Below are positions 1-64,000 of a DNA stretch of 64,000 nt, in pieces. The translations under genes were made by a program, and so were the position numbers. The notes below the pieces were generated by a model, which saw only the letters and a list, made by a program, of their open reading frames with translations, had not been told where the DNA came from and ran no database searches. This stretch comes from an uncultured Rhodospirillales bacterium (lineage in GTDB: Bacteria; Pseudomonadota; Alphaproteobacteria; CAZRBL01). Position 1 is the stretch's first letter, and each line of letters starts with the position of its first letter. The stretch spans positions 105,291 through 169,290 of the forward strand of contig CAZRBL010000001.1 in NCBI GenBank assembly GCA_964598335.1, read 5' to 3'.

Positions 1-357
1 CTGCCGGGCTGCACCGCGGGCTTGTCATAGAACATCGTCAGCAACACCGCACCGCGCACCGCGGATGCCTTTTCCCGAAGATGGCCGGCGGGCAGGAAAG
101 CGTAGCTGTGCTTGGGATAGCGTTGCCCATTGATCTCGATTTCGCCGTCAAGGACCAGGAATTCCTCATGTGCCGTCATGTGTTCGGGCTCACTGCGGCT
201 CCATCCGGCGGGGTAACGCACGATGCAGGTGCTGTCGGTACCGGCTTCGTCGATCGACAGGATCTTGCTCTCGACGTCCTCACGGCCGGGGGCGTAAAGG
301 CCTTTGGTCCAGGGCAAATCCTGCGCCTGAATGAACATGATATGCGGCCGTGCCATG
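1..357 (-). CDS. Cupin-domain protein, 3' part of gene only (runs off the window start)
   Basis: The reverse strand reads MARPHIMFIQAQDLPWTKGLYAPGREDVESKILSIDEAGTDSTCIVRYPAGWSRSEPEHMTAHEEFLVLDGEIEINGQRYPKHSYAFLPAGH... from an ATG at 357 with no stop before position 1. This has the general look of a cupin / ChrR-like fold. The +-strand ORF 81..401 is its antisense shadow. Confidence 0.4.
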
Positions 358-404
358 AGGGGGCAAAGGCCCAGGCGCGCCAGCGCCCTAAAACGAACTA
401 ATAC

Positions 405-2657
405 TTAAAACCGGAAAGTCGCCTGACCGCCGAAGGTGCGGCCTTCGCCCGGATAGCCCAGCGCGTTACCGCGGCCCAGCGGATCAAAGGGCGCGTCCTG
501 GCTGGTCGAGGTGAAGCGGACGACATTCTGGAGGTATTCTTCGTCGAAAATGTTCTTGCCGTAGAAGGCGAGCTCCCAGCGGTCATCGGCCGAGGTGAAG
601 CTGAGGCGTCCGTCGACCGTCGCAAAGCCGTCCTGGCTGACAATGTCCTCATTGATCTGCGAGAAAAACACCCGCGACTGATAGGACACCTGGCCGAACA
701 GCGCCCAGGTCCCGTAATCGGTCGGAACCTCGTAGGTGCTGCGGATGTTGAACTTGCCCTTCGGCGCATTGGTCAGGCGATTGCCGGTATTGTCGAACGG
801 GATCGGCTCACCCGGCGCGGCGCCGTTACATTGCGCCAGCTGCTCCGGTGTCGCACCAGCCGGGCAGGTCCCGAAGGGAGAGATGAACTCGTCATAGGTG
901 GCGTCGAGGAAGGACCCGGTCACGCCGACCGACCATTGCGGCGTCAGCAGCGCCTGCATTTCAACTTCAAAGCCCCAATTCGTCGCCGAGGCCGCATTGT
1001 CGATAAAGGTCAGGCTGTCCCGCGTCGTTGACACCTGCAGGTCGGAATAGTCGTAATAGAAGAAGGTGCCGTTGAGCTGCAGACGGCCATTCAGCCATTC
1101 GCTGCGGGCGCCGCCCTCATAGCTCCAGACGATTTCCTCGTTAAAGGCATCGCCCGCCGCAAAGGCATCGAAGCCGCCGGATTTGAAGCCCTTGGTCACG
1201 GAGGCGTAAAGCTGCACATCGTCGGTCGGGCGGTATTGCAGCACGAAGCGCGGCGAGAGATCGTTCCAGTTCTCGCTGGTATCGCGGGTCGAGAAAATCG
1301 TCACCGGCGAGGCGCTGTCGAGGCCGCTGAGGAAATCGCCCGGCGCGAAAATGCCGCCGACCGTGGTGAAGTCTTCCTTGCGTTCATAGGAATAGCGCAG
1401 GCCGACGATCAGCGATACCGCATCGACCGGCGTCCAGGTGACCTGCCCGAAGGCGGCCAATGCATCGGTCGTGCCGTCATTGGGGATGATGAAACTCTGA
1501 TCCCGCGATGCGCGGATCAGACCCAGCCCGCCTTCCTTCTCCTCATGCAGATAATAAAGACCGGCGATCCAGTCGAACTGATCATGCGATCCGATCAGCT
1601 GGAATTCCTGCGAGATCTGATCGGTGCTGTATTCGAAATTCGATCGGGTTACGTCGATTTCGGTACCGTCGGTGTTGAACAGGAAATCGCTGTCATAGCT
1701 GCGGAAGCCGGTGATCGATTTCAGCTCAATGCTGTCGGTTACGTTCCAGGTGCCGGTGCCGGTAATGCCCCAGAACTCCCAATCGAAAAAGGTGTCCAGA
1801 TCATTGCGGGTGGTGCCGAACGGTCCCAATGGCTGGGCGCCGAGGAATTGTGCGGTGCCGAGATCATCAAGCGGGCGGATGGTGCGGTTACCGCTGGTGA
1901 ACTCGCTCCATTCGGCGATCACCTCATAGCCGAAATCCCCGTCCATCGGACCGAACTGGGCGATCGCCCGCATCGCCAGCAGATTTTCGTCATCGATCTC
2001 GTTCTGGCCGCGCGGGTCGAGATCTTCGGTATAGCCGTCATTAAGCGATGCCTTGCCGGCGAAGCGCACACGCACGCCATCGGCGATCGCACCGCCGGCG
2101 GCCGCCTCAACCTGACGGCTGCTGAAATTGCCGACCGCGCCGCGGGCATAACCTTCCCATTCCTCGCTTGGCTTGCGCGAGATGATATTGATCGCCCCGG
2201 CGGTGGCGTTCCGGCCATACAGCGTGCCCTGCGGGCCGCGCAGGATTTCGACCCGCTCGACATCGAGGAATTGCGTCAGCCCCATATTGGCGCGCGCCAG
2301 ATAGACGCCGTCCGAATGCAGCGCGACCGAGGGGTCGACCGTCACGCCGAAGGCATTGGTGCCGACACCGCGGATATAGACCTGTGCTTCGCCGCCGGCG
2401 CGGGAAAAGGCCAGGCTGGGCGTCTGGACGGCCAGATCATTGATCTCATTGATCTGCAGATCATCAAGGAACTCGCCGGTAAAGGCGGCGATCGAAATCG
2501 GCACATCCTGAAGCGATTGCGCCCGCCGTTCGGCGGTCACGACAATTTCCTCAAGGGCGAAGGGCGCGGTGTCCTGCGCCTCGGCGGGGATCAGCGCGGT
2601 GGCCGTAAGGCTGCTGCTGACCAGAAGCGTGGCGGCAAAACGATTCAAATAAGGCAC
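405..2657 (-). CDS. TonB-dependent outer-membrane receptor
   Basis: 750 aa. Signal peptide, then a plug domain (EEIVVTAERR...VPISI, ILRGPQGTLYGRNATAGAINI), a long beta-barrel, and a C-terminal aromatic residue (...ATFRF). The start codon is GTG at 2657. Confidence 0.9.
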   Translation of the reverse strand: MPYLNRFAATLLVSSSLTATALIPAEAQDTAPFALEEIVVTAERRAQSLQDVPISIAAFTGEFLDDLQINEINDLAVQTPSLAFSRAGGEAQVYIRGVGTNAFGVTVDPSVALHSDGVYLARANMGLTQFLDVERVEILRGPQGTLYGRNATAGAINIISRKPSEEWEGYARGAVGNFSSRQVEAAAGGAIADGVRVRFAGKASLNDGYTEDLDPRGQNEIDDENLLAMRAIAQFGPMDGDFGYEVIAEWSEFTSGNRTIRPLDDLGTAQFLGAQPLGPFGTTRNDLDTFFDWEFWGITGTGTWNVTDSIELKSITGFRSYDSDFLFNTDGTEIDVTRSNFEYSTDQISQEFQLIGSHDQFDWIAGLYYLHEEKEGGLGLIRASRDQSFIIPNDGTTDALAAFGQVTWTPVDAVSLIVGLRYSYERKEDFTTVGGIFAPGDFLSGLDSASPVTIFSTRDTSENWNDLSPRFVLQYRPTDDVQLYASVTKGFKSGGFDAFAAGDAFNEEIVWSYEGGARSEWLNGRLQLNGTFFYYDYSDLQVSTTRDSLTFIDNAASATNWGFEVEMQALLTPQWSVGVTGSFLDATYDEFISPFGTCPAGATPEQLAQCNGAAPGEPIPFDNTGNRLTNAPKGKFNIRSTYEVPTDYGTWALFGQVSYQSRVFFSQINEDIVSQDGFATVDGRLSFTSADDRWELAFYGKNIFDEEYLQNVVRFTSTSQDAPFDPLGRGNALGYPGEGRTFGGQATFRF

Positions 2658-2909
2658 GGCTATGGCTCCGATTTATGTCTCAGGCGAAGTTCCCTCGCCA
2701 AGGGCTTTACATAAAGCAGTTTTTTGCAGTGCAAGAGCCGCATCAAAATGTCAATCGTAAATTGTTGAAATTTCGGCGCACCCTGCAACTGCAGACCAGT
2801 TTCGGCGTTGTCTGGGGAACCTCTTTCTGGATTCTGTTGAAGTTCAGGGAATCTCGTTCTACATTAGTTTTGATTTGCAAAAATGCGCTTCAGGGAAGGA
2901 GCCAAGGCT

Positions 2910-3191
2910 ATGTCCAACCCGTTTACCGAACATCCGAACTCGGTCGGGGAGAGTTATTGGGAACATTTTGCTGTCGCTGCCGGCTTCGGCTTGACGATGC
3001 TGCGCGGCGGCCTCGCCTGTCTGGTGCACGCAGTCTTCCCGTTCTGGTGTACGAAGACGGGCAGCAACACTGTTTTTGAGTTGCACGAGCGGATGACACG
3101 CGGCCAGCGCGGCGTTAACCGCGAAGAGGAATTGGCGAGCCGTGCCGCCAAAGCCGATGAGCTGGTCTCGGCGCAGAAGCAGCAGGCCTAG
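2910..3191 (+). CDS. Small conserved hypothetical protein (~94 aa) with one hydrophobic segment
   Basis: ATG at 2910 preceded by AGGAG. Reads MSNPFTEHPNSVGESYWEHFAVAAGFGLTMLRGGLACLVHAVFPFW... It is divergent from the TBDR across an AT-rich regulatory region. Function unknown. Confidence 0.5.
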   Translation: MSNPFTEHPNSVGESYWEHFAVAAGFGLTMLRGGLACLVHAVFPFWCTKTGSNTVFELHERMTRGQRGVNREEELASRAAKADELVSAQKQQA

Positions 3192-3303
3192 GCCCGGCAG
3201 ACCTCAACACAGCAAAGCCGCGCAGCAAGGCTGCCTCGAACCCCCGCAGAGCCTCCTCAAGCCGGACAGTAACCCCGCAAATCCGGAGAGGGCGCCTTTG
3301 GTT

Positions 3304-4578
3304 TTATGGATTTGTCAGGTCGCGCGGATCCGCTCCGAGGCTCAATAACTGCTTCAGATCGATGTTTGGGTCCGCGATCAGTTCCGGTGTGTCGATCTCC
3401 ATCGGCAGCATGCTGCGGGCAAGCATGAAAGCTTTCGGGAAGTTGAGGCACTCGGCTGCGACGATTGTCTTGCCGAGCAAGTGGAAGAACGCTGTGCCCC
3501 CCTTTTCCGGGTCATCGCGGCGAAACACACGGTCGGCTCCGCCGCCCGGCCATTTGATGATACCGGCGATTTGCAGCCGCATGTCATACTGGTCGCTCCA
3601 GAACCACGGCAGCGGCGTTTTTGCCGCGGGCTGTCGGCAAATCGCTGCGGCGACGGCGCGGGCGCGGTCCTGAGCATTGGAAATGGATTCCACACGCAGC
3701 CGAGCACCGTAATGGGCATCGGGATAGCTGGCGCAGTCACCGGCGGCAAAGATATGCGGATCGCTGGTGCGGCCGTCGGCATCGGTCATGATGCCGTTGT
3801 CGATCTCCAGCCCTGCCTGCTCGGCCAATATGGTATTCGGTGCCCCGCCGATGCCGACAAGGACAATATCGGCGGGAATTGAGCCGTGCTGCGCGGTGTC
3901 CACGGCGTCGACCCTGCCATCCGCGACCGTGTTCAAACCGATGACATCGGTCGCGCATAACAGGCGCACCCCCTGTTCCCGGTGCCGATCGCCGATCATG
4001 GCGGCGATGTCCTGCCCCGCCACCCGTGCCAGCAGCCTTTGCTCGCGCTCGATCACGGTGATCTCAAGGCCCAGCATGCGGGCCGAGGCGGCGACCTCGA
4101 GACCGATATAACCGCCGCCGATGACGACCAGCCTGCGGCCGGGCGTGAGCCCTTCGGCCAGCGCATCGGCATCTGCCTTGTCGCGCAGCGTGTAAACATT
4201 CGGCGCGTCGGCGCCGGGCAAGGGCAGGCGTCGATTGATCAACCCGGTCGCCAGGACAAGCGCCGTATATCGATGTGTTTCGCCGTGATCGTCGGTGACG
4301 CTGCGCTGATCTCGGTCGATGGCCACGGCACGACGACCGAGTTGCAGCGTCACGGTCTTGGCGTCGTAAAAGGCCTGATTGCGTAGCGGCAGCCGTTCCG
4401 GCCTTAGCTCGCCCTTGAGATAGGCTTTGGACAAGGGCGGGCGGCTATAGGGCAGCAGAGCCTCATCGCCGATCAGGGTAATCGGTGTGTCGGGGTCGTG
4501 TTTGCGTATAGCGACGATCAGATCGGCAGCGGCCTGGCCGCCACCGATGACGACAATGTGTTGGTTTTGCTCTGGCAA
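3304..4578 (-). CDS. FAD-dependent pyridine-nucleotide-disulfide oxidoreductase, ferredoxin (putidaredoxin/rubredoxin) reductase family
   Basis: 424 aa. FAD GxGxxA motif near the N-terminus (VVIGGGQAAADL). Second NAD(P)H Rossmann motif (LVVIGGGYIGLEVAA). A ferredoxin-reductase-type C-terminal dimerisation domain. Confidence 0.85.
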   Translation of the reverse strand: MPEQNQHIVVIGGGQAAADLIVAIRKHDPDTPITLIGDEALLPYSRPPLSKAYLKGELRPERLPLRNQAFYDAKTVTLQLGRRAVAIDRDQRSVTDDHGETHRYTALVLATGLINRRLPLPGADAPNVYTLRDKADADALAEGLTPGRRLVVIGGGYIGLEVAASARMLGLEITVIEREQRLLARVAGQDIAAMIGDRHREQGVRLLCATDVIGLNTVADGRVDAVDTAQHGSIPADIVLVGIGGAPNTILAEQAGLEIDNGIMTDADGRTSDPHIFAAGDCASYPDAHYGARLRVESISNAQDRARAVAAAICRQPAAKTPLPWFWSDQYDMRLQIAGIIKWPGGGADRVFRRDDPEKGGTAFFHLLGKTIVAAECLNFPKAFMLARSMLPMEIDTPELIADPNIDLKQLLSLGADPRDLTNP

Positions 4579-4858
4579 TCGACAAAGGGGTGGGGGCGGC
4601 AGCCCGCCGATATCTCAAAGAATTTTCTTCCGTTCAGCGCCTTAGCCGAAAAACGCGGAAAGCCGCAAGTCCGGGAAGTAGAATCAGTAGGCTGCCGGTT
4701 GAGCGCATGACCATGCCGACGACATAGCCGTCATGGTTCAGCGCCCGGCCGTCCGACTGTATTCTGACCTCCCTTCACGTCGTGCCACCAAGGTAAATGC
4801 TGGAACACAGCAATCGACGAGGTCCTGAAGATGCCGACAAGCACTGTTTTCCAACCGG

Positions 4859-5740
4859 TCATGAATACTGTTTCGCGACTTCTTTCAGCCCTTCCGTCAG
4901 AGGGATCCGCGGTCGCCAACCGCTCGCATCGGGCAGGCCGGCGCGGCAGACCCAGTCGGGGTGAAACAGTTCACGAACCTTGCCCGGGGTCAGGCCGAGC
5001 CGGTTGGGCACCAGGGCAAGCGCGGCAAGAACGCTCCTGGGTATTGTCAACGGCCGTGTCTGTCGTCCGATAGCGGCGGACAGGGTTTGGTGGAATTCGG
5101 CCCAGGCATAGCCTCCATCCTTGCCATCATCCGGCTCTATCAACTCGCCTGCCGGACCGGCGCCGGTCGTCCAATCGGCGATCAACCGGGCCAGATCGTC
5201 GACATGTATAAGCGATAGGCGGTTTCGGCCGCGATCTGCCGGTTGTAGCGCCCAGCCGGCTCTGGCCGCCCTGAAAAACGGTGCCAGCGCCCTGTCTTCC
5301 GGGCCATAGACGGCGGGCGGCCGAATGATCGCCGTTTCCGGATATTCCGCGCGCAGAGCCTCCTCACCGGCGCGCTTGCTGGCGGCATAATCGGAGACTT
5401 CCGGGTGGCGCGCAGCGAGGCTCGAAATGAGGATGACGCGCGAGGCTTTGCTGCCGCCTTGCAGCGCTTTTGCGAGGGCCGCCGACGACCCCTCATTAAC
5501 GCGGAAATAGCTTTCACGGTTCGGTGCGCCGATAGCGCCGGCGGCGTGAATGATGCAATCCGCTTTGTCGATCAGCCTGCTCCAACAGGCCGGATCGGCA
5601 AGATCCCCGGAAAGGGTTTCCGCCTCGACCGAGGGCGATCGCCGATTGACATGAAGCCGCAGGGTGCAGCCCCGGCGTAACAATTCACGACAAAAGGCGG
5701 TGCCGACAAAACCGGTGCCGCCGCTGACTGCTACCAGCAT
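4859..5740 (-). CDS. NAD-dependent epimerase/dehydratase family (extended SDR) protein
   Basis: N-terminal VAVSGGTGFVG Rossmann motif, active-site YxxxK (YAASKRAGE), 293 aa. Confidence 0.8.
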   Translation of the reverse strand: MLVAVSGGTGFVGTAFCRELLRRGCTLRLHVNRRSPSVEAETLSGDLADPACWSRLIDKADCIIHAAGAIGAPNRESYFRVNEGSSAALAKALQGGSKASRVILISSLAARHPEVSDYAASKRAGEEALRAEYPETAIIRPPAVYGPEDRALAPFFRAARAGWALQPADRGRNRLSLIHVDDLARLIADWTTGAGPAGELIEPDDGKDGGYAWAEFHQTLSAAIGRQTRPLTIPRSVLAALALVPNRLGLTPGKVRELFHPDWVCRAGLPDASGWRPRIPLTEGLKEVAKQYS

Positions 5741-5847
5741 TTCGCGCTTTGGCCGCTCCGCCCCTTACCCATGCCCCAGCCGCCTCCGACGGGATCGTCA
5801 CCGGATAGGCGTGGCGGGGATGAGGCGCGGGTCGGCGACCTCACTCC

Positions 5848-7653
5848 TTAAGCCGCGTCGGCGATGGTATAGAGACCGGCGAGATAATTCTGCCGCGCCT
5901 TCGACCGGCTGAGTTTGCCCGATGTGGTGAAGGGCAGGCTGCCGGGCGGGATCAGGACGACGCTGCAATCGATCCCTGCACGGCGCCGCGCGGCCGCCTG
6001 AACTTCGCTCCGGACCCGGCGACGGGCCTGATCTTCGGAAATGCGGCATTGGATCAGCAGCACCGCCTGCTCGCCGCCATCGGCATCCGAAATGGCGAAC
6101 GCGGCACTGTCGCGCGGCTTGACCTCATCGACTTCTTCCGCGGCCGCCTCGAGGTCCTGCGGCCAGATATTGCGGCCGTTGACGATCAGCAGATCCTTGC
6201 TGCGGCCGGTGATGACCAGCTCGCCGTCAATCGCATAGCCGCGATCGCCGGTGTTCAGCCAGCCATCCTCGGTCAGCACCTGAGCCGTTGCTTCATCATC
6301 ATTGAAATAGCCGGTGAACAGGCTCGGCGCTTTCAGGAAGACGGTGCCGATCTGACGGTCGTTCAGGACCTTGCCGTCTTCATCACGGATTTCGACCGCA
6401 TAGCCTGGCATCGGCTTGCCGCAGCGGACAAAGGATTTTGCCGCTATCTCGTCATGGCTGTCAGACGGGACGGCATCGAAGCCGCCGCTCAGCTTTTCGC
6501 GGTCAACGCGATCGGTTTCGACCCCCGTATTAAGCGGCGCAAAGCTGACCGCGAGCGTTGCCTCGGCGAGGCCGTAGCTCGGCACCAAAGCCTCCGGGCG
6601 GAAGCCATGCGGCGCGAAAGTCTCGCAGAAATTCTGCATTTTGCGGGGCTGCACCATCTCGCCGCCGATACCGGCAACACGCCAGCAGGACAGATCAAGC
6701 ATTTCGCTCTGGCGTCCGGCGCGGCGCACGCAGATTTCGTATCCGAAGCTGGGGCTGAAGGAGATCGTACCGCGATTGCGGGCAATCAGCTTGAGCCATT
6801 CCAGCGGGCGGCGGGCGAAAGAATCCGGCGCCAGATAATCGATAGAGCGCTGGCACATCATCGGCACCAGGACAAAGCCGATAAGGCCCATATCGTGATA
6901 ATAGGGCAGCCAGGAGACGCAGCGGTCAGTCTCGGAGATCTCAAGCCCGTCGCGCGCAATCGAAACCGCATTGGCCATCAGCGCCTTCTGCGTGATCACC
7001 ACCCCGGCGGGGGTCCGCGTGCTGCCTGAGGAGTATTGAATATGCGAATCCTCCTCAGCGCCGAGTGTCCGCAGCGCACCATCGCAAAGCGGCTTCGTCT
7101 CCAACGCTGAATGCGGCCCGCAATGCAACAGATCGAGGTCGCGACCGGCCGCCGCCAGATCGTCGGCGAATTCGTCCGGCCCGAGTGCGACGCGTGAGCC
7201 CGAGGTAATCAGCAGCCGGCGCAAATGGCCGATATGATCGCCGCGTGAGCCGAGGCTGGACGGCACCGGAAGCGGAACCGCCAGCGTGCCGGCATATTGG
7301 CAGGCGAAGAAATCGATAAGAAATTCCGGCCCCGTTGCCGCCAGCATCGCGACGCGATCGCCGCGCTCAAGGCCCAGCGCGATCAGCCTCTTCGCGGTCT
7401 CAACCGCTGCCTCGCGGAGGTCGTGATAGCTCAACACGGCCGACAGGCGGCCGCGGGAATCGTAGAATTGAACGCCGGTATCCCCTTGCGCGGCATAGTC
7501 CAGCGCCTCGGCGACCGTGTCAAAATCCGCGCGGCGAAACCTCAGATGCGGATTGTCGGACGGCAGGGGGATGCTGCTGATGGAAGCCATGGATCCGGAA
7601 GGGGCGGCCCGCGGAAGGTCAGCAAGCTCGTGAACGGGCTGATCGAGAGACAT
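5848..7653 (-). CDS. Fatty acyl-AMP ligase (FAAL) / AMP-dependent synthetase-ligase
   Basis: 601 aa. AMP-binding motifs (YSSGSTRTPAGVVITQ, GEM, YGLAEATLAV, GWLNTGDRG). FAAL-type N-terminus. No fused ACP. Confidence 0.85.
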   Translation of the reverse strand: MSLDQPVHELADLPRAAPSGSMASISSIPLPSDNPHLRFRRADFDTVAEALDYAAQGDTGVQFYDSRGRLSAVLSYHDLREAAVETAKRLIALGLERGDRVAMLAATGPEFLIDFFACQYAGTLAVPLPVPSSLGSRGDHIGHLRRLLITSGSRVALGPDEFADDLAAAGRDLDLLHCGPHSALETKPLCDGALRTLGAEEDSHIQYSSGSTRTPAGVVITQKALMANAVSIARDGLEISETDRCVSWLPYYHDMGLIGFVLVPMMCQRSIDYLAPDSFARRPLEWLKLIARNRGTISFSPSFGYEICVRRAGRQSEMLDLSCWRVAGIGGEMVQPRKMQNFCETFAPHGFRPEALVPSYGLAEATLAVSFAPLNTGVETDRVDREKLSGGFDAVPSDSHDEIAAKSFVRCGKPMPGYAVEIRDEDGKVLNDRQIGTVFLKAPSLFTGYFNDDEATAQVLTEDGWLNTGDRGYAIDGELVITGRSKDLLIVNGRNIWPQDLEAAAEEVDEVKPRDSAAFAISDADGGEQAVLLIQCRISEDQARRRVRSEVQAAARRRAGIDCSVVLIPPGSLPFTTSGKLSRSKARQNYLAGLYTIADAA

Positions 7654-7934
7654 GCAAACTCCTGGTCGTTGTCATCCGCGTCATCCGCATAATCCGCGAT
7701 ATTTCCCTTGTCGCGCGGCCTGAGCCGATATGTCCAGTTACGGAGATTGGGCGTGAAACGGTGCCCGGCGAATCGCAAGTTATGTTTTAATGCCCGGGCC
7801 GCGCCCGCGCAAAGCGGAAAATGGCCGTAATCGGCCATGACGGCGGGGCATATAGGCTATTTTGTCGGTTTTAAAAGGCGTTACTTCGTTTGGGTCGTTC
7901 GGTCCGGCGCCGCGCCGGCCCATTCATCTCGCGA

Positions 7935-8636
7935 TCATTGTTTTTCGCTTTCGGCAAGCAAGGCCTGGGTGTCGAACAGCGGAACATAGCTGATGGCTGA
8001 GCCGCGGGTCTCGAAATCGAAACCGCACCAGGTCGGCGCGCTGCCGCAGTAATAGACGTTGAAATCGGTGCTGGGGCCATCGACCAGGACGTGGCGGGCG
8101 CCCAGCGGTGCGGCTTTGGCCGGATCGTCTTGGGTGCCCAGCTCCTTGATGTCCACCTCGATCAGATTGCCCTTGCGGGTGTTCAGCATGGCCGTCTGAG
8201 TCAGCGTCGCCGGGTTCCAATACGTCGTCGGCACGATGCCTTCAGGTGCGATATAATCGTCCTCGACGCCGATGATGCGCAGCCCGTCATCGGTCATCTC
8301 GCTGCGCACGGGGAAAGGGTAGCCGTCATCGTCGGTTTCGGCCTCAAAGGCGATCAGACGGCCGTTCTCCCAGACTTCCCTTGTCGTCTGTTTGAAGCGG
8401 AAGGCGGTGATGAACAGCACCCGCACCCGCATCCAGGTTTCGGTCTCGACGATCAGCCGATCACCCTCCTTGGTGAAGTCGACATTGGTATAGCCGATAT
8501 CCGAACCGTTACGCTGAATCTGAAAGCGCAGTGATTTGGTCGGTAACTCGGCATACCAGGGATCGGCAACGGGCATTTGCGCCGCTGCCGGCAGCGTCAC
8601 GGTAACGAGTACGATCGCGCAGAGAAAACGGAACAT
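7935..8636 (-). CDS. Secreted hypothetical protein (DUF, ~233 aa)
   Basis: An internal ATG at 8636 gives MFRFLCAIVLVTVTLPAAAQ, a signal peptide. The upstream 106 codons of the track ORF are Pro/Cys-rich and GC-skewed, consistent with translated non-coding sequence. Function unknown. Confidence 0.55.
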   Translation of the reverse strand: MFRFLCAIVLVTVTLPAAAQMPVADPWYAELPTKSLRFQIQRNGSDIGYTNVDFTKEGDRLIVETETWMRVRVLFITAFRFKQTTREVWENGRLIAFEAETDDDGYPFPVRSEMTDDGLRIIGVEDDYIAPEGIVPTTYWNPATLTQTAMLNTRKGNLIEVDIKELGTQDDPAKAAPLGARHVLVDGPSTDFNVYYCGSAPTWCGFDFETRGSAISYVPLFDTQALLAESEKQ

Positions 8637-8687
8637 CCCAAGAGCCTTGCGGTATAACGGCGCCAATCTGTGCCTAGAGCATTTTCC

Positions 8688-8746
8688 AATCATTCCGCTC
8701 CACCCCTGCACCCCTGCCCCGCCTTCCCAGACAGGATATTTGCAGG
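8688..8746. repeat. GC-rich palindromic intergenic repeat (REP-like), copy A
   Basis: Inverted repeat ccacccctgca...tgcaggggtgg around the core acaggatatttgcagggg. The same core (acaggatacttgcagggg) sits inside the element at 23521..23613. Confidence 0.6.
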
Positions 8747-8778
8747 GGTGGACCGGATCAAAAACAAAGGAAAACGCT

Positions 8779-9891
8779 CTAGTTTCGGGCGATTGTAAGA
8801 CGCCAGGGAAAGCCGGAACCCTTTTGCTGCACATAGCCGGTCCAAAGGGCATCATCGGCAAAGCCGGCTTCGGCCAGCAGATCGGCGGGGTTGAGCGATG
8901 CATAGCTTTCCCAGAACGGCTCATTGTTGAATTGCTGGTCCCAGCTCGATTCAAAGATCTCGAAAGCCGATTTGCCCTCGAAGCTCAGCGGCACATCCTG
9001 ATGCACGGCGATGCCGCCGGGGGCCAGCAGGCGGCGGGTTTCCCGCATCATCGCGGCCGTCGTCTTGCGGCTCATCTCATGCATCGCATTATGCGAGACG
9101 ATAAGGTCGAAGCTGCCATCCTCGAAACCGAGATCGGCGGCGTCGCGCTGATGGAAATGCACCGGAACGCCGAGCGCCTCGGCGCGGGCATGTGCGTAAC
9201 GCAGCATGCTGCCGCCGATATCGACGGCGTGTACCTCGGCGTTCGGAAAGGCATGTGCATAAGGCGTTGACGAGGCGCCTGCGGAACAGCCGATGTCCAG
9301 AATGCGCGTCGGGGTGAAGTCCGGATAGCGTTCGGCCAGGGTGCGGATCACCAGCTCTGCCTTGCTTTCACTAAGGCCGACGCTCTGACCGCGCGAATAG
9401 AGCGAGCCGCCGCTCTCATAAAGCGCGCCGGCCATGAGATCCTCATCGTCTCTGTCGAGCGTATAGCCGCCGGGCTGAAGATGGACGTCGATTTCCTGCA
9501 TCGCGCGCGGCGGGTCGAAATCCGGGTCGAGCTCGAGCGTGCCGCCGGCTTTACCGACAATGTGCTTTGCCTCGGTGCGCATGCGCGGCTCTTCGCGCGT
9601 CGCGGTGTCGAGGATCGACTGCCACATCGATTCCTGGGCGGTGCGGTTCAGCGCGCAGAAAAAGCGGTAACCCTCATCGGCCAGCATTGCGGTGCCGGCC
9701 TCTTTCGGGGTTTCGGGCCGCCGTCCATGCTCGGCGATAAAGGCGGGCTCGGCGCGCTTGTCGAAAATCGTTCGGTTCTGCGGCCGGATTTTCCGGCCCA
9801 GCCGTTTTTTCAGCGACAGAACAAACATCTGGCGTGCATTTTCATCATGCACCGGCTGCGGCAGCATGTCGTGCTGTTCGTTTCTGGCCAT
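8779..9891 (-). CDS. Class I SAM-dependent methyltransferase
   Basis: 370 aa. SAM-binding motif I ([12 protein letters not shown]). Acidic motif II (VHAVDIG). Motif III ([12 protein letters not shown]). Confidence 0.8.
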
Positions 9892-10044
9892 CGGCCCGCT
9901 CCTTCAGATTCTGGTCACGAGCAAGAATATTGCGACGGGGCACGAGCGCCAACCCCCCAACACACAACAAGCTGTGCGCCCGGCAGATGGCCGCAGCTGC
10001 TCGGTGTTCTATATGGAAGGGTGCCGGAGAGGACTGAGAAAGCC

Positions 10045-10443
10045 ATGGAAAAAATCGAGAAAACAGACAGCGAATGGCGCGAGGCGCTGACCGAAGAGCA
10101 ATACTACATTTGCCGCAAGGCGGGCACCGAGCGTCCGTTTACCGGTGAGCTGCTTAATGAAAAGCGCGACGGAATCTTTCATTGCGTTGCCTGCGAGCTG
10201 CCGCTGTTTGAAAGCGGGACCAAATTCGACAGCGGCACCGGCTGGCCCAGCTTTTTTCGACCGATCAGTGATGAGGCCATAGCCGAGCACCGCGATATCG
10301 GCCTCGGCATGATCCGCACGGAAGTCTGCTGCAATCGCTGCGGCAGCCATCTCGGCCATGTCTTCAAGGACGGACCGCCGCCAACGGGCTTACGCTACTG
10401 CATCAATTCGGCGGCGCTGATGTTTGTGCCGGAAAAGCAGTGA
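10045..10443 (+). CDS. msrB: Peptide-methionine (R)-S-oxide reductase MsrB
   Basis: Last 132 codons of track ORF 9481..10443. ATG at 10045. Two CxxC pairs (CVACELP..., [13 protein letters not shown]). Conserved GTGWPSF and HLGHVF motifs. The upstream part of the track ORF is antisense to the methyltransferase gene. Confidence 0.9.
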
Positions 10444-10449
10444 GCGGGC

Positions 10450-10968
10450 TCACTTTCGTCTGAACTGATCCAGCGAGACGACCTCGCCGGTCTTTTTCTC
10501 GCTATCCCCGGATTCATCGTCCGGCGTCGATGCGCCGGCAGCCTCCTCATGAGGCTGTTGCAGCACATCCATATCGCTGTTGCCGGTCATTGGCGGTGCT
10601 GCATCCTCATTATCACCGGCCTGGAACTGCAGGGCGAAATTGACCGACGGGTCGGCGAAGATGCTGATGGCGCCGAAAGGAATGCGCAAACGCTCAGGCA
10701 TGCCGTTAAAGCTCAGTGTCACCTCGAACCGGTCCTCGAACACTTCGAGCCCATAGAACTGGTGCTGCAGCACGATGGTCATCTCGCTGGGATAGCGGTC
10801 GCGCAGATAGTCGGCGATGTCGACGCCCGGATGCCCGGTGCGGAAGGTGATGTAAAAATGATGTTCGCCCGGCAGGCCCTCGCTCGCCGCCTGGCGGATG
10901 GCATGTTGCACCACCCCCCGCAAGGCGGTCTCGACCATCTGGTCATATCGCATTTGATCCCGAGCCAT
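10450..10968 (-). CDS. sspB: ClpXP adaptor SspB (stringent-starvation protein B family)
   Basis: The N-terminal domain aligns by eye with E. coli SspB (GVDIADYL / IVLQHQ / LEVFEDRFEVTLSFNGMPERLRIPFGAISIFA versus GVQVPMEY / IVLNIA / LELANDEVRFNARFGGIPRQVSVPLAAVLAIYA). An acidic linker follows. The C-terminus ends in a ClpX-binding-like tail (VVSLDQFRRK versus LRVVK). Confidence 0.8.
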   Translation of the reverse strand: MARDQMRYDQMVETALRGVVQHAIRQAASEGLPGEHHFYITFRTGHPGVDIADYLRDRYPSEMTIVLQHQFYGLEVFEDRFEVTLSFNGMPERLRIPFGAISIFADPSVNFALQFQAGDNEDAAPPMTGNSDMDVLQQPHEEAAGASTPDDESGDSEKKTGEVVSLDQFRRK

Positions 10969-11040
10969 ATCGGACCCTAACGCGCGGCGGCGCGGGGCTC
11001 AATGCTTGATTGGCGCTCGCGCGCCGGGCCTTGGCCCCTT

Positions 11041-11074
11041 ACCGAGGGGAGGCGGGGCGGAGGTGAGGGGCGGA
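11041..11074. repeat. GC-rich intergenic repeat, half-copy B
   Basis: ggaggcggggcggaggtgaggggcggaccggcc matches the right arm (gcggggcgggggtgaggggcggaccggcc) of the palindromic element at 23521..23613. Confidence 0.5.
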
Positions 11075-11107
11075 CCGGCCAAAACAAAAAAAGGCGCCGC
11101 AGCGTCT

Positions 11108-11144
11108 TTAAAAAATGAGGGGCTTCTGTTGCCCGGTGCCCCTC
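11108..11144 (-). terminator. Rho-independent terminator of ssrA
   Basis: On the minus strand: GAGGGGC-(14 nt loop)-GCCCCTC followed by ATTTTTTAAAG. Confidence 0.65.
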
Positions 11145-11445
11145 GGACCGCGCCTAAGCCATGCAAGCGGCCTAGGAGTTGAATTCGAAGCTACCGAGCT
11201 GCTTAAGCAGCCAGGCGGGCCTCAGCGTAGTTGTCGTTGGCAACTATCAAAACGGCCCGATAACGGTGGTACCATGCCGGGCAAAAACTGCATCTTTCAG
11301 CCCACGTCGATCCTGTTTCGCCCCCACCAAAAGCACCCTGTCGCTGCCCGTCTCAGAATGCTCTTGGTGGAGGCGCCGGGTACTGCCCCCGGGTCCGTAA
11401 AGCCTATTGCATACAGCGTTTATCGCCATAGCCGGGTGCTACCCG
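11112..11445 (-). ncRNA. ssrA: tmRNA (SsrA), circularly permuted two-piece type
   Basis: The minus strand carries the tag reading frame GCC AAC GAC AAC TAC GCT GAG GCC CGC CTG GCT GCT TAA at complement(11203..11241), encoding ANDNYAEARLAA. The coding-piece 5' end GGGGGCGAAACAGGAUCGACG is at complement(~11325). An acceptor piece ending GGCGCCUCCACCA-3' is at complement(11365..) with a T-arm-like CCGGG-GGCAGUA-CCCGG; acceptor-stem G3:U70 is consistent with alanine identity. The CCA-containing piece lies 5' of the GGGG piece, which is the permuted arrangement. Promoter and terminator are identified. The ORFs 11115..11474, 11179..11400 and 11247..11429 in the track are non-coding. Confidence 0.75.
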
Positions 11446-11453
11446 ACAACACC

Positions 11454-11482
11454 AATATATCGCGGAATCGTTAAGGATCAAA
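11454..11482 (-). promoter_or_regulatory. Sigma-70-type promoter for ssrA
   Basis: Minus strand TTGATC-(17 nt)-TATATT. The predicted TSS near 11447 coincides with the inferred start of the tmRNA precursor. Confidence 0.45.
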
Positions 11483-11546
11483 GGACGTTTGAGTTTTGGC
11501 GGTTTCGCGCCGGGCCGGGGCGGGGGTCAGCGGCGGACCGGCGAAC

Positions 11547-12047
11547 TCATTCAGCCGCGCGCTGAAAATGCAGCGCCAGCTGCTGGACGATTTCGTCGCC
11601 GACCGATTCCAGCGCCCGTTCGCGGGCATCCTGGGCGGACACATCCGTCGCCAGCTCGCTGTCGAGGATGTTGAAGCTGGTCGTGGCACGGGCCCGGCCC
11701 GAGGTAATCGGCTGCCCGGCGCTGCGGTTGATCAGGCTGAAGCGGGCCAGGATACGGACTTGAGTTCGGGTCGTCACCGCGTCGGGCTGAAGGCCAAGAT
11801 CGATCAATCTTTCCTCCAATGCGATCCTCAGCACATAGGGAAAGCTGTCCGGTTGTTCGGTCGCGGCAAGGCGTTGCTGCAGATAGGTGCGCAGGATCTG
11901 GCCGTTGCGCTCGGGGATCGTCGCGATGCCTATTTGCGCCAGCTCCTGCGGAACGCCGCTTTGTTCCCCTGACCAGGTGCCATAGACGGGCTGAAAGCCG
12001 CAGGCTGACAGGGTCATCAGGGCCATCAGGGCGAGTGCGGCTTTCAT
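11547..12047 (-). CDS. Lipoprotein, possibly LPS-assembly lipoprotein LptE-like
   Basis: An internal ATG gives MKAALALMALMTLSACGFQPVYG, a lipobox LSAC with Cys at +1. The size and the CGFQP(V/L)Y start resemble alphaproteobacterial LptE. The call is tentative. The first 14 codons of the track ORF look like translated leader. Confidence 0.4.
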   Translation of the reverse strand: MKAALALMALMTLSACGFQPVYGTWSGEQSGVPQELAQIGIATIPERNGQILRTYLQQRLAATEQPDSFPYVLRIALEERLIDLGLQPDAVTTRTQVRILARFSLINRSAGQPITSGRARATTSFNILDSELATDVSAQDARERALESVGDEIVQQLALHFQRAAE

Positions 12048-12182
12048 CGGCCCCGCTCTCGCCTTCGCTGGGTTTTCGCGCTGAGGCACCCCCTCGCTCC
12101 GGCCGTTTGTTCCAGGCGCAAGGGGAAGAGTGCCGCGTAGCGGCGGGGCGTGCGGGGCGAAGCGGCAGCGTGGGTCAGCATG

Positions 12183-13070
12183 TCACTCAGCCTGTTTCGC
12201 ATCGATCACCTCGCGCCGGATGGCGCGCGTGCGGCTGAAATAGTCGAACAGGAACTCTTCCTCGCCCCAGCGGATCGCCCGCTGCAGGGCGGTGAGGTCT
12301 TCGCTGAAGCGTTGCAGCATTTCCAGCACCGCCTCACGATTGTTGAGAAAAACATCGCGCCACATGACCGGGTCCGAGGCGGCGATACGGGTGAAATCGC
12401 GAAAGCCGGACGCGGAATAGCTGACCACCTCCTGCTTGATATGGTCCTCGAGGTCGGTGGCGGTGCCGACAATGGTATAGGCGATCAGATGCGGCAGATG
12501 CGAGGTGATGGCCAGCACCTTGTCATGATGCCCTGGCTCCATCTCGGTGACCTGGCTGCCCAGCCCCTGCCACAGCCGTGCCAGCCTATCCAGCGCCGCC
12601 TCGTCGGTGCCCGGGATCGGCGTCAAGATGCACCAGCGGCCGTGAAACAGCTCTTCAAAACCGGCATCGGGGCCTGATTTCTCGGTACCTGCAATCGGAT
12701 GACCGGGGATGAAATGCACATGCCCGGGCATATGCGGGCCGAGGTCGCGGATGGTTGATTGCTTGACCGAGCCGACATCGGTCACCGTTGCGCCGTCCTG
12801 AAGTGCGGGCGCAATCGCCATGCCAAGCGCGTTATAGGCGCCCAGCGGCGCGGCGATGACCACGAGATCCGCGTCTGCGACGGCGCCTTCCGGGCTGTCG
12901 GCGGTGCCGTCCGCAAGTCCGAGGTCGAGCGCGCGCCGCCGCGTCTTCTCGCTCGGGGCATAGGCGGTGATCTGCCCGGCGAGGCCGCGGCTGCGGATGC
13001 CGCGCGCCATGGACGAGGCGATCAGCCCGAAGCCGAGAAAGGCGATATGGCGGTAAAGCTGACCGCTCAT
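12183..13070 (-). CDS. tyrC: Prephenate / arogenate (cyclohexadienyl) dehydrogenase
   Basis: 295 aa. N-terminal Rossmann fold (IAFLGFGLIASSMARG). Catalytic HPIAGTE motif. Overlaps hisC by 4 nt. Confidence 0.85.
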   Translation of the reverse strand: MSGQLYRHIAFLGFGLIASSMARGIRSRGLAGQITAYAPSEKTRRRALDLGLADGTADSPEGAVADADLVVIAAPLGAYNALGMAIAPALQDGATVTDVGSVKQSTIRDLGPHMPGHVHFIPGHPIAGTEKSGPDAGFEELFHGRWCILTPIPGTDEAALDRLARLWQGLGSQVTEMEPGHHDKVLAITSHLPHLIAYTIVGTATDLEDHIKQEVVSYSASGFRDFTRIAASDPVMWRDVFLNNREAVLEMLQRFSEDLTALQRAIRWGEEEFLFDYFSRTRAIRREVIDAKQAE

Positions 13071-14197
13071 AAATCGGGGAAGCGGTCGGCGGCCAGCGTG
13101 CCCAGCCCATCGATCACCGCCCGCATCTCATGTTCCAGCCCGATCGAGATGCGAAGACAGGTCGGCAGCCCATAATTCGGCACCTGGCGCACCAGAATGC
13201 CTCGTTCGCGCAGAAACAGCCGCGCGGTTTCGGCCGGATCGTCCATGCCGCGCTCGCCCCAAGCGGCGAAATCAGCCAGCACGAAATTGCCGGCGCTGGG
13301 CGCGGCGTCGATGCCGAGCTGCCCAAGCTGGCCGCGCAGCCAGCCGACCCATTGGGTGTTATGGTCGATCGAGCGTTGCAGAAAATCGCTGTCCTTCATC
13401 GAGGCGGTTCCGGCGGCGACGGCGACGGCGTTCACATTGAAGGGATCGCTGAGCCGGTTGAGCGCCTCAATCACGTCCGGCGGCCCATAGGCCCAGCCCA
13501 GCCGCAAACCGGCCAAGGCGTGCAGTTTTGAGAAGGTGCGCGTCATGATGACATTGTCCATCTCGCTCGCCAGCGCGACGCCGCTATCATAATCGTCCTC
13601 GAGCACGAATTCGGCATAGGCGCCGTCCAGCACCAGCAGAATATCCGGTCGCAAACCGGCATGCAGGCGTCGTACCTCATCGGCTGTCAGATAGCTGCCG
13701 GTCGGGTTGTTCGGATTGGCCAGGAACAGGACTTTGGTGCGATCGGTGACGGCAGCGAGCAGGGCATCGACATCGGCGCGGCGGTCGGTTTCCGGCGCGC
13801 GGGCGACGGCGGCGCCGACCGATTTCGCCATGATCGGATACATCAGGAAGCCGTGCTGCGAATACAACGCCTCGCTCTCCGGTCCGAGATAGGCGCGCGC
13901 AATCAGGCTGAGGATCTCATCGGATCCGGCGCCGAACAGCAGCCGATCGGGATCGAGCCCATAGCGGTCATGAATGGCCTCCCGCAGCGTCCGAAAGCTG
14001 CCGTCAGGATAGCGATGAAGGGCCCCGGCAAGGTCGATGACTGCCTGTTTTGCCTTGGCGCTGGGGCCGAGCGCGCCTTCATTCGCGGCCAGTCGCGCCG
14101 GTTGCTCGACGCCGCTGATCTTGCCTTCGCCGGCAGTGTAGATCGGCAGATTCGCGATCCAGGGGTTGGGCTGCGGTGCATTTGTTTCGCTGGTCAT
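13067..14197 (-). CDS. hisC: Histidinol-phosphate aminotransferase
   Basis: 376 aa class-II aminotransferase. PLP lysine in the TRTFSK motif. NPNNPTG motif. Confidence 0.9.
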   Translation of the reverse strand: MTSETNAPQPNPWIANLPIYTAGEGKISGVEQPARLAANEGALGPSAKAKQAVIDLAGALHRYPDGSFRTLREAIHDRYGLDPDRLLFGAGSDEILSLIARAYLGPESEALYSQHGFLMYPIMAKSVGAAVARAPETDRRADVDALLAAVTDRTKVLFLANPNNPTGSYLTADEVRRLHAGLRPDILLVLDGAYAEFVLEDDYDSGVALASEMDNVIMTRTFSKLHALAGLRLGWAYGPPDVIEALNRLSDPFNVNAVAVAAGTASMKDSDFLQRSIDHNTQWVGWLRGQLGQLGIDAAPSAGNFVLADFAAWGERGMDDPAETARLFLRERGILVRQVPNYGLPTCLRISIGLEHEMRAVIDGLGTLAADRFPDL

Positions 14198-15078
14198 GGC
14201 AAGGCATAGGCTCCGAGTACGCCGAGACGCAACAGGCGGCCGGACAGCGCCTCGCCGAGGCGGGTCAGGCGTTCATCGTCATCAGCGAAAAATCCCTCGA
14301 CCTCAATCAGATGCAGATCGGGCTGATTAAGCTGCGGCATAGCGTCCTCTCCGCCGCTTCGCGCGCAGAAACGGCGCAACGTCATCCGGTTTTTCTGCAG
14401 CAGGTCCTGCATTCCGCCTCTGCTCATCGGTTCGGCGAGCTCGAGGTAGATCATGCTGGCATCCTTGCCGCTAGCCGCCGGCGCCACGCGACCGAGCACC
14501 AGGGCGCCGGTTTTGTCGCCATCGGTGAACGGCAGGCGCGCGATGACACGAAGCCGGTCGGCATCATCGCCGATCAGCAAGCGCCACCAGGGGTTCGGGT
14601 CGGTTTCGTCGGTGTCGCGCGGCTCGGCGACGACACCAAGCGCATTGCGGTCTTCGGCTACCGCGCGGACCACGCCGATCGCGCTGTTGAAATCGCGCAT
14701 CGGGGCACCGCCGAAATGATCGCGCGCCAGGGGGCCGAGCGTTTGCTGATCCTCGCTGCGATGCACGGCGATACGCAGCGGCGTTTGCAGCAGGGTGCTG
14801 GCGGTGATGATCTCACGCCAAAGCCGATGGATGACATCGAACGGCAATGGCCCGCTATGGCGCGCAGCACGGCGACGCATCAACGCGGCTTCGCGTTCCG
14901 GGCGCATTGCCGGTTCGCCGTTCCGGTCCGCCCCCTTTGTCGCCTTGATACGGTCGACGACCGCGGCGCGTTCCAGCAGTAACGCGTGCAACGCGTCATC
15001 GATGCGGTCGATTTCTTCGCGCAGCGCGGACAAGCCGGCATCGCTCTCGCTCCGGGCGTGGCTTTGGGGCTGGACCAT
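14194..15078 (-). CDS. Chorismate mutase (AroQ) with C-terminal PDT-like domain
   Basis: N-terminal AroQ helix-bundle signature (LREEIDRIDDALHALLLERAAVVDRIK). The ~190 aa C-terminal domain resembles a degenerate prephenate-dehydratase / periplasmic-binding-like fold. Overlaps the hisC start by 4 nt. Confidence 0.65.
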   Translation of the reverse strand: MVQPQSHARSESDAGLSALREEIDRIDDALHALLLERAAVVDRIKATKGADRNGEPAMRPEREAALMRRRAARHSGPLPFDVIHRLWREIITASTLLQTPLRIAVHRSEDQQTLGPLARDHFGGAPMRDFNSAIGVVRAVAEDRNALGVVAEPRDTDETDPNPWWRLLIGDDADRLRVIARLPFTDGDKTGALVLGRVAPAASGKDASMIYLELAEPMSRGGMQDLLQKNRMTLRRFCARSGGEDAMPQLNQPDLHLIEVEGFFADDDERLTRLGEALSGRLLRLGVLGAYALP

Positions 15079-15106
15079 GAACTCTATATATGGGTCGTCA
15101 AATCAA

Positions 15107-15181
15107 CGCGTTTGCAATTTTCAGGGGTTTGTAACCCCGCTGCAAGCGCGATACCAGCATCGGGCGCTGAGATAGAAAGAA
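15107..15181 (+). ncRNA. Candidate SAM-II-like riboswitch / structured leader of metXW
   Basis: CGCGUU (15107-15112) can pair with AGCGCG (15145-15150). The box UGCAAGCGCG is present, and I recall it from the SAM-II (metA/metX) element. There is an internal GGGG-UUUGUAA-CCCC hairpin. The tail is A-rich (GAUAGAAAGAAG) and contains the SD. The location is right for an alphaproteobacterial metX. Called from memory, not from a covariance model. Confidence 0.3.
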
Positions 15182-17026
15182 GTGCGAGCCGTGACTACCC
15201 TCGCGAAGACATCACCGCCGATTCCAGCTTACGATCCTGAGGCCCTGCCGGGACACAGGGTGGAGCTGGCGGCTGACAGGAAAATGCCGCTCGATTGCGG
15301 GATCGACTTCGGCCCGTTCACGGTTGCCTATCAGACCTATGGCACACCGAACGAGGCGCGCAGCAATGTCATCCTGGTCTGCCATGCACTGACCGGCGAT
15401 CAATACGCTGCCGAACGTCACCCGCTGACCGGCAAGCCGGGGTGGTGGCAGGCCATGATCGGTCCGGGCAAGCCGCTCGACACCGACCGTTATTTCATCA
15501 TTTGCCCCAATGTCATCGGCGGCTGCATGGGGTCGACAGGCCCGCGCGACAGCAACCCTGAGACGGGCGAGGTCTATGGCCTCGGCTTTCCGGTGATCAC
15601 GATTCGCGACATGGTGCGGGCGCAGAAGCTTCTGATCGATCATCTGGGTATCGAGAAGCTGTTCTGCGTCATCGGCGGTTCGATGGGCGCGATGCAGGTG
15701 CTGGAATGGGCCGTCAGCTATCCGGACAGCGTCGGCGCGGCCGTTCCGATCGCCGGCTCCTGGCGCCATAGCGCCCAAAACATTGCTTTTCATGAGGTCG
15801 GACGGCAGGCGATCATGGCCGATCCCGACTGGCATGGCGGCGCCTATAATGAGGTCGGTACGCGCCCGAAGCGCGGGCTCGCCGTGGCGCGCATGGCGGC
15901 GCATATCACCTATCTGTCCGAGGCGGCGCTGACCCGCAAATTCGGCCGCAGCCTGCAGGACCGGCCGGACATCACCTATGGCTTCGAGGCCGATTTCCAG
16001 GTTGAAAGCTATCTCCGGCATCAGGGCAGCACTTTCGTCGATCGCTTCGATGCGAACAGCTATCTCTTTATCACCCGGGCGATGGATTATTTCGATCTGG
16101 CGGCGGATCATGACGGCCAGCTATCGCCGGCCTTTGCCGGTACGCCGGTGCGGTTTGCGCTGATTTCGTTTTCCAGCGACTGGCTGTTCCCGACATCTGA
16201 ATCCCGTGCCGTCGTGCATGCGCTGAATATGGCCGGCGCCGAGGTCAGCTTTGTCGAGATCGAGACCGACAAGGGCCATGACAGTTTCCTGCTCGACGAG
16301 CCTGATTTTCATCAGGCAGTGAACGGCTTTCTCGACGGCTGTGCGCGCCAGGCAGGGCTGTTGGAGAGCGACGGCGGCAACGGCCGGGCAGGGCATGAGG
16401 CCAGGCGCGGCGATATCCGGCTCGATCTGCGATTGATCGGTGATCTGATCGAACCGGGGGCGCGCGTTCTCGACATCGGCTGCGGCGATGGCGAGCTGCT
16501 CGATTATCTGGTCAACGGCAAGCAGGTTGATGCGCGCGGGATGGAGCTGAGCCTTGACGGCGTGCGGGCCGCGGTCAGCCGCGGTGTGCCGGCGATTCAG
16601 GGCGATGCCAATACCGATCTCGCCGATTACCGCGCCGGCGCCTTCGATACGGTGGTTTTATCAAAGGCGCTGCAAGCGATGCATGATCCGCGGGCGGTGC
16701 TCGAGAATCTGGTGCGGATCGGCGGCCGGGCGATCGTCTCGATCAGCAATATCGGTTATTGGCGGCGCCGGCTGCATCTGCTGTTCTCGGGCCGAACGCC
16801 GGTGACCGATGAAAGCGAGACGCGGCTTTCCGGCTGGTGGGATACCCGCAATATCCATGACTGCTCGCTGCGCGATTTCACCGAGCTGTGCGATACCATC
16901 GGGGTCGAGGTGGAAAAAACTCTGCTGCTCGGCGGCAAGGGCAAGGTCCGTGAAGCCGTCCGCCCGTCAAGCTGGGACAATATCACCGCCGAGCAGGCCG
17001 TCTTCGTGATCAAGAAGCGGCGATAA
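15182..17026 (+). CDS. metXW: Homoserine O-acetyltransferase MetX fused in-frame to methionine-biosynthesis protein MetW
   Basis: 614 aa single ORF. Residues 1 to ~390 are the MetX alpha/beta-hydrolase (VAYQTYGT, nucleophile elbow GGSMGAM). Residues ~400 to 614 are a MetW methyltransferase-like domain ([12 protein letters not shown]...). The start codon is GTG. Confidence 0.85.
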
Positions 17027-17083
17027 GGCTGCTCTTGTTCGCCACCCGCAAAGACCCGGCCGGCCTCGACCGCCCGAGCCTGG

Positions 17084-17641
17084 TCAATCGGCGGCGGTCG
17101 ATGTCGTCAGCGGGTAGTCGATCAGCGGCAGGTATTCGGGGCCGTCGGCGCGCAAATGGCTCTCGATCAGGGCAAAGCTGTCAACGGTAAAACGGCGCGA
17201 CCGAAACAGATTGTGGCGCTGCATATAGCCTCCTATGGCGCTCGGGTCGGGTTGTTTGAGCCGCGCCAGCGTGACATGCGGGCTGAATTTACGGCGTTCG
17301 AGCGCGATACCGGCTCGGCGCAGAGCCGTTTCAACCTTTCCCTGCAGGCGAATCAGAAGGCCGCTGGGCTCATCAACACCGACCCATAGGGTGCGCGCGC
17401 GGTGTCCGTCGCCGAAGGTACCGATGCCGGCGAGCGCCAAATCGAAAGCCGGGACACTGACTTCCGCCAATGCCGCATCTGCGTCATCGGCGGCAGCGCG
17501 GTCGATCTCGCCGAGAAAGGCGAGCGTGAGGTGATAATTGTCAGCCGGGACCCAGCGGGCGCCCGGCAGGTTTTCCTGCAGGCCGAGCAGCGCGTCCCGG
17601 ACATCCTCGGGAATGTCGATGGCAGTGAACAGGCGGGGCAT
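17084..17641 (-). CDS. thpR: RNA 2',3'-cyclic phosphodiesterase (2H phosphoesterase, LigT/ThpR)
   Basis: Two H-x-T/S-x motifs (HLTLAF and HVTLAR). 185 aa. Confidence 0.8.
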   Translation of the reverse strand: MPRLFTAIDIPEDVRDALLGLQENLPGARWVPADNYHLTLAFLGEIDRAAADDADAALAEVSVPAFDLALAGIGTFGDGHRARTLWVGVDEPSGLLIRLQGKVETALRRAGIALERRKFSPHVTLARLKQPDPSAIGGYMQRHNLFRSRRFTVDSFALIESHLRADGPEYLPLIDYPLTTSTAAD

Positions 17642-17712
17642 TGATCATGCTAGAACATTTTCGGGCCATTCCGGTCCAGAGGGGACCGGACATAAGGCAA
17701 ACGACAAAGCCC

Positions 17713-18756
17713 TCAGACACAAGGATCCGGATGCGCGGTCCAAAGCGCGTTGATTTCATCCATGATCTCGTCGCTCAAGGTCACCTCGGCGCTGCCGATG
17801 ACTTCCTTGAGCTGGTCCATTCCGGTGGCGCCCGGCAGCGGGCATGCTACAAAGGGCTGCTGGCGGACGAAGGCGAGCGCCATGTGCACCGGGTTAAGCC
17901 CGTGTTTTCGCGCGAGGTCGATATAGGCCTGCACCGCAGCTTCGGCGGGCGGGGTCCTGTAGCGGCTTTCGCGCGGATCGATATCGCGGCGGCTGCCCTT
18001 GGGGAGCCGGCCGCCGAGATATTTGCCTGACAGCGTGCCGCCGGCCAGCGGGCTGTAGGCCAGCAGGCCGACATCTTCGCGCAGGCCGATTTCCGACATG
18101 CCGTATTCATATTCCCGGATCAGCAGCGAATAGGCATTCTGCACCGTTGCAATGCGCGGCAAACCAAGTTTCTCGGCCATGTTCAGCCATTGCATGGTAC
18201 CCCATGGGGTCTCGTTCGAGATGCCGATGGCGCGGACCTTGCCGGCTTTCACGAATTCGCCGAGAACGGTCAAGGTCTCCTCGATCGGCGTTCGGTCGAG
18301 TTCCGGCTTGTGGCTGTAGCCGCGTTTGCCGAAGCGCCCGGTGACGCGGTCGGGCCAGTGCACCTGATAGAGATCGATATAATCGGTTTGCAGGCGCTGC
18401 AGGCTGCCGTTGAGCGCCTCTTCAAGATTGGCACGATCGAGCCGCCTTTCCTCACCGCGGATCCAGGGCAGGGGCGGACCGCCGCCGGTCACCTTGGTCG
18501 CCAGCACGATCCGGTCGCGGTTGCCGCGCGCCTTCATCCAGTTGCCGACAATTACTTCGGTCTTGTGGCAGGTATCGGGCTGCGGCGGCACGGCATAGAG
18601 TTCGGCCGTATCGAAGAAATCGATGCCGTGATCGACAGCATAATCCATCTGCTCGAACCCGTCCTGCTCAGTGTTCTGGACCGAGCCGAAGGTCATGGTG
18701 CCGAGACAGATCTTGCTGACGTCAATGCCGGTACGGCCAAGGGTGGTGCGTTGCAT
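17713..18756 (-). CDS. Aldo/keto reductase (Tas/YghZ-like NADP-dependent oxidoreductase)
   Basis: An internal ATG gives MQRTTLGRTGIDVSKICLGTMTFG, the typical AKR N-terminus. ~347 aa. The 40-codon extension in the track is unlikely to be real. Confidence 0.85.
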   Translation of the reverse strand: MQRTTLGRTGIDVSKICLGTMTFGSVQNTEQDGFEQMDYAVDHGIDFFDTAELYAVPPQPDTCHKTEVIVGNWMKARGNRDRIVLATKVTGGGPPLPWIRGEERRLDRANLEEALNGSLQRLQTDYIDLYQVHWPDRVTGRFGKRGYSHKPELDRTPIEETLTVLGEFVKAGKVRAIGISNETPWGTMQWLNMAEKLGLPRIATVQNAYSLLIREYEYGMSEIGLREDVGLLAYSPLAGGTLSGKYLGGRLPKGSRRDIDPRESRYRTPPAEAAVQAYIDLARKHGLNPVHMALAFVRQQPFVACPLPGATGMDQLKEVIGSAEVTLSDEIMDEINALWTAHPDPCV

Positions 18757-18869
18757 GGTGAATTCGCGTTTGCCAGGGGTTGTGGGACAGCGCAGCGCAT
18801 GGACAGCGGCGGGTCGCCCGCCTATTTCAGCGTCAAACAATAATTTAGAGATGCAGACGGCGGTACGCC

Positions 18870-19652
18870 ATGGCACAATTCACCCTGCCCAAGAATTCCG
18901 TTGTCGAGAAGGGCGAGACGCATGATTTCGCCGGCCCCGACGCGAAGAACACGCGCAGCTTCCTCGTCTATCGCTGGAACCCGGATGATGACGCGAATCC
19001 GCGTCTGGATAAATTCATCATCGATCTCGACGAGGTCGGGCCGATGGTTCTGGACGCGCTGATCTACATCAAGAACAAGGTCGACAGCACGCTGACCTTT
19101 CGGCGGTCATGCCGTGAGGGGATTTGCGGTTCCTGCGCGATGAATATCGACGGCAAGAACGCGCTTGCCTGCACCACCGGCATCGATGAGGTGAAGGGCG
19201 ACGTCAAGATCTACCCGCTGCCGCATATGGACGTTGTCAAGGATCTGGTGCCCGACCTCACCCTCGCCTATGCCCAGCTTGCCTCGGTTGAGCCGTGGAT
19301 GAAAACCGATAGCCCGCCGCCGACGCGCGAAAGGCTGCAAAGCCCTGAAGAGCGGGAAAAACTCGATGGGCTGTACGAGTGTATCCTGTGCTTCTGCTGC
19401 CAGACCTCCTGCCCCAGCTATTGGTGGAATCAGGACCGCTATCTGGGCCCGGCCGTGCTGCTGCAGGCGCATCGCTGGATCGAGGACAGTCGCGATGAGG
19501 CCACCGGCGAGCGGCTCGACGCGCTGGAAGATCCGTTCAAGCTCTATCGCTGCCACACCATCATGAACTGCACCAGCGTCTGCCCGAAGGGCCTGAATCC
19601 GGCCAAGGCAATCAGCGAGATCAAACAGAAAATGGTGCAGCGGAAGGTTTGA
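18870..19652 (+). CDS. sdhB: Succinate dehydrogenase / fumarate reductase iron-sulfur subunit
   Basis: 2Fe-2S motif ([11 protein letters not shown]). 4Fe-4S motif ([12 protein letters not shown]). 3Fe-4S motif ([14 protein letters not shown]). 260 aa. Confidence 0.9.
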
Positions 19653-19783
19653 GGCGTGTCGGAGATAGTATTCACCGTCACCCCGGAAACGCACAGCGTT
19701 ATCCGGGGGCTATAACGTGGACCGATCGGCCTGCATGGATCCCGGCTTTCGCTGAGCTCGGCCGGGATGACGCGCCGATGCTG

Positions 19784-21229
19784 TCAGCCCTGCGCCGCGA
19801 ACCACCACGGGTTCAGCGGCGGGCCGCCCTGGTTGACGATATTGAGCTGGGTGCGGACGAAGCGGCGGATTGAGGCGGGGCCCATGCGGCTTTGACCCAT
19901 GCCGCTCAGGCCGAAGGCCTGATTCTCACCCTCCCACATCACGGCTGTCAGGGTCGTGTCATTGATCGAGATGGCACCTGCCTGCATCGCGGCGGCGACG
20001 CGGCGGCATTGTTCGAGGTCACCGCCCCAGACACTGCCGCTGAGGCCGTAGCTCGTGTCATTGGCCAGCCGGATCGCTTCGGCCTCGCTGTCAAACGGCA
20101 TCACCGGCAGGATCGGGCCGAAGGTCTCGTCCTGCATCAGGCGCATGGAGTGATCGACATTGGTCAGCACCGTCGGCTGGCAATAAAGGCCGCCGCCCAG
20201 CGTTTCGATGCTGCCGCCTGTCAGCACCTTCGCCCCCTTGGCCAGCGCGTCGTCGAGATGCGCCTGGATAATGGCTGCCTGCTTGTCAAAGATGATCGGC
20301 CCGAGATGGCCATCGGCCGGATCCGGAAAGGCAAAGCGAATGCTTTCGACCTGCGGGATCAGCGCCGTCAGAAACGCATCATGGATCGAGCGATCTACAT
20401 AGATACGTTCGATCGACTGGCAGGCGGCGCCGTGATTGGTCGTCGAGCCCCAGGCCAGCCCGGCGGCGGCCTTTTCGATGTCGGTGCCGGGCAGCAGCAC
20501 TGCCGCATCCTTGCCGCCCAGTTCGAGAAAGCAGGGAATGAAATTCTGCGCCGCCTGCACCGCCACCTTGCGGCCGGTCGCGACGCTGCCGGTGAAAACC
20601 ACCATGTCCACCCGGTCGATCAGCGCCTGACCGGTCTCGCCGTCGCCGTCGATGTAAGTGAGGATGCCGTTAAGCTCTGGCACAGACTCAAGCACATGCC
20701 GCATGGCACCCGCAAAGCGCGGGGTTATTTCGCTGGGTTTGATGATCACCGCGCTGCCGGCGATCAATGCCGGGATGGCGTCGAGCAGCGACAGCAGCAG
20801 CGGGAAATTCCACGGGCTGATCACCCCGACCAGCGGATAGGGCGGCAGATTGCCGTCCAGCGTCAGGAAGGGGATCGCCGTGCTGCGGTCGCGATAGGGC
20901 TGCAATTCGCCCGGCCCCATCTCGGCCCAGCGATGGATGATATCGATCACCCCATCGAATTCGATCATCGTTTCGCGCAGCCGCCCCGTATCGGCGAACA
21001 GCGCATCGGTAACGGCGTCTTTCTCCGCCCCCATCGCCGCCGCCAGCTGCTTCAGCGCCGCAACCCGCCCCTCGGCCCCCAGCGCCTGCCAAGCCGGCTG
21101 CGCCTCGCGCGCGGCCCGGCACAACGCATCCAGTGACAGGTTATCGGGCGGGGTGATCGTGTAATCACGCTTGCCGGTGCGCGGATTGCGGACCGTAAGG
21201 CTGTCGGCGCCTGGTTCACGATGATCCAT
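19784..21229 (-). CDS. NAD(P)-dependent aldehyde dehydrogenase
   Basis: Catalytic Glu in the ELGGK motif. Catalytic Cys (GAACQSIERIYV). GSVATG cofactor motif. Start taken at MDHREPG. Confidence 0.85.
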   Translation of the reverse strand: MDHREPGADSLTVRNPRTGKRDYTITPPDNLSLDALCRAAREAQPAWQALGAEGRVAALKQLAAAMGAEKDAVTDALFADTGRLRETMIEFDGVIDIIHRWAEMGPGELQPYRDRSTAIPFLTLDGNLPPYPLVGVISPWNFPLLLSLLDAIPALIAGSAVIIKPSEITPRFAGAMRHVLESVPELNGILTYIDGDGETGQALIDRVDMVVFTGSVATGRKVAVQAAQNFIPCFLELGGKDAAVLLPGTDIEKAAAGLAWGSTTNHGAACQSIERIYVDRSIHDAFLTALIPQVESIRFAFPDPADGHLGPIIFDKQAAIIQAHLDDALAKGAKVLTGGSIETLGGGLYCQPTVLTNVDHSMRLMQDETFGPILPVMPFDSEAEAIRLANDTSYGLSGSVWGGDLEQCRRVAAAMQAGAISINDTTLTAVMWEGENQAFGLSGMGQSRMGPASIRRFVRTQLNIVNQGGPPLNPWWFAAQG

Positions 21230-21433
21230 GGTAATCCCCTTAATCGGTAAGCCTCCCGCGTTTCCCCTAGACAAGGCCTTAAGCCGATCTTACTTGCTGC
21301 GCTTGGCCGGGTCGATTGCATACAGCGACGGATAGAGCGCGAAGCAGAGGCCGACCCCGCCGATTAACCGAACGGATTGTTCCGAACCGGCGCACAAAGC
21401 CGGATGTCGGCCTGTCAGGGAGATATGAGACGG

Positions 21434-23509
21434 ATGAGTTCTGCTGCGCAACCCAGCTATCGTCTTGGCGTCGATGTCGGCGGCACCTTTACCGATTTGC
21501 TGCTGATCGATGAAAGCAACGGCCACACCTTCACCGCCAAGGTCCCCTCGACGCCGGCCGACAGCTCGATCGGCGTGATGAACGGGATCGAGAAAATCTG
21601 CCAGACGGCGGGAATCGATCCGGGCCACATCTCTTATGTGATGCACGGCACCACGGTCGCGACCAACACGGTGCTGACCGAGCGCGGCGCCAAGGTCGGG
21701 CTGATCGTCACCAAGGGTTATCACCACATTCTGCAGATCGCGCGGTCCTTCGTGCCGGGCGGCCTAGGCGGCTGGGTGATCTATAACAAGCGCCCGCCGC
21801 TGGCGCCGCTGGAGCTGACCATCGAAGCGCATGAGCGGATGGACGCCCAGGGCAACACCGTCGAGGCCCTCGATGAGGCGGCGCTGCGCAAGGAGCTGCA
21901 AGTCCTCAAGGATGAAGGCGTCGAGGCTGTGACCGTGTCACTGATCAACGCCTATACCAATGGCGCGCATGAACAGGCCGTGCGCAAGGTTGTCGAGGAA
22001 GAAATGCCCGGCGTCCCGGTCTCGCTGTCCAGCGAAGTCATCCCCGAGATGATGGAATATGAGCGCGCCGAAACCACCGTGGTGAACAGCTATGTCCGCC
22101 CGGTCGTCTCGAAATACATCAACAATCTGACCCACCAGCTCGAGCAGAAAATGGGCGGCGTCAAGCTGTCCATCCTGCGCTCCGACGGCGGTCTCGCCGG
22201 CGCCGACAATGCCAAGGATGCGCCGGTCAATCTGCTGCTGTCCGGCCCGGCCGGCGGTGTCGCAGGCGCGATGTGGATGGTCGGCCAGGCGGGCTACAAG
22301 AATTTGCTGACCTTCGATATGGGCGGCACCTCGACCGATGTGGCGTTGATCCAGGACGGGGTTGCGCAAAAACGGCGCGAGACCCGCGTCGGCGACGTCA
22401 CCGTGCGCGCCAGCTCGATCGATGTGCGGACCGTCGGGGCCGGCGGCGGCTCGATCGCCTATGTGCCCGAGCTGACCAAGGCGCTGCGCGTCGGCCCGCA
22501 AAGCGCCGGCGCCGATCCCGGCCCGGCCGCCTATATGAAGGGCGGCGAGGAGCCGACGGTGACCGACGCCAATGTCGTGCTGGGCTATCTGCCGGCCGAT
22601 GCCAAGCTGGGCGGCGATATGAAGATCGACCGCGGGCTGGCCGAAAAAGCCGTGCAAAAGGTCGCCGATGCGCTGGGCCTGTCGCTGATGGAAGCGGCCG
22701 AGGGCATCATCCGCATCGTCAATGAAAACATGTTCGGCGCGCTGCGCCTGGTTTCGGTCGAGCAGGGCTATGACCCGCGCGATTTCGCGCTGGTCGGCTT
22801 TGGCGGCGCCGGGCCGCTGCATGCCAATGCGCTGGGCATCCTGTCCGGCGCCTGGCCGGTGATCGTGCCGCCGGGGCCGGGCGTGCTGTGTGCCCGCGGC
22901 GATGCCACCACCCGGATCCGCGACGAAGCCTCACGCACCTTTGTCAGCCGTGTCGGCAATACCAGCGATGCCGAGGTTCTGAGCATGCTCGAAGAGCTGG
23001 AGGCCCAGGCGCGCAAGACGCTGAGCGCCGATGACATTGCCGAGGCCGATCAGGAAATCGAATATGAAGTCGATATGCGCTATGCCGGTCAGGCGCTGAA
23101 GATCACCATCACGATCTCGCCCGAAGACTTCAAATCCGGCGGTCTGGCCAAGATCGGCAAGGATTTCGACGCGCAGCACGAGCAGCTCTTCACCTTTGCG
23201 CTGGATGCAGAGCATGAGCTGGTCAATCTGCGCGCCGTGGCGATGGGCAAGGCGACCAGCGTCAAGGCCGAAACCCTGCCGCAGACCGATGGCGACATCT
23301 CGGGCGCCGTCATTCACGAGCACAAAGTGTTCTATGACGGCAAGGAATGGCCGTGTAACATCTATGACCGCGGCAAGCTCAAGGCCGGTGATAAAATCGA
23401 GGGCGCGGCGATTGTTTCGGAAATGGATTCGACGACATTGATCCTTCCGGGTTACGTTGCCGAGATCGAGCCCTATGGCAACATGCTGATCAACCCGATT
23501 AAAGGTTAA
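21434..23509 (+). CDS. hyuA: Hydantoinase / oxoprolinase family, A (HyuA) subunit
   Basis: N-terminal LGVDVGGTFTD hydantoinase_A signature. ~690 aa. ATG at 21434 (21425 is also possible). Confidence 0.85.
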   Translation: MSSAAQPSYRLGVDVGGTFTDLLLIDESNGHTFTAKVPSTPADSSIGVMNGIEKICQTAGIDPGHISYVMHGTTVATNTVLTERGAKVGLIVTKGYHHILQIARSFVPGGLGGWVIYNKRPPLAPLELTIEAHERMDAQGNTVEALDEAALRKELQVLKDEGVEAVTVSLINAYTNGAHEQAVRKVVEEEMPGVPVSLSSEVIPEMMEYERAETTVVNSYVRPVVSKYINNLTHQLEQKMGGVKLSILRSDGGLAGADNAKDAPVNLLLSGPAGGVAGAMWMVGQAGYKNLLTFDMGGTSTDVALIQDGVAQKRRETRVGDVTVRASSIDVRTVGAGGGSIAYVPELTKALRVGPQSAGADPGPAAYMKGGEEPTVTDANVVLGYLPADAKLGGDMKIDRGLAEKAVQKVADALGLSLMEAAEGIIRIVNENMFGALRLVSVEQGYDPRDFALVGFGGAGPLHANALGILSGAWPVIVPPGPGVLCARGDATTRIRDEASRTFVSRVGNTSDAEVLSMLEELEAQARKTLSADDIAEADQEIEYEVDMRYAGQALKITITISPEDFKSGGLAKIGKDFDAQHEQLFTFALDAEHELVNLRAVAMGKATSVKAETLPQTDGDISGAVIHEHKVFYDGKEWPCNIYDRGKLKAGDKIEGAAIVSEMDSTTLILPGYVAEIEPYGNMLINPIKG

Positions 23510-23520
23510 GAGTTAGACAC

Positions 23521-23613
23521 CGGTCCGCCCCTCACCCCCGCCCCGCCTCCCCTCTACAGGATACTTGCAGGGGAAGCGGGGCGGGGGTGAGGGGCGGACC
23601 GGCCCCGACGCCA
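23521..23613. repeat. GC-rich palindromic intergenic element (REP-like), copy C
   Basis: 25-bp perfect inverted repeat cggtccgcccctcacccccgccccgc / gcggggcgggggtgaggggcggaccg flanking cccctctacaggatacttgcagggg. Sits between hyuA and hyuB. Confidence 0.65.
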
Positions 23614-23627
23614 GGAGGCTAGAAGAA

Positions 23628-25520
23628 ATGCCAGCCAAGCTTATTCAGACCAACGACACCCCCTTCGCCAAGGTCGACGTTGATCCGGTCACGCTCGACA
23701 TTATCGAAAACGCGCTGCGCAACACGCGGACAGAAATGGACGCGGTGCTGTTCCGGACGGCGATGAGCCCCGGCATCCGCGAACAGGGCGATGCCTTTCC
23801 GATGATCGCCAATCAGGACGGCAAGATGGTCGTCGGCCAGTTCGGCAGCTTCATCCACGGCTTCACCCAGGCCTATGACGGCACGATCGAGGAAGGCGAC
23901 ATCTTCCTGACCAATGATCCCTATTCCTGCGCCGGCGCCATCAGCCACCTCAATGACTGGCTGACCATCAAGCCGATTTTCCGCAATGGCCGCCTGGTCG
24001 GCTGGGCCGCGATGTTCGGCCATTTGACCGATGTCGGCGGCAAGGTGCCGGGCAGCCTGCCGGTCGATGCGCACCAGATTTTCGAGGAAGGCATCCAGAT
24101 TCCGCCGACCAAGATCGTCAAGGGCGGCGAGATGAATCAGGAAGTCCTCGATCTGATCCTGCGCAATTGCCGCATGCCGCAATGGAACAAATCGGATTTC
24201 AACGCCATCCTGGCCGGTTTGCGCCTCGCCCAGCGCCGCATTGACGAGATGTGCGACCGCTTCGGCGATGACGTCTATGTCGAAGCCATGGAGCTGATGC
24301 TGCAGCGGAACTATGATGCGATGAAGGAAATCATCGCCATGGTGGTGCCGACCGAAAAGCGGACCTTCGAGGATTATATCGACGATGACGGCGTCGGCAT
24401 GGGCCCCTACAAGGTGTCCTGCACGATGTGGCGCGAGGGCGACAAGGCGATCTTCGATTTCGCCGGCACCGACCCGCAATCGATGAGCTCGGTGAACTTC
24501 TACCTCAATGAGGAGATGTTCAAGATGTTCCTCGGCGCCTTCACCATCAATCTGTTCGACCCGCAGATCCTGTTCAATGACGGGTTCTACGATCTGGTCG
24601 ATGTCCGCATCCCCGAAGGCACCATCCTCAAGCCGCGCCGCCCCGCCGCGCTGTCCTGCCGGACCCATATGCTGGGCCGGATTTTCGACATCATGGGCGG
24701 CCTGCTGGGTCAGGGGAATCCGGACGCGCTGAACGCCGCCGGTTTCTCCGACAGCCCGCACTTCATGTATTCCGGCTATTACCGCGACAGCGGCGAGTGG
24801 TACCAGCTCTATCAGATCGGCTTTGGCGGCATTCCCGGTCGGCCGGGTGGCGACGGCCCCGACGGGCACAGCCTGTGGCCGAGCTTCAAGAACGTGCCGA
24901 ATGAGCACCTCGAAGCCTATTTCCCGCTGCGCATCAGCACCTATGAAACCATCGCCGATAGCGGCGGCGCCGGCCTGCACCGCGGCGGCAATGGCGTGCG
25001 CATGGGCTATACCTTCCTCGAGCCCGGCGAGATCAGCATCCATGACGACCGCTGGCTGACCCATCCCTGGGGCGTCAATGGCGGCCACCCGGGCAAGCGC
25101 TCGGAAAAGATCATGGTCCGCGCCGATGGCAGCGAGGAGAAATTCCCCTCGAAAATGGACCATGTGAAGGTCGAACCCGGCGACACGCTGTATTTCAACA
25201 CCTGGGGCGGCGGCGGCTGGGGCGACCCGCTTGAGCGTCCGGCCGAACAGGTCGCCCTCGATGTCCGCCGCAAGCTGGTCACCCAGGAAGGCGCCAAGCG
25301 CTATGGCGTCGTCGTCCGTGACGATTTCACCGTCGACGAGCCGGCCACGGCGGCTCTGCGCGAGCGCATCAGAAGCGAACGCGGCGAGCTGCCGCTCTTC
25401 GACCGCGGCGGCACCGTCGAGGAACTCAAGGCCCGCTGCAAAGCAGAAACCGGCTTCGAGCCCCCCAAGACCCCCGTCTTCCAAAGCTTCCACCAGCCGG
25501 TGGCCGAAGCCGCTGAGTAG
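23628..25520 (+). CDS. hyuB: Hydantoinase / oxoprolinase family, B (HyuB) subunit
   Basis: ATG at 23628 preceded by AGGAGG. Hydantoinase_B-like throughout. ~630 aa. Confidence 0.85.
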   Translation: MPAKLIQTNDTPFAKVDVDPVTLDIIENALRNTRTEMDAVLFRTAMSPGIREQGDAFPMIANQDGKMVVGQFGSFIHGFTQAYDGTIEEGDIFLTNDPYSCAGAISHLNDWLTIKPIFRNGRLVGWAAMFGHLTDVGGKVPGSLPVDAHQIFEEGIQIPPTKIVKGGEMNQEVLDLILRNCRMPQWNKSDFNAILAGLRLAQRRIDEMCDRFGDDVYVEAMELMLQRNYDAMKEIIAMVVPTEKRTFEDYIDDDGVGMGPYKVSCTMWREGDKAIFDFAGTDPQSMSSVNFYLNEEMFKMFLGAFTINLFDPQILFNDGFYDLVDVRIPEGTILKPRRPAALSCRTHMLGRIFDIMGGLLGQGNPDALNAAGFSDSPHFMYSGYYRDSGEWYQLYQIGFGGIPGRPGGDGPDGHSLWPSFKNVPNEHLEAYFPLRISTYETIADSGGAGLHRGGNGVRMGYTFLEPGEISIHDDRWLTHPWGVNGGHPGKRSEKIMVRADGSEEKFPSKMDHVKVEPGDTLYFNTWGGGGWGDPLERPAEQVALDVRRKLVTQEGAKRYGVVVRDDFTVDEPATAALRERIRSERGELPLFDRGGTVEELKARCKAETGFEPPKTPVFQSFHQPVAEAAE

Positions 25521-25540
25521 GCCGCAACACTTCCGACATC

Positions 25541-25575
25541 AAAAAGGCGGGGCCAGTCCCCGCCTTTTTTGTTTT
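25541..25575. terminator. Bidirectional rho-independent terminator
   Basis: aaaaaGGCGGGGccagtCCCCGCCttttttt. An A-run and a T-run flank a 7-bp GC stem. It can terminate both hyuB (+) and the KAP NTPase gene (-). Confidence 0.7.
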
Positions 25576-25592
25576 GGAGATGCTGCGTGACC

Positions 25593-26933
25593 TCAATCCG
25601 AAGTCACGAACATACTCATGCGCTGTGCAACGGTGCGAGGTGGCTCAGCGCCACCAAATTCGGGTTCTTCAAAAAGCCCTTGCATAGCTATGTCATCGTC
25701 TTCATTCAGCGGCTTGTCGCCCAATGCAGCCCGCCACCAACGGCAGATATGACTTACCCTGCCACCTTGATCCATTACCGGGAGAGGGATTGCCTTGTGA
25801 AATTGCTCCCACGACAATTCGTCATTCGCACATTGTAGGAACAAAGCTGGCTCCCGAAGCGATAGGCAGGCGGTGCCAATAATTATTGGTGGTGCTGATC
25901 GGATGCCATTGCCACACGAAAGAACGTAAAGGCGAGACAGTTGAGCCACACGCTCCATTTCTCTGAGTGAGAGGTCAAGCAAGGCGGAGAATTTTTCTAA
26001 GCTCCACGGAAATGAGTCTCTGCCAAATTGTCGTGATTTTGTTTCATTCTCGTAGGTGTTTTCAAAAAGGTATTTTGAAAAAAGTCGGTGCTTATTTCTA
26101 TCTCTTTTTCCTAGGGATTGTCCGATATTAAACTTGAAGTCTACGTATTTTTCTAAATAGCTTCGGTGCTCGTAAAGGTGGTTGATAGAACGATCAAAAA
26201 AATCTGTATTACAGCCGATGATAATTTTAATTTCTTTTGTAGAAAATATATGTTTGCAACATTGAAGTATATCTAGGGCAAATTTTGTGTCGCAGCGGTC
26301 TAGCTCGTCGATGATGACTATGATTTTTTGGTCTTCTTTTTTTAGCTCGCTTAAGCTGTTTTTGAATTCATCGAGTGCGGATTCTTTCTGCGAATATGCC
26401 TCAATGCTACGGACGAATAGAGTTCGTTCAGGGTTGGGGTCGTCAGTACGGGCCTTGTTGATAGCGTCGAAAACTGCATCTACATCTTCACGCTGAATTT
26501 GGCCAAGGGTCGCCGCACTCACGCCCACAGCCAAAGCAGCACTGCCTGCGGCGCTTGCTAGCCGACCGGCCTTTTTCAGGAATTCGCCACGAGCATTAGC
26601 CTTGTCTGAAGCAAGGCCTCGTTCGTCCAGATGCGCAAGCAGTTTCCCACATAATGCGACAAAAGCATTATTGTGAAAATCCAGTTCTGATGCATCGAAG
26701 TATAGACAATCAATGCCTTTCGCTCGTTTGATAAGGCGCCGTAAGAAAATGGTCTTCCCGGAACCCCAAGCTCCTTCTACAGCACAAACGATTGGATCTT
26801 CAGCGCGAGCCAAGAGGTTTATTAAGGCGTCAGCGCGGGGGTTGTCGCCAAAGATGTCGGCGGCGTCGGAAAAGTCATCAAAGGGTGGTGGTTTCAGACG
26901 GAGTTTCCTGTCGTCTTCTTCTGTCTCATCCAT
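25593..26933 (-). CDS. KAP-family P-loop NTPase (PifA-like), horizontally acquired
   Basis: KAP hallmarks are present. Walker A is GAWGSGKT. Walker B is IIVIIDELDRC. The N-terminus is KAP-like (DIFGDNPRADALINLL). The body of the gene is ~38-50% GC in a ~65% GC background. The start is chosen at MDETEEDD (26933). The 61 upstream codons of the track ORF overlap a GC-rich nested-IR element and read as Pro-rich low complexity. Confidence 0.8.
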   Translation of the reverse strand: MDETEEDDRKLRLKPPPFDDFSDAADIFGDNPRADALINLLARAEDPIVCAVEGAWGSGKTIFLRRLIKRAKGIDCLYFDASELDFHNNAFVALCGKLLAHLDERGLASDKANARGEFLKKAGRLASAAGSAALAVGVSAATLGQIQREDVDAVFDAINKARTDDPNPERTLFVRSIEAYSQKESALDEFKNSLSELKKEDQKIIVIIDELDRCDTKFALDILQCCKHIFSTKEIKIIIGCNTDFFDRSINHLYEHRSYLEKYVDFKFNIGQSLGKRDRNKHRLFSKYLFENTYENETKSRQFGRDSFPWSLEKFSALLDLSLREMERVAQLSRLYVLSCGNGIRSAPPIIIGTACLSLREPALFLQCANDELSWEQFHKAIPLPVMDQGGRVSHICRWWRAALGDKPLNEDDDIAMQGLFEEPEFGGAEPPRTVAQRMSMFVTSD

Positions 26934-26940
26934 TGGTTGA

Positions 26941-27095
26941 GTTTCGGTCAGGGCTTGAGTCGGCGCAAGCCCGTTTCTCGTCATTGCGAGGAGCGGTGTC
27001 GGAGACACCGGCGACGCGGCAATCCAGAGATATTGCCCGCCCGGCACCGGTCCTGGATTGCCGCGCCGGCTTTGCCGGCTCGCAATGACGGTTGG
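26941..27095. repeat. Structured nested inverted-repeat element
   Basis: gggcttg/caagccc hairpin. Outer 12-bp IR cgtcattgcgag / ctcgcaatgacg (26978..27090). It encloses cggtgtc-gga-gacaccg, the 12-bp IR gcggcaatccag / ctggattgccgc, and gccggc-ttt-gccggc. Confidence 0.55.
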
Positions 27096-27159
27096 CGGCA
27101 AAGGGGAGTGAGGCAAAAAGGGTGCAGTCCATCGAGGCGATAGCGCCGTAAATCCTCAC

Positions 27160-27552
27160 ATGACTGATACACCCACCGACCGCCCCACCGTCTTCTATAA
27201 CGGCGCCTGCCCGATCTGTTCGGCTGAGATTGCGCATTATCGGGCCTTGCCCAATGATCTCGACTGGGTCGATGTCCGGGCCGAACCCGACCGGGCAGCG
27301 CCGTGGCTGGATGCGGACAGCGCCATCCGGCGGCTGCATACGCTGACCGTGGATGGCCGGCTGCTGGCCGGGGTCGATGCGTTCATCGCCATGTGGGAAC
27401 GGATTCCGCGCTATCGGCTGGCGGCGAAAATCGTCCGCCTGCCGGTGATCCGGCAGATCGGCATTGCGGTCTATGAGGGCGTGCTGGCGCCGCTGCTCTA
27501 TCGCTGGAACAAACGCCGCGAGGCGCGGGCCGGCATGCATGGTGCCGGCTGA
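27160..27552 (+). CDS. DCC-family thiol-disulfide oxidoreductase (DUF393)
   Basis: N-terminal FYNGACPICSAEIAHY with a CxxC motif. ~130 aa. The -strand ORF 26926..27633 is its shadow. Confidence 0.7.
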   Translation: MTDTPTDRPTVFYNGACPICSAEIAHYRALPNDLDWVDVRAEPDRAAPWLDADSAIRRLHTLTVDGRLLAGVDAFIAMWERIPRYRLAAKIVRLPVIRQIGIAVYEGVLAPLLYRWNKRREARAGMHGAG

Positions 27553-27675
27553 TCGCCAATGCGTTTCCAGCCATGCGCCGCGGTCGTCATTGCCGTTGCT
27601 GAATGCGCCCTTTGCGTCGCCGCGACGGGGCATTGCCCTCGCTCATGACGCTGTCGGCGACAGTCGTCACGCGGG

Positions 27676-29118
27676 TCAGGCGGCTTTCTCGGTCGGCGGC
27701 GTTGTCATCCGGCTCTGGCTTGCCGCCAGGACGCGTTGCTGCGGAAACAGCAGCGTTGCGGTCGTGCCGGTGCCGACGCTGCTTTCCAGGATCAGAGAGC
27801 CGTCATGCTTCTCCATCCAGGCTTTGACCAGCGCCAGACCGAGACCGGTACCCTCCGCGGCCCGATCATGGCCCTGGGAGACCTGATAGAACGGTTCGGT
27901 CACCTTGTTGAGCTGCGATTGGTCGATGCCGATGCCCTGATCGGCGACGCTCAGCCACAGCCCGTCCTGTTTGCATTCCGCCTCCAGCGTGATGCGCGCG
28001 CCCGCCGGCGAAAACTTGCTGGCATTGGTCAGCAGGTTGAGCAGCATCTGCCTGAGCAGTTTTTCGTCGGCCAGAATGGTCGCCTCGATGCCGTCGACAT
28101 GTAACGTCTGGTCGACGCTTTGCAGCCTCGGCCGGATCATGCGGGTGATTTCGTCAATGATATCGGCGATCGCCACATGGCTTTCGTCCAGCTCTACCGT
28201 ACCGGATTCGATCCGGCCGATATCGATAATGTCATCGACCAGCGCCAGCAGATGCCTGCCGCCCTTGTGAATGTCTTCGGCATAGTCGCGATAATCCTTG
28301 ATGCCGATCGGGCCCGCGGCCTCACTGCGGATCAGGTCTGAAAAGCCGATGACGGCATTCAGCGGCGTCCGCAATTCATGGCTCATCGTCATCAGGAAAC
28401 GGGATTTCGCGGCGCTGCCGGCCTCGGCTTCCTGCAAGGCGCGTTGCAGTTTCGCGGCCAATGCCTCGCTTTCCAGGGCTTTCAGGCGGGCGCCGATGAA
28501 ATTCTTGCGATAGATAAAGGAGTAACGGGCGAGGACCAGACCGAAAATGACCACGCCGACGGCGCCGATCCAGCCATAGGATCCGGCCTGCAGGAAGATC
28601 GCCGTTGCCAGCCCGGTCAGCGACAGCGAGATGAAACTCCAGCTCGTCGGCAGGTGCCCGGCATTGGCGACCAGCGCGCCGCCGCACAATGCGGTGATGA
28701 AAAACGCCATGATCAGGCTCGCTTCCGGATAGGCGCTGTCGATGAAAAAGACCGCGCTGAGGCCGACCGTCAGGCCGCTCATGATCGATGACAGCAGATA
28801 AAGCCGGTTCCAGATCGGAGCGGGCCTGTCCGGGGTGAAACGACGTCGATAGGCGATCAGGAGGCCGACACGGAACAAGGCAACGCACAGCCCGATGACG
28901 ATCAGGGCGGCGATGGCGCCGCGCGGTGCATCGGTGGTGAGCGCCAGCCCGGCAATGATGAGATTGTTGGCCAGCACGCCGATCAGCGACATTGGCAGAT
29001 TATCGTACAGCCAAATGATCAGCGACGCCTCAAGTGCGGTCGAACGCGAGGCGGCGCTGTCGATGATCGACTTATGCTGTGCTGCCGTCAGAGCCATTTC
29101 CCGATCAGCTTTAGCCAT
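27676..29118 (-). CDS. Membrane sensor histidine kinase
   Basis: Multi-TM N-terminus. HisKA H-box (MSHELRTPLNAV). HATPase_c N, G1 and G2 boxes (NLLTNASKF, DQGIGI, GTGLGL). Confidence 0.85.
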   Translation of the reverse strand: MAKADREMALTAAQHKSIIDSAASRSTALEASLIIWLYDNLPMSLIGVLANNLIIAGLALTTDAPRGAIAALIVIGLCVALFRVGLLIAYRRRFTPDRPAPIWNRLYLLSSIMSGLTVGLSAVFFIDSAYPEASLIMAFFITALCGGALVANAGHLPTSWSFISLSLTGLATAIFLQAGSYGWIGAVGVVIFGLVLARYSFIYRKNFIGARLKALESEALAAKLQRALQEAEAGSAAKSRFLMTMSHELRTPLNAVIGFSDLIRSEAAGPIGIKDYRDYAEDIHKGGRHLLALVDDIIDIGRIESGTVELDESHVAIADIIDEITRMIRPRLQSVDQTLHVDGIEATILADEKLLRQMLLNLLTNASKFSPAGARITLEAECKQDGLWLSVADQGIGIDQSQLNKVTEPFYQVSQGHDRAAEGTGLGLALVKAWMEKHDGSLILESSVGTGTTATLLFPQQRVLAASQSRMTTPPTEKAA

Positions 29119-29303
29119 AGTCGCTTCAAGATCGCTGAAAAGCCGATTCTGCCGCCTTGTCCTCGGCCGGCATGACGGCGCAGGGCCTGCCGGTTGCGGT
29201 GCTTCTTGACGGGCTACGAAGTCGGGACCGGCCGGTGCTTGCTGCTGCTAAAACAGTCGCGGCAATCTTGCCCGAACTGCCGCGGCCAGACCCATCGGAG
29301 GCC

Positions 29304-29897
29304 TCAACTGCCTGAGCGGCCCAGCTTCTCCATCTTGGCGATCCACTTCCCATAGACCGGCTTGTCCGGCGCGCCGACCCCGCCGAACAATGTTTCGCGG
29401 ATCGGGTTGATGCCGATAAAGCCGAGGATGTTGCGCTCGAGCGTTTTCAGGCTGTGCGCGCGATACCACCAACGATAAGCGAAGACCGGCATGCCCATCG
29501 TTATGACGATGCGCGCGGAACGGCCGGAGAGCAGCTTTTTCCCGATCTTGCTGCCTTCGCCCCATTCGAGGGCGAAGCCCGGTCTTGCGACCTGCTCGAA
29601 GAAGTTCTTCACCACCGCCGGCATGGTGCCTAGCCATAAGGGATAGATGATTACCAGATGCTCGGCCGCCGTGATCGCCCGCTGTGCTGATCGCGCGGCT
29701 TCCGGCACCGGCCCCGAGACCCAATCCTCGGCGCTGCTGATAAAGGGCAGCTCGAGCTCAGCCATGTCGATCAGCGCGACCCGGTGTCCGGCTGCCTCCG
29801 CGCCTTGTCGGTAAGCGTCTGCCAGGGCATGGCACAAATGCCCGCCCGTTGCGTCGGGGTGGCCTTGCAGAATAGCGATGGTCTTCCTTGTCATCAT
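29304..29897 (-). CDS. NAD(P)H dehydrogenase (quinone) / flavodoxin-like-fold oxidoreductase
   Basis: The C-terminal 197 codons of track ORF 29304..30761 start MMTRKTIAILQGHP... (Flavodoxin_2 family). The N-terminal 288 codons of the track ORF are antisense to the isochorismatase gene and rejected. Confidence 0.75.
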   Translation of the reverse strand: MMTRKTIAILQGHPDATGGHLCHALADAYRQGAEAAGHRVALIDMAELELPFISSAEDWVSGPVPEAARSAQRAITAAEHLVIIYPLWLGTMPAVVKNFFEQVARPGFALEWGEGSKIGKKLLSGRSARIVITMGMPVFAYRWWYRAHSLKTLERNILGFIGINPIRETLFGGVGAPDKPVYGKWIAKMEKLGRSGS

Positions 29898-30017
29898 CGT
29901 ATCCGGCCATGATCGCGGCTCGGACGCCAGCCCTTTCAACTCGCCCTTGCCGCCGGCGCCGAAGGGCGTCAGCATGGCTGCCATTGCATAACGGGCAAAA
30001 CCAGTGAGGCATGCGGT

Positions 30018-30665
30018 ATGACTGAGCAATCCTATCAGGCCGCCGGTTACGGCACCGGCAGTATCGGTTTCGGGCGCAAGGCCGGGGTCGTCATCGTTGA
30101 TTTTCAGAAGGCGTTCAGCCGTGACAAGTTTCCGCTGGGCAAGAGCGCGCATGTCCATCGGGCGATCGACAATACGGCGGTGCTGCTCAAGGCGGCGCGG
30201 GCGGCCGGTCTGCCGGTGGCGAATGTCTATACCGCCTATTCCAGCCCGGCCGATGCGCCGCGCTGGAAGGTCGATAATGTCGCCAATGCCTTTTTCCATG
30301 GCAGCGAAGAGGTCGAGCTCGAACCGAAGACGTATGACCCGGAATATGATGCGGTATTCCTGAAATCGGCTCCGTCGGCACTGTTCCAGACGGCGGTGGT
30401 GCCGTTCTTCGTGCATCAGGAGGTCGACACCGTGATCATCGCCGGCTGCACTACCAGCGGCTGTGTCCGGGCCAGCATCAATGATGCTTTCTCCTTCGGC
30501 TTTCGGGTGATCGTGCCCGAACCCTGCGTCGGCGACATGGATGAAGGTCCGCACCGGGACAATCTCCGTGACGTCGGTCGCCGTTATTGCGACGTTATCG
30601 ATCTCGACACGGCCCTGAGCGCGATTGAGCGCTATGGCGCCGGCGCGGCTCAGGCGGCGGAATAA
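30018..30665 (+). CDS. Isochorismatase-family cysteine hydrolase
   Basis: Catalytic triad context (VVIVDFQKAF, K, IIAGCTTSGCVRAS). 215 aa. Confidence 0.85.
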   Translation: MTEQSYQAAGYGTGSIGFGRKAGVVIVDFQKAFSRDKFPLGKSAHVHRAIDNTAVLLKAARAAGLPVANVYTAYSSPADAPRWKVDNVANAFFHGSEEVELEPKTYDPEYDAVFLKSAPSALFQTAVVPFFVHQEVDTVIIAGCTTSGCVRASINDAFSFGFRVIVPEPCVGDMDEGPHRDNLRDVGRRYCDVIDLDTALSAIERYGAGAAQAAE

Positions 30666-30815
30666 CCGGGCCACAGGCTCAGGATTGCATACACCTGTTG
30701 CCGAGCCGCAACAGCCTGCCCCTTTCTCTCGGCCTCGATCATCCGCTGAATTGCGGCACAACGTATGCGTTCTTATTCAACGCTGACGTTTTTACGACGA
30801 AACGAGGTCCAGAAA

Positions 30816-33323
30816 ATGCGGATGTCCGCCCGTTCGGTGCTGCTTGCCGGTGCCAGTGCCATCGCCATCACGGCCATGACGACCATCCCACAGCCGCTCA
30901 AGGCGCAGGCCGAATTCGGTGCGCTGGAAGAAATCGCCGTTACCGCGCGTCGCCGCGACGAAACACTGCTCGACGTGCCGGCATCGGTCACGGTCTTCAC
31001 CAGCCGCGATCTTGAACAGGCCGACATTGAACGCGCCGAGGACTTCATCAATCTGACCGCCGGTGTGACCATCGTCGACACGGCCGAGGTCGGCGATACC
31101 CAGATCAATATTCGCGGCATCAACGGCACCCGCGATGCCGAGGCAAGCTTCGCCTTCGTCATCGACGGCATTCTGCTGACTAACCCGTCCAGCTTTAACC
31201 GCGAATTCAGCGCGCTGGAGCAGATCGAAATCCTCAAGGGCCCGCAGGGTGCGCTTTACGGCCGCAACGCCGCCGCCGGCGCGATCGTGGTGAATACCAA
31301 GCGGCCGGGCAATGATTTCGAGGCCGAGGTGGAAGTCAGCGGCGGCAGCCAGCAGACTTTCGTCGGCGCTGCCCGCCTGGCCGGTCCGGTCGTTGAAGAT
31401 GAACTCTATGCCCAGATCGCGATCGATTATCGCGACACCGACGGCTTCTACACCAATGATTTCCTGCAGCGCGACGTCGTTGACGATTATCAGGGCTTCA
31501 ACATCAATGGCCGCCTGGTCTGGGAGCCGACCGCCGATACCACGGTCGATCTCAAGGCGCGCTATGGCGAGGTCGAGGCCGGTGCCATCAGCTTCGACGA
31601 AGCCTTTCACCTGCCGATCTTTGCCGGCGTGTTCGCGGCCGGAACGCCGGATGGCGAGCCCGGCGCGCTGTTTTTCGAGGACGTCAACGACCACGATTTC
31701 GCCTTTCAGAACAATATCGACCCGCTCAATGAGCAGGAAAGCTATGAGATTTCCGTCAAGGTCGATCACAGCTTCGATTTTGCCGATCTGACGGTCTGGG
31801 CGCTGTATAGCGACGTCAATCAGTTCTTCTTTTCCGACGGCACCAGCGCCGATTTCCGCTTTTTTGCTGAAGAGCCGCTATGTCAGGCATCGACGCAAAG
31901 CCTGTTCGATCAGGGCGTGCAGATCGTCGGCGCGCCCTTCCTGATCCCCGACACGCAGGCCGCAGTGTTCGGTCCCTATTCGCCGACCACCTGTGACGGC
32001 ACCCAGACGCAGGTGCGGGATCAGTCCGATTTCAGCATTGAGGCCAGCCTTGCCGGCGATTACGGCGACCGGCTGCAATGGGGCGCCGGGCTCTATTTCC
32101 TGACCCTGACACGGGAAGTCGGCGTCGCGACCAATATCGACACCGGCAACCCGCCCAATGACCGGCTGTTCAACCCGCCGGGCCAGGGCTTCCCGTCGCC
32201 GACCGAACAGCTCGTCAATGACGAGTTCGATACCAATGTCTACGCCGTGTTCGGCAACATCGATTATGACGTTACCGACGCGCTGAGCGCCAGCGTGGCG
32301 CTGCGCTATGATGCCGAGGTGCGCAAGGTGCAAAACCTCGTGCCGACCTTTGCCCGGACGCAGTTCATTGATTTCGACGGACCGCCCTTCGACGGCGGCG
32401 CCCCGCTCAACCCCGGCCTCAACCCGGCGATCAATCCGACCGGTGAAATCCCGGACGACAAGGAAACCTTCCAGCAGATCCAGCCGAAAATCTCGCTGAC
32501 CTACACCCCGACAGACGATCTGACGCTGTTTGCCAATTGGGGCATCGGCTTCAAATCCGGCGGTTTCAACAATCAGGGCTCGGCGGCGACGATCCAGAGC
32601 TTCATCGTCGACACAACCGGCTCGAATGTGACCATCACCGATGTCTTCGACAAGGAAACCTCGAGCGCCTTCGAGGTCGGCATCAAGGGCAATCTGATGG
32701 GTGGTCGTCTGACTTTTGAAGCGGCGGGCTATTATACCGACGTCGAAGACATGCAGTTCTTCGAGTTCTTCGTCGGCCCGTTCGGCCTGTTGCGGGTCGT
32801 CAGCAATATCGACGAGGTCGAAATCTATGGCGGTGAGCTGGCTGCGCAGTTCCGGGTCACCGACACGCTGACCGTTTTCGCCAGCGGCAATATCACCGAG
32901 AGCGAAATTAAGGCGAACAGCGCGCGGCCGCTGACGGTCGGCAACTCATCGCCCTATACGCCGGACTACACCCTCAATATCGGTGCCCAGCTCGACCAGC
33001 CGGTGACCAGCGGGATCAATTTCGTCGGCCGCGTCGATTACCGCCTGACCGGCCCGACCTGGTTCCACACGGTGCAGGCTGATGAGGTGCCGACGCTGTT
33101 CGGTGTGCCGGGCGATTACTCGGTGACCCGGCGCGATGAGTTCGGCATCGTCAATCTGCGTGCCGGATTCGAGGGCGAGAACTGGAGCATCGCCGGGTTC
33201 GTCAACAATCTGACCGGCAATGATTATCTCGAAGAGGTGATCCCGGCGCCCGAATTCGGCGGCTCCTTCATCTCCCCGGGCGAACGCCGCTCCTGGGGCA
33301 TCGAGCTGGGCTACCGGTTCTAG
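30816..33323 (+). CDS. TonB-dependent outer-membrane receptor
   Basis: Start at MRMSARSVLLAGASAIAITAM (signal peptide). Plug domain (EEIAVTARRR, ILKGPQGALYGRNAAAGAIVV). ~800 aa barrel. C-terminal ...LGYRF. Confidence 0.9.
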   Translation: MRMSARSVLLAGASAIAITAMTTIPQPLKAQAEFGALEEIAVTARRRDETLLDVPASVTVFTSRDLEQADIERAEDFINLTAGVTIVDTAEVGDTQINIRGINGTRDAEASFAFVIDGILLTNPSSFNREFSALEQIEILKGPQGALYGRNAAAGAIVVNTKRPGNDFEAEVEVSGGSQQTFVGAARLAGPVVEDELYAQIAIDYRDTDGFYTNDFLQRDVVDDYQGFNINGRLVWEPTADTTVDLKARYGEVEAGAISFDEAFHLPIFAGVFAAGTPDGEPGALFFEDVNDHDFAFQNNIDPLNEQESYEISVKVDHSFDFADLTVWALYSDVNQFFFSDGTSADFRFFAEEPLCQASTQSLFDQGVQIVGAPFLIPDTQAAVFGPYSPTTCDGTQTQVRDQSDFSIEASLAGDYGDRLQWGAGLYFLTLTREVGVATNIDTGNPPNDRLFNPPGQGFPSPTEQLVNDEFDTNVYAVFGNIDYDVTDALSASVALRYDAEVRKVQNLVPTFARTQFIDFDGPPFDGGAPLNPGLNPAINPTGEIPDDKETFQQIQPKISLTYTPTDDLTLFANWGIGFKSGGFNNQGSAATIQSFIVDTTGSNVTITDVFDKETSSAFEVGIKGNLMGGRLTFEAAGYYTDVEDMQFFEFFVGPFGLLRVVSNIDEVEIYGGELAAQFRVTDTLTVFASGNITESEIKANSARPLTVGNSSPYTPDYTLNIGAQLDQPVTSGINFVGRVDYRLTGPTWFHTVQADEVPTLFGVPGDYSVTRRDEFGIVNLRAGFEGENWSIAGFVNNLTGNDYLEEVIPAPEFGGSFISPGERRSWGIELGYRF

Positions 33324-33342
33324 GAAACTTCCACCCTTGCGC

Positions 33343-33370
33343 CCGACCGGAAAAGGGGCCCGCGCGGCCC
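33343..33370. terminator. Bidirectional rho-independent terminator
   Basis: aaaaGGGGCCcgcgcGGCCCCttttt between the convergent TBDR and alpha/beta-hydrolase genes. Confidence 0.65.
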
Positions 33371-33375
33371 CTTTT

Positions 33376-34191
33376 TCATGCCCGCGTCAGGAAATCCATG
33401 ACAACCGGCGCCGTCGCTTCGGGTTCCTCGATCATGCAATAGGTGCCGCCGCCATCCGGGATGATGGCGGTTTCGGCTTGCGGGGCGAGTGCCCGGAAAC
33501 TTTCCGCCGCCTCGGCGATCCGCGACCCGCTTGCGCCCATGATGCCCGATCCGCCCATCAGCAGCAGGATCGGCATTTGCAGCGCCTTGACGTCGCCGGT
33601 CAGATCGAGGCCGACGAAGACATCGAGAATGTCGCCGAAGCGGTTCATATCGAAATTGCGCGCGAAACAATCCCGCTCCCACTGGACGAAATCGTGCCCC
33701 TCCTGGCTGTAGACGTGATGCTCGGCGGCGCCGATCCACTGGGTGACCTTGGCCAGGGCTTCATAGCCTAAGGTCTCGCCGACCATGCGGAAGGTTTCAA
33801 AAACCTCATGTGCCGAGGGCCCGGCCTTGAAACTCGGATAGGTGATCAGTCTCTCGCAATGCTCGGGAAACCGCGCGGCATAGCGGATCGACAGATAGGC
33901 GCCGGTCGAGGTGCCCCAGAGGTGTATGCGATCATGGCCCAGATGGCCGCGAACGGTCTCCATATCGTCGACCCAGTCATCCAGCGCAAAGCCGCCTTGC
34001 GGCCACTCACGGCTCGACTTCCCCGAACCGCGATAATGCCAATTGATGACCGTGAAGCGGTCGGCCAGCAGCGGCGTGATGCGGGCGAACTGGTCGTGCA
34101 GCAAGCCAAAGCCGCCGGTCAGGACCAGGGGCGGGCCTGTGCCCGTGCTCTCATACCATAGCTCTGCAGTGTTCATGGTTATCTTCGGCAT
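33376..34191 (-). CDS. Alpha/beta-fold hydrolase
   Basis: Nucleophile elbow GTSTGA. HG oxyanion motif. 271 aa. Confidence 0.8.
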   Translation of the reverse strand: MPKITMNTAELWYESTGTGPPLVLTGGFGLLHDQFARITPLLADRFTVINWHYRGSGKSSREWPQGGFALDDWVDDMETVRGHLGHDRIHLWGTSTGAYLSIRYAARFPEHCERLITYPSFKAGPSAHEVFETFRMVGETLGYEALAKVTQWIGAAEHHVYSQEGHDFVQWERDCFARNFDMNRFGDILDVFVGLDLTGDVKALQMPILLLMGGSGIMGASGSRIAEAAESFRALAPQAETAIIPDGGGTYCMIEEPEATAPVVMDFLTRA

Positions 34192-34194
34192 CCC

Positions 34195-35235
34195 TTAAAA
34201 CTGCACTGAAAGGCTTAGCGCGGCAAATTTCTGGCGGCCGATTTCCGTATCATAGGTCGGTGTGCGCACAACGAAGGCATAGCCCGCGCGGATCCGGCGA
34301 TAGGCCATTTCGATGCCGACCTGAAATTCGGCAATGAAGGGGTTGCGGTCGACGGACGGACCGTCGCGAAAGCTGTTGCCGTCGAGAAAGATCGAGTGAA
34401 CGACTGCTCGCCCGTCCGCCGAGGCGAAGACATAGGCCGCAAAACCGCCATCGCGGATCGCGTGCGAGGTCGCCAGACTTGGCTGAATTCGCGCCGGGCC
34501 GAAGTCATTGGCCAGCCCGGTGCCGAGGCGCAAAGCCGCATTGATGCTGGCCGAGCTTTGCACATTGCCGAGTGCGATGCTGGCGCCGGGAACCAGATCG
34601 CCTTCCAGGCCGATGACGTCGAAATCAATCCAGCCGCGATAGCGCCGGTCATAGCCGATCAGAAGGGCCGGTTCGTTGCGAAGCTGGTTCGCCCAGCCAT
34701 TCGGATCACGGCCGTCGATGATCTCGTGGATAAAGCGCTGGGCCTCGGCACCAAGTGCTGCAGGGCCGACGACACCGAGCGAAAGCGTTATTGAATCCAG
34801 CCGGTCCGCCGAGATCGCGGTCACGACGGCGGCTGCTGACAAATGGCCGGCATAGGGATGCTGGTCGGGCAGCGGTTCGGTCGCTTCGATGTCCTCGGGC
34901 GTGAACATGCGTTGGGTCAGCGCGAAGGTGCCGAACATCTCGGGTGTGCGGCCCGCCTGCAGCCAGGAGCCGAAATCGCGCATGAATTTCGGCGCGCGGT
35001 CGGCGGCTGTGGTATAGGACAGCTGGACACCGTTGGTGTAATTGCGATCGGTGCCGGCGAACAGATCGTTTTCCAGGACAAAGGTCCAGGTGCCGCGCGA
35101 CTTGGCCCGGCTTTCGGCCGCTTTTTCGTCCAAAGCCTCGCTATAGGCTTCGGTATCGAGCGGATCAGGCTCCGCTTCCTCGCTCATCGCCGCGCCCGTC
35201 ACCAGGAGCAGCGCTGCCGCGAGAGCAAGGCGCAT
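34195..35235 (-). CDS. Outer-membrane protein, lipid A deacylase LpxR family (DUF2219)-like
   Basis: Signal peptide. ENDLFAGTDRNYTNGVQLSY segment typical of the DUF2219/LpxR family. C-terminal F. 346 aa. Family assignment is from memory. Confidence 0.5.
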   Translation of the reverse strand: MRLALAAALLLVTGAAMSEEAEPDPLDTEAYSEALDEKAAESRAKSRGTWTFVLENDLFAGTDRNYTNGVQLSYTTAADRAPKFMRDFGSWLQAGRTPEMFGTFALTQRMFTPEDIEATEPLPDQHPYAGHLSAAAVVTAISADRLDSITLSLGVVGPAALGAEAQRFIHEIIDGRDPNGWANQLRNEPALLIGYDRRYRGWIDFDVIGLEGDLVPGASIALGNVQSSASINAALRLGTGLANDFGPARIQPSLATSHAIRDGGFAAYVFASADGRAVVHSIFLDGNSFRDGPSVDRNPFIAEFQVGIEMAYRRIRAGYAFVVRTPTYDTEIGRQKFAALSLSVQF

Positions 35236-35259
35236 CGGCCGGCCGCCCGAGGGCGCGAA

Positions 35260-38142
35260 TTACCGACCGACCTGTTCGAGCAAGGCTTCGGCTTCGCCGC
35301 GGCGCGAGAAATCCTGTTCCGTATCGATCAGCGAGACCAGAATATCACGCGCCTCGTCCCGCTTGCCGGTCATGAACAGACCATAGGCGAGGTGATAGGC
35401 CATATCGCCGTTTTCCGGCCGGGCCCGCGTCGCGGCTTCGACCAGCCGGATACCTTCATTGAACTGGCCGTTGCGGATCAGCAGCCAGCCGACGGTGTCC
35501 GCGATTTCGGGCGAGTTCGGCGCCAATTGCAGGGCCCGTCGGGCCATGACGATAGCGCGGTCATATTCTTCCTGTTCGCCCAGGATCCAGGCGAGATTGT
35601 TCAGGGAAATGGCATCATTGGGGGCGGCGTCGATGATCCGCTCGTAAAGTTCGGCCGCCTCACCGAGATTGCCGCGGTTCAGCAGGAAGGAAGACAGGAC
35701 CCTTTTGGCATTGTCGTCCTGAGGGTTTGCAACGACCCAATCGGTCAGGCTTTCCGCAGCCTCGGATTCCTGGCCATCCTCGCGCAGCGCGTTGAATATG
35801 GTCAGCGCGATTTCGGTGCTTTGCAGCTCGGCATTGGCCCGGCGCAGATAGGTGACGGCCTCATCCAGTTGATCCTGGCGGACGAAGACACGTGAGCGCA
35901 CCAGCGCGCCGCCGACCGGATCGGCTTCGCCAAGCCGCTCCGCCACCGCGATTGCCTCTGCCTCTTCATCATTCTCGATGGCAAGGTCGACCAGGGCGAT
36001 GGCAACCTGACGGTTTTCGGGCTGAAGATCTCGGGCGCGCAGCAGCCATTCACGGCCCTGCTCGCGATTGCCGTTGACGAAATGCGCGCGCGCCAAGGTG
36101 ATCACCGGGTCGACATCGTCGGGCCTGAGCTCCGTCAGCTGCTCCAGCGCCTCAAGCCCGAGCTCGGCTTCCCCTGCATCGACCAGCAGGCGGCCGGAAA
36201 GATCGAGGATGACGGCTTTTTGCTCATCGCTTTCCGCGGTGTCGACCAGTGCATAAAGTTCTCGGGCGATGCGGGCGGCGTCTTCATCGCGGTCCTGCTC
36301 GACATAGAAGCGGGCCAGGGTTGCCTTGAGGCGCGGTGAATCGGGGATCTCGGTGATCTTGGTTTCAAGCAGCTGCGCGGCCTGTTCCGCGCCGTCCTCG
36401 ATGTCGTCGCGGCTGGCCAGGAAACGGGCGGTTCCCAGCACGATGGCTTCGTTATTCGGGGCGCGTTCCATCGCCTCGAACAGGGTTTCCTGCGCCGCAT
36501 CCGGGCCGTCGATCCGGCTGACGACGCGGGCAAGACCCTGCAGGGCAGGCAGGAAATCGGGGTTATCGCGCAGGATGCTGTCATAAGTATCGCGTGCGGC
36601 GGGCAGATCTTCGCGCACCAGCGCAACCTCGGCCTGCAGGGTACGCAGCAGGACATTATCGGGCGAATTGGCCAGTTCGCGATCAAGTGCTTCCTGCGCT
36701 TCTTCGATCTGGCCCGCTTCGATGAAATCCTGCACCAGCAGAATGGTCGCCGCCACCGGGTCGGCTTCCTCAGCCGCCGCGCCGCCGCCGCCGGTCGCGC
36801 CGCCCATCGCATTATTGATCAGCGCAAGCCGGCGGGCCGCTTGCTGCGAGGCCCGGGCGCTGGGCTGTTGCCGGATACGCTCGTAATATTCCGCAGCCTT
36901 GGCGATATCGCCCTGGCGCGTATAGGCGCTGGCAAGGCGCCTGAGCGTGCCGATATCGTCCGGCTCACGGCGCAGGATCGGCTCCAAGACCTCTATCGCG
37001 CCGATCTGATCGTCGCGACGGAGATAGGTGTCGGCCAGCAAATGCTGCGCGGCGATATTGTTCGGGTTGCGGGCGACATAGGAGGCCAGCAAATCTTCAG
37101 CCAGCGCATAGCGTTCGGTGTTGATGCGGATAATGCCGCCGAGCAGCAGCGCCGGCTCGAAATTGCGCAGCGTGTCCTCGATCTGGGTGAATTCGCGGTC
37201 CGCTTCCTCGAACCGCCCTTCCTGGATCAGAATGGTGATATTGGTGTAGCGCGCATCGATGTTATCGGGATTGGCGGCGATGGCTTCATCGATCGTCGCG
37301 CGTGCCTCTTCAAGATCGCCGGTGCGCAATGACAGGCGCGCCTTGCGGGCCAGAACGGCGGCATTGTCCGGCGAGATTTCGAGTGCCTGATCGAGCGCCA
37401 ACAACGCATCGCCGGGCCGGTTGAGGTCGGTCAGCAATTCGGCGCGGGCAAGCCATGCCTGCAGATTGCTGGGATCGATATCGAGCGCGGAATAGATGTG
37501 CTCGAGCGCTTCTTCCTTGTCGTCCTGCGCATTGGCGACGCGCGCCAGCGCGATATAGGCCTGGCTGGCGCGCGGGTTGAGCTCCAGGGCGCGGGTATAT
37601 TGCGCCCGCGCTTCATCGAGTTGCTCAAGGCCGAAATGGGCGTTGCCCAGAAGCTGCGCCTTGACCACTTCCAGCTCTTCGGTTTCCGCCGCGGGATCGA
37701 CGACGGAGAGCACGTCTTCAAAATTGCTTTCGCGTTGAGAGGGGTCAGGCGCGCTGAGAAGTGCGCGGGCGAGCAGGATCTGGTGCGCGTCCGAGGGCTC
37801 CATTTGATAGAGTTCCTCGGCAAGCTCCTGACGCCTCAGCGCCCGCTGGCCGAACAGCCTGAGCGATTGCGGGGTGAGATAAAGCTCAGTCAGCAGCCGC
37901 TGGGCCTCGACCAGGTCGGGATCGCGATCGAGCGCGTTCCGAAGCTGGATTTCGGCCGCCAGCGGGTCGTTGTCCTCAAGCCGCTCACGCGCATCTTCGA
38001 GGAATTGCTGCCCGGTTTCCTGCGCTCTTGCGCCTGTCGGCTCGGCAATGACGGCGACCAGCGCCAGTGTGAGTGCCAGCGTTCCCAGACGAAAGGCCGG
38101 GCCCAGATCGATAATCATGGTTTTCAAGACAGACCCCATGGT
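35260..38142 (-). CDS. prsT: PEP-CTERM-system TPR-repeat protein, PrsT-like (secreted)
   Basis: ~960 aa of tandem TPR repeats behind a signal peptide (LALTLALVAVIAEPTGARAQ). Immediately downstream of prsR in an XrtA locus. Confidence 0.6.
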   Translation of the reverse strand, partial: TMGSVLKTMIIDLGPAFRLGTLALTLALVAVIAEPTGARAQETGQQFLEDARERLEDNDPLAAEIQLRNALDRDPDLVEAQRLLTELYLTPQSLRLFGQRALRRQELAEELYQMEPSDAHQILLARALLSAPDPSQRESNFEDVLSVVDPAAETEELEVVKAQLLGNAHFGLEQLDEARAQYTRALELNPRASQAYIALARVANAQDDKEEALEHIYSALDIDPSNLQAWLARAELLTDLNRPGDALLALDQALEISPDNAAVLARKARLSLRTGDLEEARATIDEAIAANPDNIDARYTNITILIQEGRFEEADREFTQIEDTLRNFEPALLLGGIIRINTERYALAEDLLASYVARNPNNIAAQHLLADTYLRRDDQIGAIEVLEPILRREPDDIGTLRRLASAYTRQGDIAKAAEYYERIRQQPSARASQQAARRLALINNAMGGATGGGGAAAEEADPVAATILLVQDFIEAGQIEEAQEALDRELANSPDNVLLRTLQAEVALVREDLPAARDTYDSILRDNPDFLPALQGLARVVSRIDGPDAAQETLFEAMERAPNNEAIVLGTARFLASRDDIEDGAEQAAQLLETKITEIPDSPRLKATLARFYVEQDRDEDAARIARELYALVDTAESDEQKAVILDLSGRLLVDAGEAELGLEALEQLTELRPDDVDPVITLARAHFVNGNREQGREWLLRARDLQPENRQVAIALVDLAIENDEEAEAIAVAERLGEADPVGGALVRSRVFVRQDQLDEAVTYLRRANAELQSTEIALTIFNALREDGQESEAAESLTDWVVANPQDDNAKRVLSSFLLNRGNLGEAAELYERIIDAAPNDAISLNNLAWILGEQEEYDRAIVMARRALQLAPNSPEIADTVGWLLIRNGQFNEGIRLVEAATRARPENGDMAYHLAYGLFMTGKRDEARDILVSLIDTEQDFSRRGEAEALLEQVGR

Positions 38143-38334
38143 TTGGCTGCTCCTATCCCGCAAGCAGTAATTCAGGTTGCCAAAGATGTCCCCAAGACCG
38201 CCCACATCCAAGCGTTTCCGATTCATGACTATCGGGGAAATCCTTGTCGGATCATGAATAGGCGTTGGTTTCGGCGGTTTTGTGGCATAGCGCGACGGCC
38301 ATTTCCAGCCCGCCGGAAATCCGTCGATATTGCT

Positions 38335-39744
38335 TCAGGCAGGCTGTTCGCTGCGAAGGCCGTGCTGGTTCATGAGATTATAGACGGTCGGACGGCTGAC
38401 ATCGAGGATGCGGGCGACCTCGGTCAGGTTGCCGCCGGTCGCCGCGAGCAGATCGATCAGCGCTTCTTTCTCCGCGCGGGTGCGGATTTCCTTCAGCGTC
38501 AGATAGCTGCCGCCATTGACCGCGTCCGGCTCGCTGATGTCGGCGCCGTTGACCGTGCAGGTGGTCGTTTCGCTCGTCGGCAGGTTCAAGTCATCGGCCG
38601 TGATAAACGGCCCGTCGGCAAGCACCAAGGCACGCTTCACCTTGTTCTCAAGCTCGCGGACATTGCCCGGCCAGCGATAGTCGCGGATCGCTGAAATCGC
38701 CTCGCCGCTCAGCTTCGGTACTTTTTTGCCGTTGTCGCTGGCCCAGCCGTCAATGAAATAGCTGGCCAGGATCACCGCGTCGTCTTCGCGGTCACGCAGC
38801 GGCGGGATATCGACCGATATGGTGCTCAGCCGGTAGAACAAATCCTCGCGAAAGGCTTGTTCGGCAATGCGGTTCTGCAAATCCTGATTGGTTGCTGCCA
38901 TCACGCGCACATCGACCGGGATCGAATTTCGGCCGCCGACACGCTCGATGATACGCTCCTCGAGGAAACGCAACAGCTTGGCCTGCAGGCTGATCGGCAT
39001 GTCGCCGATCTCATCCAGAAACAGGGTGCCGCCGCTGGCGGTTTCGACCTTGCCCTTTACCTGCCGATGGGCGCCGGTGAACGCGCCCTTTTCATGACCG
39101 AACAACTCTGATTCCAGGAGGTTTTCCGGGATCGCCGCGCAGTTGATGGCGACGAAGGGCTGATCATGGCGCGGGCTGGCGCGATGCACGGCGCGGGCCA
39201 GCACCTCCTTGCCGGTACCGCTCTCGCCCAGCAGCAGCACATTCATATCCGTCGGCGCGACCTTCTCGATCGTGCGGCAGACCTTCAGCATTGCGGCGCT
39301 GGCCGAAATCACCCCGGCCAGCGGCGTTTTCATGGTCTGTTTCAGGCGCCGGTTCTCGCCTTCCAGCTCGGTAAGCTGAAAAGCACGACCGACAATCAGG
39401 CTCAGCACATCGGCATCGATCGGCTTGTGATAAAAATCATAGGCGCCGAGCCCGACCGCTTCGACAGCATTCTCGCGCTCATCCTGGCCGGTGACGACGA
39501 TGACCTTTGTACGCGGGGCCATGGTGAGGATTTCGGCAAGGGCCTCAAGGCCCTCGCGCGGGCTGTCCGGATCGGGCGGCAGGCCCAGATCAAGCGTGAC
39601 CACCGGCGGACGGTAATCCCGCACGGCCTGGATTGCTTCGCCCCGATCCGAAGCGGTGATGACATCAAAATTGTCAAAGGACCAGCGCAATGTACGCAGG
39701 ATGCCGGGGTCGTCGTCGACCAGAAGCAATTTCGGCTTGCTCAT
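38335..39744 (-). CDS. prsR: Sigma-54-dependent response regulator, PEP-CTERM-box regulator PrsR
   Basis: Receiver domain (LLVDDD...D...K). AAA+ sigma54-activation domain (GESGTGKE, GAFTGA, LFLDEIG). C-terminal Fis-type HTH. Confidence 0.85.
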   Translation of the reverse strand: MSKPKLLLVDDDPGILRTLRWSFDNFDVITASDRGEAIQAVRDYRPPVVTLDLGLPPDPDSPREGLEALAEILTMAPRTKVIVVTGQDERENAVEAVGLGAYDFYHKPIDADVLSLIVGRAFQLTELEGENRRLKQTMKTPLAGVISASAAMLKVCRTIEKVAPTDMNVLLLGESGTGKEVLARAVHRASPRHDQPFVAINCAAIPENLLESELFGHEKGAFTGAHRQVKGKVETASGGTLFLDEIGDMPISLQAKLLRFLEERIIERVGGRNSIPVDVRVMAATNQDLQNRIAEQAFREDLFYRLSTISVDIPPLRDREDDAVILASYFIDGWASDNGKKVPKLSGEAISAIRDYRWPGNVRELENKVKRALVLADGPFITADDLNLPTSETTTCTVNGADISEPDAVNGGSYLTLKEIRTRAEKEALIDLLAATGGNLTEVARILDVSRPTVYNLMNQHGLRSEQPA

Positions 39745-39903
39745 GAGCGCAAACTAGCCATTGCCCCCATTAACGCAAGCTAGCGAAAGTTGTGTTTGGT
39801 ATTTTGTCCGCGTCGGGGACCCGCCCGCCCCCGCCGTCCCATCTGAATGCTTTCATGGGTCGGCGCAGGCGAGCGGGCGGTATCTTGGCCGAAGCCCTGA
39901 AGC

Positions 39904-40506
39904 TTAGCTCGCTTCGTTCATCCGCTGCGTGACGAATTCCCAATCGACCAGTTTGTCGAGGAAGGCTTCGACATAATCCGGGCGCATATTGCGATAGTCG
40001 AGATAATAGGAGTGCTCCCAGACATCGCAGCCCAGCAACGCCGTTTGACCGTGCGCCAGCGGATTTTCCGCATTGGGTGTCTTGGTTACCTTGAGCTGGC
40101 CGTTATCGATCACCAGCCAGCACCAGCCGCTGCCGAACTGGCTGACCCCGGCTTTGACAAATTCGGATTTGAACGCATCGACGCTGCCGAAATCGCTCTT
40201 GATGCGGTTTTCCAGTTCTCCGGGCATGGCACCGCCGCCATTCGGCTTCATCCATTTCCAGAACAGGATATGATTCCAGTGCTGGCCGGCATTGTTGAAA
40301 ATGCCCTGTTGATCCGCCTTGCCGAAGGACCCTTTGACAATGGTCTCAAGATCCTTGCCCTCATATTCCGTGCCTTTGATCAGATCGTTCAGTGTATCGA
40401 CATATTTCTTGTGATGTTTGCCGTGGTGCAACTGCAGCGTCTCCTCCCCCATGACCGGGGCAAGCGCATTATGGGCGTAGGGAAGCGGCTCAAGATCAAA
40501 GGCCAT
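39904..40506 (-). CDS. sodB: Fe/Mn superoxide dismutase
   Basis: HHGKHH N-terminal motif. DVWEHSYY metal-ligand motif. 200 aa. Confidence 0.9.
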   Translation of the reverse strand: MAFDLEPLPYAHNALAPVMGEETLQLHHGKHHKKYVDTLNDLIKGTEYEGKDLETIVKGSFGKADQQGIFNNAGQHWNHILFWKWMKPNGGGAMPGELENRIKSDFGSVDAFKSEFVKAGVSQFGSGWCWLVIDNGQLKVTKTPNAENPLAHGQTALLGCDVWEHSYYLDYRNMRPDYVEAFLDKLVDWEFVTQRMNEAS

Positions 40507-40869
40507 GGTGAGGGTCTCCTATCGTTCTGGGAAAGACGTGTTTGGGTATGAGTGCAACGGGGTTGACTTGGTGACGTTCCGTAGCGCTTTGAAGCCGGGG
40601 GCGCGTCACGGTCGTCATCCGTTTTTGCCTTGCGCGGCGGTCGGCGCTCGGGCTGATTGCTGCCGCGGGGTCGAGCGGGGCTGGGGTGCAGGGGGACCGG
40701 AATAGTCCGAAAATGCTACAGATCATCGATCCTGACGAACGCGATCCCGCAATTCTTGCGGCGGTCGAGAAGAGCATTCCGAACTTTTTCACCGCCGAAA
40801 CACCTTGGGAAGGCCACCTCAATGGATGGCGGCAATACGCACGAGAACGGCAGCCTGTGACGCGCTGAC

Positions 40870-42978
40870 CTATTCCGCCGCCAGCTCTTCATTCTTGGCC
40901 AGCGGCAGGAAGAGTTGCACTGTGGTGCCTTCGCCCGGCGTGCTGTCAATCACGCAGCGGCCGCCAAAGCGTTCGACGAATTCTCGAGTTTGAAACAGGC
41001 CGATGCCGAAGCCGCCGCTTTTCTGGCTGCGGCTGAAGGGGCGATTCAACCGTTCGGCGATGAAAGCCTCGGTCATGCCGGGCCCGTCATCGCTGACCCG
41101 GATCACCGCCTCACCGCCCCGCCGCGCCAATCCGAGCTCAAAACGGCCCTCCCGGCCGGTGGCTTCCAGCGCGTTGTGCAGCAGGTTGTCGACGATCGAG
41201 CCCAGCCCGAGCCCGTCCACCGGCACATTGATGACCTCATCGGGCAGCGTGAGTCTGAGATGAGGCATCAGGCTTTTCATGCCGTCCGCCGCTTCGCGGA
41301 GCAGCAGGGCAAGATTGACCGGCTCGACCGGCCCGCCGTTGTGATCCTGATCCTTCAGGCGCACCAGCATCGAGCGCATTTTCTCGACCGAATTGGTCAC
41401 CGTCTCCAGCGCGTCGCGCTGGAATTCGGGGTTGTCGCCATGTTTATGCGCGTTCTGTGTGATCAGCGAGAGCTGGCTGACGAGGTTTTTCAGATCATGG
41501 GCGACAAAGCTGAAATTCTTGCTGATCTGCTCAAACCGTTGGGCTTCGAGAAGCTGACGCGTTGCAAGATCCTCGGCGATATAGCTGCCGGTCTGGATCG
41601 ACAGGATTTCCATCAGATCTCTGTCCTCCCAGGTCAGCGGCCGTTCGATCCGCCGGTCGCATAGCAGCAGCGCGCCGACCAGGCTGGCGCTGTGCCGCAG
41701 CGGGATCAGCAGCCAGGGCCGCTCCAGCTTCGCGGCCCAATCGGCAATCGGCCCTTTTGGGGGGTCTGACAGCTCAAGCGCCGCCGCTTCGCCCGCAAGC
41801 CGTTCTATCAGCGCCGGCGGCAGGTTCGGCATATGCGTCACGCTTGACAGGTTGAGCCGCGCGACAAGGCTGAAGGTGCCGCCCCGCTGGGCCAGAAAAA
41901 GCGCGCCCCGATCGCAGTCGAAAATGTCGACGAAGGCGCGGACCGCCCGACCGTACAGCCCGGCATCATAGCCTTCGCGGCTGGTCATCCGGCGAATGAA
42001 GCGCAGCCATTCGACGCGGTAATCATAATGGAAGGTGAAGAAATTGCGGGTGATCAGCCGCCGCAGCTGGGTACGGACGCGCGGTGAAAGCAGCACCAGC
42101 GCCAGTACCATCAACGCGCCGAAAACCATCACGATCTGCACGACCGGACCGATCAGCTCACCGCTTTGTTGCAGGTAAAAGCCCAGCGCGCCGACCGCGA
42201 GCAGATACAGCCCGGTCAGGATCAGGGTTGTCGAATGGACCATGGCATCGCGTGATAAGGCGACGCGGAACTGCGCCCCGCGTGTGCGCGCCACCGATAC
42301 CAGCAGCATCGGCAGCACGATGACCCCGACAAGCACCCGGGCGCTGTCCAGCACCGTACCGATATCCTCCAGCAGCAATGCCTGAACATGATAGGCAAGC
42401 TCGAAGGCGAGCCACAGCGCCGAGCCGATGATCAGATGCTTGAAGGTCCAGCCGATCCGTTGTTGTGCATGCTGGAACAGATTTTCGACCAGCAGAATGC
42501 CGAGCAGGGTGAGGCCGAGCAGGGCGAACCGATGTACGTCGATCATCACCGGTAAACCGATCAGCTGGGCAAGCGGCGGGTCGATCAGGGCGCCGTCGAC
42601 GATCCCGATCGCCGTCAGGATCGCGGCGCCGATTGCGATCGGCTGCCTTAGCCAGGTTTGCGCTCCTTCCACCCGGATCAGGTCGAGGGCTGCGAAAATC
42701 AGCAGCGCCCAGGCGGCGGTTCTGGACACATCAAGCATCCGGACAGCCGGTTCGAGAAACGGCAAAGACGGCATCAGCGTTGCCAGCGCTACGGCGCCGG
42801 CCCAACCTGCCGACAGCACTGACAAGAGTGTGAGACTGCGCAAAACGCCTTGCCGCATCGATCGTCGCGAACGGCCGAACAGCACGATCAGGACGACCGC
42901 GCTATAAGCGACCGCACCGATAAGATGGGCTCCGACGATCACGCTTTGCGCTGACAGGCTGAAAACGGTTGTATCCAC
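40870..42978 (-). CDS. prsK: PEP-CTERM system sensor histidine kinase PrsK
   Basis: ~10-TM N-terminal domain, GAF-like region, HisKA (FVAHDLKN), HATPase_c (GFGIGL). 702 aa. Belongs to the XrtA-associated family. Confidence 0.8.
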   Translation of the reverse strand: MDTTVFSLSAQSVIVGAHLIGAVAYSAVVLIVLFGRSRRSMRQGVLRSLTLLSVLSAGWAGAVALATLMPSLPFLEPAVRMLDVSRTAAWALLIFAALDLIRVEGAQTWLRQPIAIGAAILTAIGIVDGALIDPPLAQLIGLPVMIDVHRFALLGLTLLGILLVENLFQHAQQRIGWTFKHLIIGSALWLAFELAYHVQALLLEDIGTVLDSARVLVGVIVLPMLLVSVARTRGAQFRVALSRDAMVHSTTLILTGLYLLAVGALGFYLQQSGELIGPVVQIVMVFGALMVLALVLLSPRVRTQLRRLITRNFFTFHYDYRVEWLRFIRRMTSREGYDAGLYGRAVRAFVDIFDCDRGALFLAQRGGTFSLVARLNLSSVTHMPNLPPALIERLAGEAAALELSDPPKGPIADWAAKLERPWLLIPLRHSASLVGALLLCDRRIERPLTWEDRDLMEILSIQTGSYIAEDLATRQLLEAQRFEQISKNFSFVAHDLKNLVSQLSLITQNAHKHGDNPEFQRDALETVTNSVEKMRSMLVRLKDQDHNGGPVEPVNLALLLREAADGMKSLMPHLRLTLPDEVINVPVDGLGLGSIVDNLLHNALEATGREGRFELGLARRGGEAVIRVSDDGPGMTEAFIAERLNRPFSRSQKSGGFGIGLFQTREFVERFGGRCVIDSTPGEGTTVQLFLPLAKNEELAAE

Positions 42979-43020
42979 GGGCTTGGGCGCAGCTTCAGCT
43001 TGGGTTAAAGACCCTGCAGA

Positions 43021-44190
43021 GTGTATTCTCTTGGAGCGGATAAGGAAATTGCCGGTTTGAGTGCGCTTACCAGCCGTTTCGAGCCGCTGTCCGACCGACA
43101 GCAGGCGGTGACGCTATACGCTCGTCTTGCAGCGGCGCAGGGGTTTTTCCTGTCTCCGGCCTGGATCCGGCCCTGGCTGGCGGCCGTGCCGGCTGACCAT
43201 GCGCTTTGGCTGTTTCAGGCGCTTCGGGATAACCGGCCGATTGCGGCGGCGGTGATCGGCTTCCATCAGAACAAGGACGTCGGCCTCATCGCGGGCCGCA
43301 ACGCCTATCTGCATGAGACCGGCCTGCGCAGGCTCGACCGTCTCGAGATCGAAGATAACGGGCTGTGTTTTGTCGACGGATTGGACGATAGCGACCGCTT
43401 GCGCGTTGTCGGGCTTCTCCGAACCGCGTTGTCGACAGAGCTGTGCGATGAGGTGATCCTGCGCAATCTCGCGCCCGATCAGGCTGCCTTGTTTGAACAG
43501 GCATTCACTGGCGGACCGTTTCACCGGCTGCAGCGTCAGACGGCGCCGCGGCCTTGGGTCGATCTCAGCGCCGTTGCCGGGATGGATGATGTCGCCGGAG
43601 CCTACCTCAAATCGCTCAGCCGCAACAGCCGGCAGGCGCTTCAGCGGAGCAAGCGCCTCTATGCCGAGCGCGGCGCCCTGAGGCTGGAGCGGGCGGAAAC
43701 GGTTGCTCAGGGGCTCGAGTTTTTCGACCGTCTCAAGGTGCTGCATCAAGAGTCATGGCGGCGGCGTGATCGTGCCGATGCGTTTGAGGGCGGCTATTTC
43801 GAGCCGATGCATCGCGATCTGATCGCGGGCTCATTGCCGGCTGGGCAGGTCGATCTGCTGCATATCAGGGCGGGCGATGAAACGCTCGGTTATCTCTATA
43901 ACTTCGTCCATGGCGGCTGGATACACAGCTATCAAAGCGGCTTCGCCCAAGCTGAAGATAATCGTCTCAAGCCGGGGCTGGTCTGCCACCACCTGGCAAT
44001 TGTCGACGCTGCCTCGCGCGGGCTGCGCGCCTATGATTTTCTCGGCGGCGACGCCCGTTACAAACGCAGCCTGGGCAATCGCGTCGATGAGCTGATCTCG
44101 TTGCGCTTTGCCGCCAGCTCTTTCCGTGGTCAGCTTCGGCGTGCCGCCCAGACCGTCAGGTCTGCGCTAAGGCCGCGCGGAAAATCTTGA
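43021..44190 (+). CDS. GNAT-family (CelD / BioF2-like) acyltransferase
   Basis: Acetyltransf_6-like C-terminal half (LLHIRAGDETLGYLYNFVHGGWIHSYQSGF). GTG start. 389 aa. Confidence 0.65.
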   Translation: MYSLGADKEIAGLSALTSRFEPLSDRQQAVTLYARLAAAQGFFLSPAWIRPWLAAVPADHALWLFQALRDNRPIAAAVIGFHQNKDVGLIAGRNAYLHETGLRRLDRLEIEDNGLCFVDGLDDSDRLRVVGLLRTALSTELCDEVILRNLAPDQAALFEQAFTGGPFHRLQRQTAPRPWVDLSAVAGMDDVAGAYLKSLSRNSRQALQRSKRLYAERGALRLERAETVAQGLEFFDRLKVLHQESWRRRDRADAFEGGYFEPMHRDLIAGSLPAGQVDLLHIRAGDETLGYLYNFVHGGWIHSYQSGFAQAEDNRLKPGLVCHHLAIVDAASRGLRAYDFLGGDARYKRSLGNRVDELISLRFAASSFRGQLRRAAQTVRSALRPRGKS

Positions 44191-45349
44191 GCTGCCCGGC
44201 GCTGGTCGCCTGCCAGGAGAATTGTTCGGCGAAAGCGCGGGTCGCAGCACGCCGAGGCGGGGCTTTCAGAAGCGCGCGCGCCGTCGCGGCGATCGCCCCG
44301 GCGCTGCGTTCGGGGATCAGCGCGCCGGCGTCGGGATCGGTGATCAGCTCGGGCGCACCCCAGACAGCCGTTGCGGCGACCGGTGTCCCGCAGGCCATCG
44401 CTTCAAGCAGCACATTCGCCCAGCCCTCGCGGTCCGACGCAAGTACCAGCAAATCGGCGGCGCTGTAGATGTCGGCAAGCGATTCATGCGGCACCGCGCC
44501 GAGGAAGCGCACACGGTCCGCGACGCCGCGATCCCGGGCTCTGGCTTTCAGCGCCGACTCATTCGGACCGTCGCCGGCGATCAGCAGGGTCGCGTCCGGC
44601 AGTTCGCCCATCGCATCGATGATCAGATGATGGCCCTTGCGGTCGATGAGATGGCCGACCGAGAGTAAAACCGGCCGGTCGTCCAGATCCAGCCCGGCGC
44701 GGACGTCCCCGCGCCGGCGCGGGGTGAAGAGTGTGAGATCGACCCCGTTGCGCAGCACCGTCACATGGTCTTCGGCGATACCGAGATCGTCGGTCAAGAC
44801 GGCTTTCAGCGCTGCGCTCACGGTAATGCAATGGGCCGCCTGACGGGCGGCACGAATGACCGCCTGGCGCGGCCCCTGGATCTGCGGAATAAGGTTGAGG
44901 TCGGTGCCGCGGCCGGTAATCACCACCGGCTTGCCATAGCGCTGTCCGAGCCGGACCGCCGCGACACCATCCGGGTAGAAGTAATGCGCGTCGATTAGAT
45001 CGAAATCGAAGCCTTGCGCGATGAGGCGGTCGATATGCCTTGCTGCGGACCGGTACATCAAGGACGGCGTCAGCCGCATGCCGATCTTGGGGATCAGCGG
45101 ATAGCGTGGATGGGTGATCGCGATACCATGCCGTTCCGCCGTCTTTGGCGCGCGAGCATAGGCGCGATAGGTCTTGAAGAGGGGGGTGTCGAGGGGAAAC
45201 CAGGGCACCGGCGCGACGACCCGGGCCGCAACTTCCCCGGTCGCCAGCACATGACGCAGCCGGTTCTCGACGAAGACGCCGTGCCGCGGCATGGCGGCGT
45301 TGGGATACAATGTGCTGAAGACCAGCAGCCGGATCGGTGTTTCCTTCAT
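44156..45349 (-). CDS. Glycosyltransferase family 4 (GT-B)
   Basis: C-terminal EX7E-type motif region (EGWANVLLEAMACGTPV). 397 aa. Confidence 0.85.
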   Translation of the reverse strand: MKETPIRLLVFSTLYPNAAMPRHGVFVENRLRHVLATGEVAARVVAPVPWFPLDTPLFKTYRAYARAPKTAERHGIAITHPRYPLIPKIGMRLTPSLMYRSAARHIDRLIAQGFDFDLIDAHYFYPDGVAAVRLGQRYGKPVVITGRGTDLNLIPQIQGPRQAVIRAARQAAHCITVSAALKAVLTDDLGIAEDHVTVLRNGVDLTLFTPRRRGDVRAGLDLDDRPVLLSVGHLIDRKGHHLIIDAMGELPDATLLIAGDGPNESALKARARDRGVADRVRFLGAVPHESLADIYSAADLLVLASDREGWANVLLEAMACGTPVAATAVWGAPELITDPDAGALIPERSAGAIAATARALLKAPPRRAATRAFAEQFSWQATSAGQLKIFRAALAQT

Positions 45350-46260
45350 GCAAGGCTGTCGAGTGTAACCCGCAGACCCTCCGCCAGCGTCTTTTCGGCA
45401 TGCAGGCCGAGAATCCCGGCAGCTTTGTCTGGCAGGCCGACCGAATGGCGGATATCGCCGGTTCGGGCCGGGCCGTGTTCAATGACAGCCTCGAGGCCCA
45501 ATGTGCCTGCCATGGTTTTTGCCAAATCGATAATCGTGCAACGTCGACCGGTGCAGACATTCATCACCGGCGCGGCGGTGTCGGCCTTGTCCATGGCGGC
45601 CGTCAAATGGCGGACCACATCGCCGACATAGATGAAATCACGGCTTTGCAGTCCATCGCCGAAGACGGTTAACGCTTTGCCCCGGCTCAGCCGGTCGGCG
45701 AAGATCGAGATCACGCCCGAATAAGGCGATTTCGGGTCCTGACGCGGGCCGTAAACATTGAAGAAGCGCAGCCCGGCGCTGCGCAGGCCGTGAATCTGAC
45801 CGCCGAGTGCCGCATGCTGCTCATTGGCCAGCTTGTCCGCGCCATAGGCGGTCAGCGGCGCCGGCGGGATCGTCTCATCGACCGGCTGTACCGCGGGATC
45901 GCCGTAAACTGCTGCCGATGAAGCGTAGACCACGGGAATATCGGCTTTCCGGCAGGCCTCGAAGACGGTCACCGTCCCGCCGGCATTGACCGCATGGCTC
46001 GCCGCCCAGCGTTCATTGCATTGCGGCACCGAAGCAATCGCGGCGAGATGGAAGACCCCGTCCACCGCCGCTGTCGCTTCAGCGACCGTGTCTTCATCGC
46101 AGATTGTGCCGACGATCAGCCGGGCGGCCGGGTCGAGATTACCCCGCTTGCCGCTCGACAGATCGTCAAGCACGTCCACCTCATGGCCGCCTGCCAGGAG
46201 GGCATCCACCAGATGCGAGCCGATAAAACCGGCGCCGCCGGTGACAAGAAAACGAGACAT
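45346..46260 (-). CDS. NAD-dependent epimerase/dehydratase (UDP-sugar 4-epimerase-like)
   Basis: FLVTGGAGFIGSHL Rossmann motif. YxxxK (YGADKLANE). 304 aa. Confidence 0.85.
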   Translation of the reverse strand: MSRFLVTGGAGFIGSHLVDALLAGGHEVDVLDDLSSGKRGNLDPAARLIVGTICDEDTVAEATAAVDGVFHLAAIASVPQCNERWAASHAVNAGGTVTVFEACRKADIPVVYASSAAVYGDPAVQPVDETIPPAPLTAYGADKLANEQHAALGGQIHGLRSAGLRFFNVYGPRQDPKSPYSGVISIFADRLSRGKALTVFGDGLQSRDFIYVGDVVRHLTAAMDKADTAAPVMNVCTGRRCTIIDLAKTMAGTLGLEAVIEHGPARTGDIRHSVGLPDKAAGILGLHAEKTLAEGLRVTLDSLA

Positions 46261-46274
46261 GGTTCCTTACCCTG

Positions 46275-47027
46275 TCAGCGATAGCGGACCCTGTACCACA
46301 GGTTTCCGGTCCATTCGTGGAAGCCGTAATAGGCGGCCTGCATGGCAAAGGCATTAGGCAGCAAATCCTCGAGGTCAAAATGATAAATGCCGACCGTCGA
46401 CAGCGGCGCCGGTATCGCCGTGATGTCCTGTTGCTCGAAACTCCAGACCGCGCGCCGCTGATGCCAGCTATGGGTAACGACCAGAACCCGGTCTATGCCG
46501 TCCCTCTTCAACAAGTCGGCGCTGAATTGTGCGTTTTGATAGGTATTGCCGGCCCGTGTTTCGCGCCATGTGACCGGGATACCGAAATCCGCTTCCATCG
46601 TTTCCGCCATCAGGTCGGCTATGGCCCTGCTTTCGCTCGACAGCTTCCCGCCCGTTACCAGAACGGGCAGCTCTGATCGCCGCGCCAACCGCGCCCCGAA
46701 ATGCATCCGTTCGAGCGTGGCGCCGTCCGGGGCGGTGCCGCCCAGATGCGCGGTATTGGCCTGCTCGCCGGCCGACAGGATGACGATGGCCTGAGGCGGC
46801 GCGTCACTCTGCATCAGGGCTTCAAGCCGCGGCGGTGTCAGCGGCGGCGCGATTTCCAGCGTCTTGCGCAGGAAATGCGAGGTCGGCGCGAGGCAGGAAA
46901 CATAGGCCGCCGCCAGAAGAACGAAGCCGAGCTGCTTGAGCCTCCGCTGTTTCAGCCAGAAGGCCGCCGCCAGTGCCAGCGCGGCGCAGGTGAAAAAGCC
47001 GAAGGGCGGCAGGAGAAGGCCCTTCAT
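46275..47027 (-). CDS. DUF218 / YdcF-family (ElyC/SanA-like) protein
   Basis: Single N-terminal TM segment and a DUF218 core. 250 aa. Sits in the xrtA operon. Confidence 0.7.
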   Translation of the reverse strand: MKGLLLPPFGFFTCAALALAAAFWLKQRRLKQLGFVLLAAAYVSCLAPTSHFLRKTLEIAPPLTPPRLEALMQSDAPPQAIVILSAGEQANTAHLGGTAPDGATLERMHFGARLARRSELPVLVTGGKLSSESRAIADLMAETMEADFGIPVTWRETRAGNTYQNAQFSADLLKRDGIDRVLVVTHSWHQRRAVWSFEQQDITAIPAPLSTVGIYHFDLEDLLPNAFAMQAAYYGFHEWTGNLWYRVRYR

Positions 47028-47054
47028 CGGGCGTCCCTGTAATGCGGGGTCGGA

Positions 47055-48041
47055 TCAGGCGGCCTGTGTCGGGCCGTCTATGCGCGGCTCGCCGTCATCG
47101 GCCGGATCGTCCTTGCCGCGGATTTTCAGCCCGAGCCACATCAGCCCGAACATGATGAAGGCAAAATAGAACCAGCCATACAGCAGGTGATCGGCGACGA
47201 TTTCGGCCTGGCTGTCAGTCAGGTGGGCGATATAGATGATCCCGAAAACGCGGACCCAATTGGCAACGATCGACACGACGATTGAGATCACGACGCACAA
47301 TATGCGCGCCGTCCAACTCCGGTAGGTCAGATAGGCGAACAGCGTCGACAAGGCGATGGCGACGAGCAGGAAGTTCAGCCCGGCGCAGCCCTCTGCGACC
47401 TCATAAAGGCCTGTCGGAACCTGAACGTAAAAGTTTTCCCAGGTGACGAAGGTCGGCACCTCGACCCAGCGCAGCCACATCACGGAAAAATAGGTGGACG
47501 CCCATTGCATCGGCCATAGCAGATAAGAGCCGGTCGGCACGATCAGCCAGAGATAGTTGAACGGAAAGGCGAAGCGCCAGTAAATGGTCCAGCCCAGCAC
47601 CGCCATCAGCACGACCTGAATGGCGGCGACCAGCGCGAATTGCATCCCTTCATTGATATCGAGGAAAAAGCCGACCGCATACATTGCCAACGGCACGACC
47701 ATCAGGCCGGTAAAGCGCCAATCCGGTCGCGGCGTCATGCCGAGCAACTCGTCACGGCGTTCCCATAACAACCAGGCGGAGATCAGGGGGATCAGCAGGC
47801 AATATGTATAGGCATTGCTGTTGAGCCATTGATAGGCGGCAAGGCTGACCGGCTCCCAGCCAAGCGCGACGATGATCGCGACGGCGACGGCGATCAAGAT
47901 GCTCGCGCGCTGCCAGCTCAAAGTCGGGCCGAACCAGCCGCCGCCCTCACCGCTGCGGCTGCCGGCATCGTCCGCAGCAGACGCCGGAGCAAGTTCATTC
48001 TGCGTTTCCGCGTCGGTTTTCCTGACAGCGCTGCTCGTCAT
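47055..48041 (-). CDS. xrtA: Exosortase A (EpsH)
   Basis: 8-TM protein with the exosortase catalytic signatures EVAEGCAG (Cys) and NWVRV (Arg). 328 aa. Confidence 0.85.
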   Translation of the reverse strand: MTSSAVRKTDAETQNELAPASAADDAGSRSGEGGGWFGPTLSWQRASILIAVAVAIIVALGWEPVSLAAYQWLNSNAYTYCLLIPLISAWLLWERRDELLGMTPRPDWRFTGLMVVPLAMYAVGFFLDINEGMQFALVAAIQVVLMAVLGWTIYWRFAFPFNYLWLIVPTGSYLLWPMQWASTYFSVMWLRWVEVPTFVTWENFYVQVPTGLYEVAEGCAGLNFLLVAIALSTLFAYLTYRSWTARILCVVISIVVSIVANWVRVFGIIYIAHLTDSQAEIVADHLLYGWFYFAFIMFGLMWLGLKIRGKDDPADDGEPRIDGPTQAA

Positions 48042-48131
48042 GCTCAGCTCTCGAAGAGGGGGGCGAGGACGCCCGTTTATGTGTCAGCCGGAAGGCACAA
48101 AGGCAAGAAAAAGCGCCCGGCACCTGATGCT

Positions 48132-49250
48132 CTAAGTGATCATCTCATCAATCAAGGAACGGTATATTTCGATCATTTTCTGTTCGTCAAAGGCTTCCGC
48201 CGCGCGGGCGCGATTTTCCGCTCCCAGCCTCAAACGCAATTCCGGATCCTGTGCCAGGCGGGAAATCGCGCCGGCGAGGCCGTCCCGATCACCGCTTTGA
48301 ACCAGAAACCGCCCCGCACTCTCGGGAAGCATGGCGCGAATGTCGCCGACCTCGGTGGCAACCGCCGGCAGCCCGCAGCCCATCGCCTCGACCAGGCTGA
48401 TCGGCATTTGCTCGGTGATCGAGGAAAGCCCGAAGATGTCGCTATCGAGCAAGGCGGTCTCAGGGTTGGTCAGATTGCCTGTAAAATGAACATTCTCGCT
48501 GACACCGGCATCGATTGCGCGTTGCTCCAGCGTCGTCTTCTCCGTTCCTTCGCCGACCAGGACCAGCCGAAGCGGCGGTGTGCCGGATATTGCAGAGGCG
48601 CGGGCAACGGCATCGATCATCAGGGCGTAATTCTTCTCAGGGCGCAGCGCGCCGACGCTGACGATGGTGACGGTGTCGGCGGAGGTAGTCGGCAGCGGGG
48701 ACGGCACTGTGCCCCGCCGGTCGGGCGTGAAACGCTCAAGGTCGATGCCGTTGAGGATATGATGAATTTTCCTTTGCGGCAGGCGCCAGATCCGGGTCGC
48801 GATGCGCATCAGCGTCGCTGAAGGCACCACGATCTGTGCCTTGCCGCTCAGCGCCAGGCGCCGAAACCAGACCCGCCTGGGAATTTGCCTGTTGCCGCTT
48901 TCCTCCGGCCCGAAACCGTCCTCGAAATGCAAATGCGGAGCAATCGGTGCGAAACGATTGGCCATCGCCCATTCAATCGCCCCCCAATTATAGGTGCAGA
49001 TCAAGGATGGCCGGCTGTCGGACAGAAAACGGCGATAGGCCCGCAGGCGAGCGGGCAGGGAGCCGGCGGCATTGAGCGGCTCCATGATTTGCCAAGGGCC
49101 GCCCTCAGGCAGCAGCTGCGCGGCGCCGTCCCTGCCGTCCAGCGGCATGATAAGGTGCTCAATGTCGTCGCCCAGACCCGCCACCAATTGCGCCGCGCGC
49201 GCCTGCGGGCCGCCGATGGCAAAGGTCGAGAACAGATGCAGCAGTTTCAC
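48132..49250 (-). CDS. Glycosyltransferase family 4, XrtA-locus associated
   Basis: GT4 C-terminal domain (ITEQMPISLVEAMGCGLP). 372 aa. Confidence 0.85.
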   Translation of the reverse strand: MKLLHLFSTFAIGGPQARAAQLVAGLGDDIEHLIMPLDGRDGAAQLLPEGGPWQIMEPLNAAGSLPARLRAYRRFLSDSRPSLICTYNWGAIEWAMANRFAPIAPHLHFEDGFGPEESGNRQIPRRVWFRRLALSGKAQIVVPSATLMRIATRIWRLPQRKIHHILNGIDLERFTPDRRGTVPSPLPTTSADTVTIVSVGALRPEKNYALMIDAVARASAISGTPPLRLVLVGEGTEKTTLEQRAIDAGVSENVHFTGNLTNPETALLDSDIFGLSSITEQMPISLVEAMGCGLPAVATEVGDIRAMLPESAGRFLVQSGDRDGLAGAISRLAQDPELRLRLGAENRARAAEAFDEQKMIEIYRSLIDEMIT

Positions 49251-49259
49251 TGCCGCTGC

Positions 49260-51374
49260 CTATTTGGCGTCATTTCCCAGCGCGGCCTGCCAGAAGGCCT
49301 CATCATCGCGGACCGGCTGCCAGTTGAGATCGCGTTTGACGGCGCTGGTATCAAATGACGCGACAAGGCCGCGAGAGGCGAGGTCCCGCTTGCTCGTGCG
49401 GACCGCATCGCGGCGCCCAATGGCGATCTTGATCAGCCATTTGAGCCCTTCGCTGGCTGCCAGCCAGCCGAGCCATTGCGGGTGATATTGGTAATTGCGG
49501 CCGGTCCGGCGGCTCAGCTCTTCCATGTAATCCCGCGCCTTGGGGCGGACATCGCCGACCAGATTGTAGCTCTTGCCCTCGACCGCAGTGTCTGCGGTCA
49601 GGCTTGCGACAATGGCATCGGCGACGTCTTCGACCAGAACAAAGGGCAGCGGATTTGTGCCGTCATTCCAGCCGATCATGTGCTGCGGCCGGTTCATGAA
49701 GCCGATGCCGCTATGCAGCGGATCGCTGCCGCCGCCGACCACCAGGCCGGGACGCAGAATGACCACCGGCAGCTTATCGCTGAAATGGCGTGACAGCAGC
49801 CGCGCTTCTGCCACGCCCTTGGCTCGCCCGTAAAAGGCGCGCAGATGCCCCTGCGGATCCGGCGGCGTTTCGTCCGTCACGGTGTCATGGGCGCTGCCGA
49901 GATAGAGCGCCGCGATGGAGCTGGTATAGATCAGTCGTTTGACGCCATGTTTCTGGCAGGCGTCGGCAACCAGCTCGGCGCTGCCCACGACACCGTCGCG
50001 GACGCTTTCCCAATCATCGCCGGCACCGCCCTGGGCCAGGTTGATGACCGCATCGCAGGCGGCCACCGCCGTCTCGACATCCGCTTTATTGCCGACATCG
50101 CCTCGGGTCAGCGTGACGCCGTCGCGGTCGAACAAGGCGGGAAGATTTTTGGTGCTGCGGGCCATCACCAGCACGCGCTTGCCCTGATCCAGCAGCGCCG
50201 CAACAGTCGCGCGACCGATCAGGCCGGTGCCGCCGATGACCAGCACATCATAACGCTCCTCGAAGGGCGGCGCTGCCAACTCAAGCGGTTTGCGCGGCCT
50301 TGGCGGCGCCGGCAATTGCGCGGCGGCGCGGTTGCAGACATCCACGAGATGGGCGCCGAGATTTTGTGATCGGCTCGTATCGCCGGCCCGCATCTGGCCG
50401 TAAAAATCGGCGATGCTTTCCGCCATGCTGAGAAAGAACGGGTTGCTGGGCGGCTTCAGCTTGGTCAGGGACAACAGGTAATCGATGGCGCCGCGCCAGC
50501 CCTGGCTGCCCAGCGCCGAGGCCTGGCTCATGCCATTGGCGGCGAAGTCGAGAAAATCCGGCCATTGCGTCGGGCGGTCGGGGATACAGCGCGATTGCGC
50601 GACATCGACCGTGATGGCGCCGTCGCTTCCCGACAGATGCAGTTGCCATACAGGATGCGAGGCGCCGAGATCGATGCTCAGCTCCGCCGTGCCGCCGGTG
50701 CAGCTCATCGCGATCAGGAACCGGGTTTGCAGAAAAACACCGTCGACCGCTTCCAGCGGGTCGGGCTGGTGCACCGTCAGCGATTGCACCTCGCCGAGCA
50801 GCGAGACGATTTGCGAGAGCGGGTGAACGGCCTGTTCGAGCAGCAGGTTGCGCGGGCTGTCGAACATCCAGTGGCTCAGCTGGCCGCTGCCGAGCTGCCG
50901 CAGCGGCATGTGATAGCGACAGGAGACGTGGCGCAGATGGCCGATGCCCTTCTCGCGGTCCTCCAGCATCGTCTTCGCCTTGATCAGCGCCGGGTGATGC
51001 GTGAAGTTCTGATTGACGCCCAGAGGCAGCTTTTTCTGTGCCGCCAGCGCGATCAGCGCTTTGGTCTCCGCCGCTTCTTCCGCCATCGGCTTTTCCAGCA
51101 GGACACCGATGCCCTTTTCCAGAAGCTGTGTGCCGATCGCCACATGGGTGGCGGGCGGCGTCAGGACATGCGCAAGGTCGATCTTCAACTCATCCAGCTC
51201 ATCGACTGAGGCGCCGTAATTGGCTGCGCCGACGCGCCTGGCGAAAGCCTCGGCGCGGCCCGGTGCCGGATCGATGACCGCGACGATTTCAACCGTGCCG
51301 GGTTTGCGCAAGACCTCGGCATGGGCAGCGGCAATGTTGCCGGCGCCGATCAGGGCGGTTCTGATGGTTTTCAT
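49260..51374 (-). CDS. Fusion protein: Gfo/Idh/MocA oxidoreductase (N) + NAD-dependent epimerase/dehydratase (C)
   Basis: N-terminus IRTALIGAGNIAAAHAEVL... is a GFO_IDH_MocA Rossmann domain. Residues ~400 to 704 (VLVIGGTGLIGRATV...) form an SDR/epimerase domain. Confidence 0.75.
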   Translation of the reverse strand: MKTIRTALIGAGNIAAAHAEVLRKPGTVEIVAVIDPAPGRAEAFARRVGAANYGASVDELDELKIDLAHVLTPPATHVAIGTQLLEKGIGVLLEKPMAEEAAETKALIALAAQKKLPLGVNQNFTHHPALIKAKTMLEDREKGIGHLRHVSCRYHMPLRQLGSGQLSHWMFDSPRNLLLEQAVHPLSQIVSLLGEVQSLTVHQPDPLEAVDGVFLQTRFLIAMSCTGGTAELSIDLGASHPVWQLHLSGSDGAITVDVAQSRCIPDRPTQWPDFLDFAANGMSQASALGSQGWRGAIDYLLSLTKLKPPSNPFFLSMAESIADFYGQMRAGDTSRSQNLGAHLVDVCNRAAAQLPAPPRPRKPLELAAPPFEERYDVLVIGGTGLIGRATVAALLDQGKRVLVMARSTKNLPALFDRDGVTLTRGDVGNKADVETAVAACDAVINLAQGGAGDDWESVRDGVVGSAELVADACQKHGVKRLIYTSSIAALYLGSAHDTVTDETPPDPQGHLRAFYGRAKGVAEARLLSRHFSDKLPVVILRPGLVVGGGSDPLHSGIGFMNRPQHMIGWNDGTNPLPFVLVEDVADAIVASLTADTAVEGKSYNLVGDVRPKARDYMEELSRRTGRNYQYHPQWLGWLAASEGLKWLIKIAIGRRDAVRTSKRDLASRGLVASFDTSAVKRDLNWQPVRDDEAFWQAALGNDAK

Positions 51375-51623
51375 GGCTCAAGGTCCTTGCGGAGGCCGAC
51401 ATGCTGCGCTGCGAGAGGTCGACAGGCACATGCTTACTGTCAACCGCGCCCGCCGTGCAACTTCACCAATTCGCAATATGAAATGCCTTATTTTGGCAGC
51501 GCAGAGCAGGGTTGCGGCATTGAGTTGTTTGCCGCGTCCCGCGACGGCTACCGATATGCTACGTCGCCGTCGCCCTCGGTGCGATGGTGCGGTATTCACG
51601 CCTGCTGTTTCGTGGAAGGACGG

Positions 51624-53015
51624 ATGGTCAAGATTTTCGGGCAATATGTGCGCAGCGGCACGATCTTGCTGTGCGTCTTTGAGCTGTTGCTGCTGTCTGC
51701 GGTGTTCTTCGGCATGTCGGGTTGGTACGATCCGGTTGCCTTGCTCGACGGCGATGCCACGCTGTTTGTCAATGCGGCGCTGCTGCCGACCGCAATTACC
51801 TGGCTCGCGCTTTATTCGCTGGGCGGCTATGAGACCGCCGGGCCTGACGGACTCGGCGCCTTTGCTCATCGGCTTGCCACTGCCTGCCTGCTTGGTTTTG
51901 CCGCCACGGTGCTGCTCAATGAATACGTCATCGGCGCCGCTTATCCGGTCGAATTGCTGATGGCCGCCTATGTCTTCGGCTATTTTCTGATTCTGGGGAA
52001 CCGCATCGTCGTCAAATACGGTATCGACGCCGATGCCTTCAAACCCCGTGCGCTGGTGCTGGGGACCGGCAAGGTGGCCGAGAACCTCAATCATCTCGCC
52101 CGTGTGCGAAACTTTCGCAGCGTCAGCCTCTATGGCTTTGCCGATCTGCAGGGCGGTGCAGAGCACAGTCCGCGTCTGCCTCCGGCACGGATCCACGCCG
52201 ATATCGGCAATCTTCTGGATTTTGCCATTACGCATTCGATTTCCGAGATCATCGTCGCGCTTGATGATCGGCGCGGGGCGCTGAATGTCCGGCAGCTGCT
52301 TGAATGCAAGCTGCACGGCATCCGCATTACCGAAAGCGCGACCTTTTACGAGCGCGAGGCGGGCAAGGTCGATCTCAACCACATCTACCCGAGCTGGCTG
52401 ATCTATTCGGACGGCTTCCGTCGCAGCTGGCTGACCGATCCGCTCAAGCGCGCATTCGACATTGTTGTCAGCCTGCTGGTTATCGCGCTGAGTTCGCCTT
52501 TCTGGCTTGTCACGGCGATCGCGGTGAAGCTCGACAGCCCGGGGCCGGTGTTCTACCGCCAGATCCGTGTCGGTCACCGCGGCAACGAGTTCGGCGTCTT
52601 GAAATTCCGGTCAATGCGCCAGGATGCTGAAAAAGCGGGCCCGCAATTTGCCAGGGCCAATGACAACAGGGTCACCCGCGTCGGCAAATTCATTCGCAAA
52701 ACCCGCATCGACGAGTTGCCGCAAACCCTCAATGTCTTGCGCGGCGAGATGAGTTTTGTCGGCCCGCGTCCCGAACGCCCCAATTTTGTCAAGGAGTTTG
52801 AAGAGGATATCTCCTATTACGGCGATCGGCATTATGTGAAGCCCGGGATCACCGGCTGGGCGCAGATCAATTACCCTTATGGCGATACCGCCGACGATGC
52901 GCGCGAAAAATTGACCTATGATTTGTACTATATAAAGAATTATTCGCTTTTTCTGGATTTGGTTATCATGCTGAAAACCTTGAACATCGTCATTTGGAAG
53001 GTCGGCTCTCGGTGA
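51624..53015 (+). CDS. Undecaprenyl-phosphate sugar phosphotransferase (WbaP/EpsB-like priming transferase, PEP-CTERM-locus type)
   Basis: ATG at 51624 preceded by GGAAGGA. Multi-TM N-terminus. C-terminal bacterial sugar-transferase domain (KRAFDIVVS...GPRPE...ITGWAQI). Confidence 0.85.
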
Positions 53016-53638
53016 TCGACAGAGAATCTCGACAGGCTTTTGTCTTCATCCTTGCGGCGGCGCTTCTCGCCGGCTGCACCAGCTCGCTCGAGCCGGCCCC
53101 GGCCGAGCTTGCGATCGATCCGACCTCGATCGAAGAATATCGGATCGGTCCGTTGGACAGCGTGTCGATCAATGTCTGGCAGGCGCCGGAATTTTCGACC
53201 GGCGCTCAGGTCCGCCCGGACGGTATGATCACTATGCCCCTGGTCGAGGATGTCGAGGCGGCCGGCAGGACCGCCGAAGAGCTTGCCCGTCATATCGAAG
53301 GCGAACTTGAAGCGTTCTTACAGGATCCGATCGTTACCGTCTCTGTAGGCGGTTTTTCCGGTCCCTTCGATCGGCGTATCCGCATCGTGCGTGAAGGCAG
53401 CACCGGGGTTCAGGCGATCCCGTTCCGGCGCGAAATGACACTTCTCGATCTCATGGTCGAGGCCGGCGGGCTGGGGCCGTTCGACCAGGGAAATCGGGCC
53501 AAGCTGATCCGCAGCGAGGCCGAGGGCAAGCGTACCTACGGGCTTCGTATCGGCGATCTGCTGCGCGATGCCGATCTCGATCACAACGTGCCGATGCTGC
53601 CCGGTGACATTATCGTCATACCCGAGGCTCTGTTCTAG
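52994..53638 (+). CDS. Polysaccharide export protein (Wza/EpsE-like periplasmic lipoprotein)
   Basis: TTG start. Lipoprotein signal FILAAALLAGC. Poly_export / SLBB motifs (GPLDSVSINVW, LLPGDIIVIPE). Confidence 0.8.
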   Translation: MEGRLSVIDRESRQAFVFILAAALLAGCTSSLEPAPAELAIDPTSIEEYRIGPLDSVSINVWQAPEFSTGAQVRPDGMITMPLVEDVEAAGRTAEELARHIEGELEAFLQDPIVTVSVGGFSGPFDRRIRIVREGSTGVQAIPFRREMTLLDLMVEAGGLGPFDQGNRAKLIRSEAEGKRTYGLRIGDLLRDADLDHNVPMLPGDIIVIPEALF

Positions 53639-53727
53639 GGATTGCGTTTCAAGGAGAAAATCGACCCCGGTATGTGCCGGCTTCGGGGATAGCCGGACAA
53701 AGCCGATGAGAGGGCGGGTGACGGGCC

Positions 53728-55728
53728 ATGCAAGATGACCAGTTAGACATCAAGGAACTGCTGTTCCAGTATCTCGGCGAGCTGTGGCGTCGCCGCTATC
53801 TGGTGCTGGTCATCGCCTGGGCCGTGACGCTGGGCGGCTTTGCCTATGTTTTCACCCTGCCGGATGAGTATACGGCCCGTGCGCGTGTCTACATCGATAC
53901 GCAATCGGTGCTGAACCCGCTGATGCAAGGTCTCGCTGTGCAGGGCGACACCGCCAGCCAGATCGACATCATGCGGCGCACATTGCTGACGCGACCGAAT
54001 ATCGAACGCATCATCACCGACACCAATCTCGATCTGGAAATCACCACGCTCGACCCTGAGCGCCGCATGATCCAGCGCGAAAACCTGATCAACAGCGTTC
54101 AGGACTCGATCAACGTCATTTTCGAAGGCAATTCGCTCTTCCGAATTACCTATTCGCACACCAATGCAGAAACCGCGCGCGATGTTGCACAGGCGGTAAT
54201 GACGCTTTTTCGCGAAGAGAACGTCAGCGACCGCCGCGCCGATATCTCGGTCTCGCGCCGCTTTATCGACCGTCAGATCGAGGAATATGAACGCCGGCTG
54301 ATCGATGCCGAACTGCGTGTTGCGCAATTCCGGCGCGACAATGCGGATGTGCTGCAGCGAACCGAGTCCGCCCGCGGTCGACTTGAGACGGTGCAGAGCC
54401 AGATCCGTCAATTGCAATTGGAATTGCAATCAGCGATCTGGCGCCGCGATCAGATCGATTTGCAATTAGCGCAGACGCCGCGCCACGGCGAAGGCGGCGG
54501 CCCGCTTCTGGTTGCGGGCGGGGAGGAGCGCTGTGGTTCCCTTGCCGAGAGCCGCCAAACGCTATTGCTTTCCCTGACCGAGCAACATCCGAATATTCGC
54601 GAGCTGGATCGGCTGATGCAGGCCTATGGCTGCTTCGGCGGCGACGCCGTGCTGGGTGCGAACGCACGGTCGGCAAATTTGCCGGGCGGTCCGCTTGCGG
54701 CGGGTTCGGGTCAACAAAGGGCGGAGCAAAGCGCGCCGCAGCCGGCGCCGGCAGGGCCGGGTGCAAGTGGCGGCGGCTTCGGTTCCGCCTTCCCCTCAAG
54801 CGCGCTCGGCGGTAACAATCTGGGTGAAGTCGGCGGTGCCCTGGACCAGCTTGCGGCGACGCTGCAGGGCAATGACCGGGCCCGCGATGCGGTTCAGGAC
54901 ATGGCCGGCCAAGTCGCCGATGCCGGGGCGCAGGCGGTCGGTAATGCGGTGGCCGAACAACTGGCTCCCTTGGGGCCGCTGGCACCGCAATTGGCCGATG
55001 CTGCACGCGATGCGGCGGGTAACGAATTCGCTGCGCTTGGTGAACTCGGCACGACTGCCGTCCTCGATCAGGTCGGCTTGCCGGCCGAAGGCGACGAGCC
55101 GACCAACCCGGAATATCTCCAGCTTGAACAGGTTTACGACGCCGCCTCCGATGAGATAAATTTGATCCAGCAGCGCATCAATTTCTTCGAGACCCAGCTT
55201 GCCGAAGTGCGCCAGGATATCGAACAGGTGCCGGAAGTGCAGCTCAGGCTCAACCAACTCAATCGCGATTATGAGGCACTTCGGAACATCTATAACGATC
55301 TGATCGAGCGTCGTGAATCAGCCCGACTCGCGCAGAATCTCGAAGATCAGTCGAGTAATGTCGAGGTCCGCGTCGTCGAGCCGCCGATCCTGCCGGTCAA
55401 ACCCAGCGGTCCCGATCGGATGACGTTGTCGCTCGGCGCCCTTGTTTTCGGTCTCGGCCTCGGTCTGGGGGCGGCGCTCGCGCTGGCTCAGTTGAATAAC
55501 AGCTACCGATCGCTGCAGGACCTCAAACGAAGTCTGCGGATGCCGGTTTTGGGTGGTGTTTCCGAATACGACCCGGGCGCCGTGCGCCGGGCGCTGACAT
55601 TGGATTTGCCAATTGTCGCTGCAGGCTTTACCGCTCTGGTCGGGATGACCTTCGTTTTCGTGTATATGCAAACCGTAGCCGGCCTTCGGGTTGACGATAT
55701 CAAGTCTATTGTTTCCGGCCTTTTGTAA
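53728..55728 (+). CDS. Polysaccharide chain-length determinant (PCP/GumC/Wzc-N-like, PEP-CTERM locus type)
   Basis: TM1 near the N-terminus, periplasmic coiled coil, TM2 near the C-terminus. 666 aa, including a ~160 aa Ala/Gly/Gln/Pro-rich insertion at residues ~301-460. Confidence 0.8.
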   Translation: MQDDQLDIKELLFQYLGELWRRRYLVLVIAWAVTLGGFAYVFTLPDEYTARARVYIDTQSVLNPLMQGLAVQGDTASQIDIMRRTLLTRPNIERIITDTNLDLEITTLDPERRMIQRENLINSVQDSINVIFEGNSLFRITYSHTNAETARDVAQAVMTLFREENVSDRRADISVSRRFIDRQIEEYERRLIDAELRVAQFRRDNADVLQRTESARGRLETVQSQIRQLQLELQSAIWRRDQIDLQLAQTPRHGEGGGPLLVAGGEERCGSLAESRQTLLLSLTEQHPNIRELDRLMQAYGCFGGDAVLGANARSANLPGGPLAAGSGQQRAEQSAPQPAPAGPGASGGGFGSAFPSSALGGNNLGEVGGALDQLAATLQGNDRARDAVQDMAGQVADAGAQAVGNAVAEQLAPLGPLAPQLADAARDAAGNEFAALGELGTTAVLDQVGLPAEGDEPTNPEYLQLEQVYDAASDEINLIQQRINFFETQLAEVRQDIEQVPEVQLRLNQLNRDYEALRNIYNDLIERRESARLAQNLEDQSSNVEVRVVEPPILPVKPSGPDRMTLSLGALVFGLGLGLGAALALAQLNNSYRSLQDLKRSLRMPVLGGVSEYDPGAVRRALTLDLPIVAAGFTALVGMTFVFVYMQTVAGLRVDDIKSIVSGLL

Positions 55729-55740
55729 GGGCGCGGGGCG

Positions 55741-56859
55741 ATGAGCTTGATCGACAGGGCGCAGCGCTCGCTGCGTAAGGGTAAGGCTAAGCCGGATTCG
55801 AAAGACAGGCAGCCGGCGGATGATTCGGATGATCTGCCCGATGAAGATACCGCGCTTGAGGCCGCTGTCGAGGAAAGCCGCGATGCCGCTGATGAAGACG
55901 AGGCGCTGAACGCATCCTTCTCCGCACCCGAAGCGGAATGGCAGGAGTTCGACGAGGAGGATGAAGCGCGGCTCGATGATCCTCAAAGCCCGGAGCCGCT
56001 TGAGGCAGCCGAACCCGAACCAGCCCAGCCCTCCGCCGAGCCGGAAACGGCGATTGAACAGCAGGCCGAAACGCCCCCGGCGCCTCAGCCAGCGCCGGCA
56101 GCATCGCCCGCGCGCAGCCGCGATTTCTTCATCGATTTAGAAAGCCTGGCGGAAGAAGGCTTTGTCACACCGTCGACCCGGCGCGGACAGATTTCCGAAG
56201 AAATTCGTCTGATCAAACGGCGGCTGCTGCGGAGTATTCCGACATTGGCCGGGCGTGAGGTCGATGAGGCCAACCCGGTCGATAATGTGATCATGCTGAC
56301 CAGCTCCGAGCCGGGCGAGGGCAAAACCTTTATTGCGCTCAATCTGGCGCTGAGTTTCAGCGTGGACGAAGGCTATGATGTGCTGATCATCGATGCCGAT
56401 GTGGCCAATCCCTCTTTGAGCCGCAAGCTCGAAATCCCGCCCGAGGCGCCCGGGCTGATCGATCTTCTGACCGATGAGACGGTCTCGATGCCGCAGGTTC
56501 TGCATCGCGATGAGAATTTGCGCATCTCGGTGATGGGGGTCGGCACCCGCGTGCCCTCGGCGACCGAGCTGTTCGGCAGTTCGTTGATGCAGGAATTTGT
56601 CGAGCACGTCGCGCGGCGGTATCCGGACCGGGTGATCATCTTCGATGCGCCGCCGGTTCTGGCCAGTACCGAACCCATGGTGTTGTCCAATTCCATGGGT
56701 CATGTATTGCTCGTCGTCGCCGCGAATCGGACTCAGAAAGACACCGTGATGGCCGCTATCGAAATGCTCGATACTACCGACAATGTGCAACTGGTGCTGA
56801 ACCGTGTGCCGACGATCGGCGGCGGTCGCTTCGGGCGCAAATATAGCGGTTATGGCTGA
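55741..56859 (+). CDS. Exopolysaccharide tyrosine-autokinase-like ATPase (BY-kinase / MinD-fold)
   Basis: Walker A-like SEPGEGKTFIALNLA. Walker A'/B (VLIIDAD, IIFDAPP). A ~130 aa highly acidic, Pro-rich N-terminal extension. Confidence 0.75.
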   Translation: MSLIDRAQRSLRKGKAKPDSKDRQPADDSDDLPDEDTALEAAVEESRDAADEDEALNASFSAPEAEWQEFDEEDEARLDDPQSPEPLEAAEPEPAQPSAEPETAIEQQAETPPAPQPAPAASPARSRDFFIDLESLAEEGFVTPSTRRGQISEEIRLIKRRLLRSIPTLAGREVDEANPVDNVIMLTSSEPGEGKTFIALNLALSFSVDEGYDVLIIDADVANPSLSRKLEIPPEAPGLIDLLTDETVSMPQVLHRDENLRISVMGVGTRVPSATELFGSSLMQEFVEHVARRYPDRVIIFDAPPVLASTEPMVLSNSMGHVLLVVAANRTQKDTVMAAIEMLDTTDNVQLVLNRVPTIGGGRFGRKYSGYG

Positions 56860-56865
56860 TCGTCG

Positions 56866-58449
56866 ATGCTCAGGCTGTTTTATGCCGGCCTGATCGGCGC
56901 GGGCTGCTGCCTTGCTGCGGGCACCGCGCTTGCGCTCGACTTCCAATCCTCACAATCGGCCAGCACCAGCATTAACTATTCGGACAATATCGGCCTCGAT
57001 CCGGCCGACGAAAAATTCGGCGGTTTTTCGTATCGCGCGGGACTTAACTCTACCGCCTCCCTGACCGGTTCGCGCTTCGCGATCAATCAGTCGGGCCGTG
57101 TGAATTTCAATTACGCGTCGCAAGATCGGGACGGACAGCGCGATTTGACCGTTGATCAGAATGTCGCCGTCGACGGCAATGTGAATGTCTGGCGCCGTCG
57201 TCTGCTGTTGAATTTCGATGCTTCCTCAAGCCGGCAGCTCGTCGATCTCGATCAGGGCGTGTCGCTCAACCCGGTTTCGGATGTCACCAATCGGCGGTCC
57301 ACCCATCAGGTCTCGGTAACGCCGACCTTTGCCGGCAGGCTGTATCGTCTGGCTTCCTTTAATGTCGTTTATTCCCGCAATTGGAGTTTTGTCAGCGAGC
57401 CCGACACGCCGTCTCAAATCGATGTCGATGTCGATCCCCAGAATACGCAGAATCAAAGCTTGAACGTCTCTCTCGCCAGTCTGCGGGCGAGCAAGTTCGG
57501 CTGGCGCGGAAGCTATGCCCGGAGCAAGGCGCGCGGCGGCCGCGGTGACGGCCGCAATGAGATCGATTCCGATGTCGCCAGCCTGACGCTGTCTTATCGC
57601 TTCAATCAGCGGATCACCGTTCGCGCGACCGGGGGCTATGAATCGCGCCGCCGTCCAGGGGCATTCAGCGATACACAAGGCATCACCTATTCCGGCGGGT
57701 TCAGCTACAGCCCGCGCGAAACATTGCAGGTCAACCTCAATGTCGGCAAGCAATTCGGCGGCCTGTCGGTCAACGGCAATGCGGCGGTGCAGCTCTGGCG
57801 CAAATGGCTGCTGAACCTCGCTGTCGTGACGACGCTCGATACACAGGAAAGGCGGCCGCTCATTCTCGGTGATTTTGATGCCGGCTTTCAGGTTTTCGAC
57901 CCGGTCAGCGGCGAGCTCCTGCGCGACTTCACACCGGAATTTCTGACCCCTGAGGATTTCCTCGCCGACCGTCCGGTTTTCATCGACGATCTCACCGGCG
58001 AGGTCCTGACCGATCTGAGTTCCGATTTCGGCATCAGCGACGAAATCCGACGGACGCGCGCGCTCAATGCCGATCTTTCCGGCTTTTTCGGCCGCAATAA
58101 TGTCTCGTTCAGCGTCGGGGTCCAGGAGGCGACCAGTCAAGTCCGCCCCGACGATGTCGGTGTCAGCGGCAATCTCAGCCTGTCACGCGACCTGCCCGGA
58201 AATCAGTCGCTCTCGCTCAGCGGTTTTGCCCGCTATAACCGCGAAATCGAAAGCGGCTTCGGCGTCGATGAGGGAGATTCCTCAATCAATTTCGGAACCG
58301 CGCTGTCCTATTCCCGCGCACTGACGTCGCGGATCAGGATCAGCACGCGCTACACCTATTCCGAACAGCGCGACCAGGCGCCAGGCATCGGCGACGACAA
58401 AAATTTCCGCGAAAACTCGGTTTCCGTCACGCTGCGGGTCCGGCTATAG
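56866..58449 (+). CDS. PEP-CTERM-locus-associated putative outer-membrane beta-barrel protein
   Basis: Signal peptide. Amphipathic beta-strand-rich, Ser/Asn/Gly-rich sequence. Position matches the conserved uncharacterised OMP of XrtA loci. 527 aa. Confidence 0.6.
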   Translation: MLRLFYAGLIGAGCCLAAGTALALDFQSSQSASTSINYSDNIGLDPADEKFGGFSYRAGLNSTASLTGSRFAINQSGRVNFNYASQDRDGQRDLTVDQNVAVDGNVNVWRRRLLLNFDASSSRQLVDLDQGVSLNPVSDVTNRRSTHQVSVTPTFAGRLYRLASFNVVYSRNWSFVSEPDTPSQIDVDVDPQNTQNQSLNVSLASLRASKFGWRGSYARSKARGGRGDGRNEIDSDVASLTLSYRFNQRITVRATGGYESRRRPGAFSDTQGITYSGGFSYSPRETLQVNLNVGKQFGGLSVNGNAAVQLWRKWLLNLAVVTTLDTQERRPLILGDFDAGFQVFDPVSGELLRDFTPEFLTPEDFLADRPVFIDDLTGEVLTDLSSDFGISDEIRRTRALNADLSGFFGRNNVSFSVGVQEATSQVRPDDVGVSGNLSLSRDLPGNQSLSLSGFARYNREIESGFGVDEGDSSINFGTALSYSRALTSRIRISTRYTYSEQRDQAPGIGDDKNFRENSVSVTLRVRL

Positions 58450-58460
58450 GGAAGCCTGTC

Positions 58461-59498
58461 ATGTATGAAGACTTTTACCATTTCGACGGCAATCCATTTC
58501 AGCTCACGCCCGATGAGCGATTCTTCTTTGCCTCGGACTCGCATCAGAAGGCGATCTCCTATCTCGATTTCGGGATTTCACAGGGCGAAGGCTTTGTCGT
58601 TATCACCGGCGATGTCGGCGCCGGTAAATCCTCGCTGCTCAGCCATTATTTCCCGCGGCTCGATCGTAACAAGGTCGTCGCCAGCAAGATCGTCACCACC
58701 CAGGTCGACCCGACCGATGCGATCCGTCTGGCGCTGACCGGCTTCGGCGTTGCCGCCAAGGGCACGGACAAGGCCGCGGTATTGTCGGCCTTCCGCGGCT
58801 TTTTGCTGAAGCAGCACAAGGCCAGGCGACGCGTTTTGCTGATCGTCGACGAGGCGCAGAACCTGCCGCGCGCGACGCTCGAAGAGCTGCGCATGCTGTC
58901 TAATCTGGAAAAGGACGGCCAGGCGCTTTTCCAATGCTTTCTGTTGGCGCAGCCGCAATTCATGGCGGTGCTGGCGGACCCGAATATGGAACAGCTGCGC
59001 CAGCGGGTCATTGCGTCCTTCCACCTCGGCCCGATGACCGGTGAGGATACGCGGCTTTATATCGAACACCGCCTGCGCCTGGTCGGCTGGCGCGGCAATC
59101 CGCTGATCACCGAAGAAGCCTATGATGCGATCCATAGCGCTACTGACGGCATCCCGCGGCGGATCAATACGCTGTGCGGCCGGGTGCTGCTGCTCGGCGC
59201 TCTGGACAGGCTGAATACCATCGACAAGGACAAGGTCGACGAAGTTGTCGCCGATCTGGCCAGTGAAGTCACCGAGATGGCCAAGCAGGGCGATAACGCC
59301 GTTGCCGCGCTGGATGATCAGGGCGCGTCGATAGCCGGCACGGCCGAATTGATCCCGCATCTCGAAAGACTGGCCAAGGCAAGCGAAGCGCAATCACGAC
59401 TTCTCAAGCGTATCGCCGATGCACTCGACGCCATGGCGCCGGAAAAGGCGGCGCCGTCCTCGAAGTCAGCCTCCGGATCGCGCGCTGCGAAAGGTTAG
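58461..59498 (+). CDS. ExeA-like AAA ATPase, XrtA-locus type
   Basis: Walker A GDVGAGKS. Walker B LLIVDEAQ. 345 aa. Confidence 0.8.
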   Translation: MYEDFYHFDGNPFQLTPDERFFFASDSHQKAISYLDFGISQGEGFVVITGDVGAGKSSLLSHYFPRLDRNKVVASKIVTTQVDPTDAIRLALTGFGVAAKGTDKAAVLSAFRGFLLKQHKARRRVLLIVDEAQNLPRATLEELRMLSNLEKDGQALFQCFLLAQPQFMAVLADPNMEQLRQRVIASFHLGPMTGEDTRLYIEHRLRLVGWRGNPLITEEAYDAIHSATDGIPRRINTLCGRVLLLGALDRLNTIDKDKVDEVVADLASEVTEMAKQGDNAVAALDDQGASIAGTAELIPHLERLAKASEAQSRLLKRIADALDAMAPEKAAPSSKSASGSRAAKG

Positions 59499-59503
59499 GG
59501 GCG

Positions 59504-60379
59504 ATGGCTGAGGGGAAAGCGACCATCCGCAATGCGATGACCGTCGATGTCGAGGACTATTTCCAGGTCTATGCCTTTCACAAGGTCGTCGACCGCAAGG
59601 ACTGGCCGCATTTCCCGGCCCGTGTCCAGGCCAATACCGAAACGGTCCTCGACATGTTCGAGCAGGCCGGTATCAAGGCGACCTTCTTCACCCTCGGCAT
59701 GATCGCCGAGCAGTATCCGGCGTTGATGCGGCGGATTGTCGGTGCCGGCCATGAGCTCGCCAGCCATGGCTGGGCGCATTATCATGTCTTTGAACATGAC
59801 CGCAGCGATTTTTTTCACGATATCACGCGGACAAAAAAGACTCTCGAAGATATCGGCGGTGCGCCGGTACACGGCTATCGGGCAGCCAGTTTCTCGATCA
59901 ACGCCAAGACCTGGTGGGCTTATGACGCGCTGGTTGAAGCGGGCTACACCTACAGCTCCAGCGTCAATCCGATCCGCCATGATCACTATGGCGTGCCGGG
60001 CGGTCCGCGCGCGCCCTTCCGACCGGGCGATCTGCCGATTGCCGAAATCCCTGTCTCGACCACCGAGCTGATGGGGCGCCGTATCGCCTCGGGCGGCGGC
60101 GGCTATTTCCGGCTTCTGCCTTATGACTGGTTCCGTTGGAACATCCGGCGGCTCAATCATGAGGAAGGACGCAGCGGCATCTTCTATTTCCACCCCTGGG
60201 AAATCGATCCGGGTCAGCCGCGGATACCGCGCGCGCCGGCCAGGGCCCGTTTCCGGCATTATGTCAATCTCGACAAGATGGCCGGCAAGCTGCGACGGCT
60301 GCTGAAGGATTTCGCCTGGGACCGCGTTGATGCCGTATTTCCGACCAGCGCCGAGGGCCTGCCGGTATGGCAACCCTGA
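59504..60379 (+). CDS. Polysaccharide deacetylase (NodB-family, XrtA-locus type)
   Basis: TVDVEDYF N-terminal motif and HGWAH motif of the NodB fold. 291 aa. Confidence 0.85.
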   Translation: MAEGKATIRNAMTVDVEDYFQVYAFHKVVDRKDWPHFPARVQANTETVLDMFEQAGIKATFFTLGMIAEQYPALMRRIVGAGHELASHGWAHYHVFEHDRSDFFHDITRTKKTLEDIGGAPVHGYRAASFSINAKTWWAYDALVEAGYTYSSSVNPIRHDHYGVPGGPRAPFRPGDLPIAEIPVSTTELMGRRIASGGGGYFRLLPYDWFRWNIRRLNHEEGRSGIFYFHPWEIDPGQPRIPRAPARARFRHYVNLDKMAGKLRRLLKDFAWDRVDAVFPTSAEGLPVWQP

Positions 60380-61422
60380 CCGCGGTTTCGGTCGAAGAGC
60401 TTACCGACCGCCATCGGGATGCCTGCGAGGCTTATGTCCTGAACCATCCGCAGGCGACTTTCTTCCACCGTCCGGGCTGGCGGCAAGTCATCGCCGATGC
60501 CTATGGCTATCGCTGTTTTTACCGGATTGCGCTGCGCTCGGGCGCCATTGTCGGCGTGCTGCCGCTGGTCCATGTCAAGACGCTGTTTTTCGGTAATGCA
60601 CTGATTTCGAACGGGTTTTGCGTTTATGGCGGAATCGTTGCCGATGATGCGGCAGCCACCGCGGCCTTGGCCCGGAATGCCGAGGATCTCGGCACCGAGC
60701 TCGGCGTCGATCACATCGAGCTGCGCCATCTTGACCCGCCCGATGGTCTGCCGTCTGACTGGGCGGTACGCGACAGCCTGCATGCGACCTTCCGCAAGGA
60801 AATGCAGGACAGTGAGGAAGCCAATCTGAAGGCTATTCCACGCAAGAAGCGCGCTGATGTCCGCAAGGGGCTGAAAAATCCCGATCTTCGGGTAGAGACC
60901 GATATCCCGGTTGACCGCTTTTTCAGGATCTATGCGATCAGTGTGCGCAATCACGGCACGCCGGTTTTTCCCAAGGGCTTTTTCAGCGCCGTCAAACGGC
61001 ACTTCCCCGACGATGTCGAGCTGTCCTGCGTGAGCGGTCCCGACGGCCCGGTGGCGGCGCTGATGACCTATTTCTTTCGCGATCAGGTGATGCCGTATTA
61101 TGGCGGCGCCTTGCCCTTGGCGCGGCGGCTGCATGCCTTTGATCTGATGTATTTCCGGCTGATGGGACGGGCGTTGGATCGCGGTGCGCGGATTTTCGAT
61201 TTCGGCCGCAGCAAGCAGGGTAGCGGCGGTTATGATTTCAAGACCTATTGGGGTTTCGAGGCGCAGCCCCTGCCTTATGCTTTCCGTCTGATCGGTGCCG
61301 ATCGCCTGCCCGAGATCAATCCGAACAATCCGAAATACAAATTGATGATTGATGTTTGGCGGCGCTTGCCGATGCCGCTTGCCAACACGCTCGGACCCAT
61401 GATTGCACGGCAGCTGGGCTAG
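60367..61422 (+). CDS. FemAB-family protein, PEP-CTERM-system associated
   Basis: FemAB/GNAT-like architecture. C-terminal YGGALPL...FDFGRS...GGYDFK segment. 351 aa. Overlaps the deacetylase by 13 nt. Confidence 0.8.
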   Translation: MATLTAVSVEELTDRHRDACEAYVLNHPQATFFHRPGWRQVIADAYGYRCFYRIALRSGAIVGVLPLVHVKTLFFGNALISNGFCVYGGIVADDAAATAALARNAEDLGTELGVDHIELRHLDPPDGLPSDWAVRDSLHATFRKEMQDSEEANLKAIPRKKRADVRKGLKNPDLRVETDIPVDRFFRIYAISVRNHGTPVFPKGFFSAVKRHFPDDVELSCVSGPDGPVAALMTYFFRDQVMPYYGGALPLARRLHAFDLMYFRLMGRALDRGARIFDFGRSKQGSGGYDFKTYWGFEAQPLPYAFRLIGADRLPEINPNNPKYKLMIDVWRRLPMPLANTLGPMIARQLG

Positions 61423-61426
61423 CGCG

Positions 61427-62656
61427 GTGGACTTATTGTATCTCGCGCACCGCATCCCCTATCCGCCGGATAAGGGGGACAAGATCCGCAGCTGGAATCA
61501 GCTTGCCTTTCTGGCGGAACGGGCGCGGGTGCATCTCGGCTGTTTCGTTGATGATCCGGCGGATATGCAGCACCTTGGCTATCTCGAAGAGATCTGCGCC
61601 GAGGTAAAGGCTCTCCCGCTCAACCCGACAAGGGCGCGGTTTTTCGCCCTGCGCGGCCTGCTTACGGGACAACCGCTGACGCTGCCCTATTATGCCGATG
61701 CGGAAATGGCCGAATGGGTGCGCACTGTTCTGCAAGAGCACCCGATTGCAGCTCAGGTAGTGTTTTCCGGCGCGATGGCGCAATTCGTCGACTGGCAGGG
61801 GCCACGCCCGGTCTTTCTCGACCTGGTCGATGTCGATTCCGATAAATGGACGCAATATGCCGATGGGCGTTCCGGGCCCGCAGCCTGGATCTATCGACGT
61901 GAAGGCAGGCGCCTCGCCGAGGTGGAAGCGGATTTCGCCGCGCGTGCCGACGTCACCGCTCTGGTCAGCGAACCGGAAGCGGCCCTGTTCCGGGCCCGGG
62001 CCGGCCTTGCCGAAGACCGAGTGATCGCGCTCGGCAACGGCGTCGACACTGACTGGTTCGCGCCCGATGCGCCCGGACCGGATGAGGCGATGGCGCCCCG
62101 GTCGCTGGTCTTTACCGGCGCGATGGATTACTGGCCGAATGTTGATGCGGCGCTGTGGTTTGCTGCCGATATCCTGCCGCTCATCCGGCAAAGCGTACCC
62201 GATGCGCATTTCTATATCGTCGGCGGGAACCCGGATCCACGGCTCTCGGCGCTTGCTGCCGATCCGGCTGTCACCGTAACCGGACGGGTGCCGGAAACCC
62301 GCCGATATATCGCCGCTGCGACGGTCTCGGTGGCTCCCTTGCGCATTGCCCGGGGGATCCAGAACAAGGTTCTGGAGGCCATGGCGTGCCGTCGCGCCGT
62401 CGTCGCCACACCGCAGGCTTTCGAGGGGATCGAGGCCGAGCCGGGCGTTCACCTTGTCGTAGCCGATGGGGCGCGGGAGACTGCCGAGGCGGTGATCGCG
62501 CTATTTGGCGATGCCGAAAGACGGGAAAAGCTGGGCGATGCGGCGCGCCGGCTGGTGCAGGCGCGCTATCGCTGGGCCGCGCGGCTGGAGCCGCTGGCGC
62601 GGGCCCTCAACCTGGCGCCGGGCAACGCCCCGTCGGCGACGACGGCTGCAAGCTGA
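61427..62656 (+). CDS. Glycosyltransferase family 4 (stp1-type sugar transferase of XrtA loci)
   Basis: A GTG at 61427 gives the family-typical N-terminus (VDLLYLAHRIPYPPDKGDKIRS). The track ORF begins 8 codons upstream at a TTG. GT4 C-terminal domain. Confidence 0.8.
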   Translation: MDLLYLAHRIPYPPDKGDKIRSWNQLAFLAERARVHLGCFVDDPADMQHLGYLEEICAEVKALPLNPTRARFFALRGLLTGQPLTLPYYADAEMAEWVRTVLQEHPIAAQVVFSGAMAQFVDWQGPRPVFLDLVDVDSDKWTQYADGRSGPAAWIYRREGRRLAEVEADFAARADVTALVSEPEAALFRARAGLAEDRVIALGNGVDTDWFAPDAPGPDEAMAPRSLVFTGAMDYWPNVDAALWFAADILPLIRQSVPDAHFYIVGGNPDPRLSALAADPAVTVTGRVPETRRYIAAATVSVAPLRIARGIQNKVLEAMACRRAVVATPQAFEGIEAEPGVHLVVADGARETAEAVIALFGDAERREKLGDAARRLVQARYRWAARLEPLARALNLAPGNAPSATTAAS

Positions 62657-64000
62657 CTGACCAGCGGCTCTGACGCCAGCCATCCGGTCGCCAGAGATGC
62701 GGCCAATCGGTCACGATTTCCTGCCACGCTCCCGGAAAATCCACCGGCGGGTCGACGAATACATACAGACAGCTCTCGGCCCTGAAATCCGCCGGTTGTT
62801 GCGGCGCATTCGGGCGATCAAGGGCACTGGCGAAGCTGGTCGGGAAGGCAGCAAGCAGATTGGCGGCAGTAAACCGGTCATCGCTGATGATCATGCCCTG
62901 GCTGAATCCCGCCCGTTCGATCCCTGCGATGAGGCCGTCATAGGGGATCAGCGGTCGGCAGGCGCCGCAGAGCGGCTCGGCGATGAGATTGGCCGTCAGA
63001 CGCCCTGCCGCCATGGCGCCGATAGCAAGGATCAGCACGATGCCGAAGCGGCGCAGCTGTGCATCCGTCATATCAGCGCGCTGCAGCCGCCCAAGCAGCC
63101 ATATCGGCAGCAGCAGCAAAAAGGGATGCAGCCAGCGGGCGCGGATTTGCTCGACCCCCAGAAACAGCACACCAAGCGCCAGCAAAGCGAGGCCGACAAG
63201 ACAGGCATCGCGGCACAGTTTTTCGCCTTCGCTTATCGGCTCCGAGCGGATCGAGCGCAGCAGCGCCGGACAGGCAATAAGTGTCAGAATCAGGAACGGG
63301 CTGACGAAGCCGAGCGCCGCGAGCGCAGCGCCGAGCATCGCGGTCAGCCGGTTGGAGACGGGGGCGTCGGCGCCGACCGTGCCGGTGAAAACTGCCGCGA
63401 GATCGCCCTGCATCCCGAGCAGCCATAGCCCGTATGGCGCGACAATGAGTGCGGCAATACAGGCAGACAGCATCACGCCGGGGTGAAGCATGACGCGGCG
63501 CCATGTCGGTTGCAGGGCCGAGGCGCCGACCAGGCAGGCGACAAAGGCGATGAAGCCGAATTTGGACAGCAACCCGGCGCCCAGCGCCAGGCCCAACAGC
63601 GCATAGCCTGTCAGGCGGCGACGGCGGCGTAGGTCAGCCCAGATCGTTGCCGTCAGCACGCAACAAAGGGTCAGCGCCAGCGTGTGGGTGACACCTTCAT
63701 GCAGGTTCCAGCCGATTTGCCAAAGGCTCAGCAGCGACAGGCCGGCGAGGATGCCGAACAGGCGCGAGCCAAGCAATTGCATGGCCAGCCGCCCGTAAAG
63801 CAGAACGATGCCGGTCAGCAGAGCATATTTGAGGACAAGGTGGCTGATCAGACCCGGACCGACGGCGGTTTGAACCGCCGCCAGCAGCCATGTGTACAAT
63901 GGCGGTTGGCGCAGCTCATAGCCCCACGCCCACAGCTGTGCGTTGAGCTGTTCGAGCTCGGCGTCAACCGCGATTGACGGCGCCGTCAGCAGCCGAATCG
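62607..64000 (-). CDS. Polytopic membrane glycosyltransferase, GT39/GT83 (ArnT/PMT)-like; 5' end beyond window
   Basis: The frame stays open upstream of the track's TTG start to the window edge (...AQLWAWGYELRQPPLYTWLLA..., matching the family's N-terminal KPPL-YW region). Multi-TM body. The 3' end overlaps the convergent GT4 gene by 50 nt. Confidence 0.6.
   Translation of the reverse strand, partial: IRLLTAPSIAVDAELEQLNAQLWAWGYELRQPPLYTWLLAAVQTAVGPGLISHLVLKYALLTGIVLLYGRLAMQLLGSRLFGILAGLSLLSLWQIGWNLHEGVTHTLALTLCCVLTATIWADLRRRRRLTGYALLGLALGAGLLSKFGFIAFVACLVGASALQPTWRRVMLHPGVMLSACIAALIVAPYGLWLLGMQGDLAAVFTGTVGADAPVSNRLTAMLGAALAALGFVSPFLILTLIACPALLRSIRSEPISEGEKLCRDACLVGLALLALGVLFLGVEQIRARWLHPFLLLLPIWLLGRLQRADMTDAQLRRFGIVLILAIGAMAAGRLTANLIAEPLCGACRPLIPYDGLIAGIERAGFSQGMIISDDRFTAANLLAAFPTSFASALDRPNAPQQPADFRAESCLYVFVDPPVDFPGAWQEIVTDWPHLWRPDGWRQSRWSVSLQPSSPTGRCPAPG

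Follow-up and report, generated by a model that had tools for sequence, protein, structure and literature searches.

A two-piece tmRNA (ssrA) was reportedly described in Caulobacter crescentus by Keiler, Shapiro and Williams in 2000, and the synthesis of the Caulobacter tmRNA is cell-cycle regulated. The SspB-alpha of Caulobacter (2QAS, 2QAZ), the organism in which the alpha-type SspB was characterised, was reportedly described in 2007 by Lessner et al. and by Chien et al., with the 2QAZ crystal reportedly containing the tag peptide, and Lessner et al. reportedly noted the adjacency of ssrA and sspB as well. PMC11915505 describes both the permuted form of the gene and the two-piece product. 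In Sinorhizobium meliloti the tag of the split tmRNA was detected with mass spectrometry (PMC10117765), and PMC3985003 and PMC8138137 both cite an SspB adaptor of Alphaproteobacteria (Lessner 2007). The arrangement in E. coli is different: ssrA (2.755 Mb) is a neighbour of smpB, and sspB (3.376 Mb) is paired with sspA around 620 kb away.

Here we analysed a stretch of DNA of 64 kb (the window) from an uncultured Rhodospirillales bacterium. With a probability of about 93%, the locus under study holds the ssrA gene of this genome, circularly permuted as is typical of Alphaproteobacteria, with an alpha-type sspB next on that strand, and with both products acting in the rescue-degradation mechanism proposed below. 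None of the observations speaks against this identification. The tmRNA gene is real, ordinary and of an already known kind, and standard tools detect the RNA at once.

Structure of the permuted tmRNA gene

The window was searched with ARAGORN, which called a permuted tmRNA with the tag ANDNYAEARLAA* at positions 11112-11457 of the minus strand, and with the covariance models of Rfam. The alpha_tmRNA model (RF01849) matched minus-strand positions 11114-11486, a stretch with 58% G+C, over model positions 1-355 of 355, with 278.3 bits (gathering score 50) and an E-value of 5.3e-80, a match far beyond chance level. The tmRNA_permuted model (RF04321) was also matched from end to end (model positions 1-213 of 213), with 143.2 bits against a threshold of 47. 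The covariance model folds the region as tmRNA, in such a way that the covariance check suggested by an earlier reading made from the letters alone (the sequence-only reading) supports the minus-strand tmRNA and the tag frame which that reading had put forward.

As shown in Table 1, the acceptor piece, ending in an encoded CCA, lies upstream of the coding piece, whose GGGGGCGAAACAGGAUCGACG start at 11325 is followed further downstream by the tag frame, and this order reveals the circular permutation that had been proposed from the sequence. According to the Rfam structure lines, the core of the acceptor piece carries the 5' strands of a long helix pairing with the coding piece; the latter is arranged as acceptor 5' strand, helix-2 3' strands, pseudoknot PK1, tag frame and 3' stem-loop. 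By direct reading, the acceptor stem has 7 bp (GGGGGCG/CGCCUCC) and includes the alanine identity pair G3:U70, with G11323 opposite U11371. The excision of the segment between both pieces is predicted from the published mechanism for permuted genes (PMC11915505).

Table 1. Features of the ssrA-sspB locus, in positions of the window.
Feature	Position	Strand	Basis
-35-like TTGATC	11481-11476	-	promoter scan
-10 TATATT	11459-11454	-	promoter scan
ssrA promoter	11454..11481	-	promoter scan
5' leader hairpin of the precursor, GUCGGGUAGCACCCGGC	11431..11447	-	paired in Rfam alpha_tmRNA consensus structure
Acceptor piece core	11365..11427	-	Rfam alignments with structure lines, direct reading
T arm, stem	11392-11388 with 11380-11376	-	Rfam structure lines
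Acceptor 3' strand CGCCUCC	11375-11369 (U70-equivalent at 11371)	-	Rfam, sequence
Discriminator A (A73)	11368	-	direct sequence reading
Encoded CCA	11367-11365	-	direct sequence reading
Intervening segment, 39 nt, excision predicted	11326..11364	-	unconserved Rfam insert, CCA to GGGGG
Coding piece, ~216 nt	11110..11325	-	ARAGORN, Rfam, sequence
Acceptor 5' strand GGGGGCG, coding-piece start	11325-11319	-	direct sequence reading
Pseudoknot PK1 (H-type), 5' of resume codon	11253..11279	-	covariation
PK1 S1, CGG(C) with (A)CCG	11279-11276 with 11267-11264	-	covariation
PK1 S2, UGGU[A]CC with GGGCCG	11274-11268 with 11258-11253	-	covariation
Tag reading frame	11203..11241	-	ARAGORN (coding part 217-255 of gene), sequence
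Resume codon GCC	11241-11239	-	ARAGORN, sequence
Tag stop TAA	11205-11203	-	sequence
3' stem-loop and intrinsic terminator	11110..11144	-	sequence, minimum-free-energy fold, conserved loop
Second hairpin, weak, with T7-G-T4 tract (11092-11081)	11081..11105	-	sequence, fold
ssrA-sspB spacer, 141 nt, GC-rich	10969..11109	-	sequence
sspB, alpha-type ClpXP adaptor, 172 aa	10450..10968	-	Pfam PF04386
ORF, 119 codons	11115-11474	+	mechanical ORF list
ORF, 73 codons	11179-11400	+	mechanical ORF list
ORF, 60 codons	11247-11429	-	mechanical ORF list

The tag frame has 12 codons encoding ANDNYAEARLAA and a stop (GCC AAC GAC AAC TAC GCT GAG GCC CGC CTG GCT GCT TAA), opening at an alanine resume codon without a start codon and closing in hydrophobic residues and AA. 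Tags from ssrA-sspB loci start with ANDN in 58 cases out of 59, and an exact-tag literature search found no papers with ANDNYAEARLAA. The sequence-only reading had offered to give way if the frame was not preceded by a resume-codon context and a pseudoknot, and both were found: AUAGUU stands directly 5' of GCC, a context conserved in the alignment of related tmRNAs, and PK1 is further upstream. Among 50 alphaproteobacterial tmRNAs, 95% of the PK1 cells were paired and 16 cells were changed on both sides, a covariation reached by none of 500 shuffles, and at the column pair 19-37 there were 38 sequences with GC and 11 with AU. A nested double hairpin replacing PK1 (GCCCGG/UCGGGC around AUGGU/ACCGU) was rejected, as covariation was absent from it and its pairing is lost in 11 sequences whose changes are compensated in the pseudoknot.

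A promoter scan found one site upstream of the gene, with 0.4 expected. Both hexamers of the previously proposed TTGATC-N17-TATATT promoter were recovered, but with a spacer of 16 nt and not 17, the one factual slip of the sequence-only reading. The -10 falls within the UAUAUU of the Rfam alpha_tmRNA consensus, and CTATATT or CTATAAT is found at the matching place in nearly all of 58 related tmRNA genes; the -35 call is weak, since the relatives mostly have a CCTTTC-like sequence there. The leader hairpin is also found at the equivalent place in related tmRNA genes. At the other end, the stem-loop and T-tract terminator of the sequence-only reading corresponds to a stem formed by GAGGGGC (11144-11138) and GCCCCUC (11123-11117), followed by an A and by U6 (11115-11110). 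This stem forms in the minimum-free-energy fold, and its 14-nt loop holds GGCAACAGAA, a motif conserved in relatives. The terminator was not reported by a simple terminator scan, because its loop exceeds the 8 nt of that scan, and was accepted from direct reading and folding. The second, weak hairpin further downstream could possibly serve as a back-up terminator.

Gene order and transcription of ssrA and sspB

The likeness of the locus to that of Caulobacter crescentus extends to the permuted order, the encoded CCA, the G3:U70 pair, the position of PK1 5' of the resume codon, a tag of ANDN...AA type, a 3' loop of GGCAACAGAA type, and an sspB gene downstream of the tmRNA on the same strand, an order that is shared by three Caulobacter loci. 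The tag is ANDNYAEARLAA in the window and ANDNFAEEFAVAA in Caulobacter, and the clean U6 terminator of the window contrasts with the Caulobacter loci, in which no run of at least five T occurs from the tag stop to sspB. By motif estimate, the distance from tmRNA to sspB is 147 nt in the window versus around 105-213 nt in the Caulobacter loci.

A permuted tmRNA gene upstream of sspB and on the same strand was found in 61 of 79 assessable alphaproteobacterial loci, within about 500 bp in 52 of them. The contrast with E. coli drawn by the sequence-only reading is correct, but the unusualness that it implied for this gene order was not supported by the synteny check: ssrA directly 5' of sspB is the usual alphaproteobacterial arrangement, with no novelty, and the adjacency in the window is inherited synteny. 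A phrase search outside Lessner 2007 and Chien 2007 found no relevant statement on this adjacency.

In the window ssrA looks independently terminated, as judged from its 3' end, and for this reason most sspB transcription is probably independent of it. AGGG, 6 nt 5' of the sspB ATG (10968), is a possible ribosome-binding site. An alternative that we consider rather unlikely is that both genes form one transcription unit, in which read-through of the tmRNA 3' stem-loop gives the sspB mRNA, in such a way that adaptor supply would be coupled to tmRNA synthesis and the adjacency would be functional and not merely inherited. The maintenance of strand and order in the loci counted above is in line with this, and so are the distances measured in the 43 loci with an exact GGCAACAGAA motif (42 related loci and the window; only exact motifs were used, as a search with two mismatches gave false positions). 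Among these, the 3' stem is less than 60 nt (20-59 nt) from the sspB ATG in 12 loci, and a T-rich tail is present in only 14 of the 43, most of the 12 short-spacer loci having no U tract; in one of the relatives (L061) the sspB ATG lies 28 nt past the tmRNA stem, also without a U tract, and L055, L067 and L074 likewise have spacers of some 28-29 nt. The promoter scan found no sigma-70-like promoter in the 141-nt spacer of the window, but such a consensus scan captures alphaproteobacterial promoters poorly, and efficient termination is expected in the window from its clean GC stem with U6, the second T7 tract and the length of the spacer. It can be tentatively proposed, with more doubt than confidence, that in many Alphaproteobacteria, and perhaps leakily in the window, sspB lacks a separate promoter and its mRNA is freed by the tmRNA 3'-end processing of the ssrA precursor.

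The SspB adaptor and the proposed degradation pathway

The sequence-only reading had placed an SspB homologue with an XB-like C-terminal tail 140 bp past the terminator, and indeed the ATG of the next gene on the same strand was found 141 nt past the U tract and its product matched the SspB family of Pfam (PF04386) with 156.7 bits against a threshold of 27, an E-value of 6.3e-46 and profile positions 2-156 of 156 covered. None of the NCBIfam models matched the protein at an E-value of 0.01. The PDB matches were 2NYS (Agrobacterium AGR_C_3712p, E 7.7e-41), 2QAS (Caulobacter SspB, E 1.8e-33) and 2QAZ (E 5e-33), with no others, the Agrobacterium and Caulobacter proteins being of the same subtype and similar over the whole binding domain, whereas the E. 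coli SspB, of the same Pfam family, was 25% identical across 72 residues, with an E-value of 0.004. By these comparisons, the protein is nearer to the SspB structures of Alphaproteobacteria than to the gamma-type SspB. Its closest database relatives, approximately 60% identical, come from metagenome-assembled genomes and from Azospirillaceae or Rhodospirillales.

The protein is composed of a predicted substrate-binding domain (around residues 1-120), an acidic linker of non-conserved sequence and the C-terminal tail GEVVSLDQFRRK. The tail that had been called XB-like is a conserved one: its VVSLDQFRRK fits [VI][VI]xLDxFRKK, nearly invariant among 80 homologues, and aligns with VVSLDAFRKK in 2NYS; its docking on ClpX is predicted by homology. 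By analogy with E. coli, whose tag is AANDENYALAA, an adaptor acting on the N-terminal AAND..Y, a tag end LAA, and a C-terminal tail, short and with hydrophobic and basic residues, docking on ClpX would be shared features. The tails differ (ALRVVK in E. coli and SLDQFRRK here), and the tag Tyr is at position 7 in E. coli and at position 6 in the window.

By sequence, a sigma-70-type promoter (-10 TATATT) stands ahead of a single gene made of the acceptor piece, the 39-nt spacer and the coding piece. In the proposed mechanism, which follows what is known for other permuted tmRNAs, the spacer would be removed by tRNA-processing enzymes, with RNase P making the 5' end at GGGGG. Base pairs in the acceptor stem and in the long helix 2 would hold both RNAs together, and alanyl-tRNA synthetase would charge the CCA end via G3:U70. 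The tmRNA would then enter stalled ribosomes with SmpB, translation would resume at GCC 11241, and the nascent chain would gain AANDNYAEARLAA. A tblastn search with the E. coli SmpB sequence found no smpB in the window, so this partner would be encoded elsewhere. By homology to the Caulobacter and E. coli SspB proteins, an SspB dimer would bind the N-terminal ANDN(Y) of the tag and its tail VVSLDQFRRK would dock on the ClpX N-domain, while ClpX would engage the C-terminal LAA and ClpXP would degrade the tagged protein.

The E. coli SspB also delivers an N-terminal fragment of RseA, and SspB is reported as a scaffold for N-RseA and ssrA-tagged proteins (bioRxiv 10.1101/2020.06.12.148478), so it could be argued that the protein mainly delivers substrates without the tmRNA tag and that its place beside ssrA is incidental. 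This is very unlikely given the conserved linkage of sspB to ssrA, the near-invariant ANDN start of the tag in ssrA-sspB genomes, and the close homology to the Caulobacter SspB crystallised as 2QAZ.

Even less probable is a reading of this tmRNA gene as a relic, or as an additional copy carried by an island, and not as the working ssrA gene. Genomic islands often integrate at tmRNA genes, and partial duplicates are known (PMC11915505), but here the alpha_tmRNA match is full-length, without truncation, and the gene has an intact tag frame, G3:U70, CCA, PK1 and promoter. It is flanked by an LptE-like gene and by sspB, a conserved housekeeping neighbour, and neither ARAGORN nor Rfam found a second tmRNA elsewhere in the 64 kb. 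Finally, that the three open frames over the RNA (Table 1), already called spurious in the sequence-only reading, are real protein-coding genes is hardly conceivable, as none matches a Pfam family, they overlap one another and a structured RNA matching its covariance model at E 5e-80, and long spurious ORFs are common at such a base composition, with many overlapping ORFs in the list.

Implications for annotation and for Alphaproteobacteria

For annotation the consequences are small: calls of sspB and of ssrA (two-piece tmRNA) should take the place of the ORFs at 11.1-11.5 kb. The locus represents a further, fairly divergent example of a well-described system, as reflected in the identity of its nearest SspB relatives. 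The survey also provides a figure for the group, with about three quarters of the sampled alphaproteobacterial genomes keeping ssrA immediately 5' of sspB. The very short ssrA-sspB spacers without terminators of some lineages make these a candidate mixed RNA-protein operon, and a possible co-transcription of ssrA and sspB in the relatives with 20-59 nt spacers is the remaining lead. If sspB mRNA were released from the ssrA precursor in this way, adaptor levels would depend directly on how much tmRNA is made.

The permuted ssrA gene

Across the 64-kb window ARAGORN detected a permuted tmRNA with the tag ANDNYAEARLAA, at 11112-11457 (-), as the single RNA gene, and no tRNA genes. The same region was matched by Rfam RF01849 (alpha_tmRNA; 11114-11486 on the minus strand, 278.3 bits, E 5.3e-80, model positions 1-355 of 355) and RF04321 (tmRNA_permuted; 143.2 bits), and these were the only two matches above gathering score in the whole window, with no Rfam family other than tmRNA above threshold. 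These data bear out the sequence-only reading, which had placed a permuted tmRNA gene on this strand, and the covariance model folds the region as a tmRNA. The three overlapping ORFs that it called spurious (11115-11474 +, 11179-11400 + and 11247-11429 -) belong to a mechanical list, and none of them has a Pfam match. Its term "unannotated" can mean only absence from the ORF-only track; ARAGORN and Rfam both detect the gene at once.

The anatomy of the gene was read off the minus strand, guided by the Rfam structure lines.

Features of the ssrA gene in the window
Feature	Position	Strand	Remark
-35-like TTGATC	11481-11476	-	weak call; mostly CCTTTC-like in relatives
promoter spacer	11475-11460	-	16 nt
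-10 TATATT	11459-11454	-	within Rfam consensus
leader hairpin	about 11447-11431	-	paired in Rfam structure
acceptor piece core	11427-11365	-	starts GGCGAUAAAC
T stem	11392-11388 with 11380-11376	-
acceptor 3' strand CGCCUCC	11375-11369	-	U70-equivalent is 11371
discriminator A	11368	-
encoded CCA	11367-11365	-
intervening segment	11364-11326	-	39 nt, unconserved
coding piece start GGGGGCG	11325-11319	-	G11323 opposite U11371, giving G3:U70
resume codon GCC	11241-11239	-	AUAGUU directly before
tag frame with stop TAA	11241-11203	-	stop 11205-11203
3' stem-loop GAGGGGC/GCCCCUC	11144-11117	-	14-nt loop
U6	11115-11110	-
second T7-G-T4 tract	11092-11081	-	possible back-up terminator

The G3:U70 pair is the alanine identity pair. 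The promoter spacer, given as 17 nt in the sequence-only reading, counts 16 nt. Among 58 related tmRNA genes inspected, CTATATT or CTATAAT stands at the same position in almost all, at a fixed distance before the leader hairpin; their -35 region is usually CCTTTC-like, not TTGACA-like, and a TTGnnn was seen 15-19 nt upstream in only 10. The 3' stem is present in the predicted fold, and the terminator was missed by the terminator scan because the loop limit of the scan is 8 nt. Directly upstream of the promoter lies a 180-aa lipoprotein-like ORF (11547-12089, minus strand) with a weak LptE match (29.1 bits against a cut-off of 23).

Pseudoknot and tag

A pseudoknot and a resume-codon context before the tag frame had been set beforehand as a test, and both were found. 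Besides AUAGUU-GCC, the segment holds an H-type knot, PK1 (S1 CGG(C)/(A)CCG, S2 UGGU[A]CC/GGGCCG), spanning 11279-11253 (-) in the window. Pairs were counted for two models in alignment A1, built from the 46 nt that precede the resume codon in 50 distinct alphaproteobacterial tmRNAs. The H-type knot paired in 95% of the cells, 16 of them changed on both sides, and none of 500 shuffles matched this; the pair at its centre reads GC in 38 sequences and AU in 11. Built from the same bases, a nested double hairpin showed no covariation in A1 and was broken wherever the knot was compensated. S2 also pairs where its sequence diverges, as GAGCU/AGCUC in locus L072 and UCCG/CGGA in L037, the latter left out of A1 (L numbers denote fetched genome loci encoding SspB relatives).

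Of 59 tags from genomes with the ssrA-sspB arrangement, 58 start with ANDN. The sole tag of the set lacking NDN, ANQNEPLQAPALAHAA, belongs to L048:1743-2104, with an SspB homologue around 55 nt downstream. Seven loci (L001, L003, L008, L037, L042, L054 and L057) have long tags with NDN twice, such as ANDNFAFVAANDNSVVSGEGKIAA; their group is labelled partly as Micavibrio and otherwise only as Alphaproteobacteria or Rhodospirillales, and in L042 the tmRNA adjoins sspB, whereas in the other six it lies 1-2.5 kb upstream. In four more loci belonging to the group (L034, L038, L051 and L078), a tmRNA-like 3' motif with a T tract stands right at the border of the 3-kb flank.

SspB and its position next to ssrA

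The downstream same-strand gene, at 10450-10968 (-), encodes 172 aa and matches the whole Pfam SspB profile (156.7 bits, E 6.3e-46), and its start lies 141 nt past the U6 tract, in agreement with the 140 bp and the SspB assignment proposed earlier. Its C-terminal tail GEVVSLDQFRRK fits [VI][VI]xLDxFRKK, a C-terminal motif nearly invariant in 80 homologues; E. coli SspB ends in ...RPALRVVK. By analogy with E. coli and Caulobacter work, this tail probably docks on the ClpX N-domain. Judged by sequence, the protein is of the alpha subtype, because among solved structures it matches only those of Agrobacterium AGR_C_3712p (2NYS, E 7.7e-41) and of Caulobacter SspB (2QAS, 1.8e-33; 2QAZ, 5e-33), and its likeness to E. 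coli SspB is weak (25% identity over just 72 residues, E 0.004). An alphaproteobacterial SspB adaptor is already published and its structure solved; PMC3985003 and PMC8138137 credit such an adaptor to Lessner et al. 2007.

The window protein (P0001) is a singleton among 5.8 billion clusters, with one exact match; its next best matches reach 61-64% identity at a coverage of 94% or more, or up to 74% across roughly two thirds of its length, which points to a poorly sampled source lineage near Azospirillaceae or Rhodospirillales.

The ssrA-sspB order was surveyed in 80 genome loci, each from a different species-level genome and coding for a relative of the window SspB, among them Bosea, Afipia, Beijerinckia, Denitrobaculum, Aquibaculum, Hwanghaeella, Henriciella, Hyphomonas and Tagaea. 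In 56 of the loci ARAGORN placed a permuted tmRNA upstream of sspB and on its strand, and Rfam added L019, L026, L058, L065 and L080, which ARAGORN had missed or in which the tmRNA was truncated at the end of the contig or locus. Excluding L029, with just 31 nt of upstream sequence, the arrangement was present in 61/79 assessable loci, 52 of these within about 500 bp. Full-length permuted tmRNAs in L019, L080 and L085 were missed by ARAGORN and scored 203-282 bits with Rfam alpha_tmRNA, so ARAGORN alone undercounts such genes.

Caulobacter contigs, fetched after a search with the crystallised Caulobacter SspB fragment, have the tmRNA upstream of sspB as in the window: in Caulobacter sp. 1776 (L084) the tmRNA lies at 1724-2062, with tag ANDNFAEEFAVAA, and sspB at 2501, and in two C. 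vibrioides-type contigs the tmRNA ends at 1457 and 1365, with sspB at 1636 and 1635 (L085 and L086, respectively). In contrast, E. coli ssrA adjoins smpB at 2.755 Mb and sspB adjoins sspA at 3.376 Mb, so the difference from E. coli noted from the sequence is correct. The implication that the order is unusual did not survive the survey; adjacency is not a discovery, because it occurs in Caulobacter and three quarters of the sampled genomes. The tmRNA-sspB feature is real, was rightly read, and is ordinary and already known.

No SmpB gene was found in the 64-kb window with an E. coli SmpB query. Convergent with sspB, their stop codons 6 nt apart, is msrB (9481-10443, plus strand; SelR domain, TIGR00357 2e-55), whose mechanical 320-aa ORF is over-extended, since the domain spans residues 203-317 only. 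A single 614-aa ORF at 15182-17026 (+) carries, at residues 62-371, an alpha/beta-hydrolase domain of the kind typical of homoserine O-acetyltransferase MetX and, at residues 413-610, a complete MetW domain (E 5.8e-61), so that MetX and MetW appear fused in frame.

Transcription and the expected tagging pathway

Spacing was measured in 43 loci, including the window, with an exact copy of the conserved 3' loop motif GGCAACAGAA next to sspB. The distance from the tmRNA 3' stem to the sspB ATG was below 60 nt in 12, and a T-rich tail followed the stem in only 14. The short spacers, of 20-59 nt and mostly without a U tract, were those of L061, L055, L067, L074, L058, L053, L071, L021, L056, L048, L025 and L077; in L061:2940-3005 the ATG lies 28 nt past the stem, without a U tract. 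Such spacers leave little room for a terminator and a promoter, which suggests that in these relatives transcription of sspB runs on from ssrA or starts at a promoter within the tmRNA gene. The case is weaker for the window because of its textbook terminator and 141-nt spacer, and co-transcription as a general reading seems to us rather unlikely.

The locus carries a single promoter and a single permuted gene, with an intact tRNA-like domain, PK1, a tag frame and a terminator, and adjoining it an alpha-type SspB with the conserved tail. Genes of the permuted form are on record from thousands of genomes, PMC11915505 listing 11,946 unique permuted sequences, and the tag of the split tmRNA of Sinorhizobium meliloti was detected by mass spectrometry (PMC10117765). 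Following the mechanism outlined for permuted tmRNAs in PMC11915505 (Keiler et al. 2000, as cited there and in PMC2584231), the spacer between the pieces would be cut out by tRNA-processing enzymes, leaving two base-paired RNAs, and the CCA end would be alanylated; after SmpB-dependent entry into stalled ribosomes, AANDNYAEARLAA would be joined to the nascent chain. By homology, SspB would then bind the AANDNY end of the tag and its tail would tether to ClpX, which would engage the C-terminal LAA.

What the first reader, a model, noticed from the sequence alone, without database searches (positions are those of the whole stretch)
25541..27095. AT-rich ~1.4 kb islet carrying a solitary KAP-family P-loop NTPase (PifA-like): candidate single-gene defence / abortive-infection module
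There is a sharp compositional break: 25.86-26.50 kb is ~38-40% GC in a ~65% GC genome. It contains one gene whose product carries the KAP NTPase signatures (GAWGSGKT Walker A, IIDELDRC Walker B, KAP-type N-terminus). KAP NTPases are sporadically distributed and horizontally mobile in prokaryotes. The founding bacterial example, F-plasmid PifA, is a single-gene abortive-infection determinant against T7. This copy is wedged between hyuB and a DCC oxidoreductase. A bidirectional terminator bounds it on one side and a nested inverted-repeat element on the other. No integrase or transposase is present. That pattern fits a small defence islet better than a prophage. Its partners and trigger, if any, are unknown.
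Basis: partly seen in the sequence, partly recalled or inferred. Interest (0 to 1): 0.7.

Follow-up and report, generated by a model that had tools for sequence, protein, structure and literature searches.

The report
Foreign single-gene KAP ATPase islet
A single horizontally acquired gene for a short KAP-family ATPase sits alone in an AT-rich patch of an otherwise ordinary alphaproteobacterial chromosome; it belongs to a widespread, untested candidate anti-phage family that usually rides in prophage defence hotspots, so it is a credible but unremarkable defence candidate.

Summary
Positions 25860-26500 are 40.9% GC, the lowest stretch of that length in a 61.8% GC window. The gene at 25593-26933 (minus strand, 446 aa) has 47% GC and 45% GC3, against 69-84% GC3 in 14 other genes. 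It is an intact KAP_NTPase (Pfam E 2e-28) with Walker A and Walker B motifs. A palindromic terminator bounds it on one side and a 112-nt nested inverted-repeat element on the other. No mobility or defence gene lies within about 8 kb.

In IMG/VR the relatives are lone genes at prophage accessory positions: between cI and integrase, beside portal and terminase, and beside antiterminator Q. In 40 of 40 representative loci they are AT-richer than their flanks, and no partner gene is conserved.

This copy is a singleton, at most 34% identical to anything in the 15-billion-protein collection searched. No genome close enough exists to test the empty site. A defence role is inferred, not shown. Verdict: a new member of a known candidate kind, of modest interest.

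The parts
25541..25569 (.). Palindromic G+C-rich hairpin (AAAAAGGCGGGG-CCAGT-CCCCGCCTTTTT) with an A-run and a T-run. It lies between the convergent hyuB gene (stop at 25520) and the KAP gene (stop codon at 25593-25595). It is a likely bidirectional intrinsic terminator and marks the left edge of the islet.
   Evidence: Terminator scan: 12-pair stem, 7 GC pairs. Inverted repeat I1. Local GC of 25521-25592 is 56.9%, intermediate between islet and background.
25593..26933 (-). Gene for a 446-aa short KAP-family P-loop NTPase without a transmembrane helix (PADLOC PDC-S20 / phrog_8614 type). It is compositionally foreign over its whole length.
   Evidence: Pfam PF07693 E 2e-28. PADLOC PDC-S20 E 2.2e-52. 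phrog_8614 E 3.4e-48. GC 47.1% and GC3 44.7% against 69-84% in other genes. Identical to the protein on record, P0001. AF2 model with pLDDT 84, pTM 0.81.
26751..26774 (-). Walker A motif (P-loop), GAWGSGKT, residues 54-61.
   Evidence: Read directly from the sequence. G57, G59 and K60 are invariant in 61 family members.
26292..26324 (-). Walker B and KAP signature, IIVIIDELDRC, residues 204-214.
   Evidence: Read directly from the sequence. D209, E210, D212 and R213 are invariant in 61 family members.
25861..26501 (.). The most AT-rich core of the gene (40.9% GC), covering roughly codons 145-358. It reflects low GC at all three codon positions and is not a recombination mosaic.
   Evidence: Minimum of all 641-nt windows in the 64 kb. 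Sliding codon-position GC. GC3 heterogeneity along the gene is not significant, p = 0.42.
26934..26978 (-). Short 5' leader of the KAP gene. It has no Shine-Dalgarno-like motif and contains a small hairpin at 26951-26972.
   Evidence: Sequence read. Hairpin listed by the scan and present in the fold.
26979..27090 (.). A 112-nt G+C-rich (67.9%) nested inverted-repeat element resembling a REP or MITE. It has 12-nt perfect terminal arms (CGTCATTGCGAG / CTCGCAATGACG) and an inner 16-nt pair. It forms the right edge of the islet, lies in the divergent KAP-DCC intergenic region, and has native-like composition.
   Evidence: Inverted repeats I3 and I11. The fold of the 191-nt stretch around it has z -4.7. 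GC. Single copy in the window. No Rfam family. Only a 48-nt partial match in the plasmid collection.

Best explanation
The islet is one horizontally acquired gene. It encodes a cytoplasmic, short (446 aa) KAP-family P-loop NTPase of the PADLOC PDC-S20 / phrog_8614 type and most likely acts as a stand-alone anti-phage determinant.

Shown here:
- The gene is foreign by composition.
- It is intact and keeps every invariant catalytic residue of its family.
- It has no conserved partner gene.
- Its relatives sit as single cargo genes in prophage, phage-plasmid and plasmid accessory or defence hotspots.

Inferred:
- The protein assembles into an ATP-dependent oligomer, as its closest solved relative RdrA does.
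- Its C-terminal alpha-helical domain (about residues 277-440) senses or engages a phage component.
- ATP binding and hydrolysis through K60 and D209/E210 drive the step that blocks phage replication.

Whether the cell dies (abortive infection, as with PifA) or survives (as reported for EF_KAP) is open. The gene probably arrived as cargo of a mobile element whose other parts have been lost, or by illegitimate recombination between the hyuB terminator and a resident inverted-repeat element. Expression may be weak or silenced in this host.
For: Foreign origin. GC3 is 44.7% against 69-84% in other genes, and z is -7.8. The protein is a singleton at 90% identity among about 15 billion proteins and is at most 34% identical to any representative.

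Family. Pfam KAP_NTPase E 2e-28. PDC-S20 E 2.2e-52 over 76% of the profile. phrog_8614 E 3.4e-48. 8541 representatives match at E<=1e-3, and the 150 best listed are mostly 430-480 aa.

Integrity. All 13 invariant columns of a 61-member alignment are retained, including Walker A, Walker B and R324.

Single-gene status. Across 40 IMG/VR clusters (70% identity), no neighbour family is shared by more than 6.

Hotspot contexts.
- Between cI and integrase of P2/186-like prophages, beside portal and terminase, beside antiterminator Q, and beside integrases.
- A cI-integrase hotspot of a Vibrio P2-related phage is described as a defence hotspot by Rousset et al. 2022 (PMC9122126).
- A phage-plasmid, next to a Dam methylase.
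- Next to a PifA-like KAP gene with integrase and transposase.
- Next to a PLD-SNF2 helicase and an Eco57I-like gene.
- Next to HicAB in a phage-like contig.

Family-wide AT-richness. The gene is AT-richer than its flanks in 40 of 40 loci, by a median of 14 points.

Precedent. Single KAP NTPase proteins protect E. faecalis from phages in a Walker-B-dependent way (PMC13552941).
Against: - I found no experimental test of any PDC-S20 or phrog_8614 member. The string "PDC-S20" occurs in no paper of the library.
- The validated KAP defences differ in architecture. PifA (720-position model), QatA (593- and 646-position models), RdrA (about 800 aa) and EF_KAP (322-aa C-terminal region) are much larger, and EF_KAP and Tmn have transmembrane helices. 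QatA and RdrA also work with partner proteins.
- This copy departs from the family at near-invariant positions: P216T, E224Q, F82S, F237I, F263Y, and a missing Gly after Y254.
- It has no Shine-Dalgarno motif, and a strongly folding element lies upstream.
- It is not in a defence island.
- With no close homologue, purifying selection cannot be measured.
- No effector domain is recognisable.
Confidence: 0.55

Rival explanations
1. The gene is a stranded remnant: a cargo ("moron") gene left behind by a prophage, satellite or plasmid that has since been deleted. In this host it is silent or drifting and does nothing useful, whatever its ancestors did.
For: - No mobility gene, attachment site or flanking repeat survives. 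The only flanking direct repeat is an 8-mer, and about 0.7 such matches are expected by chance.
- The gene has no Shine-Dalgarno motif and a structured element lies upstream.
- Six departures from near-invariant family residues.
- GC3 is still 32 points below that of the host genes, so there has been little amelioration.
- From general knowledge, AT-rich foreign DNA is typically silenced in alphaproteobacteria by MucR/Ros-type proteins. This was not tested here.
Against: The ORF is intact over 446 codons despite an AT-rich sequence in which stop codons arise easily. All 13 invariant residues are kept. The AF2 model is confident.
Confidence: 0.22
2. The protein is a KAP NTPase with a cellular role unrelated to phage, for example NTP-dependent assembly or disassembly of a host protein complex. 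That is the general role proposed for the KAP family.
For: The general KAP hypothesis, attributed to Aravind et al. 2004, is quoted in bioRxiv 2022.08.21.504612. [quoted passage not shown] No effector domain is recognisable in this protein.
Against: The gene is foreign by codon usage and unique to this strain. The family is concentrated in prophages and plasmids at accessory positions and has no stable genomic partner. These are not the features of a housekeeping factor.
Confidence: 0.1
3. The gene serves the mobile element rather than the host, for example in superinfection exclusion, element maintenance or addiction, or an anti-defence role. Here it is merely displaced from its element.
For: phrog_8614 is a phage protein family of unknown function. 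296 relatives were found in viral contigs. Homologues sit next to repressor, integrase, ParA and HicAB modules.
Against: Positions between cI and integrase or beside the portal gene are where prophages carry defence cargo (PMC9122126). Exclusion of competing phages amounts to defence from the host's viewpoint, so this rival overlaps with the best explanation. Anti-defence proteins are usually small, and this one is 446 aa.
Confidence: 0.08
4. The gene is native with unusual composition, or it is one half of a two-gene unit with the adjacent DCC oxidoreductase or histidine kinase.
For: The gene is divergently arranged with the DCC gene and they share a 226-nt intergenic region.
Against: DCC and the histidine kinase have native composition (GC3 0.78 each) while the KAP gene has 0.45. 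Neither has a PADLOC hit. No DCC or kinase partner recurs among the 40 representative homologue loci. GC3, rather than amino-acid composition, carries most of the deficit.
Confidence: 0.03

Closest known systems
PADLOC phage-defence candidate PDC-S20 (single-gene candidate, PADLOC-DB v2.0.0) and the phage protein family phrog_8614
   Same: Near full-length HMM matches (E 2.2e-52 and 3.4e-48). Same length class of about 450 aa. Same architecture: a KAP NTPase domain plus a short helical C-terminal domain. Encoded as a single gene. AT-rich relative to its surroundings.
   Different: This copy is very divergent, at most 34% identical to any representative, and departs at six near-invariant positions. 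It sits in a plain chromosomal metabolic neighbourhood rather than in a prophage, plasmid or defence island. I found no published experimental test of the family.
RdrA, the ATPase of the RADAR anti-phage system (PDB 8fnt, 8fnu, 8hr8)
   Different: RdrA is about 800-900 aa and, from my own knowledge, works with the adenosine deaminase RdrB. Here the protein is 446 aa and there is no RdrB-like neighbour. Sequence identity is only 13-14%.
PifA of the F plasmid (T7 exclusion, abortive infection)
   Same: KAP-family P-loop core. A single protein is sufficient for phage exclusion.
   Different: The PifA model matches only over profile positions 19-253 of 720, at E 3e-10. The protein is about 60% of PifA's length and is not on an F-like plasmid. 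PifA's membrane association and its triggering by T7 gp1.2 and gp10 come from my own knowledge and have no counterpart that can be tested here.
EF_KAP and three metagenomic KAP NTPase defence proteins (PLoS Biol 2026, PMC13552941)
   Same: Single-gene KAP NTPase proteins shown to protect against phages. The Walker B motif is required, and a C-terminal region of unknown fold is required.
   Different: EF_KAP has two predicted transmembrane helices and a 322-aa C-terminal region. The protein here has no convincing transmembrane segment: maximum 19-residue hydropathy is 1.59, in a low-confidence helical tip. Only about 115 residues lie beyond the Pfam domain.
QatA of the QatABCD system, and Tmn (a transmembrane YobI/KAP-type NTPase)
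   Same: Both are P-loop NTPases of the KAP type used in phage defence. QatA models match the core (PADLOC E 1.2e-13, NCBIfam E 3.4e-13).
   Different: The NCBIfam QatA equivalog scores 49 bits against a cutoff of 600, and there are no QatBCD neighbours. Tmn is membrane-anchored by helices inserted into the NTPase domain and is reported to act by Mg2+ export and plasmolysis (abstract of PMC13001434). This protein lacks such helices.

Membership tests
KAP family P-loop NTPase (Pfam PF07693) | Match to the family HMM above the curated gathering score | tested here: met
   100 bits against a cutoff of 20, E 2e-28, profile positions 4-284 of 293.
KAP family P-loop NTPase (Pfam PF07693) | Intact Walker A (GxxGxGKT/S) and Walker B (hhhhDE-LDR) motifs | tested here: met
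   GAWGSGKT at residues 54-61 and IIDELDRC at residues 207-214, read directly. These positions are invariant in a 61-member alignment.
KAP family P-loop NTPase (Pfam PF07693) | Transmembrane helices inserted into the NTPase domain between Walker A and Walker B. This is typical of the family as described, which cites Aravind et al. 2004. | tested here: not met
   A helical insert is present at about residues 107-196. Its most hydrophobic 19-residue window scores only 1.59 (Kyte-Doolittle), is rich in Ala, Gly and Ser, and coincides with the low-confidence tip of the AF2 model. The protein is treated as a soluble KAP variant. No dedicated transmembrane predictor was available.
PADLOC PDC-S20 (candidate single-gene defence) | Near full-length match to a PDC-S20 HMM | tested here: met
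   PDLC04959: E 2.2e-52, residues 88-444 of the 507-aa ORF against profile positions 20-371 of 464. Three further PDC-S20 models match at E 1.7e-42 to 3.8e-19. PADLOC's own per-model thresholds were not available.
PADLOC PDC-S20 (candidate single-gene defence) | Stand-alone gene with no obligatory partner | tested here: met
   No PADLOC hit among 9 neighbouring genes between 17 and 34 kb. No neighbour family is shared by more than 6 of 40 homologue clusters.
PADLOC PDC-S20 (candidate single-gene defence) | Demonstrated protection against phage | not testable with these tools
   No publication mentioning PDC-S20 was found. This needs a phage challenge.
PifA (F-plasmid T7 exclusion protein) | Full-length homology to PifA (the PADLOC model has 720 positions) | tested here: not met
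   The PADLOC PifA model matches at E 3.2e-10, covering only profile positions 19-253 of 720. The protein is 446 aa.
PifA (F-plasmid T7 exclusion protein) | Abortive infection triggered by T7-like phage proteins | not testable with these tools
   Requires an infection experiment.
QatA (Qat anti-phage system ATPase) | NCBIfam equivalog score above cutoff, and QatB/C/D encoded alongside | tested here: not met
   NF041923 scores 49.1 bits against a cutoff of 600. The neighbours are hyuB, a DCC oxidoreductase and a histidine kinase.
RdrA (RADAR) | An ATPase of about 800-900 aa paired with the adenosine deaminase RdrB | tested here: not met
Integron gene cassette | An ORF followed by an attC site with R''/R' core sites, in an array and/or with an integron integrase | tested here: not met
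   The only inverted-repeat element lies 5' of the ORF. Its flanks (…GCCAAC | element | AGAAAC…) do not fit RYYYAAC / GTTRRRY when read directly. There is no second such element in the window. No integrase was found.

The most novel reading that the evidence does not exclude
Short KAP NTPases of the PDC-S20 / phrog_8614 type, which lack transmembrane helices, may be a complete one-protein immune system with no recognisable effector domain. In that case the ATPase oligomer itself would be the weapon, for example by trapping or remodelling a phage protein or nucleic acid. This highly divergent alphaproteobacterial copy would then extend the family into a lineage and a chromosomal setting where it works without any mobile-element context.
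Probability: 0.4. Interest if true: 0.5.

Novelty: new member of a known kind. Interest (0 to 1): 0.3.

Why it matters
If the gene does protect against phage, it would be a compact (1.3 kb), partner-free KAP ATPase defence from a poorly sampled alphaproteobacterial lineage. It would also be a convenient minimal model for how KAP NTPases, including PifA, QatA, RdrA and Tmn, turn ATP hydrolysis into immunity.

The wider family counts thousands of representatives. It is consistently AT-rich relative to its hosts and sits in prophage hotspots, yet I found no published experiment on it. The family is therefore a better target for experiments than this single copy. For genome annotation, the practical result is a corrected gene start, with the spurious 61-codon N-terminal extension removed.

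Tried and rejected
1. Orthologous empty-site test. The genome-contig scan with HyuB gave at best 78% identity, and none of the 80 loci carried DCC, the histidine kinase or a KAP gene downstream. The nearest HyuB anywhere (P0030, 88%) lies on a contig that shares only hyuAB with the window; both flanks differ, and so does the sequence immediately after the stop codon. The histidine-kinase neighbour has no orthologue: the best hit is 49% identical over half its length. The only other contig carrying the gene (L001) is 100% identical over 7825 nt, so it is the same strain. The test is not feasible with current data.

2. A conserved partner gene. A 137-aa ORF lies just upstream of the homologue on two plasmids, but the two ORFs are unrelated and have no PADLOC hit.

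3. A recombination mosaic within the gene. GC3 does not vary significantly along it (chi-square p = 0.42). The deep dip comes from GC1 and GC2 as well.

4. Target-site duplication or flanking repeats. Only an 8-mer (CAAAAAGG at 25540 and 27114) was found, and about 0.7 such matches are expected by chance.

5. Integron cassette or attC reading of the inverted-repeat element. Rejected; see the membership test.

6. Rfam identity for the inverted-repeat element or the terminator. Nothing scored near a gathering threshold.

7. The inverted-repeat element as a widespread plasmid-borne MITE. Only one 48-nt partial match was found, in Novosphingobium. It is single copy in the window.

8. The 507-aa TTG ORF as the true protein. 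Rejected, because its first 61 codons translate the inverted-repeat element.

9. A transmembrane KAP protein. Hydropathy analysis and the AF2 model do not support a membrane helix.

10. Sequence search of the PDB with the family profile. Nothing below E 0.01.

11. Foldseek against viral structures (BFVD). Only a generic KAP hit and clamp-loader hits, all with TM-scores of 0.48 or lower.

12. The first AF2 model, from a 21-sequence alignment, was poor (pLDDT 65). It was replaced by the 61-sequence model.

13. A second KAP copy in the window. None found.
Full report

Yes. The window averages 61.8% GC. The lowest 300-nt window is 34.7% at 26000-26299. The only 1-kb bin under 56% is 26001-27000, at 46.1%. 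Background GC is about 62%, not about 65%.

The dip coincides with one gene on the minus strand, 25593-26933, encoding 446 aa. Its GC is 47.1% and its GC3 is 44.7%. Fourteen other genes in the window have GC3 between 69% and 84%. Compared with gene-length windows elsewhere in the window, the z-score is -7.8. Most of the deficit is at third codon positions, so it reflects codon usage and not only amino-acid content. GC3 does not vary significantly along the gene (p = 0.42). The gene is therefore uniformly foreign rather than a mosaic. The very deep core also reflects a stretch rich in Lys, Ile, Asn, Phe and Tyr.

**2. Anatomy**

- HyuA (21377-23509) and HyuB (23565/23628-25520) lie on the plus strand.
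- Twenty-one bases after the hyuB stop comes a perfect palindromic hairpin flanked by an A-run and a T-run, at 25541-25569. It sits between the convergent hyuB and KAP genes and can plausibly terminate both.
- The KAP stop codon is at 25593-25595 and the start ATG is at 26933.
- The mechanical ORF list extends the frame to a TTG at 27116 (507 aa). Those 61 extra codons translate a 112-nt G+C-rich element at 26979-27090. The element has perfect 12-nt terminal arms and an inner 16-nt pair. A 191-nt stretch around it folds far better than shuffled sequence (-86.9 kcal/mol, z -4.7).
- The 446-aa form is the protein on record (P0001). Family members align from about residue 11 onward. The extension is spurious.
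- The element is single copy in the window and matches no Rfam family. It has only a 48-nt partial match among plasmids. Its 68% GC suggests it is resident DNA and not part of the import.
- Beyond it, transcribed divergently, lies a DCC1-like thiol-disulfide oxidoreductase (27160-27552). A histidine kinase follows at 27676-29118.
- No Shine-Dalgarno motif precedes the KAP start.
- No direct repeats bracket the islet beyond an 8-mer that is expected by chance.

**3. What the protein is**

- Pfam gives KAP_NTPase at E 2e-28, 100 bits against a cutoff of 20.
- In PADLOC the best models are the four PDC-S20 models. The best scores E 2.2e-52 over profile positions 20-371 of 464.
- QatA (E 1e-13) and PifA (E 3e-10, positions 19-253 of 720) match only the NTPase core.
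- The NCBIfam QatA equivalog scores 49 bits against a cutoff of 600.
- PHROGs gives phrog_8614, of unknown function, at E 3.4e-48 and nearly full length.
- An exhaustive HMMER search of 1.84 billion representatives finds 8541 relatives at E<=1e-3 and 76 at E<=1e-30. The 150 best listed are mostly 430-480 aa, and none is more than about 34-36% identical.
- At 90% identity the protein is a singleton among about 15 billion sequences.
- In a 61-member alignment it keeps all 13 invariant residues: G57, G59, K60, F63, D85, D209, E210, D212, R213, K227, Y254, Y259 and R324. It differs at several near-invariant positions: P216T, E224Q, F82S, F237I and F263Y, and it lacks a Gly after Y254.
- The AF2 model built from that alignment is confident (pLDDT 84.3, pTM 0.81). 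It shows a P-loop alpha/beta core, a long helical insert between Walker A and Walker B (about residues 107-196), and a helical C-terminal domain.
- The most hydrophobic 19-residue window scores 1.59 and lies in the low-confidence tip of the insert. I see no membrane helix, unlike classical KAP proteins.

**4. Where relatives live**

A scan of IMG/VR found 296 relatives, of which 80 loci were fetched.

- The median ORF length is 448 aa.
- After clustering at 70% identity (40 clusters), no neighbouring gene family is shared by more than 6 clusters. The family has no conserved partner.
- The neighbours that do recur are phage backbone genes:
  - a cI repressor and CII/Fil on one side and the integrase on the other, in P2/186-like prophages;
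  - portal and large terminase;
  - antiterminator Q;
  - integrases.
- Rousset et al. 2022 describe a defence hotspot between cI and integrase of a P2-related Vibrio phage (PMC9122126).
- Plasmid relatives are also PDC-S20 by PADLOC. They sit next to a Dam methylase in a Pantoea phage-plasmid. In Burkholderia glumae one sits next to a 999-aa PifA-like KAP gene with an integrase and a transposase.
- The metagenomic relatives P0005 and P0003 sit in a phage-like contig with HicAB and KlcB, and beside a PLD-SNF2 helicase and an Eco57I-like gene.
- In all 40 representative loci the KAP gene has lower GC than its flanks, by a median of 14 points overall and 24 points at GC3.

**5. Local context in the window**

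The surroundings are ordinary chromosome:

- a LigT-like phosphoesterase, an aldo-keto reductase, an Fe-S protein and an aldehyde dehydrogenase;
- hyuAB, then [KAP], then DCC and the histidine kinase;
- a flavodoxin-like reductase, an isochorismatase, a TonB-dependent receptor, a hydrolase and LpxR.

None of nine neighbouring genes has a PADLOC hit. No integrase or transposase was seen. A two-piece tmRNA marks the organism as an alphaproteobacterium.

**6. The insertion test that could not be done**

None of those loci had DCC, the kinase or a KAP gene downstream.
- The closest HyuB in the protein collection is 88% identical. It lies on a contig that shares only hyuAB with the window.
- The kinase has no orthologue anywhere.

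The lineage is effectively unsampled. Horizontal origin therefore rests on composition, on singleton status, and on the behaviour of the family.

**7. Mechanism**

Shown: the gene is a foreign, intact, solitary KAP ATPase of a family that travels as single-gene cargo in defence hotspots.

Inferred: it acts as a stand-alone anti-phage protein that needs ATP binding and hydrolysis. By analogy with RdrA it probably works as an oligomer, with the C-terminal helical domain as sensor or interaction surface.

Precedent exists. KAP NTPase proteins alone protect E. faecalis, they need the Walker B motif and the C-terminal region, and EF_KAP does not act by abortive infection (PMC13552941). PifA, by contrast, is the classical abortive example. 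The outcome for the cell is therefore open, and no effector domain is recognisable.

Against function in this host are the missing ribosome-binding motif, the structured element upstream, the substitutions at near-invariant positions, and the lack of any way to measure selection.

I put stand-alone defence at 0.55. The main alternative, a silent stranded remnant of a lost mobile element, is at about 0.22. That alternative concerns current activity, not ancestry.

**8. Comparison, novelty and verdict**

The gene is a member of the PADLOC candidate family PDC-S20 / phrog_8614. It is not a PifA, QatA or RdrA orthologue; each of those fails a tested membership criterion. It resembles them only in the KAP core and, for RdrA, in overall fold.

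The finding is a new and unusually divergent member of a known candidate kind, in an unusually bare chromosomal setting. It does not surprise a specialist and does not open a long-standing question. The family as a whole is abundant, consistently AT-rich, hotspot-borne and, as far as I could find, untested. It would repay experiments. Interest: 0.3.

Noticed in passing
window 26979-27090: A 112-nt G+C-rich nested inverted-repeat element with perfect 12-nt terminal arms (CGTCATTGCGAG / CTCGCAATGACG); the 191-nt stretch around it folds at z -4.7. It has no Rfam family, is single copy in the window, and creates a spurious 61-codon N-terminal extension of the KAP ORF. It may be a lineage-specific REP- or MITE-like repeat. 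The rest of the genome could not be searched for further copies.
   Followed up: partly
L086-L165 (IMG/VR loci), KAP ORFs at about 6001-7300 in each: In 40 of 40 representative loci, hosts ranging from 43% to 67% GC, the PDC-S20-type KAP gene is AT-richer than its flanks. The median gap is 14 GC points overall and 24 at third codon positions. This is a family-wide compositional signature, and its cause (constant transfer, silencing, or selection) is unexplained.
   Followed up: partly
window 21377-25520 versus L082 7866-11893: The hyuA-hyuB pair is the only segment shared with the closest available relative (82-88% protein identity). Both flanks differ completely, including the sequence directly after the hyuB stop. 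The hydantoinase operon therefore lies in a rearranged or variable region.
   Followed up: partly
L084 2789-7224 (Burkholderia glumae plasmid pR52p): Two KAP NTPase genes lie in tandem: a 999-aa protein matching the PifA model (E 9e-34), followed 96 nt later by a 446-aa PDC-S20-type protein. A small integrase gene and a transposase flank them. This could be a two-KAP module.
   Followed up: no
window 27676-29118 (minus strand): The histidine kinase next to the islet has no homologue above 49% identity in the 5.8-billion-cluster collection, and only over its catalytic half. Its N-terminal membrane sensor region appears unique to this lineage, which shows how poorly sampled the organism is.
   Followed up: no
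window 10450-11457: A two-piece (permuted) tmRNA gene with tag peptide ANDNYAEARLAA lies next to sspB. This is typical of alphaproteobacteria. No integrase or island was seen beside it, although tmRNA genes are common integration sites.
   Followed up: no
window 35260-42978 and 49260-55728: A 988-aa TPR protein, a sigma-54 response regulator and a histidine kinase lie in a row, followed further on by polysaccharide genes (a Wzz/GNVR chain-length determinant and an epimerase/GFO fusion). The arrangement resembles an exopolysaccharide regulatory cluster. The TPR protein gives a weak PADLOC PDC-M71B hit (E 1.6e-10) that is probably driven by the TPR repeats.
   Followed up: no
window 25540-25547 and 27114-27121: The 8-nt direct repeat CAAAAAGG brackets exactly the terminator, the KAP gene and the inverted-repeat element. 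About 0.7 such matches are expected by chance for the flanks compared, so it is not evidence of a target-site duplication.
   Followed up: yes
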